From NCBI RefSeq assembly GCF_021028975.2, contig NC_059440.1, forward strand, positions 19,096,001 through 19,160,000: a stretch of 64,000 bases of DNA, written 5' to 3'. A model generated the notes under the pieces. The model ran no database searches and was not told the origin of the DNA. It saw only the letters and a list, made by a program, of their open reading frames with translations. The position numbers and the translations under genes are program-made. Source of the DNA: Sphaerodactylus townsendi. Lineage: Eukaryota. This document shows positions 1 through 64,000 of the stretch, in pieces (position 1 is the first letter of the stretch; each line of letters begins with the position of its first letter).

Positions 1-94
1 TTGGTGGAGTCTCTTTCCCTGTACCTTGAATCCATTGCTCCTTGTGGTTTGGAGAAGAGGGGGTCCTTTGCAGATATGTGGTATCATCCTAGTC

Positions 95-532
95 CAGGGG
101 TAGGGAACCTGCGGCTCGAGAGCCGCATGCGGCTCTTCTGCCCTTGCACTGTGGCTCCACAAGCGGGGGGCCCTGGCCCCATCCTTGCCCGCCCTGCAGG
201 CAGCAGGGCGGGCGCACCAACTGCCCACAGTTGGCTGGGCTGCGCCGCAGGCTTCCCCTCTCGCCCGCCCCGTTGTAGCGGGGTGGGTGTTTTCCCGGCG
301 GCCAGCGAGGCCGAGCCGCCAGCTTCATCCTTGCCCGCCCTGCAGGCAGCAGGGCGGGCGCATCCATGCGCTTCTCAGAATGAGCAGAGTAAGAGGTAAA
401 AAAAAAACCCCTATATATAGAGTGTTATCTTTATTTTAAATGTCAAAAATTATTTGCGGCTCCAAGTGTTTTCTTTTCCCATGGAAAACGGGTCCAAATG
501 GCTGTTTGAGTGTTAAAGGTTCCCTACCCCTG
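95..532. mobile_element. Non-autonomous hAT DNA transposon (MITE)
   Basis: 16-bp TIR CAGGGGTAGGGAACCT/AGGTTCCCTACCCCTG; perfect 8-bp TSD TCCTAGTC (87-94, 533-540); internal 36-bp direct repeat at 181 and 327. Confidence 0.92.
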
Positions 533-966
533 TCCTAGTCATTCTAGCACTCATTTCTGCCTTCCAGAGTTACCATTTCAGTCAGGTTTTTTGTTTTCAT
601 ATATATGTAAAAATCTGGTTATTCAGCAGAGGGTTCAGAGGCTATTGTGTGCGGCAAAGCCCATCTAGCCTCTGTGTGTGCTGGGAACAAAATTACTCAG
701 AGCTTTTTTCATCTGTTCAAACTAATATACTTGATTTATTACAGGAGCTCCATTTCTGGATAGGACAGAGTAAATATAGTTTCCTAATCTAGTCTACTAA
801 CTTGATTGGAGAAAAGATACAGGACTTGTGTCCTGCCCTCATGGTTGCAAGGTGGGAAAGAATGCATCTGTGCAAGTGGAGGTGAGAAAAGGAGGAAGTT
901 TCCCTGAGAAAAGCAATGTACACATCAAAGGGCTAGTGTCAGAGCAATAGAAAAAGGATGCCCAGT

Positions 967-1157
967 GTATTGTCGAAGGCTTTTACAGCCAGATTCAACT
1001 GGTTGTTGTGGGTTTTCCAGGCTGCGTGGCCGTGGTCTGGTAGATCTTGTTCCTAATGTTTCATCTGCATCTGCAGCTGGCATCTTCAGAGGTGTAGCAC
1101 AGAGAGAAGTGTGTTACGCACTGTGATATAACTCTGAAAATGCTAGCCACAGATGCA
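967..1157 (-). mobile_element. Penelope-like element terminal fragment with partial inverted copy
   Basis: Reverse complement of the same ...GAAAGCCTTCGACAATAC-ended unit seen at 8158 and 50607; degenerate hammerhead core; inverted CTCTGAAAATGCTAGCCACAGATGCA at about 1132. Confidence 0.7.
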
Positions 1158-1217
1158 TGCATTGGAGTGCACAGGCTAATCTGGTTCACCAGATAAGCCT
1201 CCACAGCTCAAGAACAC

Positions 1218-1355
1218 NNNNNNNNNNNNNNNNNNNNNNNNNNNNNNNNNNNNNNNNNNNNNNNNNNNNNNNNNNNNNNNNNNNNNNNNNNNNNNNNNNN
1301 NNNNNNNNNNNNNNNNNNNNNNNNNNNNNNNNNNNNNNNNNNNNNNNNNNNNNNN
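1218..1355. other. Assembly gap (N run)
   Basis: 138 N. Confidence 1.
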
Positions 1356-1657
1356 AGAGACAGTGCTAGCCAAGTCCTTCACTTCCAACAATTTTCTCCA
1401 GAAGAACTGACCTCTGGACAGATCAGTTCTAATTCAGGGGAAACGCCAGAGCCCACTTTGAAGTTGCTAATTAGCCTACAGTTTCAATATCTCAAAAGAG
1501 AAACCAAAGCAGCAACGGAGAGGTGGTCCGGTTGGCCTAGACACTGCAAACTGCAATGTCTGGTCCCCAAACTGCAGAAAGACTGGAAATGAGAAACCAC
1601 CAGGAATACCACCAGAAATACACCTTTTGGACACCTGCACAAGTGCTAAACTTGTGA

Positions 1658-1945
1658 CAGCGTGGTGTAGTGGTTAAGAGGAGGTGCACTCTAATCTGGA
1701 GAACTGGGTTTGATTCCCCGCTCTGCCGCTTGAGCTGTGGAGGCTTATCTGGTGAACCAGATTAGCCTGTGCACTCCAACGCATGCCAGCTGGTGACCTT
1801 GAGCTAGACACAGTTCTTTGGAGCTCTCTCAGCCCCAACCACCTCATAAGGTGTTTGTTTGGGGGGGAAGGGAAAAGTGTTTGTAAGCCCCTTGGAGTTT
1901 CCTTACAGGAGAGAAAGGGGGGATATAAATCCAAACTCTTCTTCT
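1658..1945 (+). mobile_element. tRNA-derived squamate SINE with L2-type tail (Squam3-like), subfamily A
   Basis: A box TGGTGTAGTGG, B box GGTTTGATTCC, tail ATAAATCCAAACTCTTCTTC; many copies in the window. Confidence 0.85.
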
Positions 1946-2357
1946 AAACGTCAACACTTGAAAGAAAAGTTAGATCTGAGTCCAGAAGAACCTAACAAAC
2001 CAAAATGTTTCCAGGGTATAAACTGTCAAGAGTTTCAGCTCTAAAATCAGAAAGCTGACATCAGGGGTCTGAGGAAGAAAGTTTTAACTCTCGAAAGCTG
2101 ACACCCCGAAAAGTCTGTTGGTCTCTAAAGTGCTACTGGAGTCAAATCAAGCTGTTCTACTGCAGGCCAACATGGATACCCTCAAAAACTATATAGAAAG
2201 GAAAGCTTTTCTAGTTTCCCTCCTGCAATTACTGACTTGACAGGATAAGAACTTTAAAAATAAATGGAACCTCTGTCAATAATAGCCTAGTGCTACTTGG
2301 CTCGCATCTATGAGTTCCTCAATGGTAGGCACCTTTCTACCTGCTTTGAAGAAGCAG

Positions 2358-2680
2358 CAGAAGAAGAGGAGTTTGGATTTATACCTCACCTTTCTCTCCG
2401 GTAAGGAGACTCAAAGGGATTTACAAGCTTCTTTCCCTTCCTGTCCCCACAACAGACACCTTGTGAGGTAGGTGGGGCTGAGATGGTACAGAGAAAACTG
2501 TGACTAGCCCAAGGTCACCCAGCAGGAATGTAGGAATGCGGAAACACATCTGGTTCACCAGGTAAGCCTCTGCCACTCAGGTGGAGGAGTAGGGAATCAA
2601 ACCCGGTTCTCCAGATTAGAACTCACCTGCTCTTAACCACTACACCACACTAACTCTTAACCAATACACCATGCTGGCTC
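2358..2680 (-). mobile_element. tRNA-derived SINE, subfamily B
   Basis: Same head and tail, different central segment; further copies at about 5155-5460(+), 6797-7090(-), 7824-8115(-), 18697-18988(-), 30630-30925(-). Confidence 0.85.
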
Positions 2681-3454
2681 CCACACACACACACACATTA
2701 AGTACATAAATATAATTCTGCACCACACTGTCTGGCTTGCACTGGTGTGAACAGGGATGAGTGTGGCTTCTGCCACTAATACAGGGGTCCAGACCCAATT
2801 GAAAACGAGAAGACTGCAATCAGCAACTAAGGATTCGGACCCAACAGCCTCCGAAGCGGCTTTGCGCTGTGAACTGTGTCAGCGGTCTGTCCGACGTATC
2901 GCCATTCCTGCTCCAGGCTGATAGGCAAGTGGCGACTTTTGCATGCTCAAATTTGGAAGCAACCCGTTAGACCGCTGAAGGATTTGGAGCCTATCTTCAG
3001 ATTAAAGAGGTATAACAAGCAGAGAACTGCTATCTGCCCCTTTGCGCTGAATGAAAGGAAGCAGGCGGTTTTTCCACAGCCTGTCTGCCCAGCTCCCCTG
3101 AGACCGAGAAGGTCACTGCACAATCTTTGAGAAGTTCACATCTCGCTTTTCAAGCTTGCTGACAACGAGCCTCGTTAAAGCTCGCCACCCGCTCGCCTCC
3201 ACCGCCGCCTGCCACGCATTCCTCCGGCACTCGCCAAGCCGCAAGACTTTCAAACACTCTGAAATAATATTTATTTTTTCCAGAGCTATTTTCTCTCCAG
3301 CTCAGGAACACGCTTGCACGCAGCGTGCTGTTTAAACATTACAGCACACACCACGGGAGCCCAGATGTACAGTAGTAAATGGCAACCGGGTGGTTTTCAG
3401 CCATCCATCTCTGGCGCTGCCCAGGCAGCCAAGAGGGAGATGCAGCAGAAGGGT

Positions 3455-4610
3455 GAAAAGTAAGCAACTAATGGCATGGTGGAGAAAAGTGGGAAAAGGC
3501 CACACACAGAGATATTCCACTTGGCTAAGCTGTAGGAAGGTTGAAAGATCGAGGGATGTAACTGTACCTCTCTATTCTGCATTGGTTAGACCTCACCTGG
3601 AATACTGTGTACAGTTCTGGGCACCGCAATTCAAGAAGGATATTGACAGGTTGGAACGGGTCCAGAGGAGGGCAACCAAAATGGTAAAAGGTCTGGAATC
3701 CATGCCCTATGAGGAGAGACTTAGGGAGCTGGGTGTGTTTAGTTTGGTGGGAGAAGGTTAAGAGGTGACATGATAGCCATGTTTAGATACTTGAAGGGAT
3801 GTCATGTTGGTGAGGGAGCAAGCTTGTTTTCTGCTGCTTCAGAGACTAGGACCAGGAGTAGTGGGTTCAAGGTGAAGGAAAAGAGATTCCACCTAAACAT
3901 CAGGAAAAACTTCTTGACTGTAAGGGCTGTTCGACAGTGGAATACACTACCTCAGAGTGTGGTGGATTCTCNNNNNNNNNNNNNNNNNNNNNNNNNNNNN
4001 NNNNNNNNNNNNNNNNNNNNNNNNNNNNNNNNNNNNNNNNNNNNNNNNNNNNNNNNNNNNNNNNNNNNNNNNNNNNNNNNNNNNNNNNNNNNNNNNNNNN
4101 NNNNNNNNNNNNNNNNNNNNNNNNNNNNNNNNNNNNNNNNNNNNNNNNNNNNNNNNNNNNNNNNNNNNNNNNNNNNNNNNNNNNNNNNNNNNNNNNNNNN
4201 NNNNNNNNNNNNNNNNNNNNNNNNNNNCCCCCTTTCTCTCCTGTAGGAGACTCAAAGGGGCTTACAATCTCCTTGCCCTTCCCCCCTCACAACAAACACC
4301 CTGTGAGGTAGGTGGGGCTGAGAGAGCTCCGAGAAGCTGTGACTAGCCCAAGGTCACCCAGCTGGCGTGTGTGGGAGCGTACAGGCTAATCTGAATTCCC
4401 CAGATAAGCCTCCACAGCTCAGGCAGCAGAGCTGGGAATCAAACCCAGTTCCTCCAGATTAGATACACGAGCTCTTAAGCTCCTACACCACTGCTGCTCC
4501 ATCCAAGAGAGGCTGGATGGCCATCTGTCAGGAGTGTTTTGATTATGTGCATTGCAGGGGGTTGGACTTGATGGCCCTTGGGGTCTCTTCCAACGCTATG
4601 ATTCTATGAA
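3455..4610 (+). mobile_element. CR1 LINE 3' end (ORF2 remnant [17 protein letters not shown]...), interrupted by a gap and a SINE (4228-4497)
   Basis: Diagnostic CR1 RT C-terminal peptide and ATTCTATG tail. Confidence 0.9.
3972..4227. other. Assembly gap (N run)
   Basis: 256 N. Confidence 1.
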
Positions 4611-6027
4611 AGCATCACAGAAGAAAGAGTTGCAAAGTCCAGAATAAAACAGGAATCTTGTGAACAAGGTTTTACTCTGGCATTAGCTCGTTGGTCAGAT
4701 GATAAAGCAAGTTTGGGCCCATAATAACACATGCTGGAATAAAATGTTCATCTTTAGGGTGCCACAAATTGACAGGGTTACCTCTCGGGAATTATTGCAA
4801 AATCCAGTACGATGCAGCATTTGGATCCAAGGATGGCCCCACATTTTAAAATCCCCTCCTCTCTCCAGCTCAGCATCATCCTAGATCTCTCTCCTTCCAG
4901 CATCATCCATCTTACATAAGTTATAAAGTGCTTTTTACGTCAACTCTTAAGAGGTGAAGGGGGGCTGCAGAAATATCATCCCTCCCCCTCCCCAACCAGC
5001 AGCTGTCCAACGCAGACCATCTGTTCCCATCAAAAACCCTCTTCCCTGTCATTTATAGCAACAAATGACAGGATCCAAAGAATAAAACCTAAGAAAGCAA
5101 AATAAAATTGCCAGTTACTCAAGACTCCTGAGAGAACTTCCACCTTGCGCCTCAAGAGCTAGTGTTGTGTAGTGGTTAAGAACAGGTGGATTCTAATCTG
5201 GAGAACCGGGTTTGATTCCCCACTCCTCCACCTGAGAGGCAGAGGCTTATCTGGTGAACCAAATGTGTTTCCGCACTCCTGCATTTCTGCTGGGTGATCT
5301 TGGGCTAGTCACAGTTCTTTGGACTCTCTCAGTCCCACCTACCTCACAAGGGATCTGTTGTGGGGAGAGGAAGGGAAAGGAGCTTGTCAGCCACCTTGAG
5401 TCTCCATACAGGAGAGAAAGGTGGGATATAAATCCAACCTACTACTACTACTACTATTCTCCTCTTGAAAATTCTTCTTTCCCCCATACTAGTTCTTACT
5501 GCAGAAGGAGTGTAGGAGTGGGGAAACAAATCTGGTTCACCAGATAAGAGTCAGCTGTCATGTGGAGGAGTGGGGACTTGGTTCTTCAGATTAGAGTCCA
5601 CATCTCTTAACCACTACCCCATGCTGGCTCTCAAGAAAGTTTACCCAGTCTCGGGCAAGATGTGGTAGGAACACAAGTGAAAGGGGCAGTGGGTGGGGAA
5701 TAATGCAACACAGGAGAGAAAGGGGGGATATAAATCCAAACTCTACTTCTACTTCCTTTTTCCTTCTTCTTCCTCTTCGGGGCTCTATGATGGAAATTAA
5801 CAGCTGCTGGGGGAGGGAAGAGGAGACAAGCACTGTATTTCCCTGACCGCATCATCTTAAAATTTGTCCCTCATATTCCTCCTACTACTTTATAGAGATT
5901 CTCTGGCTACCCTGTTCTGACCCAGTGGGTCAAAGCAACCACATATTGGTTGGCCCCTCAAGGGGAAACGCCACAGCACTTTAATCAACTGAGGGGAGCC
6001 CCTCCCCATAAACAAAGCAGAATTGCC

Positions 6028-6150
6028 ATAGAATAGAATAGAATAGAATAGAATAGAATAGAATAGAATAGAATCTTTATTGGCCAAGTGTGATTGGACA
6101 CACAAGGAATTTGTCTCCGGTGCATATGCTCTCAGTGTACATAAAAGAAA
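6028..6150 (-). repeat. (AATAG)n microsatellite attached to a short LINE 3' end
   Basis: About 9 AATAG units followed by TTTATTGGCCAAGTGTGATTGGACACACAAGG. Confidence 0.85.
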
Positions 6151-9100
6151 AATGCGGAAACACATTTAGTTCATTATAGAGATCTCACACTGGCCAACAG
6201 TTGCTATGGGAACCACTGGGCTGCCTCTCCATTATCAGTAGGGGCATGACAACTCAGAGCATCTCCCGCCCTGTTGTGGTTCAGTTAAAGCAATGGGGTG
6301 CAGGCCCCCAAGGGCCTACACAAGTTTTGGGGGTTTTCTTGAAGCCCTTTCAAGGGAAGGGGGCAGGCTTTGACTACCAGACCTCAAAACCCTTAACTGC
6401 ACAGCCTATCCAAACCTCACAGGTGAGAGGCTGTGTCAGGCAGGAGACAATGATTATGTAAATGTTCACCGCTAACTCTTGACCTTGGTGGGCAGGGCCA
6501 AGCTTTTGTGACGTGCCAAAAACACACACAAGACCTGCGTAACCAGAGGTTGACAGCAAGACAAAAGAAATGGATGTACATCATGGGAAGAGACAGCTCT
6601 CTCAAACCACTTTCAACTCTCAAATATTGTCATCTGTCCTTCACCTCAGAGCAAGTCCAGACAAGAATTGTCATCTGTGTTTCCCTTCCTTCCAGCCCTG
6701 AAGGCAGCTAGCAAGGGGCAGCTGGGCACAGAGTTACCACTGATGTACTCTTGTGAGAGAGAACAGAGAACCCAAGTTACCTGTGGAAAACAGCCTAGAA
6801 GAAGAGAAGAATTTGGATGTATACCCCACTTTTCTAAACCGTAAGAGGTCTCAAAGCAGCTTACAAACTCCTTCCCTTTCTCTCCCCACAACAGACATCT
6901 TGTGAGGCAGGTGGGGCTGAGAGAGTTATGAGCCAACTGTGACTAGCCCAAGGTCACCCAACAGGAATGTAGGAGCGCGGAAATGCATCTGGTTCACCAG
7001 AAAAGCCTCTGCCACTCAAGTGGAGGAGTCAGGAACCAAACCCAGTTCTCCAGATTAGAATCCACTGCTCTTAATCCTACACCACGCTCCACATCACTAT
7101 AAAGCTGTCCCCCATATTCCTACTACTACCTTATAGGGATTCTTTGGCTACTGAGTTCTGATATCATGAGCCACAGCAACCATGCTGGTGGCTACTGCGC
7201 CGTTAGTCTCATTTGTCACCTCAAAATGTGTTCCATGCTCACAGCAAACTCTAAAAAGCCAAATATTTTTGTCAATGTATAAACGTCCCCTTTGGCACCT
7301 CTTCCACAGCCTTCATTAGGAACACTAACTGCCTCGCTGTGTGATTAATAGCTTCAGCTAAGTATGCAATTTCCTTCGTAATTCAGCCAATCTGTTTTAG
7401 GAGGATTATGAAAGCGCTCCTCTGCAGCCTACATACCTGGATTCTTCTAGTCGTCTTTCTGAGTATTCCCTCTGGGGACAACACGGCCAGCAGGGCCCCA
7501 AAGTTACATCACTTTCCTGCTCCCCTCAAAGATTCTACACTTCCTTGTAACCCTCTTCCTGGATTCCTGAGGATGCGGCGCCGTTCCCCACACATGCTGC
7601 CTTCGTCATCTGCATCTCATTCCTTTAAATTCTGTCAACGTGAAGCATCGGCTGACACATGCATTGCGCTCTAATCTGCAAAGCTCTTTGTTCAGATGAT
7701 GTTACTGCCGACAGGTGGGGGGAAAGGAAAACTAGGCTCAGTTTTTTGTAAAAGCATTTCGACAGTCATTCACATTTCCTCTAAACAAACAGCAAAAAGC
7801 CGCTTTCCAAAGTGGTAACATGAAGAGAAGAAGAGTTTGGATTTATATCCCACCTTTCTCTCCTGTCAGGATACTCAAGGTGGCTTACAAGCTCCTTTCC
7901 CTTCCTCTCCCCACAACAGACACCTTGTGAGGCAGGTGGAGCTGAGAGAGTTCTGAGAGAACTGTGACTAGCTCAAGGTCACTTAGCAGAAATGGAGAAG
8001 TGCGGAAACACATCTGGTTCACCAGGTAAGCCTCTGCCACTCAGGTGGAGGAGTGGGGAATCAAACCCAGTTTCCCAGATAAGAACCCACCTGCTCTTAA
8101 CCACTACACGACGCTACGCCATGTATTTCTCTTCATGGCGCATCTTACCATGACATGTCTCTGAAGATGCCAGCCACAGATGTGTGTGAAACAGGAGGAG
8201 CAAAAACTACCAGACCACAGCCACCCAGCTGGGAAAACCCACAAGACTCGGTTAACTCTGGCACTGAAAGCCTTCAATAATACAGCTTTCAAAAATTACA
8301 GCATGGACTATAGCAAGCAAAGCTTAAATTGCACAGTTCAAGAAGGGAAAAAGTGAGGAGATGCTACTCCTGGCACTGAGAAGGCCATAAATGATAAAGC
8401 TTCTTTTTACAGAGCCAAAACCATTGACCCACCTAGCCAAGTATTGTCACCTGTGCCTGGTGGCAGTTCTCCAAATTCTCAGGCAGAAAAGGGTTTCTCT
8501 CCAGACTCCCTATCCAAGATCCTTTACCTGGGGTGTTCTCTACACAATGCAGATGCTCTGCCACCACCCAAAGTACATGCAACTACCTGACACCCAGCTG
8601 GATCTCTGGTCTGCTCATCTAAGCCTCCCTTCTTTGGACTAGTAGTGGTTTTTGGGGGGGACTCAGTCAAAGAAAGGGTCTTTCCCAACCAACTACTATC
8701 CAAAATCTTTGTACTACAGATGTTCACTTGGACTAAACTATTGATAAGACTCTGAACTGTTGTTGTATCTATCTGTCTTTTATGGACAATTGTTTTATTG
8801 TATTTTGGAATGCCAATAAAGGCTTGTCTATCTATCTACTACAGATGTTAGCTGAAATTGCAGCTGTCAGCAAAGTAGGCGTTCTCCATCATTCTCCACT
8901 GGGAGGTGGCAGGCTTAAGGGAAGACCGTAAGTAAAGCTCTTGAAGCTCTGCCTGCTTCTTGCTCTCCCCAAGTATGGTGGGCTGGGAAAGACTCTCTGG
9001 ACAGCAACTGCCTTGCTCTTGTCCCCTGAAACCATTCTTAAGAGTAGAGACCCTTCGCTCTTAAGTCAAGAAACAGGATGGTGCCAGGCAACATCACCAC

Positions 9101-9574
9101 CTGCTGGAACGCAGTGGAAGTATTAAACAAGTCTCCTACAAATAATAATACTAATAACATTAATAATGATGGTGAAAAATAGATAACGGTGCGTTCAGCA
9201 CTCAAAGTGCTTCACAGATTTTATCTTGCTGTTAAACATCTACAGTGAACTTGTACGGTCGGCCAACGTCCGTATCTCCAGGATTGGAGTTGAAGAAGAT
9301 AATGTAGCTTGTCTAAGACCGCTTGGAGAGTTCACACAGGGGCAAGATTAGAAGCAGCGCCCTGTCAATTCAGAGCTCAGTACTGGGATGGTTTACGAAC
9401 TAGATAAAACTGATATAAGGTGCAACTAACAGCAATGATGATCCATTGATCCATAGACAAGGCCAGGTCTAAGGACACCCCCAACTAAAGAGAGTTTAAG
9501 AATGGTACATCAATACCAACCAAACACTCTGCTTTGCTAACTAGCCTCACTTTCATCTTGTCTGGATTAAGCTT

Positions 9575-9910
9575 CATAAGAACATAAGAACAAGCCAGCT
9601 GGATCAGACCAGAGTCCATCTAGTCCAGCTCTCTGCTACTCGCAGTGGCCCACCAGGTGCCTTTGGGAGCTCACATGCAGGATGTGAAAGCAATGGCCTT
9701 CTGCGGCTGTTGCTCCCGATCACCTGGTCTGTTAAGGCATTTGAAATCTCAGATCAAAGAGGATCAAGATTGGTAGCCAGAAATCGACTTCTCCTCCATC
9801 AATCTGTCTAAGCCCTTTTTAAAGCTATCCAGGTTAGTCGCCATCACCACCTCCTGTGGCAGCATATTCCAAACACCAATCACATGTTGCGTGAAGAAGT
9901 GTTTCCTTTT
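9575..9910 (-). mobile_element. CR1 LINE 3' fragment (young family)
   Basis: CATAAGAA tail repeats; near-identical copy at 55453-55847 and a related one at 10590-10845(+). Confidence 0.85.
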
Positions 9911-12047
9911 TCAGTTTGTTTACCTTCAACCATTTGAACTAGTCCCCTAAGATGGCTACCATCTCCTTTCAAAACAAAGAAGGTCCAGCAAGCAGTTCTG
10001 GATTAATTCAACATTGAGGTTCTTCCTTTGCCAGTGCCTCTTCCTGTACCTGGACCAGCCTTCTCTTGCTTTCCAAAACCTAATAATGGGCTCACACTTC
10101 TCTTGCTTAAGTAGAAAACCCATAAGACTTAGCAAATCCAGCAATTTATCTCCCTTGCCCACACACACTGCCTCAAAAGGACAATGGGCATAGCTTTACT
10201 TCTATTTTGCAGAAGACGCCTAGGGGCATCAACACGTAAAGCATCAATTTTCTCCACTGCTGCACAAATAGCAAATAGAGTGGTTCTTTGTGACATTAGA
10301 GCCACTAGCAGCCAAAAAGACCCAGCAAGACCACACACACGTATCATGAAGGATGGCTAATGTAATTAATCTGGGGCTGCCAAAATATGGTGGATTAGCT
10401 CTCCAGCATAGAAAGAGCACAGTGGGACGTAAAGAGTAATTGGATAATGTGGCATTTACACGTGGCATTTATCTCCAAGGCTCTCCATGTCTCATCTATC
10501 TAGTCAAGAATCCTTTACCCAACCATGGCCTCAAAGGAAATTTGCTCAGGTTTGTAATAGGGGACATATGGGGTCAATGCCTCTCTGGATAGCTTCAAAA
10601 GGGGCTTGGACAGATCAATGGAGGAGAAGTCGATCTATGGCTGCCAATCTTGATCCTCCTTGATCTGAGATTGCAAATGCCTTAGCAGACCAGGTGCTTG
10701 GGAGCAGCAGCAGCAGCAGCAGCAGGCCATTGCTTTCACATCCTGCAAGTGAGCTCCCAAAGGCATCCACTGCGAGTAGCAGAGTGCTGGACTAGATGGA
10801 CTCTTGTCTGATCCAGCAGGCTCTTCCTTATGTTCTTGTGTTCTTAATACCACGTCCCACTTCTGAATTTCCACCACCCATTTTTTAAAGGAACATCCCC
10901 AGCCTTTTTTATGGTGGAGAGATAAGGGGAAATGTCCCTGAATTTGCTGTTGTTCTGTATAGAAATAGAAACTTATCAGGGAGAGATCAATAAGCACAGA
11001 CCTTGGAGAATAGCCACATCAGTCCTTCCAATGTATAGCTCGGTTTTGCCGTGATCCCAAGGGAACTGCACCCATATGCCCACTGTCACTTAATCAACTG
11101 AAGCCAGCAAGACATCTCCTGAGTATCCAGAGAAAATTCATCAGAACTTCAGATAGGCAATGCCCAAACATTATCATGACAGCAATTCAGGATTTTGGAG
11201 ATGTTTTGAACAAGATTCCAAAACACGGGTACAAGTCGCAAGACTTCGGCCTGAAACAGCAGATAGAACCATGCTCCGGAGCCTCATCTGTCAGGGTGAG
11301 GCTGTGCGCAGATGAGTCACAGAGTTTGGCTGTTGCTCCTACCCCAAGCTCAATAACCCAGCAATCCTCCTACAAGCTTTCTAAATTCAATCTTATTAGC
11401 AGTCAGTTATTGAAGCAGCAAGGACTCATCTCTGTCCAAATTAACAGAAAACAGATGGATCTCTCCCGGTTGTCGTCGTGAACCTCCTCAAGGCGGGAAT
11501 TCCGATCTTCTTGGCCCCCAAAGATCCTCCCTCCCCATTTCCCCTATGAAAGTTAGCGCACCAAGTTGTTTTTCCTGTTCTGTGGGGAGGGCTGCAGGTC
11601 AGAGCAGGAACAACAGCCCTTACGTAAAAAAGCTCCCAAGCGATTTAGTTTAAGTATCCAAGAAAACAGCCAGGAATCCTTCTAAGCTGCTCTTGAGGTC
11701 AAAATAAGAAAGCCAAGTTGTTGAGATTTCATTCCTTCTCCACTTGAGCACCCACCCAGGGAAGAGAACCATTTGCCCGTTAAAATAACAATCACAACCA
11801 GTTTATGGAAGAGAGAGAGAAATATCACTACCAAAGAAGGATTTTTCTCCTTTAAAAAAAACCCCGAATTGTTTGGGAAATGGCACAGAAGAGGCAGCCT
11901 TGGCCCCCTTTTTTATAGGTCTACAGCAGGAAGCACTCCCCTTCTAAGATGAAAAGGCAAGAGAACAAGAATTTAACCCTGCTGTTAACACAACAATCAA
12001 GGAACAGAAGAAAATCTTGCTGGATAAGGATTGTATTGACCACAGTT

Positions 12048-12402
12048 CATAGAATCACAGAATCAAAAAGTTGGAAGAGACCCCAAGGGCCTTCAAGTCC
12101 AACCCCCTGCCATGCAGGGACACACAATCAAAGCACTCCTGACAGATGGCCATCCAGCCTCTCTTAAAAAACCTCCAAAGGAGACTCCACCACCCTCCGA
12201 GGGAGTGCATTCCTCTGTCAAACAGCCCTTACTGTCAGGAAGTTTTTCCTGATGTTGAGGTGGAATCTCTTTTCCTTCACCTTGAACCCATGACTCCTGG
12301 TCCTAGTCTCTGGAGCAGCAGAAAACAAGCTTGCTCCCTCACCAACATGACATCCCTTCCAATATCTAAACATGGCTATCATGTCACCTCTTAACCTTCT
12401 CT
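12048..12402 (-). mobile_element. CR1 LINE 3' fragment
   Basis: [13 protein letters not shown]...RFHLNIRKNFLTVRAV; same family as the 3455 copy. Confidence 0.9.
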
Positions 12403-13888
12403 CAGTTGCTAACAAGACGCCTCCAGGAAGCCCAAAAGCAGACCTGGAAGGCAACAACCTGCCCTGATGATTGGTGCTCAGCAATTGGCATTCAGAGGTA
12501 CACTGCCCCTGCGCGTGGAAGTTTCATTTCACGGCCAATACTGCTGTCCTCCCACAATAAACACCCTTTTTAGTGGGTGGTTTTTTCCCCCTACATGACA
12601 TCAAAGGCACAGAGAGAGGGGCTGCAATCCCTCATCTTTGAAGTTACGTTGACAGAAAGGATCTAACACTTGCGTACACCCCCGGTTCTACAGAACCTCA
12701 GCAAAGGCATTCCACCGGGGGAAAGAAACAGCACTCTCCTTTGCATCCAAAAGCGGCACTGGGAATTTTCAGCCTCCCTGTTAACAGAAGCATGTCAGCA
12801 ATGAGGTGGAACAGACCCAGTGGAAAGGCTTCTGACATCAAGAAGCAAGTCAGAGAGATGAATGGGAGACGTTTCTTCGCGGGCCTGGCACAGAGAGACA
12901 CCCAAAGGGGTTCTTGCAGCAACAGGCATCCGCCTGATCATTTCTGAATTCTGCTCAAGGGCGGAGGGCAGGCAGCTCCTCCGTTCTCTCGAGCCTCCTC
13001 CGTCAAGGAAACAAACACCCAGTCCCAATCCAGCCAGGCTCCTATAGTGCCAGTCAGTTTGGAGACAGACTCTCGGAGTGGGGCGTGGAACCACAGGTGG
13101 CTCAACACCACAACCCCAAAAAACAGAACCACAACAAGTTCCCAGGATCTGTTTTTGCAAAATATATTCTGGGGTGGAGACAGAGATTGGCCAACTCAGT
13201 AACCACACACGGGCAAGCAATGTACGCCCAAGGAAGAGCAATAATCGCTCCGCAATGTGGGAAGCTCTCTCCAGCCCCAAATTCAGCAGCCAACACTCTT
13301 CCAGCAAGCAAGATGGGGACAGGGTGCATCTTAAATTTGGAAAGAGACCCAGAGAAGGTAGCCCACAGAAGCAACTTTGGTGGGCACTCCTGGGGGAGTT
13401 GTGGCCCCAGTTGGGGCAGGCACTCACGTTTCCACTCTTATTCTGCTTGATATTTGTAAAGAAAACAAATGCTGCCACAAGTCTGAAACATATTTCCTTC
13501 TCCCTGCCGTATTCCAGACGGCAACCTTCGAACACTGATGACTTCCATTCCTTCCCCATCTCTGCCATCTTGAGCTGTCTGAATCGGCTGCTTCCCCCTT
13601 TCCCTCTCGCTGACCCCGACACCTCAGAGGGCTCCCCAGGGGATCTCACCCATGTGGCTTCACCCGGTCCATGAGGACTTGGACATTTAACATCTCAGAC
13701 TCCCCACTTATTAAACGCAAACTCTTGTGACTGACATGAACACAGGGTTGTTTCCCTGATCATCCCTCTTTTGTTTTAAATTGCAAGCGGCTCAGGGCAG
13801 AGACCCATCATCCCATCCTCTGTGATATAAGGTCCCCAACTATGGGTACCATAATGTGCACTTTGTGGCAGAGCAGCTCCTGATGCAG

Positions 13889-15355
13889 TCACCTGCCCCC
13901 TTTCTCCAGGATCCTTCACCTGCACCATCAGTGGCCGTGACTCTAGGATACGGCTGGACCGCTTCTTCTGGCAGCCACCTGCCCCTCGGAAAGCCAACCT
14001 GCCACTGCCAAGCGCCATCTGTGGACTACATCGGGAGCTGCTCTGCCACAAAGTGCCACGACGGGTGGCACAGCGCTGGGCGAACATCTGGACCACCCCC
14101 ATTTCGGTCTCCTGGAAAGCACTGTGGGAGGGGTGAGCTCTCCACTATGCTGACAACCCAGATGTAACCGGATTGCGATAGATAGAGGCTCTCTGGTGGG
14201 CATCTCTTCATACCAGTGGGCATCTCTTCATCTTTCCTGGTGTCTACTTAGTTTTTATGAATGTGGTTGGATCCAGGCGGGGCTCTTGCCCAGCATTGGC
14301 TGCTAAGTGCCATAAAAATAACATTTTTTTCCCCAGCGGTAGCTGCCTGTAAGTGTTGATTTTATTCTCTTTCTCTCTTCTTTCCCAGTGTATTTGTTAA
14401 ACTATCCATCTTCTCTCCCGCACTTGGGCTTCCTCTGTGTGGTCAGCTCTGCCTCCTAAGACAGACATTTTGTGGTGGCGCCCATGATGTCATCCGAATG
14501 CCAAAGGTGCCGACAAGCTCAAAAGGGTTAGGCTAGGGCACCAGTTACAGCCCCATGCGTGCATGCTAGAGAAGTCAGTTCTCAACAAAGTGACCCGAGG
14601 TCTCTTAGAGTCTCCAATCCTCCTTCCGCAAAAGCTGCTATTTCTCATTGGACGGGGAAAGTTGGAAGCTCAGAAAGGCCTTTGTGATCACCTGGTTCAG
14701 ACAGACGTCAATACCAAAAATACACGGAGCCGTAAGACACCGCGACTCTGAATGCCCGGGCATTCTGCCGTCTTCCACACCCACTTGCTTCTACGGATCA
14801 AATGAAATTAAGGGACAGCCACAGTGTGGAACTATCACTGGGGCTGCAAGAAAAATAACAGGTCTACGCTGATATTTGGAAGACGCCGAAGATGAGCCGA
14901 GAGAGGAACGTGGCGGCCTTGAGACCACGTTCCATCCCAGAATGGAACTGTTGTGCTGACTGCACCACGGAAAGGGTGGCAAAAGCAGGTGCAGAGGATA
15001 CCATGAACCTGATCTCAATACGTTCACCTGCTCCCTTTCTCCGGGATCCTTCACCTGCACCATCAGTGGCCATGACTCTAGGATACGGCTGGACTGCTTC
15101 TTCTGGCAGCCACCTGCCCCTCGGAAAGCCAACCTGCCACTGCCAAGCGCCATCTGGGGACTGCATCGGGAGCTGCTCTGCCACAAAGTGCCACGATGGG
15201 TGGCACAGCGCTGGGGGAACATCTGGACCACCCCCACCCCCATTTCTGTCTCCTGGAAAGCACTGTGGGAGGGGTGAGCTCTCCACTATGCTGACAACCC
15301 AGATCTAACCGGATTGCGATAGACAGAGGCTCTCTGGTGGGCATCTCTTCATACC
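13889..15355 (+). repeat. Local direct duplication of about 330 bp (13889-14214 and 15024-15355)
   Basis: Two highly similar copies 1135 bp apart in PITPNM3 intron 1. Confidence 0.92.
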
Positions 15356-15519
15356 GGTTTAAGCCAAGCACCCCCCCCCCCCCGAACGAGGCGCTTCTCT
15401 GGCTCCCAGAAAGAACATGCCACATGCTCATGGCTTGGGGTTTTTTTTGGGGGGGGGGGGCGATGCAAAACAGATCCGTGTGCAGCAGAGCTCAGGATAA
15501 GATTCTCTGTTTTTTTCAC

Positions 15520-16500
15520 AACGGGGGCACCCCCTCCGGGCCCAGAGCAAACCAAAAAGGGCGGCCGGAACCGTCCTTCCCGCACTTGGAGAGCCAAACC
15601 CCGATGCAGGGGTTGAGGGATCAGTCCGTTACCCCGGGACAATGCCCGCCGCCGCTGCTTTGCTCTGCAGCTGCAGGGCGGGGCTCGCCCCCTTTGCACT
15701 CTGCGCATGGTCTGAGGACTCTCTCCTCGAGGCGTGCCCAGGTGGGAGGGAGGCTCGGCCGCTTGACGCCTGCACCCCCACCGCCCCAAATCGCACAGCA
15801 GGGGGTGGGGGGTAGGAGAAGCACCCTATGGAGGAGGGGGGGCTGCATTTGCATTCGGGGCCAAAGCGGCTGCCCGGGGCGCGAGAGGCGCGCCTGGCTG
15901 CGGTGCTGCTCCGGAGCCGCTCCGGAGCCACCGGAGCGGAGCGTCCCGGGCGGGCGGGCGGGCTGGCCGGTGCGGGCTGCGACTCACCTCGGGGCGGCGG
16001 TCCGGTGGCCATCGCCTCCCGCTGCTTGCGGTGCAAACCCGGCCGGGCGTCTCGGCTGCCGCCCTGCCCGTCTCCGGAGCTGCGTCTCGCTTAGCCTGGC
16101 CCCTTCTCCCCCCCCCCTCCCCGCCGCCGCCTTTAAAGGCGCCGCAGCCAATTCGCTGCAAGGGGAGGGGCACAGCCCACCGCCCCAAAGTCCGCGGGGG
16201 AGCCCCTCCGCCTTCCCCACGCAGTGGCTCTCCAATGCCAAGGGTCGATGTGTGTAAAAGGATGGGGGTCCTTTTTCCTTTGACGCTGACCTCGCAGAAA
16301 CCTGGAGGGGGCGCTTTGCCAGCCCCGCACCTCTTCCAAATTTCTGCCCGTCACGCCTCTGTTGGGAAAGCCCTGAGAGGGGAGCGGCTGTTGGGCTTAG
16401 ACCACCCCCCCGCCCTCCCACACGCACCTCCCTTTCCCGGCTCTTCCCTTTGCTCAAACCCATTTCAGCCGCCAAGGGCAGCTAAAGCCCCCTCCGCACT
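15520..16500. promoter_or_regulatory. CpG island / promoter of PITPNM3
   Basis: Very GC- and CpG-rich stretch with GC boxes and a GCCAAT near 16147, surrounding the candidate first exon. Confidence 0.75.
15988..16012 (-). CDS. PITPNM3: PITPNM3 (Nir1) first coding exon, MATGPPPR(G); rest of gene lies left of the window
   Basis: ATG at 16012 in good context (GCGATGG), 25-nt phase-1 exon ending GAG|GTGAGT inside a CpG island. Human PITPNM3 has a similarly tiny phase-1 first exon and lies just downstream of KIAA0753 on the same strand. The call rests on synteny and exon architecture, not protein similarity. Confidence 0.7.
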
Positions 16501-16719
16501 CGTTACGAGAGAGGAAGCAGCAGAGCATGTGTAGAGTCCGAAATGCATTCCCTCGCTTTAACCATTTGACATAGCTGCCTCTTTGCTACAGAGCTCTCCC
16601 AGACCTCTCGCACTCCATATGAAATATCGTTTGGGCGACAGGTTCGGGTGTCCCTCCCACCACACTTCCTTCTCTCCTCAAGTACATACCCAAGTAGACT
16701 CCTCCATCTCTTGGGTTGC

Positions 16720-16932
16720 CAAGGAAGGGGAGGGAGTGAGGGGTGGCATGCAAGGAAGGGGAGGGGGCTGGGCAGCTGGACATGGTCCACCCACCCTAGC
16801 GGAGGGGAGGGTGGCATGCATAGGAAGGGGAGGGAGGGAGGGGTGGCATGCAAGGGAAGGGGAGGGAGGAGGAGGGTCCTGGCCTCTGGAGCGAGGGGTG
16901 GCATGCAAGGAAGGGGAGGGAGGAGGAGGGAG
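16720..16932 (+). repeat. G-rich minisatellite (GGGGTGGCATGCAAGGAAGGGGAGGG-like, 4 copies)
   Basis: Repeated purine-rich units with multiple G-runs. Confidence 0.8.
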
Positions 16933-17224
16933 AAATTCCTGTAGTTTTGGGGTTGGAAAATTCCTGTAGATTTGGGGCTGGAGCGTGCAGAGAGTAGAGT
17001 TTGGGGAAGTGGGACCTCAGCAGGTAGAATGCCAGAGTCCACCCTCCAATGCAACCATTTCCTCCAGGAATTTCTCTGTCACCCGGACGATCTCTGTCCT
17101 CCGGAGATCAGTTGTTATTCCAAGAAATCTCCAGGTCTCATCTGGAGGTTGGCAACTGTATCCCCCACCGCCTCATCCTTTGACAAAACACAATACTTTT
17201 TAACTAGTACCCCACAGTGCCCAA

Positions 17225-17445
17225 ATGAGTGGGTTCTAGATCAAATTGAGCCCTAAAAGCTAAAAGGACTAAACAGGCTATCATGCTGTGGTTGCATCAT
17301 GAGAACCCAGGCACTGGAAAAGTCAATAATACTAGGAAAAGCTGAAGGCATCAAGAGAAGCGGAAGACCCAAGATGAGATGGATTGACTCAATGAAGACC
17401 CAAGATGCGCTCAGTTTGCAAGACCAGAGCCGGGCTGGTCTTGCA
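17225..17445 (+). mobile_element. RTE/BovB LINE 3' fragment
   Basis: LEKSIILGKAEG..RSGRPKMRWID matches the RTE ORF C-terminus. Confidence 0.8.
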
Positions 17446-17466
17446 AACTGTTCTTGCGAGGAGTTT

Positions 17467-17642
17467 GCCCTGAGCTCTCTTTGAGGCTATGCGCGTGCCA
17501 TGCGTTGTCGAGTCGTTTCCATCTTATGTCGACCCTATGAATTACCTCCAAAAGATCCTATCGTTAATTCATAGGGTCGCCATAAGATGGAAACGACTCG
17601 ACAACGCATGACACGCACATATCCCCAAAGACAGCTCAGGGC
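17467..17642. repeat. Long inverted repeat, 78-bp arms with a 20-nt loop
   Basis: Arms 17467-17544 and 17565-17642, 6 mismatches. Confidence 0.95.
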
Positions 17643-17859
17643 GTGTTCCTAGCACCCAGTATTACCACAGCAAAACCACCACCAAGAAGATTAAGGAAGG
17701 TACATTAAAACAAATGGATGTGCTTCCTGTTATCATCAACAAAGATATGTGTGTGTGTGTGTGTGTGTGTGTGAGATTAGATAGATGGCAAAACACAGCA
17801 GAGGGAAGTCCCCTTCGAAAAGGAGCGGGGATGAAATTATGCCTCTCTTCATGGCTGGG

Positions 17860-18290
17860 GGAAGTTACCTGAAGGACTGCCTATTCCCATATCAACCTGC
17901 CCATTCGCAAAGTTCATTCGCAGAAGGCGATCTCTCCATCCCATCTGTATCTGTACATCTAATAGGGACCTGAAACAGAGCCTTTTTGGTGCTGGCGCCC
18001 AAACTTTGGAACGCCCTTCCTACGGAAACCCGGTGTGCTCTTTCCTTGCTCTCCTTCCATCGTCAGGTAAAGACGTTTTTATTTCGAACAGCATTGAACA
18101 TCTAGATTTTAGCAAGCAGCGATTTATGTTTGATAGGTTATTTATTTTTTATGATACGGTGTAATTTCATTGCATTGCACTGGGTTTTATTGTTACTGTT
18201 TTATTGTCATTGTATTACTGTATTTGATTGTACTGTGTAAGTCACCTTGAATGTGGCTATAGAAAGGTGGGGAATAAATACTTTTAATAG
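17860..18290 (+). mobile_element. L2 LINE 3' fragment
   Basis: RAFLVLAPKLWNALP-like peptide and AT-rich 3'UTR ending in AATAAATA. Confidence 0.7.
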
Positions 18291-19387
18291 ATAAACAGCT
18301 CCCACTATGGTCATGCAGCTATATGCATTGCTTTGGGGCTGGAAAGCTCGCTGCTTTCTACAGCTAGTTTGGTGGCTGGTGGCTGCTGGAAATTGCATGG
18401 CATTGGCAAGTAAGCCCTTTCGTTGGAGCAAAGGATAGGACTGTGAGCAAATCTCTGTTGGGGTGTGTGTGAGATGCTCTCATCAGGAAACGTCTCCCCT
18501 GACTGCCCGTCCTGCAGTGCAGGCTGCCATAATTTATAGTTGGCTGCCTAAAAAAGACCCTGCTGGCATAGTTTAAGAGAGATGTATGCTTTGAAGAAGC
18601 AGTAAAAAGCTCACTGTTTAGTAAGAGGCAGCAATTGTGACTCACTGCCGGGCTGGAAGGGAAGAGCCGCTGAGCTCATCCCGGTGGGGGTCATATGAAG
18701 AAACCGAAGAGTTTGGATTTATACTACACCCCCCCTTTCTCTCCTGTAAGGAGACTCAAAGGGGCTTACAAGCTCCTTTCCCTTCCCCTCCCCACCACAG
18801 ACACCTTGTGAGGCAGGTGGGGCTGAGAGAGTTCCAAAGAACTGTGACTAGCCCAGCAGGAATGTAGGAGTGCAGAAACACATCTGGTTCACCGGATAAG
18901 CTTCTGCCATTCAGGTGGAGGAATGGGGAATCAAACCCAGTTCTCCAGATTAGAATCTACCTGCTCTTAACCACTACACCACGCTGGCCTGAATTGGGGA
19001 GGGGATCCTTCTGGACATTATACTACCAATGGCTGCCAGTAGGTTGGATGTCAACAGGCAGCTGTCAGCAGACGTCAGCGCACCTATAGGTTTTCTCATT
19101 CACATGTTATGTTGTGAGTGTACACTGCAAGGGTTGGGGGGGGGCACTTTGACACAGAGAGTCACAATACGCAGCCATTAAAGGTGGCTGTAGCTGATAG
19201 TGGTCTGTCAGACAAAACCAAAACGGAGACCGACCCGCACCCACCGTGGCTCAAAAGGACAGGGTTAACTTTGCATGCAGAAGACCACACGTTCAATCCC
19301 CAGCGTCTCCAGTTAAAAGGGTCCGGTAGAAGGGGATGTGAAAGACCTGCTTCTGAGACCCTGGAAAGCCGCTGCACGTAACAGTAC

Positions 19388-19525
19388 CAGGGATCTGCAA
19401 CCTGCAGCTCTCCAGATGTCCATGGACTACAATTCCCATCAGCCATGCCAATTGGCCATGATGGCAGGGGCTGATGGGATTTGTGGTCCATGAACATCTG
19501 GAGAGTCGCAGGTTGCAGACCCCTG
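19388..19525. mobile_element. Palindromic hAT-derived MITE nested in an older SINE
   Basis: CAGGG...CCCTG ends, self-complementary body (GGACTACAATTCCCATCAGCC); copies at about 22239-22333, 25650-25773, 27843-27920. Confidence 0.8.
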
Positions 19526-21076
19526 CTAGACAATGCTGACCTCGATGGGCTGATCCAGTTGAAGGCAGCTTTATGTACTCATCATCAGACATCCTCTTGG
19601 GAGTAAGCAGGAAAAGCTGCGTGCTTGATGATGATGCTGCCAGAAAAAAAGAAGCCCTAACACTGTCTCTTCCTCAAGGTCACAAGCCCTTTTGGCAGCC
19701 TTCAAATTAAAATCTGACACAATTAAGTGGGCACCAGAGACACTCGTAACCATCTGTGCTTTCAAGTAGGATTTGTCCAACCTGAAGCCTGTAAAACACA
19801 CACACACACACACACACACAGACTACGCAAGTCTGGGGAAAATTGGTTCCTATAGTTCCTTCCCTAGCCTTGTAACACTTCCCAGGCATCGCACTGGTGT
19901 TAATTGCTGTGCCGAATCCTACAGGGCGGCTGAAAAAACTGACAAGTGTTGAAGCCGGCAGAAACCCACAGCTGTCCGTCACTCATTCACGAAAGATTGC
20001 TCGCCGCCCCCATTTTCTGTGACCCCCTTTCGTTTCTGCTTTACAAGTTGGCATTAAAAAGAGAGAGAAAGAGAGACACTGTTCACGGCCCACCCGCGCA
20101 TCAAGTTTAATCGACGCTCATTTATTTCCTTATTCAGAAAACAAAATTGTTTCACCACAGAGGAGGAACGACGGGCAGTTTCGAAAGCGTGACTTGCGGT
20201 GGCTGTTCTTCGCCCAGCTTTCCAAACCTGGAGGGAGATGGGCGGAGAGTGTTCCACGAAAAGCTTCTCTGTTGATTAATCCCTTTCAGGCTGTTGCCCT
20301 GCACCTTGAAGGGAGCCAGACCCCCTTCTGTCCAAACAGAGGCGCACTCAAGTTCCACCCTCAATTAAAACAGAGCTAAAGCTCTACACTATAGGAACAG
20401 CGTTTTTGGCCCAGCACTGAGGGAGGTAGCAGAAAAAAAGCCATAGAGCTGGCAAAGGGCCTCAGAAGTCAGTGAGCCCCTGCCTATGAAGAGACAAAGC
20501 CAAGATCCATACATGGTCAAGAGTCACCAGATATCTGGAGCCACTGGCATAACAAGGGGGGACTGGGGGAGCAGAGCCCCTGGCACCACTTCCGGGGGGG
20601 GGTGCATTTCCACCACACCTCCTCACAACCGCACCCCAGCCCAGTTCCCTATATCCTCTTCAACTGCCATACAAGCCTGCGTCCCTTCCTCTTCTCTGCT
20701 TGGCCTGTGGAGAGCCGAGCATTATGTAATGGTTAAGAGCAGTGGACTCTAATTTGCAGAGCCGGGTTTGATTCCCCTCTCTTTGACGTGAGCAGCACAT
20801 TCTTATCTGGAGACCCGGGTTTGTTTCCCCACTCCTCCACATAAGGCTTGCTGGGTGACCTTGGGCTAGTCACAGTTCTCCCAGAACTCTCTTAGCCCCA
20901 CCTACCTCACAAGGTGCCTGTTGTAGGGAAGAGACAGGAAGGCAACCATAAGCCACGTTGAGAGTCCTAAATATAGACAAAAGCGGGGTATGGAAAACTA
21001 ACTCTCCTTCTGCTGTCCTGGAGTATACCCCACAGGGTCTGTATCTTGCACAGTAATGTACTTTGCAACTTGCATG

Positions 21077-21395
21077 GAGAGCCAATGTGGTGTGGTGGTT
21101 AAGAGCAGGTACACTCTAATCTGAGGAACTGGGTTTAATTCCCTGCTCTACCACTTGAGCTGTGGAGGCTTAGCTGGTGAACCGGATTAGCTTGTGCACT
21201 CCCACACACGCCAGCTGGGTGGCCTTGAGCTAGTCACTGTTCTTCAGAGCTCTCTCAGCCCCACCCACCTCACAGGGGTTTTTTGGGGGGGGGGAGGGAA
21301 AGGAGATTGTAAGCCCCTTTGAGGCTCCTTACAGGAAAGAAAGGGGGGATATAAATCCAAACTCCTCCTCCTCCCTCTTCTTCTCCTCCTCCTCT
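21077..21395 (+). mobile_element. tRNA-derived SINE subfamily A (in tandem with a variant at 20710-21010)
   Basis: Full head and tail; further copies at 29540-29841(-), 39909-40204(-), 54635-54998(+). Confidence 0.85.
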
Positions 21396-23892
21396 GGGGC
21401 ACAGCTTGGCATGCAGAAGGTCCCAAGTTCAGTCCCTGGAGTACCCAATTAAAAGGATCAGGTGGTAGATGGTGCAAAAAACCTTAACCAGAGACCTTGG
21501 AGAGCCGAAATCATAGGATGCTAACCTTGATAGATTGGTGGTCTGCTTAACCGTGCTGTTCCTTCTACAGTGCTTAACCGTGCCGTTCCATCTTTAAATC
21601 TATCCCACAATCCACGCCAAATTCAGGCAAATAAAACAATGCTTTTTCAATGTTGTTTAAAGAGAGCCCATGAGGCTTCCACCCCACCTTCAAAATCCAT
21701 TTGATTCCGGGGGGAGCGGGGGTGGTAGAATTGTCATGGTACCCCTGGGACGTGCTCATGGCACCCCAGGGTACCACGGAACCCTGGTTGGGAATCACTG
21801 GACTAGAGGCTTAAAAAGTTACTCGGCTGGGCAAAAACCAATGGTTGCTTAGTACCTCCTGCAGCTCGAACAGCTGGCTGTAGGCTTGCTCGCAGTACGT
21901 GCTGGAGCCTACAGACTCCCCCACAGCTGAAACTGCCAAACAGGACCGGTGACCCTGCAGTCAGCCGCGTCATCTCTTTTCTCTCCCCAATAGGATCAGC
22001 CTCTAATTATCTTTTCAAATCCCATAGCGTTTGCCACAGCTTGGGGTGGGGGTGGGGATGCTTAAAAACGCCGGGAAGCTGCCCAGCCGGATGACTCACA
22101 CCACAGAAAAGGGAAATCAATAGACTCTGCTTGATTAAGGGCAGGCTGGTTGAGTGGAATTCCCTTGGGGGCAGCCACCGTGCCACGCTCTCGATAGTCT
22201 CCAAGCAGGCCTCTTTGGGGTTGGGCGACGGCTTGGGCCAGGGGTGGCCAACTCTGGCGCTTCAGATGTTCATGGACTACAATTCCCATCAGCCCCTGCT
22301 GGCCATCTGAAGCACCCGAGTTGGACACCTCTGGCTGAGGCCCTTTGTGAGCCTGTCCCCACCACGGGCCAGGCGTCTGTATGGAACAGATGGCTGTAAA
22401 AAAGAGAAAAAGAGCAACTGTAACAAGGAAGCAAATGAAGCGGTAGAAAAAGAGGATCCCCCCCCCCCCCGGAGAATTGGTTTTGAGGAGAGATGGAACA
22501 TGACAGGTAAAGGTGCCTCAGGATGTGAGAAGGGGTGCAACTGGAGCTGCCAACCTCTAGGGGGTGGCTGGAGATAGCCCACTATTACAACTGATCTCCG
22601 GGCAACAGAGATCAGTTCATCTGTTCAAAAGGGCAGTTTTGGAAGGCGGGCACTATGGCGTTAATGGCGGGAGGATCGCCTGACATCAAAAGGGGTCTTG
22701 GCTTCTGCTGTTAATGGGTCTTTCTCTACTTTCGGTTCCCCACTGTCGTTGTGCTTTTTAACTTGTAGTAGTGTAGATTTTTAACTTGTAGTAGACAGCT
22801 TGTAGTAATGTAGATACCAGTTGGACTGATAGCTGTTCATATGGCCGTGAGAGGCAACGGCTTTTGCATTCCTGTTCTGCACTGCTTTTGCTTTGATATT
22901 TCCGGGGGATGGGAAGAAGGGGGGGGGGTACACTGTTGGACTTAAAAAGGGTGCCTGGAAAGCAGTGACGTAGGTATACATTTTTTATGGGGTGGGTTCA
23001 GTGACTGAGGGCTTTCCGGCTATTCCATTCCATGCATTGTTTCAAGCAAGCTGGACATGTAATGGGAGGGGCTTGAACCCAGGGAAACTCCTCCCGCCCT
23101 TACCTATATCCCTGCTGGGAAGCCAGTCTCTAGAACTGGCTTTTTCTATACCTGTGCTGTCATCTGTCAATAAAGGCTTTTGAGTGAAATCACTTGAGTC
23201 CACTATTGATTGCAGATCCGGGGCTTGACAGTTATGTCCCATTGAAGTCCCTCCTTTCCCCAAACCCTGCCCCCCTCAGGCTCCACCCCCAAAATCTCCA
23301 CATATTTCCCCAGCCAGCGCTGGCAACCCTCGGTCTAGCAGAGACGCTAAACTGGATATCAGAGGGATTCCTCTTAAAGCAAGGGGGGGCAGAGAAATCA
23401 GGCTACAAAAGCTGCCACCTTCCCCAGCCAGACTTTCACGGAAGCAAGATTAAGCCCAGTGTTTGAAGAAAAAAAGGCCCAGGGGCAGCCAAAGACCCCA
23501 GCCCCCCCACCCTTGCTCCTCTCATTGTAGCTCCTCCTCAAGTGCTCAAGGAGGCAACGTCTCTGTTTAGAAATCTGCAGAACAGCAGGTTCGATCCTGT
23601 AAAAACAGAGGGATGTTTGATCTCCTTGCTGGCAGATAGGCAGCAACTCAGATACTTTGAAGGACAAGGGCTCTCATGCAGCTTATACTGGGGACAAAAA
23701 CCAGGCATTTTTGTCCACATGCCCTTAATTATGCCAGCCTTAAAATCCACATTGCTGTCTTTTGTCCAAATGTCCCAAGAGCCTGAATACTCTGCAGTGT
23801 GGCCAGATAATAGTTTGGTAATGAACAACTGGCCCGTCTGAAAATAGTCCCGTACGAATACAAGCACAAACGTTAGCATATGGAAATGCCTG

Positions 23893-23898
23893 TTTATT
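23893..23898 (-). terminator. Candidate polyadenylation signal of KIAA0753
   Basis: AATAAA on the minus strand at the end of an AT-rich 3'UTR-like tract about 1.35 kb past the stop. Confidence 0.45.
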
Positions 23899-25254
23899 AA
23901 TACTTTTCACATTTCAAAAAAACAAAATATTGAGTTATCACCCTACAGCACAATCCTGAGTACACTGACAGCCCAATCCTATGCAATTACTCCAGTCTCA
24001 GTCTGCTGAAATGATCGGGCTTACGCTGGAGTAACTCTTAAGATTGCACGGCTATCTGTTGAACGAAGCAACTCATCACAGAATTGTGTTGCTAATGTAC
24101 AAGAACGACCGCTGCCTCTTAAATATTGCTTTGATACAAACACTGTTATTTTAAAAAACCCTGACAATCACATATTATTGAGATAAAGATTTAATATATA
24201 CATATATTAAAACATTATTCAAGTAAACTTATGTCTCTTCCTGAGCACTGGAATATTACTCACGGTGGCTATAGGCTGAAAGAGTTGATGTCAGAAGGTC
24301 CAAAGAGCACTTTGCCCAATGGTATCTTTCCTTTGCACCTGGAGAACAGGAAGCCAGAATGGCCATGACTGACAGGAAATCAGCCAATGGGAAGGAACAC
24401 TGAGGTCTTGCTGGCACAGGAAGTATTCCTGTCCCCCAGCACCCAAGATCACACCAAGCAGGTTCACTGTGGGTTGCAATGCAGCAAATACCCACATGGA
24501 GCTTTGTTATTTCTGTTTAAGTTACAAGCTGACATACAGTGTAAGCCCCTTTGAGTCCTCTCTGCCTCCCGCCCCCAAATATGCTCAGCCCTTCGAAGGA
24601 CTGCTTCCCACCAGTGTGGAAGCAAGGACTTCAGATCATCTCAAGCTCTTCTCACAAAGCAGGAGGAAGGTCTTACAGGGTACTCCACAAATACGGTCCA
24701 GCCTTTGTGGATCTTGAGCCCCCAAACTGCAGAGGAAGCCCCGAAGAGAAGACAAAGAAAGGTTTATTCACAAAGCCTTGCTGGTGAACCCAAAGCAATC
24801 AGTGGTTAGACTCTGTGTCGCTCAGTGATTTAAGAGATCAAGCTGCCCCGTGTTTCAGCGAGGTTGCACCTTATTGTGAGTGAAGCAGCTACACACAGAG
24901 GACTAAGAGGTCGTGAGTCATTTGAGGTTGTGTGCAAAATCCAGAGAAACACGATGAGCCAGAAGTATGATCCATATGGCTTCTATTGCAGGGACTGAGG
25001 GGGTAAGAGCCCGTTCCAAAACTCCCAGTATCATTCATTTTTTCAAAATTACACCCAGACAGTTTCATCAACAAGGCACAATGGAGTGTGGCACGGGAAT
25101 AGTCAAATCCCCTCACCGAGATATTGCCCACATGAAGTTCAGGCAGAGTCAGGCAGGAAGAGTTCTTTGCGATGGTAGCCCGATACCATTTCTTCAGAAA
25201 GATGACTGAGCCAGTACAGCTGAGCTCAGTCGACAGCCGCAAAGCTAGTCCCCG

Positions 25255-25372
25255 TCACTCGGCAGCCTCCAAGAACTCGGAGGTAAAGACGGCTTCCGCG
25301 TAATCCTCACACAGGTCTTGCAGCTCGGCCGCCACGTCCGCCAGGGCTTCCTCTGTCACCTCCTCTGCCAAA
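25255..25372 (-). CDS. KIAA0753: KIAA0753 last coding exon ([38 protein letters not shown])
   Basis: Near-identical to the human C-terminus; TGA at 25255-25257. Confidence 0.95.
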
Positions 25373-28300
25373 CTGAACAGGCAGGAAAGGGAAGTTGAAA
25401 AGCCAAGACCCGGTTTCTAGGGTTTAAGTAGCCATGCCCAAAATGCATCTGAGGCTTGCTTTTCTTCACAAGCTGAGAGTGAACGGCGGCCATGTTCAGT
25501 AGGACCAGCCATGCCTTCCTTAACTGGCAGTTTCCCACTGGCAGAGATTTGCTCCCTGCATGCTGGAGAACAGGCTGCAAATACATCCATGGAAGAACCA
25601 GGTCTGCATCCATACATCACTTGGACATTGCATGATCGTCGCACTTACTGGGGTCTGCAAACTGTGGCTCTCCAGATGTTCATGGACTACAATTCCCACC
25701 AGCATGGCCAAGTGGCAGGGCTGATGGGAACTGTAGTCCATGAACATCTGGAGAGCCAGTTGGCAGACCCCTGCACTAGAACGATCATTCGTAAATGGAT
25801 TGCGCTATGTGGAAGAGCCAATCCAGTGGCAAACTGTTTGCTAAGCTGGATAGAAGCCCGATTTTCAGTGATGTGTGGATGCAGCCAAGGTGTGTTTACA
25901 GCAGGCAGCCATCTGTGCCTCCAGGAGGGGAGGCTAAGGGAGGGATGAAATGGGGCATTTCGGCCATTCCGTGTGGGCCAAGACTCCCACTATGTCCTTG
26001 CTCCCCTCCAGGAATCTGTTTCTGGTGTAGCCTAGCTCATCTGAAGGCCTTCTGCCAGCAGGGACCCAGATTTATGTAAGACGAGTCCTGTTGGAGCACA
26101 TCAGTGTGGTCCCCGTCTGTTCTAGCATCTGGTTTCCCCCCAGTGAACAGCCAGAGGCCCCACCAGGGAAGACTACTAGCATTTGTGATGGAGACTGCTC
26201 ACAGCCAGAGCCCCTTGGAAACCTCATTTAAAATAACCATGACAGGGTGGGTTTTTTAAAGCCACACATCTCCTGGAATCAACACACCCCAGATAAATCG
26301 AGTTCCGCCCCTCCAGCAGAGGCAGGGACACATCCACTCCTGCCTTGGCCCCTTCCTTTGTTATTTCCCATATCCCTTAAGGCTGCTTATTTTCTCTTCT
26401 GAGGAGATGACAACAGCAGATGTAACTGGAAAGAGAATGGGCAGAAGTGCATCTAGAGAAACAGAGGCGGTGGGGCTCGAGGAAGGCAACCAGCTTAAAA
26501 AGAACCAAGGCATGAGGAGGGAAACTGGGCTGGCCTGGACCACTCACAGGTATCCTTTCAAGGGGAACTTTTCCAGGCTGGGAAACAGCAAAACTGAGAG
26601 CAGTTTTGGAGTCCGCAGTCCCTCGCAATTTGCGCAGCATGATTTCTGACAGGGTACAGCGCACCACCTGGTGGCAACACAAGGATCTGCAACAGCCACA
26701 TTCCTTCTCTCCCTTCTCTGGCCGTTATAAGAACCACAGGCCTACCCTGAAGCACAGGAAGTCGTGATACGCTTGTAAATCTTTCTTCCTGCCTGGCCAT
26801 GGTGGGTTCAGAAACCCAGCACACTTTGAATGGCCAGCTTTTGAATGTGTGCACAGGTGGAGCACCAGTGGGGCCACCAGGTACTTCCAAGGGGCGTGTG
26901 GGACTTAGAGGGCTCCCAACAGATCTCATGTCAGGGAAGTTCTCCTGAGTCTTCCACTCACCTCTGCGCAATGTACCACGGACTGAAGTTGCCCACTTCC
27001 TCGTGGGAAATGCACTTCAGGTGCTGTTCGTAGCGGGCGCTGTAATCACGGATGCTTTGTAGCATGTTCTTGGGCACAGAGAGGAAAGCGCGGGGCTGCT
27101 TCAGCTGGGAGACATCCCGAGCGGCAGACTGCGTAATTTCAGTGCTGGGCTCCGGTCTCTCATCTGGCTCCACGTCCTCCTCAACAGCACTGGAAGCGCA
27201 GAAGAGAATCAGAGCTCCTTCCCTGAGTTAACAGGGGGCAAGCGGAGACACCTGGTGGAGGTCACTGCATCTGGATGCAGAATCCAGGTCTTTTCATTCC
27301 CATCCTTCTGCTACTCAGGTGCTCCTTGGTTCCTAACTTTCTCCATCCTGTGGATACCCGACTCTTCCCCAATGAATTCTGTCTCTTTAGAAACTTTGGT
27401 CCAGGAGCCTCACAAAAAGAAACCAAGGGAATTGGAAACTAGTATGTGTGTGAGAGAAAGTCAGGAAAGTGAAGTCGTTCCACTTGCTGCCCCTTCCTCA
27501 AGTATGCTTGTCTCGTTCCCAAATTAGAATCTGCCGCTCTTAACCACGACATCATGCTGGCTCTTTAGCGCTAGACATTCCCACCAAGCATCCAATGGTG
27601 CAGCCAATCATCTCTTTTTAAATTTCTACTTACTTTGCATCCATCGGCATTTTTAATAAGATCTCCACTTGTGGCTCGTGGTGACCTTCTGGCTTTGTGA
27701 TCTGGATGGGATGGGGAGCTACAGGAGATTTATCTCTTGCCGCAGCTGCGTTCTCTAGGAGGTGGAGAGAAGAAAACTCCTTTAGTGGGCAGGCAGAGTT
27801 CCTATTGATTTATCTGCCAGAGTTCTTGGAGAGGGACTACAGCAGGGGTGTCCAACTCTGGCGCCTCAGATGTTAATGGACTACAATTCCCAACAGCCCC
27901 TGCTGGCATGGCCAGTTGGCCATGATCATCAGCCAGCCCCGCATATTGCCTGCCTGAAACTCACCCCTTCGCTCTTCCTGGGCCCAGAATTCAGGATCAG
28001 AATAGACGATCTGGTTATACCGCCTTCGCACAAGCTCTTGGTAGTTCTTGGACACCCACAGGCACACGCAGACAGGGGAAAAAAAATATTCAACAAAACA
28101 TGTTAGGGTTTTCCCAAACTGGAGAAAAGCTGATAGATGTGGAAAAAAACAGAGACGACAGGTTTTTTTTCCCTCTCTCTCTCCTAATGCTAAAATGTGG
28201 GGCGCTCAAAACTGCTGGGCAGGCAAAAGGAAATATTTCTTATTCACTCAAGTGACATCACTGGCTGCCACGTGTTGTCAAAATGGTTACTAGCAAAGGT

Positions 28301-31300
28301 GGCTTTTTAAAAGGCGTTAAACTGATGAAGAACAGAACCATCAATGGTCATGATGCCCAGATGTTCCATGCTCAGATGTTCCATGTTCAGTTGCACTTTT
28401 CCCTCCCTACAGCCAGCCCAATTTTGTCCCAAATGATCCCCCTTAGATAGCTGACTGGCTGCATTCAAAGTGGTTTACTGGCACTGAAAAACACCCCAGC
28501 AGGAGCCCACCTCGATCTCCTCCATCCTCTGAAGCATCATCTCCAGGTCTGGGGCGCTGAGCGCAGGGAGAGACTCCTGACTTGTCCTCTGGCTTTGCTC
28601 CAGAGCAGAGTCTTCCAAAAGGCTGCTCAGGATCCCAGGCTTAGATGCAGCCTGACAATTAGACACAAACAAAGGAGCATTTGAGGAATTTAAGTTGTTA
28701 TTTAAAACATTACTAGATGTATTGGAACCCCAACCTTCGTTTTCAGCACAGTGCTCTTGAAGTGGCTGAACCCTGTGCATTAAAAGGACACAGCAGAAGT
28801 GGAGTTGTCCCCCCTTCATGCGCACACACCATGATCAGATGAAATAGCAAAAAGAGATTCTCTGTTCTCAGCCCTTCGACGGTGGCTAATGTCAAGAGAG
28901 AGCAGCTTGTCTGAGTTCATGCAAATTCATAGCAGAGGCAAGCCGGGGCCTTTCAAACTCAGAGCTAATTTTTTAAAATTTATTTTAAATTTATTTTGCA
29001 TGCCGCCTTTCTACCAGAGCAGGGTCCCCAAAGGATTGCATATAAAGACATTAAAGCATTTGAACAGTTAAAATCGACCTTTGAACTTATACAATGATTC
29101 AGTAAAAACTCAAACTATACCACAGTAGGGACAATAACCATTGTTGGGTATTCACCAACCAACCAAACAAAAAAGTCTTCACCCACTGGTGGTGCTCAAA
29201 ACCACTACACTCAGCTGTCTTCTAAGTAAATAATATCTCATGTGCTCTGCTGGGTAAAGAAATCTTATCAGATCCTGAGGAAATAGGTGCCTAAGGGTAT
29301 TCAAAGGATGTTCCACTTAATCCTGAACACGCTGCATAAAAGCAAAGCCTTACCGGCATTCCAAAAAACCAGACTTGTCTTTCAACACCCTTAGCCACTG
29401 ACAGCTGCCTAAACCCCTAGAAAAAGCCTTGGGCCGTCTTTATCTAGGTAACAACAACCTATGAAACAGTCGCCAAGTCTCCGGTGCTTAAAACTATTTC
29501 CAGGAGGCAGCTGTTTCCACACTGCAGTTTGCCACATTAGAAGAAAAATAATAGTTTGGATTTATACCCCCCTTTCTCTCCTGTAAGGAGACTCAAAGAG
29601 GCTTACAATCTCCTTTCCCTTCCCCGCCACACACCACAAAGACCCTGTGAGTTGGGTGGGGCTGAGAGAGCTCCGAAGAACCGTGACTAGCACAAGTTCA
29701 CCCAGCTGGCGTGTGTTGGAGTGCAGAAGCTAATCAGGTTCACCAGATAAGCCCCCACAGTTCAAGTGACAGAGCAGGGAATCAAACCCGGTTCTCCAGA
29801 TTAGAGTGCACCTGCTCTTAACCACTAAACCACACTGGCTCACATTACTGGCCACCTTTACCACCGTAAATTTCCTGCAAATTGGAGGGGTGGGTGTGTT
29901 GAATGATTTCAAGACCAAGATGAAAATTCTGCAAAGCACATGGCCACCTGCCACCATGCAGTAGCCACACAAGTCCTGCCACAGCACAAAATGTACTGTC
30001 CATTTTCCTGGTCAGAAGCTGCAGCTTAGCAGAGATACAAAACCTTTCCCAGGAAGTACCAAGAACTTTTTGACTATTCTCTGGCCCTTTGAGGAAAACA
30101 CAGCCTACCTTTCCGTCACCCTGGGGGGAAGTCTGGCTCTCCAGTAATGGCTCCTTCAAGCGAATGTTCCTTTCCAAGGAGAGATTGACCTTCTGATGAA
30201 ACGAAAGCATGGAAATTTTGTATATTACCACCTCTTTTATGCCATTAAAGGTTTTTGTATTTGTATTTGGAAATGACTGTCTGGACACTGAACTGGCCTC
30301 AATACTTTTCTCAGGAAAACTGACAAGATCATTTTACAAGCGATCAGTGCGTGTCATGTTTACAACTCCTTTGCAGCCCAGGCTCAAGCAAAAGGAAACT
30401 CAAACCAATGGGAACAAGTGCTGCCAGCAGGAAATCCCATTCAGTGCAGAGACCTTTGGGTAAAGTCACTAACTTTCAGGGAAGCGATAAATAATCATCA
30501 TCATCATCAATAACCAAAATGTGCACAGATAAATAGTCAATACACCAAATTACTCAGAACAGCTGCAAAGAGCTCCCCAAGAGGATTCCTCCAAACCAGG
30601 TGAGTGGAAGGCGACACAGCAAATGAACAAGAAGAGTTTGGATTTATACCCCACCTTTCTCTCCTGCAAGGAGACTAAAGGTGACTTACAAGCTCCTTTC
30701 CCTTCCTCCCCCTCCCCACAACAGACACCTTGTGAGGTAGGTGGAGCTGAGAGAATTCTGAGAGATCTGTGACTAGCCTAAGGTCACCCAGCAGGAATGT
30801 AGGAGTGCAGAAACACATCTGGTTCACCAGATAAGCCTCTGCCACTCAGGTGGAGGAGTGGGGAATCAAACCCGGTCCCCAGATTAGAATCCACCTGCTC
30901 TTAACCACTACACCAGGCTGGCTCTCAGAGATTCAATGCAAGTAAGAGTAAAGTGATGCCCACTGGGGCAAAAAATCTTCACTGATGGCTGAGACTGACC
31001 AAGAAATAGGTTTTTCTGGTCATGGTGGGTGGCTCCATGAAACATTGATCTGGTGTGCTGCTGTAGTAAAAAAGGCATCACTTACACAACAGCTGTGCCA
31101 AATCTGCAAGCGCTTCCAGCCCTTACCTGTGCTTTCTCCAAGAGGGGCTCCAGACGCTCTCGAATCTCCCTTTCCATCTTATCCACAATCTTCTTTGGAG
31201 AGATGATGTCGGCCCTGGGAATGCCACGCAGGAGGGAGGGGAATCCAGTACATAATGTTAATGGATTTTTTTGTCATTGTCCATCTCACACAATGCACAT

Positions 31301-34300
31301 ATAGTAACAAGCCACACTCTAAAATGCACAGCAAGCAGAGAAGAACCAGGTATTTGGCCCAAATCAGATGTTTAACAGTTTTCCCACAACAAGCAGCAGC
31401 AAAACTGAACATGCTCCACACCTGAGCATGGGCCTTTATGTGTCAGTTGTGTGCCCATGGGAGAGTCAGCATAATGGAGTGGTTCAGAGCAGGTGGACTC
31501 TGGAGAACTCGGTTTGATGCTCCACTCCTCCACATGAGTGGCAGACTCTTAACCCTCCACAGGTGCCGGAAAAGTTACCTCTGTAGCAAGGAAGCTTTAC
31601 CCTCCTACAGTTTCTAAGATGCAACCACTGCAAGGCGCATAAAATCATTCAGGGATCCCTTCTGTGCCAACCTGACAGCTGTCTTTTCTGTGCCTCGTCT
31701 TCCTTCTCCTGTTCTCTCTTTCTCCAAAATGGTTTCTCTGCTTTGGGGACTTCGATCCGGTGGCCTGAAAGAATGGTGGGAAGAACAGGAGGTGTGAGGC
31801 CGTTACTGCAGTCCCCGTTCGGCACGAAAAATCAATGCACTTTCACATGCAGGCAGAGAAAATTTCTCAAAGAGGCAAGTCTAGCTCGGGCGAAACAAGA
31901 AAGACTGCTTCAGGGTGATCTCTAGAGCATCCTTCAGTAGAGTTACACCCTCCTAAATCAATGGATTTAGAAGGGTATAACTCTATTGATGAGCATGCTG
32001 TGGATCACATAGAGACTACTTACAAAGGCAGGATTTCTCTTCACAATCCATGAGGCTGTGCAAAACTGAAAAGTGCCTGAAGGCAGACTGAGGTTGTGGG
32101 ACTGGGGTTTATGCCAGAGATCCTAATTCAAATTTCTCTTTTACTTGTAGCAGTCTGCAGAGGAATCGCGTTCCTGTTAGCTCCCTCGTACACCCCACTG
32201 ATCGAAACAGGCTGGCTAACATGACTGAATAACGGACATTCGGAATGAATCCCACAAAGCAGTTTCCACAAGAAATCATCAATTCCAGAGCTAAACATTA
32301 CAAATCATGAGCTGCACCATCCGCCTTCCACGTGCCAGCCAATTTAATGAAGAGTGGTAGTCTTAAAAAAAAATAACTTGTATCCCGTGTAGAAAAATGC
32401 TGATTGAGAGCAGGCCTGCGGTGTGCCTATTACTACCCCAGCTGCCGAATAAGCTCCACCAAGGCTGCCTTTGTAAGGATATTAACCTACCGTCGAGGTG
32501 ACCCTAGAGGGGACGTGGGGCTGGGAGGCACCCAGGGGACCCGGCTTTCTCGAACTGGCGGCTTGGTCTCCTTGAGCCGGAATGCCACAGTGGTGTCCTG
32601 AAACCGAGCGTGCTTGGCTTGAGGCTGCTCAGTTCTTGGTCTCTGAGCTCTGGTACTTCCCTTTAGGAAACAAAGCAATCTTTTTCAGGAAAAAAACCCC
32701 AAAGCTTTAGAGGTTTCCATTCAAACATCAGCTACCAGAATATTCATGCCACCAATTCTGAGCGGCAAGACATTATGCCATAGGGGAAACCGTTTGACAG
32801 CACTTGAAAAGTAAACTCAAGGATGCCAGAGGGGGAGGAACAGGGCTGATGATTTGTCTGTACCTGAGCTTTGGAAGAAAACATCACTCCTTTCTTTTTC
32901 AGTGGGCCACCTTCGAGACCAGAGGCCTTTTTCACAGGCTTGGGTCTTCTCAAGGCCTCCTTGGGTCTGGCCTGAAAAGCTCCATCTTGCTCTAGAGCAG
33001 GCACACATTCCGGGGCAGCTGTACCAAAGCGATCTCTCATTTTCTCTGGTGACACCTCTTCAGTCTGCTGGGGGTCATCTAAAGCCAATAATCACAATAC
33101 TGTTTCAATATAGAATTAGGATACTCCTGAATGACTCCTGTACTCTGGAATAACCAGAGAGACGGCATCAAAATAAACACTTTGCGTCCTTAATCTCTCC
33201 TGCGACTAGTAGAACCTGGGGTCAAGAGCAGAAGAAAGTTCAGTGCTAGGTAAATAAATAAGGGTCACAAGAAGGATGACCGTCTCGCCAGCTAAAAGGA
33301 GATACTTTGGGCTGAAATGCTATATTTCCTATTTGTGGGATTCCCTGTGACATTAGATTAGCCATTGCTGGAACCAGGATCTTTGAATAGGTGGACGTCT
33401 GATCCAGCATAGTTACTCTTATATCCTTTTCAAAGCTGCTGCCTTTATCACAGACCAGATTTAAGTCTACTTTAGATTTGGAGGATAACTGAGCTCAGGA
33501 GCTTTTCCTAAACAAAGCAAACCCCAGCTCAGAAATCCAGAGTCAGGCTGATCCTCAGCTTAGTGTGGCCGAATGAGGAAAGGCATCTGCAGCCACTAGG
33601 GGGAGATCCATGAGAAAAAAGGGGGTAGGTACACCCGAAAGTTATCAAAAAGAATATTCTGTACCTTTAAGGGGGAGGGCAGGTAAGAAAATGCAAAGTA
33701 AGCTGAGCCAGAAGGAAAGAACCGCTGTCTCCAAAACTACAGTCTGTAGAATGCCCAATTGCGGCTTCTCTGTCTACTCACCACCCCAAAGCGTGCAGTC
33801 AGGGGTTGATAAGAATGGCTAGATTCAACCACAAAAGCCAAATAATGCCATTTGTTTCGAGGCCAATCAAAATAACACAACACAGTGTGCAAACTTTCCA
33901 GTCATCCAGAGCTCTTCATCAGCCTGAAGTGTTCTTCAGCCTGAAGAACCCTTCAGCTTAATGAAGAGATCTGGAAAGCACGCACACGGCATTGTGTTGT
34001 TTTGGCTGGTCTCAATAAAATGGTATTACACAGATTTTTTTAGTATGCTGTGGACTAATGAGGCTACCTGCTGGTTTTGTGGAATAGGCTGTTAACCTAT
34101 TTTTAAGTCAACTCGTTGTCCAGAATTTTAAAAACGATTATTTATTAATGACATGTAGATAAGTCATCATACTGTGTAACCCACAATGGAAACAAGAGCC
34201 TTCTTTAATCCTGTAGTTCATTGGGGCTTCAACTTGTCCATCAGCTCCCCCTTTCTAGATGACCAAATCAACTTCACTAAAACCATGCCTAACCATTAGA

Positions 34301-37300
34301 ATGTTGTACTAACATCAGGGACAACAGAGATCAAACCTCCCTCTTGTCATGTAGCTCAACTGGACTAATCTTTCTGTCTCTATCTAAAACCAAACTCAAT
34401 TGTGCTTCAAATAAAAACACTCCGTGATCTTGTATAATCTCCAGAACCTCTGCCTGCAATCTTTTTTAATGGAAACAGCACGTTTTGTTTGCTGTTAGAC
34501 AGTGATTTTGGTCAGTGGCTTTTTTTTTTCAACTGGACGCTTCCATTTTGCGCTTCTTCCTCTTAGTGTGCTCAAGGGGTAACCTGACACCAATACTGTT
34601 CTAAATTTGGTAGACCTAGAATTTTACACAGGATGCTTACAAGGCAAAATCTTAGGACAATGGCCTCAGACGTCTTCTTTTCTCCCCACCCACCATCTTT
34701 TTAATATCCCGACTAATTAAAAATTCTGGAGAACGTGAAAGCTTGCATACTGTTCTGTTACTTTGGCCAGACATAATAAAAGGTGTTACACGGTTTTGAT
34801 TTTGGATTTTACTTTGGACCAGCGGGGCTACATCCAACCACATTCTACTCAAAGGGTCGCCATGAAGTGAACAAGGGAGAGGGGATCACGAAAGCCGCCT
34901 TGAGCTTCTTCAAGGAAGGGCGGGTTAAACATTTAACTGTTTTAAATTAGGAGCGTTGCTTTTAACTATTATGAAGTTTTAGTATTTTATTTTGTTATTC
35001 ACTTGCTGTATTATGATGTGAACCGCCCTGAGCCCCCTGGGGGAGGGCAGTATAAAAGTGAAACAAACAAATAAATAAATAAATATTAACATTTCTGAAA
35101 ACACACAATGATCAACACAAGATACAGCTTTTCTGAGCATCTCTCACGTCTGCCCACAATGCTTAAAATAGATGTTTTTGTTTCTAAAAAGCAAGACCCC
35201 TAAAGAATACAGATTTCAGCTGCTTGCATACACACCAATAAAATCTTGTACATCTTCTTCATTGGAAGGGAGAAGTCTTCTAGCTACTGGTGACTTTTTG
35301 GACTCCGGTGGAAAAACTTTCTTCTCTCTGCTTGGCACCCTGGCTCTGCCTGATGGCTGTTCAACCTGAGATGTGGAAGGCCATTTCTTCTCTTTTTGGG
35401 GCGACTCTTTCTTGGACAGCAGAGACTCCAAATCCTGCCACCACAATTTTTGTCTCTCATTAAACATGCAATATGCAAGCACCATTTCCCACTTTGCAAT
35501 TGTCAAAAAGCCTCTTAATTTCCTGCAGCAAAAAAAAGCCTGCACTATATATTCTGTTTGCTACGAGATTTGGGAATAACCCCAGTCAGTTAAGAAGAAG
35601 AGTTTGGATTTATACCCTGCTTTTCTTAGCCACAAGAAGTCTCAAAGCAGCTTACGATTTCCTTTACCTTCCTCTCTCCCAAACAGACACCTTGTGAGCT
35701 AAGGTGGGCCTGAGAGAACTATGACTAGCCCAAGGTCACCCAGGAGGCTTCATATGTAGGAGCGGGGAAACCAACCTGGTTCTCAAGATTAGAGTCTCCT
35801 GCTCTCAAGCACCACACCACTCCGGCTCACCTACTTAAATACTAACATTTGAACAATAGGCCTTTACTAGAGAACGGTAGCAAAAATGCAGGATTTAAAG
35901 AAAATCTTAAAAGAATATTTTCAAAATATTTTTCGGGAAAATATTCTTACTTTGTTACAAAGCCACAAAAGAGTTAATTAAAGCGGGCTTGATGGCGGCA
36001 GCTGCTGTTTGGCTTCCCAATAAGCCCCCCTCTGACGGCTACTACAGAAACTGATCTCCAAGGCTTATCTGTCACCACTAAGGGACATGCAGAGCGGCTC
36101 CCCAGCTTGTTCAGCACTGTCCGTCAAAAGGAAAAAAAGAATCCTTCTCTTTCCTTCTCACCTCTATTTGCAGCAGGATGTCAATGACGACATCAGGAAT
36201 GGAGGAGTCCATCTCCAAGCGAGCAGAGCAGAGGGACAGCTGCCGGATGAGGTTGCCCAGTTCCTTGCAGTGGCCAGGAGCCAGATGGTGCTCCGACTGG
36301 CTGGCCAAGCGAGCGGTGAACATCTGCAAAGCCCGGACTGCGCCTCTGTGAGCTGCTGCCAGCTGGGCCATGGCTCGGGACTGCATCACAAAGGAAGGAG
36401 AGGGGGAGGGTTCTGAGTTAGCTGGATGCTCTCTGGAGGTGCGAAGGAAGAACATTTTTCTCCCTCCATTCTCATCACACTAGAACAGTGGTGGCGAACC
36501 TATGGCACAGGTGCCAGAGGTGGCACTCAGAGCCCTGTCTGTGGGCACACGCAAACAGAGTCGCCCCCACCCCCATACATCTAGGCTGGCCTCAGCCGCT
36601 GGGCTCGATTATTAGCATTAAACCTAAGACAAAGGCCCCTTCCACACATGCAAAATAATGTGTTTTCAAACCACTTTCACAACTGTTTGCAAGTGGATTT
36701 TGCTATTCCGCACAGCTTTAAAGAGCACTGAAAGCAGTTTGAAAGTGCATTATTCTGCATGTGCGGAATGAGCCCTAGTTTTGGGGAAGCAGTGTAGGTA
36801 ACCCTGTTAAGCGCTGTTAAACCCCACTGATTTTCATGTGAAGAACTAAAGCGCAATCCTTTATCTGGGAGTAAGCTCGGTTCTGGCACTGGGGCTTGCT
36901 TCTGTGTAAACCCTCCTAGGGTTGTGATTCACCCGTTGGAAGAGTTGCACGGTTGCTTCAAAGCAAAGCCACCAACTACCACCAAGCTTACTCCTGAGTA
37001 ACGCACGCCTCGGAGCCAACCGTTTTTTTTCTAAACTAAAACCTCAGTATTTAGATTAAATTGCCATGTTGGCACTTTGCGATAAATAAGTGCGTTTTGG
37101 GTTGCAGTTTGGGCACTCGATCTCAAAAAGGTTCGCCATCACTGCACTAGAACATAGGGTCCCTCCCCACTTTTTCTCTCCCCAACTTGGGAAGCTGAAT
37201 ATCATAGAGGGGATGGAGGTTTGGGACTGTAGTCATCATCTATATTAGATGAAGATTTACTGGTGCCGATTGTTGTATTGTTTTATCTTTAGCATAGGCA

Positions 37301-40300
37301 TTTTTATGGGTCATTCGCTGCTCCAAGCCCAACTTTGGTTGGGAGGGAAACGGGGAGAGTAGGGTATAAATTCAATAGAATTCAATAAAGATGAATAAAT
37401 AAATAACTTGTGGAATCTCAGACAGAGGATGCTTCTAGTCTCTGGTAAACTGAAAAGCATGGCAGTTATGGATGACTGCAGAAAACCCCTCATTACTACA
37501 CTGAGAGCTCTTTTCCTGTTTAAGAAGATGCCAACCTCCTGCCCAAGCTCATTCCCTGCTCCCTACTTTCTCAAAATCCTCACAGATTTTTCCCCTCACC
37601 TTTTTTGTGTGTTTGATTTTCTGGGGACTCAGCTTCTCCAGATCTTCCTGAATTTCTCTTACCTATTTAAAAACATACCACAAACAAATTGGCTAAATAG
37701 AGACATTTCTGAGCAGTCTGCGTGGCCGAGTTTGGATCCAAGCAACCCAGTTCTGATATTTGTGACTGTGTGGCTTGTTGTCGCCAAACTATAAGGCTGG
37801 AATAACAAAGTTCAGATCCAGATGAGAACTTCTCTGAAGCCCAAAGAAGCCTCAGTCCGGGCCTGCGCAGAAATCTACACATTTTATGCAATACCACAGA
37901 TAATGTGTTATGTTCTCACTAGCTATTCAGGGTCCACTCTTTTAAAACGTATATTCTGTTCTTGCTGTTCAAAAATTCCTATGCACTTCACAAATCACTA
38001 ACACTCATAACAATAAAGGAAGCAAAATAGCATAAAATACACATCATGTTTAAGCAACACAATAAAACACCTTCTTTATGTAAAAAAAGGTAAGAAAAGC
38101 ATACCAGTTCCAATACACACCAACATGAAAACCACCGCCAAAAAGGAAAGTTGGATACAAATAGTAGTTACAAACAGCCTGCCAGGAAGATAAAACATTC
38201 AGCTAAACACCTAGAAAAACAATAATACTCCCCTCTGTTTTCCCCTGTGGCTAATGTTCAGCAAGCTTGGCCCCAGGTGAATTGCTGAGGAATGGAATTC
38301 CACAGTTGAGGAGCCACCACAGGAAAGGTTCTGTCCCTAAACGCCACTTATCTTGTTTCTGAAAGCGGAGGCACACAGAGTGGGGCCTCTGGAGCTTGCT
38401 TTCCAAAGAAAGGCCACCACTGCCACAAGGTGCTACAAGTCACAATGGAAAAAGAGCAACACTCTTGCCTGTTGTTGCAGCACATACAGCATTCGTGCAG
38501 ATCGCACAGCCTGCTCCTGCCTTCGAACACGGACCCGGCGCTCTTCATCGGGATCCAACGTTTCTTCACTTCTCTCTGGAACAAAAAATGGTTCAGCGAA
38601 CACAGAGGAACGGGTCTGGATTTCAGTCATTAACCTGAGGAAGTCTTACTGCAGAGAACAAGAATGGCTTGTGAGAAAAGCCCTGCTTGGGAGGGAAGGA
38701 TGGAGAAAGTTCTTGCAATGTGCTCACAAGGAGAGTTTCACCATCCTCTGAAAGAAGCATTAAATACTCCCCAGTACCAGTAGAGGGAGACCCTAAGTTC
38801 CGGACCATAGCAAGTGCTACACTTTCAAGGACTAGACAGGAAAAGTCAGAGAACATTGTAAAGTACTCGCTCATTCCAACATGCAAACTGTAAAACATTT
38901 TACGTGACAGCTAAAAAAGACATTTCCAGGATATCTAGGGCTAAAGCACATCAATCTAGATTGCCACTGCTATAACCTTGTAACCTGCCATTCATTTGGT
39001 CTGTCAAACCTCCAAGGAGCAAGCAGACTGCATGCCCAACACAGCATCGCATGCTCCTCCCATCCCAGCCTTAAAAGATCACTGACAACAGCAGCTGCTG
39101 CAATGGATTCTGCCACATGTCTTGGACCCAGAAGCCCCCCATGCCCAGGGAGAAGAACCCCAAGGACACCATTGGCCCTGGAGTTGGGATGAAGGTCTAC
39201 GATTTTGCCACAGCCGAAGCAGAAGCTGTTACCCCTCACCTTTTTTTACCAGCTGTTCTATTTTCTGGATGTAGCTCTGCAGCTCCTTTTGCAGCCGCCG
39301 AACCTCCAGGGCAGTCTTGTCTTCCTCCTTTCTGGGCCCAGGTCCTGGATCACGGGTGGGGGGTGAATCAGACACAGCAGCTTTCAACTTCATCTGATTT
39401 GGGGTGTAGAGATAGACTTTGGCTCCTGAGCTGGTTGTCCCCAGTTTGGACCCATTGCCAAGCTGGCATTCATCTTTCTGGAGGCAATTTGATGCTCTCG
39501 GTCCTACAATGTTTTCAGGCTTCCTCCTGGCTTGCCCAGGCCCCACAGGTTGCAAGGGAGCAGTTTTCTTCTCGCTGAGGAAATGTTGTCTCACTTGCTC
39601 CTCCAGATGTCTGCGTTTCACGTCCCTTTTGGCCAGCTGAACAGCCAAATTGAGCTTCTCTTCGGATATGACAGAAAACTCAACAGAGTTTCGGAAATCC
39701 AGTGCATCGCCGGCACCTTGGTCCTTCCTATTCTGAGGTTGCTTCAGCTTTTCTATTATAATCGGACTAGGGCTGGTGAATTGGAAAGCCAAGTTCCCTG
39801 GCAGCGCAGAAACATTCCGATTGAACTGAAGCTGTTTGAAATAATGAACAACATAAATCTGCCTCTAGGTCATGTTTTTAAGCAGAGCACTCATGCTGGG
39901 GGCGGGGAAAGAAGAAGAGTTTGGATTTATATCCCCCTTTCTCTCCTGTTAAGGAGACTCAAAGGAGCTTACAAACTCCTTTCCCTCCCCCCGCCCCCAG
40001 CAACAAACACCCTGTGAGGTAGGTGGGGCTGAGAGAGCTCCAAAGAACTGTGACAAGCCCAAGGTTACCCAGCTGCCATGTGCTGGAGTGCACAAGCTAA
40101 TCTTGTTCCCCAGATAAACCTCCACAGCTCAAGTGGCAGAGCGGGGAATCAAACCCGGTTCTCCAGATTAGAGTGCACCTGCTCTTAACCACAATACCAC
40201 GCTGGGGACAGGATTGATCCTCAAGGTAAATCAGCAATCCTGACAGATGCCCAGTTAGCTTAGTCTTGAAATTCCTCAAAGGAAGTGACTACAGATGTAT

Positions 40301-40872
40301 ACACTCAGAGCCCACATAACATATGCAGTCTCTGCCACTGGAGAGTTTCATAAAAAACACAAAAGTGGCAGAAACTGAAATACAATGGTTCATTTTAGTT
40401 GTTCAGTTGTTCAGTACCACTCATGATGAAGCTAAGCATCATCATGACAAATGTATCATGTTGGTTCTGTAACATCCAGCTGGTGTTTTACATTGTTTAG
40501 CATAACCTTGCACAATCCCTCCACGTTTGACAGTAGACTCCAGCAAAACCCCACACAGCAAAATCCAATCCATAATATTCGTCACATACACAAAACAGTG
40601 AGGTCGTTTTTTTAACTGGCTTACTGGCAAACAGTGCTGATGGCATGAGGTCCACGCAAGACATTTCTGTATATCTGTGCCTGCCCCATCCCCCAAATCA
40701 AAAACATAGATGGTTGACACTAGAAACCTTTCAAGAAGCCCCTAAAACAAACGCTGAAGCAAAAAAGGAAGAAGAAATTGCACAATACCTGGGTCCGGAG
40801 AGGCCTCTCTTCGGTTTTTCCCAGCTGGGACAAGGATGTCAAAGGCACACGAGATGGTTTCCCTGGCCCCAT
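25255..40872 (-). CDS. KIAA0753: KIAA0753 / moonraker (OFIP) centrosomal and ciliary protein, 16 coding exons, about 867 aa
   Basis: Exons (5' to 3'): 40789-40872, 39240-39831, 38469-38575, 37600-37662, 36162-36380, 35236-35434, 32864-33078, 32491-32660, 31672-31764, 31127-31214, 30109-30192, 28511-28651, 27965-28046, 27634-27754, 26962-27189, 25255-25372. All phases are compatible, total 2604 nt. Recognisable motifs: [88 protein letters not shown]. Confidence 0.95.
26962..27189 (-). CDS. KIAA0753: KIAA0753 coding exon 15 (...[16 protein letters not shown])
   Basis: Matches human ISHEAVGSFNPWLIAE. Confidence 0.92.
27634..27754 (-). CDS. KIAA0753: KIAA0753 coding exon 14 (...[12 protein letters not shown]...)
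   Basis: Matches human SPHPIRITK; GTAAGT donor. Confidence 0.88.
27965..28046 (-). CDS. KIAA0753: KIAA0753 coding exon 13 ([27 protein letters not shown])
   Basis: Matches human [25 protein letters not shown]. Confidence 0.92.
28511..28651 (-). CDS. KIAA0753: KIAA0753 coding exon 12 (...[14 protein letters not shown])
   Basis: Matches human PDLEIMMRRMEEME. Confidence 0.88.
30109..30192 (-). CDS. KIAA0753: KIAA0753 coding exon 11 ([14 protein letters not shown]...)
   Basis: Similar to human RVNSTTEANIHLKD; AG/GT sites. Confidence 0.83.
31127..31214 (-). CDS. KIAA0753: KIAA0753 coding exon 10 ([29 protein letters not shown])
   Basis: Matches human DKVEEAVLDRLKPLLVKAQ; donor CAG|GTAAG. Confidence 0.88.
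31672..31764 (-). CDS. KIAA0753: KIAA0753 coding exon 9
   Basis: Polypyrimidine tract plus CAG acceptor, AG|GTTGG donor, phase 2-2, open frame ending ...TAVR as in human ...EAAR. Confidence 0.75.
32491..32660 (-). CDS. KIAA0753: KIAA0753 coding exon 8 (...[11 protein letters not shown]...[15 protein letters not shown])
   Basis: Matches human PWIPPNPTSPPASPK. Confidence 0.9.
32864..33078 (-). CDS. KIAA0753: KIAA0753 coding exon 7
   Basis: Open frame, AG/GT sites, phase 1 to 0 fits neighbouring exons. Confidence 0.8.
35236..35434 (-). CDS. KIAA0753: KIAA0753 coding exon 6 ([12 protein letters not shown]...)
   Basis: Similar to human ALESLLEKKLSP; donor G|GTGTGT chosen for phase compatibility. 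Confidence 0.8.
36162..36380 (-). CDS. KIAA0753: KIAA0753 coding exon 5 ([14 protein letters not shown]...DILLQIE)
   Basis: Conserved peptide, AG/GT sites. Confidence 0.93.
36486..37144. mobile_element. Non-autonomous hAT transposon (hAT1-like TIR) with a nested Harbinger-like MITE at 36634-36773
   Basis: TIR CAGTG(G/A)TGGCGAACCT; perfect 8-bp TSD CACTAGAA (36478-36485, 37145-37152). Confidence 0.92.
37600..37662 (-). CDS. KIAA0753: KIAA0753 coding exon 4 ([21 protein letters not shown])
   Basis: Matches human [23 protein letters not shown]/GT sites. Confidence 0.93.
38469..38575 (-). CDS. KIAA0753: KIAA0753 coding exon 3 ([14 protein letters not shown]...YVLQQQ), GC donor
   Basis: Highly conserved peptide; donor CAG|GCAAGA. 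Confidence 0.92.
39240..39831 (-). CDS. KIAA0753: KIAA0753 coding exon 2 (LQFNRNV...KIEQLVKK)
   Basis: AG acceptor and GTGAG donor; strong similarity to the human N-terminal region. Confidence 0.93.
40789..40872 (-). CDS. KIAA0753: KIAA0753 coding exon 1 ([28 protein letters not shown])
   Basis: Matches human MGPGQP...LQTQ; donor CAG|GTATTG; acceptor before 40916; an in-frame upstream ATG at 40878. Confidence 0.88.
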
Positions 40873-41269
40873 TACCATTCAGCAGGAGATTCAGAAAATT
40901 GTGATTTTATTGTTGTCTATGAAAAAAAACGTTGCTAAAATACCAACAGTAAGCTTACGTTAGGATTGCCACTGGTGCACGGGACTTTTCTATTTATGCT
41001 TAAAGATCTCGTTACAAGTTAAGAAACAGGCAAAAAGACCTAAGTTGAGCCCTCAGTTTGCTGAACATGCCTCCAGCAGCAGCCACTCAAGCTCCAAGAG
41101 AACGTGAGCAGCGAATGAAAGCAGTTTACCGGCACAGATATACTACTCATGAACGTGGAGGCTCCATTTGGCCTTGGGTGAGGACAGCTGGGCCTGGCCT
41201 CTCCAGGCCTGCCACCTTAGACAACGGCAGGACTGAGAAGACAAACGGGGGACCTCCCAGCTGTGCTTG

Positions 41270-41510
41270 ACATGTAGAACTCGCTCCGCGGCTGCCGCCA
41301 CTTTTTGGCCTCCACGAGCGTTCCTTAGCAACTGCGCACCGCGCGGAGAACGCCGGGAAACGGCCTCCGCCGGCGAGATCCAATCACAGGCGTGGGAAGA
41401 CACCGGCCAATCGTATTAGCGGAATGTCCCTGCCAGGCCGCCTTAATTCAGGAAGCGTCGCCAGCCTTCTCTAACCAGTGCCGCTTCCGCCTTTCTAGTT
41501 CATCTTCGCC
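41270..41510. promoter_or_regulatory. Bidirectional CpG promoter KIAA0753/TXNDC17 with RFX X-box-like site (41320-41332) and two CCAAT boxes
   Basis: Head-to-head genes; GTTCCTTAGCAAC; CCAAT at about 41381 and 41407; ETS-like GGAAG motifs. Confidence 0.75.
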
Positions 41511-41661
41511 ATGAGTTGCAACGAGGTGTCAGTGCGGGGTTATGCCGAGTTCGAGCAGACCTGCCTCGAGCAACAGCGGCGGGGGCGGACCGTTTTCGCC
41601 TACTTCAGCGGCGACAAGGATCCCGCGAGTGGCGCCAGTTGGTGCCCGGATTGCGTGAAAG
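41511..41661 (+). CDS. TXNDC17: TXNDC17 exon 1 (WCPDC)
   Basis: Kozak GCCATG; donor AAG|GTGGGT. Confidence 0.95.
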
Positions 41662-44600
41662 GTGGGTGGAATTTGCACGTGTGTATGTATTTACACGTTT
41701 CTGGGCGACTCGGGATTTCTGGTCGGTGACTGATCGGACAGATCTAATACGACCGCTTTCGCTTACTTTAGCGGCGACAAGGATCCCGCGAGTGGCGTCA
41801 TGTAGTTCCCGGATTGCGTAAAGGGTGGGTGTAATTTGTACGTGTGTGTGCTTCCACGTTTCTTGAGTGACTCGATCTTCTGATCGGTGGCTGATCGGAC
41901 AGATCTAATACGGCGACATCCATCTTTTTCGGACGCTTCGTCCCCTCGTGCTATTCTGTCAAGTCTGCAGTCAAACAAGCAGTTGCTTTTTAACCTATTC
42001 CCATCGGAAACGATGCGGGGTTAACATTGTTATCCCTTTTATTCACATAAAATATCTCCAAGCTGATCTGCCAATTAAAACAAGAAACCACATACATCTT
42101 TAAGACATGGGACTGTTGTTTTATATTGCTATTGCAAGCTTAGCAGGAGTACCCATATTGAATTCTTTGCTAGTTGATACTTTACAAGAATGTTGTATAG
42201 TTTATAGGAATAACGTTTATGTGTATGCTGTACTGAACTTGTTGAAATTTAATTCCCAGGAGGATTTGGCACTTATTGTTCTTTAAAATGCTGTAAGAAT
42301 TTTTTTGTTTTGTCCTCATTCAAGTTAACACTTAAGCTTTTAGTATACTTAGTGGTCCGGTGCTTATGATACCATCAACCCACGGAGAGTGATCTGTATA
42401 TTAAAAGGGCTAGTATGGTGTAGTGGTTAAGAGAGGTGGACTATTCTGAAGATCTGGGTTTGATTCTTCACCCCTCCACATGATTGACAGATTTTTGTTT
42501 GGTGAATTGGATTTGTTTCCCAGCTCCTGCATTTCCCAGTTATTTCCCTGGAATTGTTCATGAATGCCCAACATGGTGCTTGTATACAGTAAATATCATT
42601 GAGTTCATAGCAGGGGCCTTATGTGCTATCTAGTCCAGTTCCTTGCCCATTCTAAAAATCCAAAGCATAGTCCTCCCGACAAACGGCTTTCCACCCTCTG
42701 CTTGAAGACCTGGTACAAGGAAGAGCTTGCCCACCACCCTAGATAATTCAACTTGTCAGCAATTCTTCTTTCAGGTACACCTGCTTGGGTTTGCAGCATT
42801 TCTACACACCCATGCTAATTTGACTAGAAAATCAAGGGCTGGGTGATAATTATGTGACTCTTCAGGGTTGGTAATTGAATGTGTGAACAGATTTCATTGC
42901 AAATCACCAAGTTTAAAGTGATACAAGGCAATAGGAAGGTTCTGTGCTTGATCTGTGATGACTCATTCACACATGCATTTTCATCACTTGGTAGCTGCAA
43001 GACTGAGGAATGGCGGGTCGCGTGTGTCAGTGAAGCCTCACAGATCAAGCACAGAAATTCGTTGCTTTATGTTATACCTGGCATAATGCTCTTTAGTGGT
43101 GAGCAAAGGTGGGATAAAAACTGAAGGGGTTTGGCGTCAACCTGAATACTAAATGCTTACTATGTGAACTCACAATAAGATTCTTCCTTTTTTAGCCGAG
43201 CCAATTGTGCGAGCTGAGCTCCTTAACATGCCAGAAGCATCTGTATTCATTTACTGCCAAGTTGGAAACAGAACATAGTAAGTAACACAGTGTGTTAGAG
43301 TCGGCACTCACATTTTTTTGTAACAAACCCAAGGACATTGTGTTGGTTTGAGCTATACTTGGGTTATGGAAATGCAGTTAAGGCCTGCTCCATTCCTTCC
43401 AGGGGAAAAAAATCTTTGGGACGCAAAGCAATTATTTGACCTCACAGTACGTTAACTCTTATAAAGCATGTGTGAACAGTGCCTCTGCAGTCCACAGGCC
43501 AAAGATCTGCTCAAGTGCAGTTACTTTCTGCAACCAACAAGTGACTGTGCTGTAAAATCACCTTGCTGCTGCTCATACTGTTGTGTTTCTTGTGACTTTG
43601 ATCTCTGCTGGATGGCTGCTTTTATCTGCTGGACTTCCATCCCTTTGAAGCATTAGTTTGACATCTCGCTGATTTAGCATGAATCCTCACATTTTAAAAA
43701 ACGCATACAGGCTCCGAGTTATAGCCAAGGGCTACTTCACAGGCGCCAGACTGCGGGTGCACATTTCAACATCTTAGGTGTACACCTGAAGTGTGATTAC
43801 AACGATTCTGCAGACATATCTGCATGTTGGGAAGCTGGGATTGGCTGCAACTACTTCTTGGGTGAATCCTCAGACTACTTCCTTTTGCATATGTGCATTT
43901 CCCCTCCCTGGGTTGGAATGCTTGTCCATGCACTTTTGCCTAACTTATTTTAATTTTATGTATCTATCACATTATCCTGCCCTTTCTCCAGGGGACTTAG
44001 GGAAGACCATCACTCTCCCCTCCCACATTCCACCTCACAACAACCCTGTAAAAGAAGCTAGGCTGAGTGTATGGGACTGTCCCAGTTAGTTTCATGGGTT
44101 CAGTAAGGATTCAAACTGAAGTCTTCCAGATCCTAGTCTGACATTTTAACAACTACAACATGTGAAATGAATGGCAGGCTTAAAAAAAATGTTCCCATCT
44201 CAAAACTAAAAATATGATTGCCCTGTTGGATGAGATCAGATGTGGACCATTTAAGCCAAATACTTCTTTCTCCCAGTGGCCAATCAACTACTCTTGGTTG
44301 AGCTACCAAGTAGGACTTAGTGGTGGATGCCATCCTGCGCTGGGTATATGGGACAGTGTACTCCCTATCACAGTAATAGGTTTTCATTTCCTAGTTATCA
44401 CACTTAATGGTTGCAGACATAGCCTTCGTACGTTAATTATCCTTTCTAAATGCACTTAGATTGATCCGAGAAAATTTCTCCACAGCTGGAAAGATCCAAA
44501 CAACGAATTCAGAAAGAAGCTTAAACTCACTGGTGTGCCTACATTGCTTAAATACGGAACTGTAAGTATTTTTTAGTGTACAGCTGAATTCTGGCTTGAG

Positions 44601-45204
44601 ACGCACATTATCTGGCCGAGGTGCCTTATCTTCTGAAGTGTTGCTCTTTCTGCAAAACTCTGCTATGAATGTACAGCCTTCTTCTGTGCATGTCACTTGG
44701 AAGTCTATAGGACCAAGTTAGTTTATAGTGTTTCATATACTTGGGTGTCAGCCCCTCTCAAGCATTGTCCCTTATTTCTGAGTAAAATGCATAGGCTCAT
44801 GCTAGAAGTCTCTTGCTTTCTGGTACTTGTAGCTAGTGAAAATTTACTAATTTATTGTGGCACCCTTGGGAATTTTCTGTGACACAAAAGAAAACCTGTG
44901 GCATACCTCACATTTGGCCTTTGCTCTTCTGTACTCAGTGACCTTTGCACCAGTTGGGGAAATATTTGTAATTTACAACCTTTGAACAGTGAGCTACTTT
45001 CTCCCATGAGGCATGCAGAGCAAACTTGTCAATATGAAATTCAAGCCGCATCACTATTAAAATGCCTGTTAGTAACAATCAGCATATTTTGTAGGGGGTT
45101 ATTAACTTCTGTACCAATTTTAATTCCTGTTTCAGCCTCAGAAGTTGGTGGAAGACGAATGCTTTAAATCCGACCTTGTGCGTATGCTGTTCACAGAAGA
45201 CTGA
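41511..45204 (+). CDS. TXNDC17: Thioredoxin domain-containing protein 17 (TRP14), 4 exons, 125 aa
   Basis: Exons 41511-41661, 43196-43277, 44486-44561, 45136-45204; WCPDC active site; [37 protein letters not shown]; all introns GT-AG. Confidence 0.97.
41751..41911 (+). pseudogene. Degenerate tandem duplicate of the TXNDC17 exon 1 3' half plus donor site
   Basis: Copy of 41588-41750; reads [21 protein letters not shown] (W to TAG, C to F) and keeps AAGG|GTGGGT. Confidence 0.85.
43196..43277 (+). CDS. TXNDC17: TXNDC17 exon 2
   Basis: [26 protein letters not shown]; AG acceptor, GTAAGT donor. Confidence 0.95.
44486..44561 (+). CDS. TXNDC17: TXNDC17 exon 3
   Basis: [25 protein letters not shown]. 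Confidence 0.95.
45136..45204 (+). CDS. TXNDC17: TXNDC17 exon 4
   Basis: [22 protein letters not shown]; AATAAA at 45380-45385. Confidence 0.95.
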   Translation, partial: PQKLVEDECFKSDLVRMLFTED

Positions 45205-45534
45205 ATCTGTTTTGCATTCATCAAGATGCTACCATCCGTTAAGCTGCTCAAAGTATCTCATAAAGAATCATGCTCCCATTTTTGCAGTATCTGGAATACA
45301 TTTGTATTAAGTAACGCTCAAATGCAGGTAGGGCATAATGGTGTACAAGTATCTTGTGATCTGGAAATGGGTTAATTTAAATAAATGCTTGGATTCCTTT
45401 AAACAGCTGAATATTATATACATATTACATTCCAGAAAAAAAATAGTACTTTCTGCAGTTAGTGTGTAAAAGTCATATGCCTTCTTGTTCTAGCAAAGCA
45501 AGCATCTAGTAGGCCAGCATGTAAAAGTTAAAGG

Positions 45535-45728
45535 CAGAGGACTCTAATCTGGAGAACTGGGTTCGATTCCCCACTCCTTCACTTGAAGCCTGCTGGGTGA
45601 CCTTAGACCAGTCACAGTTCTCTCAGAACTGTCTGAGCCCACGCAGAGGTAGGGCAATGGCAAAGCACTTTTGAGCTTCCCTTGAAAACCATATGGGGTT
45701 GCCAAAGGTTAGCTGTGACTTGATGGCA
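45535..45728 (+). mobile_element. SINE with tRNA-derived head and BovB/Sauria-type tail
   Basis: Head shared with the L2-tailed SINE, then GGCAATGGCAAA...CTTGAAAACC...GACTTGATGGCA. Confidence 0.6.
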
Positions 45729-46989
45729 GATACAAGTATTTAGTGCTAAATTAACCCCAAACCCTTCCCAGTACCAACAGAATTTTCTCCCCAACAAATT
45801 GCAGGGATGCTGGCGCTCTGCCTTTTGATACTTCAAGCCCAGTTACAAATACTGAATCACTTTGTAGTAATCACAAAAGCAAAGGAATTTTAAATCGTGT
45901 AGAGAAATGCTGAATAGAACTTTCTAGGACTGAATCAGATTAAATGTCTGTGAATTATTATTCAGCATCATCCATATACATGGTCCATTATAGACCTTAT
46001 TAAGCTGCTCTTAAGCTTCCGCTGGAAGACATTTAAACGCAGACAGGAAACCGGGATACATAACGTTCTGACCATTAAGAGCAAGGTTGAAGGTAAACAG
46101 TGAAGAAACAGGGGGCTTAAGGTGGCTTCATCATTATATAAAATAAGATATCTGTCACTTTGCTCTTCAAAAAAAACCCCAGAAACTTGAGAAAGGCTTT
46201 AATTTATTTAAATCATCAGCCACGTCATGAAAAAACCAACCACTGGTAAGTTGCTTATCTCTGGCTGCTTGGGTGTTCACTCAACATTAGCACATCTGCT
46301 TTCCTTTCACATTTATATTGCATCAAGCAGGGGCCCTCCCTGCAAAGAAACTGGTTTAGGCAGAAAATTATTCAAGCTGCCAAAATGGCACCAGGAAACA
46401 GCATTTCTGACTAAGTTAGTTCACAAACTGAAGTTCTGTAAGGGGGAAAGCATGGGAAAGAGACTGCACATAGTTTCTTCTTGACTATCCCATGACCATT
46501 TTCCCCCTGTGAATCTGACAGATCAACAAGAGACATTTCTGAAGCCAGGACGTTCAATCCAGCTGGATCTCAGAACTGTTTTGAGTACAATATCAGTGTG
46601 CGTTACAGGAAGATGTACCCCAAAGTAGACCTCTTTATTTTCCTATGGATTTAATAATGCAAAGCCAGTAAGTTTTCCCAGTTGTGATCTACCACCACTA
46701 ACAAAATAAGCATATTGAAAAAACCTGTAAAAGCCGTCTCTGCTTCAAAAAATCACATTCCTTCTCCACCCCCTTCTGCTGTACCATTCTGCTATACCAT
46801 TTTAAATAGCTACGGTCTAAGCACCTTTTGTAACTGCACCTTATATACATAGATCGAAGCCAGCAGTCCAGACTCTATTAAGCTGACGAGCTCCTGTCGG
46901 CTGCCTTTCCCTGATGTAGCAGGAAGTGGAAGGGAAACCACCTGTCCATGGAAAAGAATCCAGCCTGCTTTTGTAACCAGCCAAGGGGC

Positions 46990-47185
46990 TCATTTGATGG
47001 AGGCACTATTCTGTTGCTGCTGCTGGTCCGCCAGGGCCTGCTGAAGGCGCATCCGCTTGCGGGAATAGTGCTGCCAGTGGAGAATCTGCTGCTCATCAAT
47101 GAACTTGGCACACTGGGCATTCACCAGTTCTTTCCGGAAGTGTTCGTACTGGAGCAGCTCCAGCATGTGTAAACATTGAGGGTAC
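46990..47185 (-). CDS. MED31: MED31 exon 4
   Basis: YPQCLHMLELLQYEHFRKELVNAQCAKFIDEQQILHWQHYSRKR...SIK*. Confidence 0.96.
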
Positions 47186-50061
47186 CTTATGGACAAAAAC
47201 AGTTGACACATGAGTCTTATAGGGAATATTTTAGCACCCCTATTACCACCACCTTGCAAGACTATTATCTGATTTTAATTCATGGATTTACTGAATATGC
47301 AAAAAGATCCACACAACCCAAAAAACCCACAACAACCAGTTGAATCCAGCTGTGAAAGCCTTTGACAATATACCAATGTAAATATTTATTTCAAGACGAA
47401 CTGAACATAAAAAAACCCTTTAACTGATTTTCCCCTACCCTGCATCTAGGCCAGAATCCACAGATGGTATTAGTCTTATGTATAAACACGAGAAAGGCTG
47501 CTGCTGCTTTTCGTGTTGTTGCGTCTGTTAAAGTGGGAGGGGGTCACATACATGTACACTGCACACTGCTATGCAACTTGGCAGACAGGCAAAATGGAAA
47601 ATCGCAGGCTAAAATCTTTAGTCTAAAAGCAGATAAACAGAGAGCTATTACCAGCCGAAAGGGACCATACTGAGCTATACTGAATGAGCACCTGATTTCA
47701 CACAAGGCAGATTCATGTGTTCACATGTTCAGGCATTACCCCACATAAAAAACAAGCACACACAATCCGGCCACTTGGAAAACTACCACTTGTGAGCAAG
47801 CAAAATTAGAATCTCTAATATTAACCAACACAGTTTTAGAAGCGCTGTCTCCTAGCTTTCCCTAAATGCAGAGATCAATTCTGGACCATTTAACATTGTG
47901 TGAGATACATAAATCACTCTTACTTTAAGTATTTGGCATATTCTGGTTCCTTCCAGTACAGCAGGTACTTTATATAGTTCACAAATGCTTTGTCTTTGAA
48001 GTATCCTCTCTGGGCAAGAACTGAAATACACAAAGCAAATTATTTTAGAATGGGCTTAACCTACAGTTGGGTAGCAAGCTTTCCCTTTTTACAAGAACTC
48101 AGGGGTCTTTAAGTGCATGGACAATAGACTCAAGACATACAAAAGTATTTTTACCATAAGATATGGTTACAACTTCAGCAGACCAATCATTCATAAAATT
48201 CAAATCAGGCACTTCTCCTTGTAAAATGTTAAATATTCTTCATTTATATACACATATGTAAGTGCTGACTAGTTGCAACCAATTTATGGCAAGTCCAGCA
48301 AAGTGCTTTCAAAGCAAGTGAGAGACAGAGATGGTCTGCCTTCTTCCTTAGCTTGATCTTGTTATCTGAGCAGTTCCCATCCAAGTCCCAACCCTGCTCA
48401 GCTAACAAGATCAAGCTACACAACACCACCTTTACACCAGTCCTTTACCATACCCCAGTATCTTTAGAAAGCCCTTTTAGAATCCCCTTGATGATTGGGT
48501 ACACCTTCTTTCTTTTGTAATGCATTTTCACATTTGGGTTGTTATCACCCTTGGCCACTGATGGCAACTTAGTGGTCAATACATCAATAGTGCAGCTGCA
48601 TTTGTTTCCAGCACTTACAGTTTAGGTAATTGGGGTTTGCGAGGCACTGCACAAATTCCAGCTCCAGCTGGAACCGAACTCGGTTTCCTGCATCATCTGG
48701 TGTCAGAAGGAGAAAGAAATGTTAAAATCATACAAGGAGGACAATTCTAGGCTCAACGACACAGTTTTGCTCAGTGTATAATCCACTGGAAACAGAGCTG
48801 TGGAAGGGCTAAAGCAAAATAGTTGCAGCATTTCTTTAACACCCAGAATGTCCCAGGTTCAATCCAATTATCTTTAACCAAAGAGACTCAAAGAGCAAAT
48901 GCTGGGAATGGCCTTACTCTGCCTGAAACATCAACCAAACACTGCCAATCAAAGTAGGCAATACAAAACTAGCAGGAGTAGTGCTCTAACTTGCTACAAA
49001 GCAACATACCAGGCATTCACAAGGTTTGAAGTCCAATCTTTGGTCCATTTAATGACAAGAAGGAACGACAATCTCAAGTCAAGGGATCATGTTAAAAGGA
49101 TAATCAAACAAATCCTGGCACAGGTTTGAGCTTCTCATCCTCCTTTACTTCTGAAAGCTGAGATTGCTAAGAACTTCCCAGCCAAGTGATAGAGCAAATG
49201 GGTGAACGTATGAAAAGCTACACAACTTCACAGCCCAGAAAGGTTTCCTAATGTCAAACTGAATTTGACATTCAGGAGGAGTGTGTTTCTTATTTTTAAG
49301 GGGGGGGGGGGGCACGCAGAGTCCCAAAAATCAAGGAGCTGCTAGCGACTGGCAGTGGTTTTTGGACCCCCTCCAATTGGGATAGTCAATTCTGGTGACA
49401 GCCCTTCCCTCCTGTTATGCTACAGGGTGAATCTAAGCAGAACTACGTTCTTCTGCGCTCATGCTGTCAATGGCCTCCACTTAGGACTGCGCTGTTCAAA
49501 CTCCTGATGCTGCATGCCCCAGTCAAATGCTTGAGGAAACCCACATGGCAGCCAGAGGGCATCCCTGGGGCACAGTACACATTCTGCAAACCAAGTCCTA
49601 TTCATAGTGACAAGAGGGTTAAGAGATTTCGGAGAGCTGCTAACTATCAGAGCAGACAACGCCAAATCAACCAGTGTTCTAGTTGAGGCTCGAATTGTAA
49701 TGAAAAGCAAACAACCAACTAAAGAACTGGCAGCTGTGACATCAAGAATAGTAGTAGTGGCAGTAGTACTATAAAACCTGCGTTGCTTTGAATGCCAACC
49801 CTTCATCAACTGAAGGACTGGCTTACATAACTCCTCACGCATCTAATGACCTGGTCTGTGGCCCACAGAACTCTCTGCCACTAGAGGAACCGCAACAAAA
49901 CCCACTTGGAAATTCCTCGCATTCAAAATTGGGGTGATTCCTCCTCATATTCCCTTCTTCCTCACATTCCCAGACCCTCGGGCCCCGCGCGGACCACCCA
50001 ACACCACATCCTCGGCATCTCCCAAACACCCACCCGTCTCCATGGCGCCGACGCCCGCCAT
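46990..50061 (-). CDS. MED31: Mediator subunit 31, 4 exons, 132 aa
   Basis: Exons 50034-50061, 48619-48696, 47924-48020, 46990-47185; MAGVGAMETDDAGNRVRFQLELEFVQCLANPNYLNFLAQRGYFKDKAF...HWQHYSRKRMRLQQ. Confidence 0.98.
47924..48020 (-). CDS. MED31: MED31 exon 3
   Basis: LAQRGYFKDKAFVNYIKYLLYWKEPEYAKYL. Confidence 0.96.
48619..48696 (-). CDS. MED31: MED31 exon 2
   Basis: DAGNRVRFQLELEFVQCLANPNYLN. Confidence 0.96.
50034..50061 (-). CDS. MED31: MED31 exon 1
   Basis: MAGVGAMET, 28 nt, phase 1. Confidence 0.9.
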
Positions 50062-50280
50062 CCGCTTCCCCGGCGAGGGAAAAATGGAGACAGCAGCTGC
50101 GCACTTGAAGCCGAACGCGGTGCATTCTGGGAAGCCTCCTGTTCCGGCTGCGAGGAGGGGAGGCGGCTGTGTTGCTGTTGCCAGGGCAACGAGGATGCTT
50201 CGTGGCTTGCTGGAGGGCCCTAAGCATCCCTCGACACACCTTTCCAACAGTGGTCCAACAACCACGTCATATTACTTGGT
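50062..50280. promoter_or_regulatory. MED31 promoter, probably bidirectional; ZNF143 site (50121-50133) and RFX X-box GTTGCCAGGGCAAC (50177-50190)
   Basis: CpG-rich; TTCCCAGAATGCA on the minus strand; near-perfect palindromic X-box. Confidence 0.75.
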
Positions 50281-50606
50281 TGTTTGGTGATTTGCTTGAA
50301 TGCCAGTGTACATCTCAGTGTTGTTTAAATCCTTTTTTAAAATCATTTTTATTACTTTTCTTTTTAAATGTAATCTTTATTTAAGAAAGACAAACTTTTA
50401 AATATACCATCGAGTGAACAAAATCCCAAGGTACAAAGGCAAATGACAATGATGCGAATAAACATATTGATTCTAATTAAATAAAAGGCAAAAAGAAAAA
50501 GAAATAAAAAGAAAAGGAGGGGAAGGGGGGGAAAGAAGGAAAACAGTCAATCGAACAAAAGGAAAAGTTTATGCAAGATTCTCAGGGAAAACAAAAAGGA
50601 CAATCA

Positions 50607-50733
50607 GATCCTCTGAAGATGCCAGCCACAGATGCAGGCGAAACGTCAGGAGAGAATGCTGCTAGAACACGGCCATACAGCCCGGAAACCACACAGCACC
50701 CAAGTGATTCCGGCCTTGAAAGCCTTCGACAAT
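50607..50733 (+). mobile_element. Short Penelope-derived insertion carrying a minimal hammerhead ribozyme motif
   Basis: 16-bp TSD ACAAAAAGGACAATCA (50591-50606, 50734-50749); TCCT-CTGAAGA-T-GCC..GGC-GAAAC-GTC-AGGA. Confidence 0.8.
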
Positions 50734-52304
50734 ACAAAAAGGACAATCAATAAAAATTGTATGTTACATAAAGCTTCCAGCCATATTGCAAAAACGCAGT
50801 CTAATTCAATATCATATCCTATTGAACAGAATAGTATTGGAAAAATACTAAGGAATAGACAAGAATAAAACAAAGAAAATATCTATCCAAAATTATATTG
50901 ACTACACATTACATAATGGATTCCAGTATAACATTCTTATATTATTAGATAAACCATTATGCTTAGAATCTCTGTCATTTATCCACCAACTCCAAAATAT
51001 TCTTACTAGTTAGATTATTATATCTTAATCATTATCAGTTTTTAAAATAATCTTCAAATTATTTTGTTTTTACATGATCAGTTCAGCTTCGTATAAGTGG
51101 TGATCAAATCTTGTTTAGCCATTCCTGACCTTGGGTATTGTCACAAAGGTTCCCAGCTCCAGGTTGTGAAATTCCTAGAGATTTGGGGGATGGAGACTGG
51201 GGAATGTGGAGTTTGGGAAGGGGAGGGAGTTCAGGGGGGTACAATGCCATAGAATCCACTTTCCAAATCAGCTGTTTTCTCCACAGGGACCACACTGAGC
51301 CCATAGCCTTTCTACTAGGCTCACATTTTAATATTTCACTGCTGAAAATTGAGATGCTTAGTAATACAATCATACACAAAATCTTTCTACCACTCCACAC
51401 TGCTGAAAGACTTTGCCCTCTGCTCTGGGTTGAATCTGCAATAGCAGAAAGGTTTTTTCACCAATATGACTTTTTGTTCTTTGGATCAAAAATCTAGGAA
51501 AACGTAATTGTCCTGTGAAGGGCTGAAAGGATGTGTCAGCACTGGCCAGGGGTGACCACTACAGACAAGATGTAGATGTGCTTATGCATACCAATCGCTT
51601 CAGAGATCTGCAGTGCCATCTTATACAGGTTTACCTTTCTATGGCAAGTAGAATTACCAAGCTCCGGGTGCAGGCCTACAGTTCTCCAGGAATTGAAGCT
51701 GATCTCCAGATGGAGTTGCCAACTCCAGCTTGAATTTTTTTTTTTTTTAGATTTGGGAATGGAACCTGGGGAGGACAGCATTCAAGGATGGGATGGAGCT
51801 CAGTGGATATATAAATCCATAGCGTCTGTCCTCGAAGCTACCCTGTCTACTAGGGAAATTGATCTCTGTAGAATGGAGATCTGTTGCAACTCTCCCCAGC
51901 ACTGACCCTCCTGTTCAAAGGGTGCATGAACACCAGTTCTTAAAATCAAGCAAAGTTAATGATTTATTATCAGCATTCCTCCCTTTACAATAATTGGTTT
52001 CATTCAGCTATCATTTCTGATGGTGTTTTGAATGTTTGTTTAGGAAGGGCGTAGAGGTGGGAGGAACAGCATCTAGTTCATTCTATTTGTATGGTAGCTA
52101 AAAAGATAAGGCAAAGGTCTTTTTCATCATGAAATCTACAGCCTGCAAAACATTTCTATTGGTCCTTTCCTTTATTTGGCAAGGCTTGTCTGCCAAATCC
52201 CATACGATTCCTGATCTATGCTGCGTGACACAGTCAGAAAGAAGCCTTTCATGAGCTCGCACTTTCACTAAGTTCATCAGAGCTCCAAACATTTTTGCAA
52301 AGTG

Positions 52305-52475
52305 ATGGCAACCCAGTTTTTAAAGGAAATTGAGAATGCAGATGATAAGAAACCTTCAGAAATGAGGACTCTGGTGATTAAATGGATAGAGAAGCTTTTT
52401 CCTGATGTTCAGTCAGTCGCAACAGAAACCCTGCAACAGTGGATAGAAGAAAAACCGGAGAAGCTTCTGATTCTT
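52305..52475 (+). CDS. Rhodanese-like gene coding exon A
   Basis: Open frame with phase-0 GTAAGT donor; continues into DTR at 58067 to make the LLILDTR motif. Confidence 0.75.
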
Positions 52476-55400
52476 GTAAGTGCATCCCTTCTACTATTTC
52501 ATAGCCCAAAATAGGGCCCACTAGTTCTTGTACCACAGACTGGAATCCCTTTCCTCCAATCCTCGGAGGAAGGATCTCCTCCCACCAGCTGTACATAGTA
52601 TTAATTTACTGTGCAGTCACCTCTCTTCCACTAATTTAAAATCCAGAAATGTGTTTGTTCTTGTTAAAGATATACTAGAGAAATGTTAAAAGTCCCATAA
52701 TAGATAATCAGTGTTTCAAAATATATCTTGGCAGCAGGGTATCAAATGGCAGATTGCACACTGCCTTTGTATTCGTGTGCGTATGTTTGTATGCTAAAGT
52801 GTTAAGAGGCAAGCTGTACCTTGCTCCCCACTCTGTGATTTAGCTTCTAGAGACTTTGGGTGAGGATTTGCACCCTGAAGAATGGTGACTCCAGCAATTC
52901 ACACATAACATTTTTAACAAGTCCTCCCCCACCCCTGGACTGCAAGGATTTACCAGGGAAACACACCCAACAAAAGGTAGCAGCTGTTTTTTCAGGCAAA
53001 TAAAGATCCTTCCCAACACCTGGAAATGCCCAAGACTGAACCTGGGATTTTTAAAATGCAAAGAAAATACATGTTCCTTGCAAAGCTAGGAAGTTTGGAA
53101 AGTAACTATGAACTTCTTCCATTGCCACTGGTCAATTTCATCTATTGCCACTGGTCAATTTCGAAACAGTACAAGAATATTTAAAACCGCCTTTCTCACT
53201 TTCTTCTCACACACACACCCGTTGGAAGAGGGGCACATGCAGTGGTGGGATTCAAATAATTTAACAACTGGTTCTGGTGGTGGGATTCAAATAATTTAAC
53301 AACCGGTTGTTTACAAGCACCATTATAACAACCGGTTCTGCCGAAGTGGTGCGAACCGGCTGAATCCCACCACTGGGCACACGGGGAGATAGTCTATATG
53401 CAGCACTGGGCAGCTCCATTGTAGAGGGGCACTCTGCTTACAATGTAAAACAACAGAGGCATAACAAATCCCACTTTGGGTTGGCACTGTGCTGTGTTGA
53501 AAATGGATGCCTTCATGCTACAAGCCTCAATGCATGGAAATGACTTGACACATCAAGGATTTAAAATAGCCACCTCTGATGGTCAATCGCTTGGAGAAAA
53601 AAAATGACCTGTCCCTTTTAACAAAGGCTGAATGGGTTGTTATGTATCTGTGTTCCACTAAAGGCTTCAAGCAACCCATTTCCACACACTAAGCCTCTCT
53701 TCGTGGAGCAGAACAGTTTTTTTTCATGCCTGTTGGCAACCTTACCCATCACTTAGGTTTGATTCAGTCAGAAATGGCTTCAGAACACAATATTACAGAT
53801 TCTACAAAATATTGTTTCCAGTCAATCAGACCGTTAAGGAGGCTCATTCTGCCAAGCGAGGAGCTTTCTCTGCTCACCTCTAAAGCGATACGAGCGGACT
53901 GGAGAGGGCAGTCAAGGCCTGAAAACAGAGTCACGGCAAGAAAATGTGATGCATTAAACTATGTGGAGAAGTCTTTTTTTCCCCCTGTAGGCAGATCCAG
54001 ATCACTGCTTACTCACTACCAAGATTCTCCTTGTAGACAGGGGACCACAACCATCTCTGCTTGCAAGATTCTGCTGACCATTCCTGAGTTGCATTATTTC
54101 TAAAACTGCCATCCATACAGTAGCCTAGAAAAGACCATGTAGTCACTGTTTTGCTATTTTTTAGTCACTGTTCTGCTATTTTCAGACAGTGAAATATTGT
54201 AAGTGACTGAGCAAAGCTCTATAATCTAACCCATCCCAGCTAAACATAGGAGCTTTTCCCCCTCTCCCTTAGGAACTTAGTTCTAAAAAATCCCAAGAAA
54301 GTCTCATTCTTAGCTTTTGTTAACATAAGAAAGTCTCTCTTTGCCCAGAAGGCTTTTTTTTAAAAAAGTGGTTAAGAAACCATCATTACTAAAATGAACA
54401 GACCAAAATTCCTGCCCAGTAAATACAGCTCCTGGGCTAAAAGAAGAGGCCTCACCAAACCGCAAACTCACTTTCTGTGCTGGCAACTTTACGGGATAGG
54501 GTGAAGCTAAACTGCAGGTTGGTTTGCCAAAATAAACGTCAGCATCTCTATTTCTGGGCACCAAAAGGGGAGCAATTAAAAAAGAAAAAGAAAAAGGGAG
54601 ATAAAGTTAGGCTCAAAGGAAGATTTAGGGAAAAAATGTGGCGTAGGAGGTTAAGAGCTCGTGTATCTAATTTGGAGGAACTGGGTTTGATTCCCAGCTC
54701 TGCCGCCTGAGCTGTGGAGGCTTATCTGGGGAATTCAGATTAGCCTGTGCACTCCAACACACACCAGCTGGGTGACCTTGGGCTAGTCACAGCTTCTCGG
54801 AGCTCTCTCAGCCCCACCTACCTCACAGGGTGTTTGTTGTGAGGGGGGAAGGGCAAGGAGATTGTAAGGGCAAGGAGATTGTTGAGTCTCCTGCAGGAGA
54901 GAAAGGGGGGATATAAATCCAAACTCCTCCTCCTCCTCCTCCTCCTCCTCCTCTTCTTCTTCTTCTTCTTCTTCTTCTTCTTCTTCTTCTTCTTCTTCAT
55001 TTGACTGTATAGGGCTGAGAAGGTCCTAACTGTGGTGGATTCCACACAGCGTACGTATAACAGGTTGCAGTCATTATAAAGGAACCCGTTTTCCCTTTCC
55101 CATTTGCATGTATGCACGACGTTGCTTCTCTTATTTTTTAAATTTCCTGCAACACATGCGTAGCTGCGCAGGCATACAGAAATGAACCCCCGCAGCCATG
55201 CCGATTGACCCACAATCTGATCGGCTGCACCTGCCGAGCTGCACATGTGCAACACGCAAAAGAAAACAAAAAGGGACCTCTTTGCAGTGGCTGGGGAATA
55301 ATGAACATGTCACTGTAGATCGGTCATACCTGCTGCCACGGGGAGAAAATATGCTTGGGAGACTGTGTACACTGTCGGGCTCTCAGAGAATCTGCCCACA

Positions 55401-58400
55401 ATATGCTGGGTGACCTGCACAGAATGGTGGGCGGGTGGATTCTCCCTGACAATTAAGAACATAAGAACATAAGAACAAGCCAGCTGGATCAGACCAGAGT
55501 CCATCTAGTCCAGCTCTCTGCTACTCGCAGTGGCCCACCAGGTGCCTTTGGGAGCTCACATGCAGGATGGGAAAGCAATGGCCTTCTGCGGCTGTTGCTC
55601 CCGATCACCTGGTCTGTTAAGGCATTTGCAATCTCAGATCAAGCAGGATCAAGATTGGTAGCCATAAATCGACTTCTCCTCCATCAATCTGTCCAAGCCC
55701 CTTTTAAAGCTATCCAGGTTAGTGGCCATCACCACCTCCTGTGGCAGCATATTCCAAACACCAATCACATGTTGCGTGAAGAAGTGTTTCCTTTTATTAG
55801 TTCTAATTCTTCCCCCCAGCATTTTCAATGTATGCCCCCTGGTTCTAGATATGAAATTAGATATGAAACATCTGAAAGTAGATATGAAACATCTGAAAGT
55901 AAACATATATCTTCATGAGCCATGTTTGCTCATGGTCATTTTTTGTCATTTTATTTTGCCTGCCAAAGAGCTCTGTGAAATGGGGAAGCTTGCAAGTCCA
56001 GTGAAAAGGGCCATTATGCTTTTGGGACCAACAGGGCCAGCAACGTCTACTAAAATAAAACTGTGTTCTTTCTGGCCCCTTCTGTTCTTTTTGGACTCAC
56101 GTGAGCAGGAGAGACCAAGACATGATGGAGCTTAGACAGTGAACTTTGGCTCTAACAAGGCCAAGCAAGATATTTTAGGCTCAGCCCTTGTTGCCTTAGA
56201 GCTGTGGCCAGCGAAACTTTCCATTTTTGGATGCTGACACAACCACAGTGTGGGTATTTTAAGTCTCAACTTTTAAATAACTTTGCCCAATTAGCAAGTC
56301 TAATTTGTGTAGTGGACACTTCCAACAGCTAGCAGTGAAGTCTGTGGTTGAGGGAGGCCTTCCCCTTTGAGGATCCATTGGGACAAGTTTTCCAACACCA
56401 ACAGACCAGGGTGTTTTCATTCAAGAGGTTTAAAATGGCTCTTGTGTCCATCAGTGCACGAGGCAACAGCAAAGCCCACGTTGATCAGCTAGCTCATCTG
56501 AATTACAAACACACCTTCCCTTTGTGTTCCAATCCATCTGCCTCAATCCATCTGGGACCTGTATGACTAACGGCAACTTCTGCCTCAATCCATCTGCCTC
56601 AAAAGCGATAAAATTCTATCTCATCCATTGACTCCGCAATGCATCATTCAGCCTTTCCTCAAAGGGTTTGCAAGTCGAGTTTGGAGGACCTTTAGGCACC
56701 AGCGGCTTTTTCCGAATCGGCTAGAAGTCTTCAAAGCAATTCCCTGGCAGTTGTCAGTCAGAATTTGTGCATGCTCAAGGATACCTCGTTCGCAATGCAG
56801 CTGGATCAAAAGGGTGTGCATTATACGTTATTTATAACAAGCCAGCAAAGCAGGCTACAATTTCCAAACTCTTGCTCTGTCATTAAAGTTCGATGGCAGC
56901 CAGATCAAAGGCATGCATTAAGGACTGAAACAAAGCAAAGAATGGGCTTAATTAGAGGTTGGGGTGGTCACTCCTGTTCTGTTTTGGTGGCCAGGCAACC
57001 AGCAGGTGATACTCTACAAGGTCCAGAGAAGTTCCCTTGGGAGAAAGTTTCTGGCTGGTCCTTCATGTCTTCAAGGAGTTTACAACATCTCTGCAGCTCA
57101 CATTCAGAACACACAACTAACTTTCACATCAGTCATTCAGCAGCTGTAGGGAATGTTGCTTTCAAAGCATGCAGGAGCTGACTTCACTCCAAACAGAGGC
57201 TGGGGTGGCAGGCTGCTTGCCCATGTTTTCTTCCTGATTGAAACTGCCCCAGTGAAGGTTTATTTGCATACCTTTGGCACTGTATGAGGTGTATTCCAGT
57301 GTTACTAATCATGGTGACTAATGGCAACTTCTACACCATTGCTACATCTGGGGATAGCCTTGGCTTCTTCGCAGTTTATTAGCCATTGGTAACTGGTCGG
57401 TGACTGTGTGAAACAGGATGTTGGACTGGGTGGACCTCTGCTTTTATATATATATATATATATTGATTACCGCCCACTGCACATCTTTCTGGATCTACCA
57501 AAGGAAAACAATCCATGACTAAGACAAGCAGTGGCACAAGATGCTCTATTTGCTCGACAAGTGGTCCAGCCTAGCCCAGTGGCCTCTTTCTTTCCTCCTT
57601 GTCTTGTGGGCTTGTCAGGCTACTAGAAAGTTAAAGCTTTATGCATTTTGGTAGGAGACTGGGGAAGAATAACAGCATACCGGTTTAGGGTTGTCAGTCG
57701 GCCTTGAGAAGAATGTCCCCTGCCTTTAATAAAGACTGAAGATGTAGAAAAGGGCAGGTGAAGCATGGAGTGAAATGATTTCACCCAGTAAATAACATTC
57801 CTCTGTTATAGGGACAACAACAATGACCTGGAGGAACCGAGCTAGCTTGATCTTGTCAGATCTTGGACACTAAGCTAGGTTGGTCCCGGCTGGTACGTGG
57901 ATGGGAGACCGGCCAAGGAATGCAGGGGTTGCTACAAAGAGGCAGCCAATGGCAAACCACCTCTGTTAGCCTTAGGTCTTGAAAACCCTACTGGGAGGGG
58001 CAAAGGCTAGGAGCCCATATCCAAACTGAGATCAGCTCAACTTTTTTATCCCTTTGCTCTCCTTAGGACACTCGAACCGCAGCTGAGTTTGAGGTTAGCC
58101 ACCTGCCTGGAGCGATGCTTGTCGCATGACTTTAGGAAAGTTCACAGACTACTCGCGAAAGAGGCTTCTTTGAAGAAGGCATAGCCTAAGGAGAGGTACA
58201 GCAGAACTGGCTCTGGGGAGCATTTCTCTGGCTCGTGAAGGAGCCCCCAAGATGTGCCAAGGCTGGCTGGAGTTGCGTGGACCTTTTTGTCGCCTCTGGG
58301 ACTACCCGCCCCAACAGTCAGGAGAGCTCAATGAGTTTCCCCCACAAATCATGCTCCAAGTAAACACCAAGGGGTAGCCAGCAGCGCCACCGTGAAGTGG

Positions 58401-59575
58401 GGAGGAGTGGTAGTCAGAAAAAGGGTCTGGTTTATGGAAGTAAGAGCTACCTGATTGGTCAGTTTATCCACGCAGCAGGGCTGCTGACCCTCAAAAGCTC
58501 CTTTCATTGTAAATCAGTTCATCTCACAGTATCCCTGCCTTTCTCCCGCTCTTCCAATATTATAAAGAACAGTTATTTCTGTGGAGTGTGATTGCTTTGC
58601 CAGTGCTAGCTGTTTTCTTTATTTTCACAAGTGCCTTGTGAGGTAGGCTAGTGTCAGGATGTGTTTTCTCCTTCCATCAAAGGAATGCTCTCAGGTGAAG
58701 ACATTCACACCTACTCCGGGATGGGGCTCTCCTCTCTTATGTTAATGGACCTTTCTCTTCCTTTTGTTTCCTTTGATGCTGCCTTGGGGGATGCTTGCCT
58801 CCCCAAAGGTTCTCTTCTTTCTCTGGGTTTTTCTTACATTCCATGGGAAGAGGGAGGGGGAGGATTTATGGTTACTGCATGGGGATAAAGACAGGAGCAA
58901 TTGCAAGTGTGGTCAGAACTGGCTTTAGCAAAGCCAGGTACGTGCTGTTGTTTCCAATAAAGGCTTCTGATCGAGAATCCAAAGTCCGTTATTGACTTCA
59001 GTCATAGAACCTGACAACTAGGCTGTGAGAGGGGGAACGGAGCATATCTCAGTCCATCAAGGCAGAGTAAGGATTTTATCTGACCTACACTGTGGCAATT
59101 TTTCCCTTGCAGCGTTTTCTTCTTTCTTAGTGTGGCATAGTGGACTCCAATCTATGCTAAATAGCATAGATTAGCAGTGGACTCTAATCTATGCTAAATA
59201 TCGTACAAATCCACAATTCAATTGTAGCACCCTATTCCACAGTGACTTGGCATTTATCCTCCCTATCAAACCATTCTATGTTTCTTTTCCATTTCAGAGC
59301 ACAACGGGGGTCCCAGATTCATTGTCTGCTACTGCACCGTAGGCTACCGGTCTTCCATTGCGGCTCAGCTTGTGAATGAGATCTTGCCTCAATTGACCGC
59401 TCAGAAGTCAGCAGCCTCTTTAGATGTCTACAACGTCCAAGGTGGACTAGTGAAGTGGGCCACAGAGAAGAGGCAGATGGTCAACCATCAGGAGACCCCT
59501 ACTCAGGTGGTCCATCCCTACAGCCCCATCTGGTCGAAGCTCTTGGAACCAGAGTTCAAGGCAGAAGTCTGCTGA
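52305..59575 (+). CDS. Unnamed single-domain rhodanese / sulfurtransferase-like gene (3 coding exons); exon 2 disrupted in this sequence (pseudogene or assembly error)
   Basis: Exon A 52305-52475 (MATQF...WIEKLFPDVQSVATETLQQWIEEKPEKLLIL|GTAAGT); exon B from 58067 (DTRTAAEFEVSHLPGAMLV, then TGA at 58127); exon C 59298-59575 (IVCYCTVGYRSSIAA...VYNVQGGLVKWA...VHPYSPIWSKLL). These are the canonical rhodanese motifs ILDxR, E(F/Y)xxxHIPGA, YCxxGxRS and L/VxGGxxxW. Confidence 0.8.
53240..53375. mobile_element. Small hAT MITE
   Basis: TIR CAGTGGTGGGATTCA/TGAATCCCACCACTG; TSD GGCACATG/GGCACACG; internal tandem duplication of the left end. Confidence 0.88.
54924..54998 (+). repeat. (CTC)n(TTC)n microsatellite grown from a SINE tail
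   Basis: Directly follows ATAAATCCAAA of the SINE at 54635. Confidence 0.9.
55453..55847 (-). mobile_element. CR1 LINE 3' fragment
   Basis: RTRGHTLKMLGGRIRTNKRKHFFTQHVIGVWNMLP peptide; near-identical to the 9575 copy. Confidence 0.9.
57845..57992 (+). mobile_element. 5S rRNA-derived SINE with Sauria/BovB tail
   Basis: GATCTTGTCAGATCTTGG..CTAAGC..GGATGGGAGACC (5S A and C boxes), then GCCAATGGCAAACCACCTCTG...CTTGAAAACCCTA. Confidence 0.75.
58067..58195 (+). pseudogene. Rhodanese-like gene exon B with in-frame stop and frame incompatibility
   Basis: Strong acceptor CCTTAG; SHLPGA motif; stops in all three frames after 58127; 129 nt to GAG|GTACAG, whereas a phase 0 to 1 exon needs 3n+1. Confidence 0.65.
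58652..59016 (+). mobile_element. Solo LTR (Gypsy/ERV-like)
   Basis: TGTCAGG...CCTGACA terminal inverted repeats, 5-bp TSD GCTAG/ACTAG, AATAAA at 58956-58961; splits a SINE remnant. Confidence 0.75.
59298..59575 (+). CDS. Rhodanese-like gene exon C with catalytic Cys loop CTVGYR
   Basis: Intact frame from acceptor TTTCAG to TGA; Cys codon at 59333-59335. Confidence 0.85.
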
Positions 59576-59596
59576 TTATAGATTGCGAGCATCATT

Positions 59597-60044
59597 CAAG
59601 GACGTAGGTAAGGGGAGGGGTTCTCGGGTTCAGACCCCCCCCCATTGCATGTCCGAAGCTCCGCCCCTGCGTTTGTGGGTTTTTGTATTTTTAAAGTGTT
59701 TTTCGGGTTTTGGCCTTCAGGAGGAGCAGTGTTTAGGCTAGCGGCACCATAATTTCAGGCTATTGTCAGGTGACACTCCTGATGATACCAGCCAAGTTTG
59801 GTGAAGTTTGGTTCAGGGGGTCCAAAGTTATGGACCCCCAAAAGCTGGGAGCTGGGAGCCCAGTTGGTGGGGGAGGCGGGGAGGGCGGGTCACGGGAGTC
59901 TGCCATCCCTTGCCTCGGAGAGCTGCTTTTATAATCACTTAGGCTGGGGGTGGGGCTTGGGGAGGTGTGGCCACGCCCCCAGAGGCAGGTGGGGGCATGG
60001 CCTCGCTCCTGAACTCCCCCCCCAAATCTATACCTACGTCACTG
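59597..60044. mobile_element. hAT-like MITE just after the rhodanese stop codon
   Basis: TIR CAAGGACGTAGGTA/TACCTACGTCACTG; imperfect 8-bp TSD GCATCATT/GCGCCATT. Confidence 0.7.
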
Positions 60045-60930
60045 GCGCCATTGCAAGCCAGCAAGTGAGGTTTTCAATGACACATTACATTACGATCCTC
60101 CTGTTTGGAAAATAACTTTCGAAGGCTCCTCAGTCCTTGCAAAAAATGGTTCACAAAACACTTAGTTTCTCACGGCTCACAAATATTCAAAGAGAGCCAC
60201 AACCCCTCTCTTCAGATGGCTTCTACCAACCTGTTTGTGGAACAAACTGTTTGCTTCGTGGCTGCTTCGTGTGTTTCACTGTCTTTCTGGAAACCCTTAG
60301 GAAGCATTTCTAAGTAAACAGACTGCCGAGCGCTCTCCAAGAGGTGAAAATCACATGCTATCATTGATACTGGGCATCTCTTCTCAAAGCACTTTTGTTT
60401 CATCGGGAAAAGCCTGACTTTTTTTTCTGTTCTTATAATAAGCGGGTTTTTATGTCGGAGAAATAGGAACCTGCAGTTAAGATCCCGGTCTTATTCTGCA
60501 GCCTGAACAATTATTTGTCTTGCAGCAAAGCTGTGGCCAAGGACAGAAAGCCCGAAAAGGATCCAAAAGATGTATTTCTTTGAGGTGTGGGTGACAATAC
60601 CAATGGGAAGGCCTTTGTCTGGAAAAATCCTTCCCTGGAGACATAATGCAGTCTTTTCTTAGGACCACCCAAGCTAGCTACATGAAACAAATGGCAGGCC
60701 CATCCCACCCGCACACGTGAAACTGTCTTCTACTGTTAGACCATTGGGCTATCAAAGTCACTATTTCTACTTTGGTTGGTGGCAGTTCTCCAGAGTCCCA
60801 CACAGAAGAAGTCTTTTACATCAGCGGCCACCTGACCCCTTTAATCCAAGCTGTCAGGAACTGGACTGAGGGCACTTTGCATACAAAGGAGATGATCTAC
60901 TGCTAACTCTACAAAAACACGGAACACTAT

Positions 60931-61081
60931 GGCCCCTTCCGCACATGCAGAATAATGCACTTTCAGTCCACTTTCACAATTGTTTGCAAGTGGATTTTGC
61001 CAATCCGCACAGTAAAATCCAGCTGTAAAGTGCATTGAAAGTGGACTGAAAGTGTGTTATTCTGCATGTGCGGAAGGGGCC
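60931..61081. mobile_element. PIF/Harbinger-like palindromic MITE
   Basis: Near-perfect TIRs of about 40 bp (GGCCCCTTCCGCACATGCAGAATAA...); related copies at 36634 and 63598. Confidence 0.8.
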
Positions 61082-61345
61082 TGAGCCAGCAATAGCCAAA
61101 TGATACTAACCACTCTAATTTTTCCTTTCCATTTAAATCCAGGAGGGCACTGAAAACTATAAATTGAAGTCTGGAGGTGATAAAGGACTGTTTGTGGGCA
61201 AGCAAGTTCTTTATTATAGCAGCTCGCAGTTGGTTCCCAAGCCAATTTAAAATGGCATCATTGATCATTAAAGCCATCAATGGAATGGCCTTGGATCAGA
61301 ATATATTAAAGACCACCTGGACACACAAGAACACACCCAGAACTT

Positions 61346-61658
61346 CACAAATCTTGTAAACAGACTGTCAAAGCAAGAGTTTGATGAGAAATTGGAACTG
61401 TATTTCCTATATGAGGCTGAATCAATTATGTAAGAACAGTTACAATAGTAAGAACATTAATTTATTATTAAGATATAAATAACTGCTTACTTGGTACTAA
61501 TTGTTGTTTGGGAACTACAGGTTAGAAGGTAACGAATTTTGAAACCATGTACTATTCTCTCAATTTATGGGTACTATATTTTCTTTTTTTTCTCCTATAT
61601 TTTCTTATCTGTTTTTCAACTATATTTGAGAAAAATTAATAACAAATATTATTAAAAA
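61346..61658 (+). mobile_element. 5'-truncated L1-like retroposed fragment inside an L2 remnant
   Basis: 19-bp TSD AAGAACACACCCAGAACTT (61327-61345, 61659-61677), A-rich tail. Confidence 0.75.
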
Positions 61659-61752
61659 AAGAACACACCCAGAACTTAAGATCTTTTGGGGTTGGCTTTT
61701 TCTACATGCCAATTCTACAGCTCAGGAGACTAGAGATCCCATGAGATGGAGC

Positions 61753-62144
61753 CAGAGGTGGGATCCATCAGGTTCTCACAGGTTCCTGAGAGTAGGTTAC
61801 TAATTATTTGTGTGTGCCGAGAGGGGGTTACTAATTGGTGATTTTGCCACGTGATTTTTGCCTTAGTTACGCCCCTCCTCTTAGCAGTAGCGCGCAGAAC
61901 TTGAAGCAGTCTAGCAGGAGGTGCACCGGCGTGTGTGGCGGCCTGCGCCTGCGTGCATTTGTTTCCCGCCCAAGGACCAGTGCAGCGGCTGCGTCCTTGC
62001 CACAGCCCCGCCCAGGAATGCCCTGCCCCCGGAATGCCCGGCCACGCCCCCGTCGATCCCCGCCCAGCCCCATTAGCGCTACACCACAGTTTGAATCCCA
62101 CCACCATGGGAACCTGTTACTAAAATTTTTGGATTCCACCACTG
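61753..62144. mobile_element. hAT MITE
   Basis: TIR CAGAGGTGGGATCC/GGATTCCACCACTG; perfect TSD GATGGAGC (61745-61752, 62145-62152). Confidence 0.9.
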
Positions 62145-63639
62145 GATGGAGCCTTTCCAATGGGGATCCCCCAAACTTTGGATCACCCACTCCTCAGGAA
62201 ATTATTAATGGTATTGTTTCTGGGTTGCATTGTCTGGTTGTAACTGTTATTCTATTTTATTATTTTATCTTTTATGCGGTGAGCTGCCCTGAACAGGTCT
62301 CTGAAGAGGCAGCTTATAAATTAAAGTAAGAGAGTCATTTGAATTTCGGAAAGAAACAAACCAACAGACCCTGTGAAGTTGGCTGAAGCACCTTGGCGGT
62401 GCACTACCCCCATCCCTGGGAAGCTGGCCTGGTGTATTGACTGTAGCCTTAACTTTGTTGGGAGACAATATTGATAAAAGAAAAACCATCACTTGAGAAA
62501 GGGGAGTGGAGCCAAGCTTGCAAAGCTCAAACGGCACAATCCAGCAGCAAGATGTTCTCGTCGCAGTCTCTCATTGTTCCTAATTATTCCAGAGATGCTT
62601 GCACAGGAAAGCAATGTGCTGGATTGCGCCCTTCCCGTTTGGGACCAGGAAGTTAACTGGCCATTCCTGAGACAACTTGCAGTTGTAAGATGCCCACTCT
62701 TAGCTCCCTTCTCTGCATCAGCAAGCATCCTCCAGCCTGATTTGAAACACACCAGGCTGTCTGCAAGCCACTTGCTCAGCATCCCACTGGTGCCAAGCAG
62801 CCGATGGGGCCGCCCTGCACAAAATCCTCTTTGTCTGAGCTCGGTCTTTCTGTGCTCAAGCAACGGGCCTTTGGGAAGCACAAGAAGAGTCTGTTTGAGG
62901 ATTCCAGGGGCTGTCCCAGCTGAACGGCCGGTCTTTGCCTTTTAAACCTGCAACTTAAAAGCCTCAACCAAACCAAATAATCAACCTGAGGACCCAGCCT
63001 CACCCTCTAGTCGAGATTTTCTAAGAAGCTCGAACTGGGTTAAGTTCTCCTTGTTCCAATGCCATCAGAATGCAAACTGCAGCTGCTAAACTATTGAGAA
63101 CAAGTACCTTGGTTTGGTGCCAAGTGGCAGCATCGGGAAGGGAGGGGGACACTTTCCCAAAACCAACAAATGGGCAGCACTGAATGAATCATTCCTAGGT
63201 GCTGTCAGGACTGGAAAAACTGAATGGGCATCTTGTACTGCAGGGACTTTGTTGCGCTCTCTCGATTCCCCACCCTTTCCCCAACACGAAACAGGCAACA
63301 GCCATGGTCTTTCCATTTATTTTGAACATGGCATTGATGGCAGCCTTTTCACTCCAGGAACACATATTTGCGTGAGGGATCCATCCTAAAAATGTCATGT
63401 TTTTTTCTCTGTGTCAATCATGCAGATTTCAATCAAATAGATTGTTCTTTTATTCCTAGTCACAGTTCTCTCAGAACTCTCTCAGCCCCGCCTATCTCAC
63501 AAGGTGTCTGTTGTGGAGAGAGGAAGGGAAAGGAGTTCGTAAGCCAGCTTAAGTCTCCTTACAGGAAAAAAAGGCAGGGTATAAATCCAAAGTCATTGGC
63601 TTCTTCCACACATGCAGAATAATGCATTTTCAATCCAAT

Positions 63640-64000
63640 TCCAATTTCAATAAGCCTTTATTGGCATATACACGATAGTATAAAATTACAGTTCCAGTTA
63701 AAAAGGGAATAGTAGAAAACTTCGCGTTTGTCATACATTCAGTTTACAAACTTCTGACAAAAACTTTGCCACTATAAGGCAACAATGAAAATCCTGACAA
63801 TTTAAAAGCATAACTACTTTATCTGATTCAGTATAATCAATCATAGGGTCTATAGCTTGGGATAACAGGCTGGATCGGAGTTCTTGGTATAATAAGCAGT
63901 TCAGGAGAATGTGTGGGATGGAATCCAGCTGTCCTATGCTACAGGTACAGAACCTCTTATCGCTTGTAAGACCTTTAAGTCTTCCTCTATGTAGCGGAGA
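63640..64000 (-). mobile_element. Non-LTR retrotransposon ORF2 C-terminus with a CCHC-type motif (clade uncertain, RTE-X-like)
   Basis: Open frame 64000 to 63731: ...KRFCTCSIGQLDSIPHILLNCLLYQELR...VAKFL..*; 3' end AATAAAGGCTT shared with tails at about 8815 and 23169. Confidence 0.7.

Follow-up and report, generated by a model that had tools for sequence, protein, structure and literature searches.

A single-domain rhodanese gene beside MED31 is disrupted in its middle exon in the assembled genome of the gecko Sphaerodactylus townsendi

Background

Rhodanese domains with a six-residue active-site loop are of the active sulfurtransferase type, and a loop of seven residues is that of phosphatases. 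Among the described single-domain proteins, GlpE and PspE of Escherichia coli, the rhodanese domain of YgaP, BH2092 (3nhv) and a Francisella protein (6mxv) share with the animal proteins considered here the alpha/beta rhodanese fold and a central strand followed by a CxxGxR/S loop that opens with the catalytic Cys. However, identity to these proteins is only about 20%, and neither the pair of N-terminal helices nor the invariant HPY..W tail of the animal sequences is present in them. The best-scoring curated family is NCBIfam NF045521 ('rhoda_near_glyco'), a bacterial subfamily, which the animal sequences match over almost all of its 144 profile positions, the C-terminal tail among them. The animal proteins differ from it by about 30 extra N-terminal residues and by the presence of introns. 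Full-length animal orthologues obtained 77-92 bits (1e-22 to 3e-26) and did not reach the curated cut-off of 145; being well under this value, they are relatives of NF045521 and not members. The initial annotation of the locus had regarded the N-terminal helices and the VHPY..W tail as common to a bacterial subfamily, which agrees with this match.

Orthologues in sequence databases carry automatic names such as tRNA uridine(34) hydroxylase-like, MOCS3-like or sulfurtransferase Alvin_2599, or simply LOC numbers. The proteins from which these names derive, TrhO/YceA, the rhodanese domains of MOCS3/Uba4/MoeB, and Rhd_2599 of Allochromatium vinosum, have only a generic rhodanese domain in common with them. 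The animal proteins scored 24-44 bits against the TrhO model NF001133 (cut-off 170) and 21-37 bits against the MoeB and MoeZ models (cut-offs 449-647), and neither the UPF0176 N-terminal domain nor the ThiF/E1 domain was found when both were sought by Pfam in the animal orthologues. From the scores below cut-off and the missing partner domains it follows that the automatic names are misleading. Literature searches on the animal gene, on a rhodanese at MED31/TXNDC17 and on Rhd_2599 yielded nothing about the animal gene.

Gene structure and neighbourhood

The window, a stretch of 64,000 nucleotides, contains the rhodanese locus on the plus strand, 2.2 kb from MED31 and head-to-head with it, as seen by direct reading and translation and as the initial annotation had stated (Table 1). 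The first exon of MED31 is located near 50036-50135 within a G+C-rich stretch, and its coding exons lie at about 47002-47202, 47920-48027 and 48614-48712. The exons of TXNDC17 were placed at about 41511-41666, 43195-43278, 44484-44570 and 45127-45203. Since all exons of both genes are open, the window is not generally degraded. Runs of N are present in it. Together with the two KIAA0753 exons, TXNDC17 and MED31 fix the synteny block KIAA0753-TXNDC17-MED31-rhodanese.

Table 1. Features of the rhodanese locus and of the neighbouring genes in the window
Feature	Position	Strand	Description or evidence
KIAA0753/moonraker, two exons	36111..39792	-	PF15718, 2e-51 and 4e-34
TXNDC17 (TRP14)	41511..45203	+	tblastx against Podarcis and emu loci
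MED31, divergent neighbour	46987..50135	-	tblastx against Podarcis and emu loci
Exon 1	52305..52475	+	57 codons opening with ATG, for a pair of N-terminal helices and the first part of beta-1 (...LLIL)
Intron 1	52476..58066	+	
Exon 2, intact 5' part	58067..58126	+	encodes DTRTAAEFEVSHLPGAMLVA, with the last part of beta-1, a helix and beta-2
Exon 2, disrupted 3' part	58127..58195	+	three in-frame stops, 20 nt excess
Intron 2	58196..59297	+	holds a 42-nt open stretch, 58316-58357, between AG and GT
Exon 3	59298..59575	+	two split-codon bases, then HNGGPRFIVCYCTVGYRSS...VHPYSPIWSKLLEPEFKAEVC, TGA

Exon 1 is intact and specifies 57 residues including WIEKLFPDV, which are 89% identical to the corresponding exon of Gekko kuhli. 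Its donor, GTAAGT at 52476, is the same hexamer in four lizards. An AG acceptor is located just before 58067 and is followed by DTRTAAEFEVSHLPGA in phase 0, so that the junction LLIL|DTR is clean. The 5' part of exon 2 carries the conserved D.R...E...SH motif, with 50 of 60 nt identical to Gekko kuhli, and the conserved donor GTACAG is found at 58196. Exon 3 is preceded by an AG at 59296-59297 within a CAGAG tandem and is intact, reading ...FIVCYCTVGYRSS...VYNVQGGLVKW...VHPYSPIWSKLL...AEVC with the stop at 59573-59575. It is 84% identical to Gekko kuhli at the protein level and has one C-terminal codon more than in other lizards (AEVC versus AEI). The catalytic Cys codon occupies 59333-59335, at the beginning of the loop C-T-V-G-Y-R-S (59333-59353), which is of the six-residue CxxGxR/S type. 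Direct translation thus recovered the motifs quoted in the initial annotation at the places given there.

Two intronic regions deserve mention. A segment of intron 1 (54386-54517), which contains stops, corresponds to an additional exon that the gene model of Gekko kuhli includes wrongly. The block following exon 2 appeared unusually conserved in a three-way alignment, an impression that was dismissed because its identity by blastn, 72-74%, is the same as that of the other introns; the block is single-copy. The intron comparisons covered the sequence on either side of 54758-54793.

When the exons of the window were searched one by one, the Pfam rhodanese profile PF00581 (gathering score 22.2 bits) gave 17.1 bits for the intact part of exon 2 (profile positions 18-36) and 18.5 bits for exon 3, and exon 3 matched NF045521 with 50.4 bits (2e-13; curated cut-off 145). 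Intact orthologues reached 45-65 bits on PF00581, and no other Pfam domain was found in them. An AlphaFold2 model of the orthologue from Eublepharis (pLDDT 92, pTM 0.88) shows the rhodanese alpha/beta fold, and the top PDB matches obtained with this model by Foldseek were all rhodanese or Cdc25 domains. In 46 sequences D, R, E, Y-C, G-Y, G, W and H are invariant, the active-site Y-C, G-Y and R being invariant or nearly so. Judging from fold and loop, the protein of intact copies is predicted to be a cytosolic sulfurtransferase. The Cys of C-T-V-G-Y-R would hold a persulfide and hand the sulfane sulfur to a thiol or another thiophilic acceptor, while the invariant C-terminal H-P-Y...W tail and the two N-terminal helices would pack against the domain. 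The locus thus represents a real and uncharacterised single-domain rhodanese gene, as had been proposed.

Orthologues and descent

By gene order and sequence similarity, the locus is the squamate orthologue of an ancient animal gene for a single-domain rhodanese, with three coding exons and a position between MED31 and SLC13A5. In other reptiles the protein has about 180-188 residues. Protein searches revealed orthologues in lizards, snakes, geckos, turtles, a crocodile, ratites, a tinamou, platypus, a caecilian and the coelacanth, and further in sharks, amphioxus, molluscs, corals and worms; no copy was detected among therians, neognath birds, teleosts and frogs. A word search with exon 3 returned a single Logan fragment, and the orthologues were reached by exhaustive search. 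Predicted vertebrate orthologues include LOC144325649 of Podarcis muralis, CAI5795163 of P. lilfordi ('tRNA uridine(34) hydroxylase-like'), LOC143824607 of Eublepharis macularius and Paroedura picta, KAL8198681 of Gekko kuhli, LOC112986833 of emu and, as a protein, LOC100681627 of platypus. Like the window copy, they have three exons with equal phases in the MED31-SLC13A5 position, the CYCTVGYRSS loop and the VHPYSP.W tail. Unlike in the window, where exon 2 has 129 nt and three in-frame stops, their exon 2 is open and comprises 109 nt.

Gekko kuhli shows the order MED31(-)/rhodanese(+). In emu the order is TXNDC17-MED31-rhodanese, and in Podarcis and Eublepharis SLC13A5 follows as the fourth gene. 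Position, orientation, exon phases and closest similarity place the window copy in this MED31-linked group. In the elephant shark Callorhinchus, three rhodanese paralogues surround MED31, and no TXNDC17 was called in the flanks examined; in amphioxus, neither MED31 nor TXNDC17 is located next to the rhodanese copy. In the tree, animals form one group (support 92/87) and vertebrates one clade (100/97), and the branching matches the species tree. Conserved gene order together with a tree mirroring the species tree indicates vertical inheritance rather than bacterial transfer. A bacterial contaminant, or a rhodanese recently acquired from bacteria by horizontal transfer, could be suspected because NF045521, the best match in NCBIfam, is bacterial and environmental sequences have the VHPY..W tail as well. 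However, the gene has spliceosomal introns whose GT-AG sites and phases are conserved, and these, the vertebrate synteny, and the single animal group in the tree leave this explanation a negligible chance; exon structure and synteny were taken to refute it. The term 'bacterial-type' used in the initial annotation is therefore appropriate for subfamily likeness, but not for origin.

In the same annotation the gene was taken to be unnamed and probably lost in mammals. Uncharacterised it is, but not unrecognised, since dozens of genomes, both of vertebrates and of invertebrates, already carry predictions of it with automatic names. As to mammals, no therian protein was found. A mammalian counterpart had been named beforehand as an observation that would refute the proposal, and the platypus orthologue LOC100681627 partly provides it.

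Disruption of exon 2

Read in the frame of exon 1, exon 2 specifies DTRTAAEFEVSHLPGAMLVA and then runs into TGA (58127-58129), directly after ...HLPGAMLVA, followed by TAG (58133-58135) and TAA (58187-58189). The remaining two frames of 58067-58195 are closed as well. With 129 nt, exon 2 extends from phase 0 to phase 0, while exon 3 requires one carried-over base; in all five sauropsids compared, Gekko kuhli, Paroedura, Eublepharis, Podarcis and emu, it is 109 nt long. Exon 2 of the window can therefore not be joined to exon 3 in frame. Relative to Gekko kuhli and Podarcis, insertions of 14, 5 and 1 nt are present, and in the disrupted part only 12-14 of 49 aligned nucleotides are identical, compared with 43 of 49 among other geckos. 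A search for a donor of the inserted sequence in the window and the orthologous loci on both strands detected none. A search for sequencing runs returned four, all contig-type and belonging to one study, and none of RNA. There is no uninterrupted frame connecting the N-terminal half to the active-site half, and with its middle exon scrambled and filled with stops, the window copy is, in the one assembly from which the lesion is known, unable to encode the enzyme. The three spliceable segments of the initial annotation are thus present as far as the splice sites and the intact exons 1 and 3 are concerned, but its middle segment, with stops, closed frames and a length of 129 nt, does not rebuild the rhodanese fold.

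Selection on the window copy

The remaining parts of the gene were compared with those of other geckos. Between the window and Gekko, dN/dS was 0.13. Changes private to the window amounted to 19 synonymous and 14 nonsynonymous ones, corresponding to an omega of 0.21, for which neutrality is rejected (P=1e-5) and which is no higher than in three other geckos. As judged from these substitutions, purifying selection, with an omega of about 0.2, is still evident where the window copy is intact. Since exon 1, the 5' part of exon 2 and exon 3 do not display relaxed constraint, the lesion should be young relative to the lineage, and the break should represent either a recent loss-of-function allele or an assembly artefact.

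Discussion

A recent loss-of-function allele, possibly still polymorphic, is the explanation that we favour, with a probability of roughly 55%. The 3' half of exon 2, coding for the helix between beta-2 and the active-site strand, would have been replaced or scrambled. If the conserved splice sites are used, the mRNA would contain a stop after 77 codons, 69 nt ahead of the last exon junction. Any product would be no more than a fragment that lacks the catalytic Cys, and the mRNA would probably be subject to nonsense-mediated decay. In S. townsendi this would add one further loss of a gene already missing from the searched proteomes of therians, neognaths, teleosts and frogs.

Less likely is the view that the gene is intact and functional in the species, and that the scrambled part of exon 2 stems from faulty assembly or gap filling at this site, or from a rare haplotype that entered the assembly. 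An omega of 0.21 on the window lineage, equal to that of geckos with intact genes, is expected of a functional gene; exon 1, the 5' part of exon 2, exon 3 and every splice site are kept, the damage spans no more than about 70 nt, and N runs occur in the window. On the other hand, the extra sequence does not look like a homopolymer-type indel, as about 50 nt without resemblance replace the orthologous 30 nt and three stops are included; the flanks are collinear, neither an N run nor a repeat is located at the site, and the neighbouring genes are clean. Confinement to about 70 nt would fit a single complex event and a single local misassembly equally well. Far less probable than either is a rescue of function by an altered exon structure, in which an early exon 2 donor is spliced to a 42-nt micro-exon and this in turn to the second AG of the exon 3 acceptor (59298-59299). 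The candidate, 58316-58357, encodes SGELNEFPPQIMLQ, is open over its 42 nt and is flanked by a CAG acceptor and a GTAAAC donor, both of which are missing in Gekko kuhli and Eublepharis; the CAGAG tandem at exon 3 would offer the second acceptor, and the constraint on exon 3 would be accounted for. However, only one GT, in CTT|GTCGCA at 58120/58121, precedes the first stop, and as a donor it is very poor. The micro-exon resembles the missing helix no more than expected by chance and does not rank near the top of 202 open segments of the introns, and the same intron sequence is present in geckos with an intact exon 2. For these reasons the micro-exon was rejected.

The initial annotation had also suggested that the gene is intact and encodes an uncharacterised sulfurtransferase of vertebrates, probably lost in mammals and possibly linked in function to the adjoining TXNDC17/TRP14. 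TRP14 reportedly reduces persulfides, and TXNDC17 is located 7-11 kb upstream in the window, Podarcis, Eublepharis and emu. This proposal appears highly improbable, as the window copy is broken, predictions of the gene already exist for many genomes including that of platypus, TXNDC17 was not called in the examined flanks of the three Callorhinchus paralogues, and the amphioxus copy has neither MED31 nor TXNDC17 alongside. TXNDC17 and MED31 are presumably still adjacent in therians, which are without the rhodanese; from this adjacency and from the amphioxus arrangement, the proximity is best regarded as inherited gene order. Nothing beyond synteny thus speaks for a functional link, and this synteny comprises TXNDC17 in the flanks of Podarcis, Eublepharis and emu, but not in those examined in elephant shark.

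Tentatively, the gene may have escaped study because the protein searches found no copy in therians, neognaths, teleosts and frogs. It may have been lost repeatedly from the MED31-SLC13A5 interval, and the window may then show a very young independent loss before wider decay.

For annotation, the designations TrhO-like, MOCS3-like and Alvin_2599 are unfounded, and the Gekko kuhli model contains a spurious exon. Taken alone, the window provides a modest result, a known kind of gene that is predicted elsewhere and disrupted here as assembled. If the protein of intact copies is an active sulfurtransferase, it would constitute an extra branch of animal persulfide metabolism which is apparently missing from the usual model vertebrates, and its patchy retention in sharks, coelacanth, caecilian, reptiles, ratites and a tinamou, platypus, and marine invertebrates would be a natural experiment on its dispensability.

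A rhodanese gene beside MED31

The DNA of the window is vertebrate, and two large exons of KIAA0753/moonraker mark it as the counterpart of the KIAA0753-TXNDC17-MED31 block. The rhodanese gene starts on the forward strand 2.2 kb past the first exon of MED31. All rhodanese motifs quoted in the initial annotation were recovered at their places in the window translation. Past the split codon, exon 3 reads HNGGPRFIVCYCTVGYRSS...VYNVQGGLVKW...VHPYSPIWSKLLEPEFKAEVC.

Coordinates of exons in the window
Feature	Position	Strand	Remarks
KIAA0753/moonraker, two large exons	36111-36455 and 39229-39792	-	PF15718
TXNDC17 exons	41511 to 45203	+	
MED31 exons	about 47002 to about 50135	-	
Rhodanese exon 1	52305-52475	+	open, 57 residues, ends ...LLIL, followed by GTAAGT donor
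Rhodanese exon 2	58067-58195	+	AG before 58067; start reads DTRTAAEFEVSHLPGAMLVA
Rhodanese exon 3	59298-59575	+	AG at 59296-59297; stop at 59573-59575

At 59564-59575 the rhodanese frame ends in ...AEVC-stop, compared with ...AEI-stop in the four other lizards and geckos inspected; the sequence GTC TGC TGA suggests that duplication of 3 nt added a C-terminal cysteine. About 70 nt downstream of TXNDC17 exon 1 (41571-41666) lies an additional, partial copy of it (41737-41835, forward strand), in which an in-frame stop takes the place expected for the active-site WCPDC motif. The copy resembles a dead pseudo-exon left in intron 1 by a small tandem duplication. Runs of N occupy 1218-1355 (138 bases) and 3972-4227 (256 bases).

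Exon 2 is disrupted in the assembly

The pieces in the window are genuine, but as assembled the gene is interrupted in its middle exon. In exon 2, the frame reads HLPGAMLVA and then encounters TGA (58127-58129), TAG (58133-58135), and TAA (58187-58189); the remaining two frames are closed as well. The segment comprises 129 nt and runs from phase 0 to phase 0, whereas exon 3 requires one carried-over base. Thus, no single open frame is obtained by splicing the three segments, contrary to what had been proposed. In Gekko kuhli, Paroedura, Eublepharis, Podarcis, and emu, exon 2 is open and 109 nt long, with acceptor and donor identical to those of the window. Conservation of the first 60 nt of the window exon equals that in the other geckos, with 50/60 positions shared with Gekko kuhli. 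Alignment of the 3' half requires insertions of 14, 5, and 1 nt or fails altogether, and 12 to 14 of 49 aligned positions match, compared with 43 of 49 among the other three geckos. No source of the extra sequence was detected in the rest of the window or the orthologous loci. If the conserved splice sites were used, translation would end after 77 codons, at a stop 69 nt ahead of the last junction, and the truncated product would lack the active-site half.

Recent loss or artefact

Outside the lesion, the window copy shows no sign of decay. Comparison of the intact parts with Gekko kuhli yielded a dS of 0.48 and a dN/dS of 0.13. Changes private to the window, 19 synonymous and 14 nonsynonymous, correspond to an omega of 0.21 (neutrality rejected at P=1e-5, upper 95% bound about 0.4), and the same count gave 0.19-0.33 for the other three geckos. 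Therefore, the lesion is either very young relative to the long lineage or not present in the animal at all. A real and recent loss-of-function allele is somewhat favored, with a probability of roughly 0.55. Rather than a slip in a homopolymer, the alteration consists of about 50 nt of unrelated sequence that includes three stops. The sequence on either side is collinear with the orthologues, no damage was seen in the TXNDC17 and MED31 exons of the window, and there is an extra codon at the C-terminus, too. These features, except for the extra codon, also speak against an artefact, which would fit the undiminished constraint on the intact parts and the confinement of the damage to about 70 nt, and which appears to be the less likely of the two.

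Rescue by splicing via a 42-nt open stretch in intron 2 (58316-58357) was considered but discarded, since it would depend on a very poor upstream donor, the likeness to the missing helix is within chance, and geckos with an intact exon 2 have this intron sequence as well. A core of about 37 nt in this region (58316-58352), CTCAGGAGAGCTCAATGAGTTTC.CCCACAAATCATG, hardly varies among three geckos, while identity in the intron around it is just 72-74%. The core is single-copy, and at the blastn level the Podarcis and emu loci lack it.

In the Gekko kuhli gene model KAL8198681 (225 aa, flagged UNVERIFIED_CONTAM), there is an additional exon of about 41 aa (L002, the Gekko kuhli locus, 14217-14348) that is found in no other orthologue. 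Its window counterpart, 54386-54517, contains stops, and misannotation of intron 1 sequence is the most likely origin of the exon.

Distribution and classification of the family

Exon 3 alone matched the bacterial NCBIfam subfamily NF045521 at 2e-13. Orthologues were sought by an exhaustive HMMER search with exon 3, cluster look-ups, and word searches, which revealed that the gene is already predicted in many animals. Among vertebrates, these are geckos (Gekko kuhli, Eublepharis, Paroedura), other lizards (Podarcis, Pogona), snakes, turtles, one crocodile, birds (emu, ostrich, one tinamou), platypus (LOC100681627), one caecilian, coelacanth, and numerous sharks and rays, each with two or three paralogues. 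Invertebrate entries stem from amphioxus, molluscs, corals, one flatworm, annelid, brachiopod, and nemertean. The 120 best hits of the profile search, which covers annotated proteins, include no therian, neognath, teleost, or frog protein, and literature searches revealed no paper on the animal family. The family is genuine and uncharacterised, and therians apparently lack it; the suggestion of a sulfurtransferase lost in mammals holds to this extent, but not for platypus.

The automatic names of the orthologues contradict each other (tRNA uridine(34) hydroxylase-like, MOCS3-like, sulfurtransferase Alvin_2599, GlpE-like, LOC numbers). Since scores with TrhO and MoeB/MoeZ models are far under the cut-offs and a second domain is missing, these names are unfounded. 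Full-length orthologues reach 45-65 bits on Pfam Rhodanese (cut-off 22.2) and 77-92 bits on NF045521, under the curated cut-off of 145; they are relatives of this subfamily, not members.

For the Eublepharis protein, AlphaFold2 predicts with confidence (pLDDT 92) a rhodanese core preceded by two N-terminal helices and followed by a short C-terminal helix. With this model, Foldseek matched solely rhodanese or Cdc25 domains, with identities of about 20%, and sequence and profile searches of the PDB detected no close relatives. Invariant in 46 sequences are a D.R...E motif, Y-C and G-Y of the loop C-[ST]-V-G-Y-R, a G, a W, and the H of the tail H-P-Y...W. A six-residue loop marks sulfur-transferring rhodaneses, as opposed to Cdc25-type phosphatases; judged by its loop, the animal family should belong to the former, with sulfur transfer as the predicted activity.

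Gene order and descent

Gene order at the locus is conserved: TXNDC17(+), MED31(-), rhodanese(+) in emu, followed by SLC13A5(-) in Podarcis and Eublepharis, and MED31 with the rhodanese gene in Gekko kuhli. In Callorhinchus milii, the elephant shark, three paralogues (164, 166, and 165 aa) flank MED31 (L006, its locus, 964-14389) with an SLC13 gene adjoining. Because of these three copies and the two or three in sharks and rays, the gene has expanded in cartilaginous fishes. The amphioxus copy is not linked to MED31. TXNDC17 lies inside the fetched flanks in sauropsids and was not present in the flanks retrieved for the three paralogues of elephant shark; in therians it adjoins MED31, with no rhodanese gene known there. 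The functional tie to TXNDC17/TRP14, raised as a possibility in the initial annotation, has no support other than inherited gene order.

In a maximum-likelihood tree, all animal sequences are located on one side of a branch (92/87), vertebrates form one clade (100/97), and the branching matches the species tree. Therefore, the gene is old and vertically inherited, and the label bacterial-type describes its nearest relatives (NF045521), not its origin. What is worth keeping is an ancient rhodanese family that no standard model vertebrate seems to possess.
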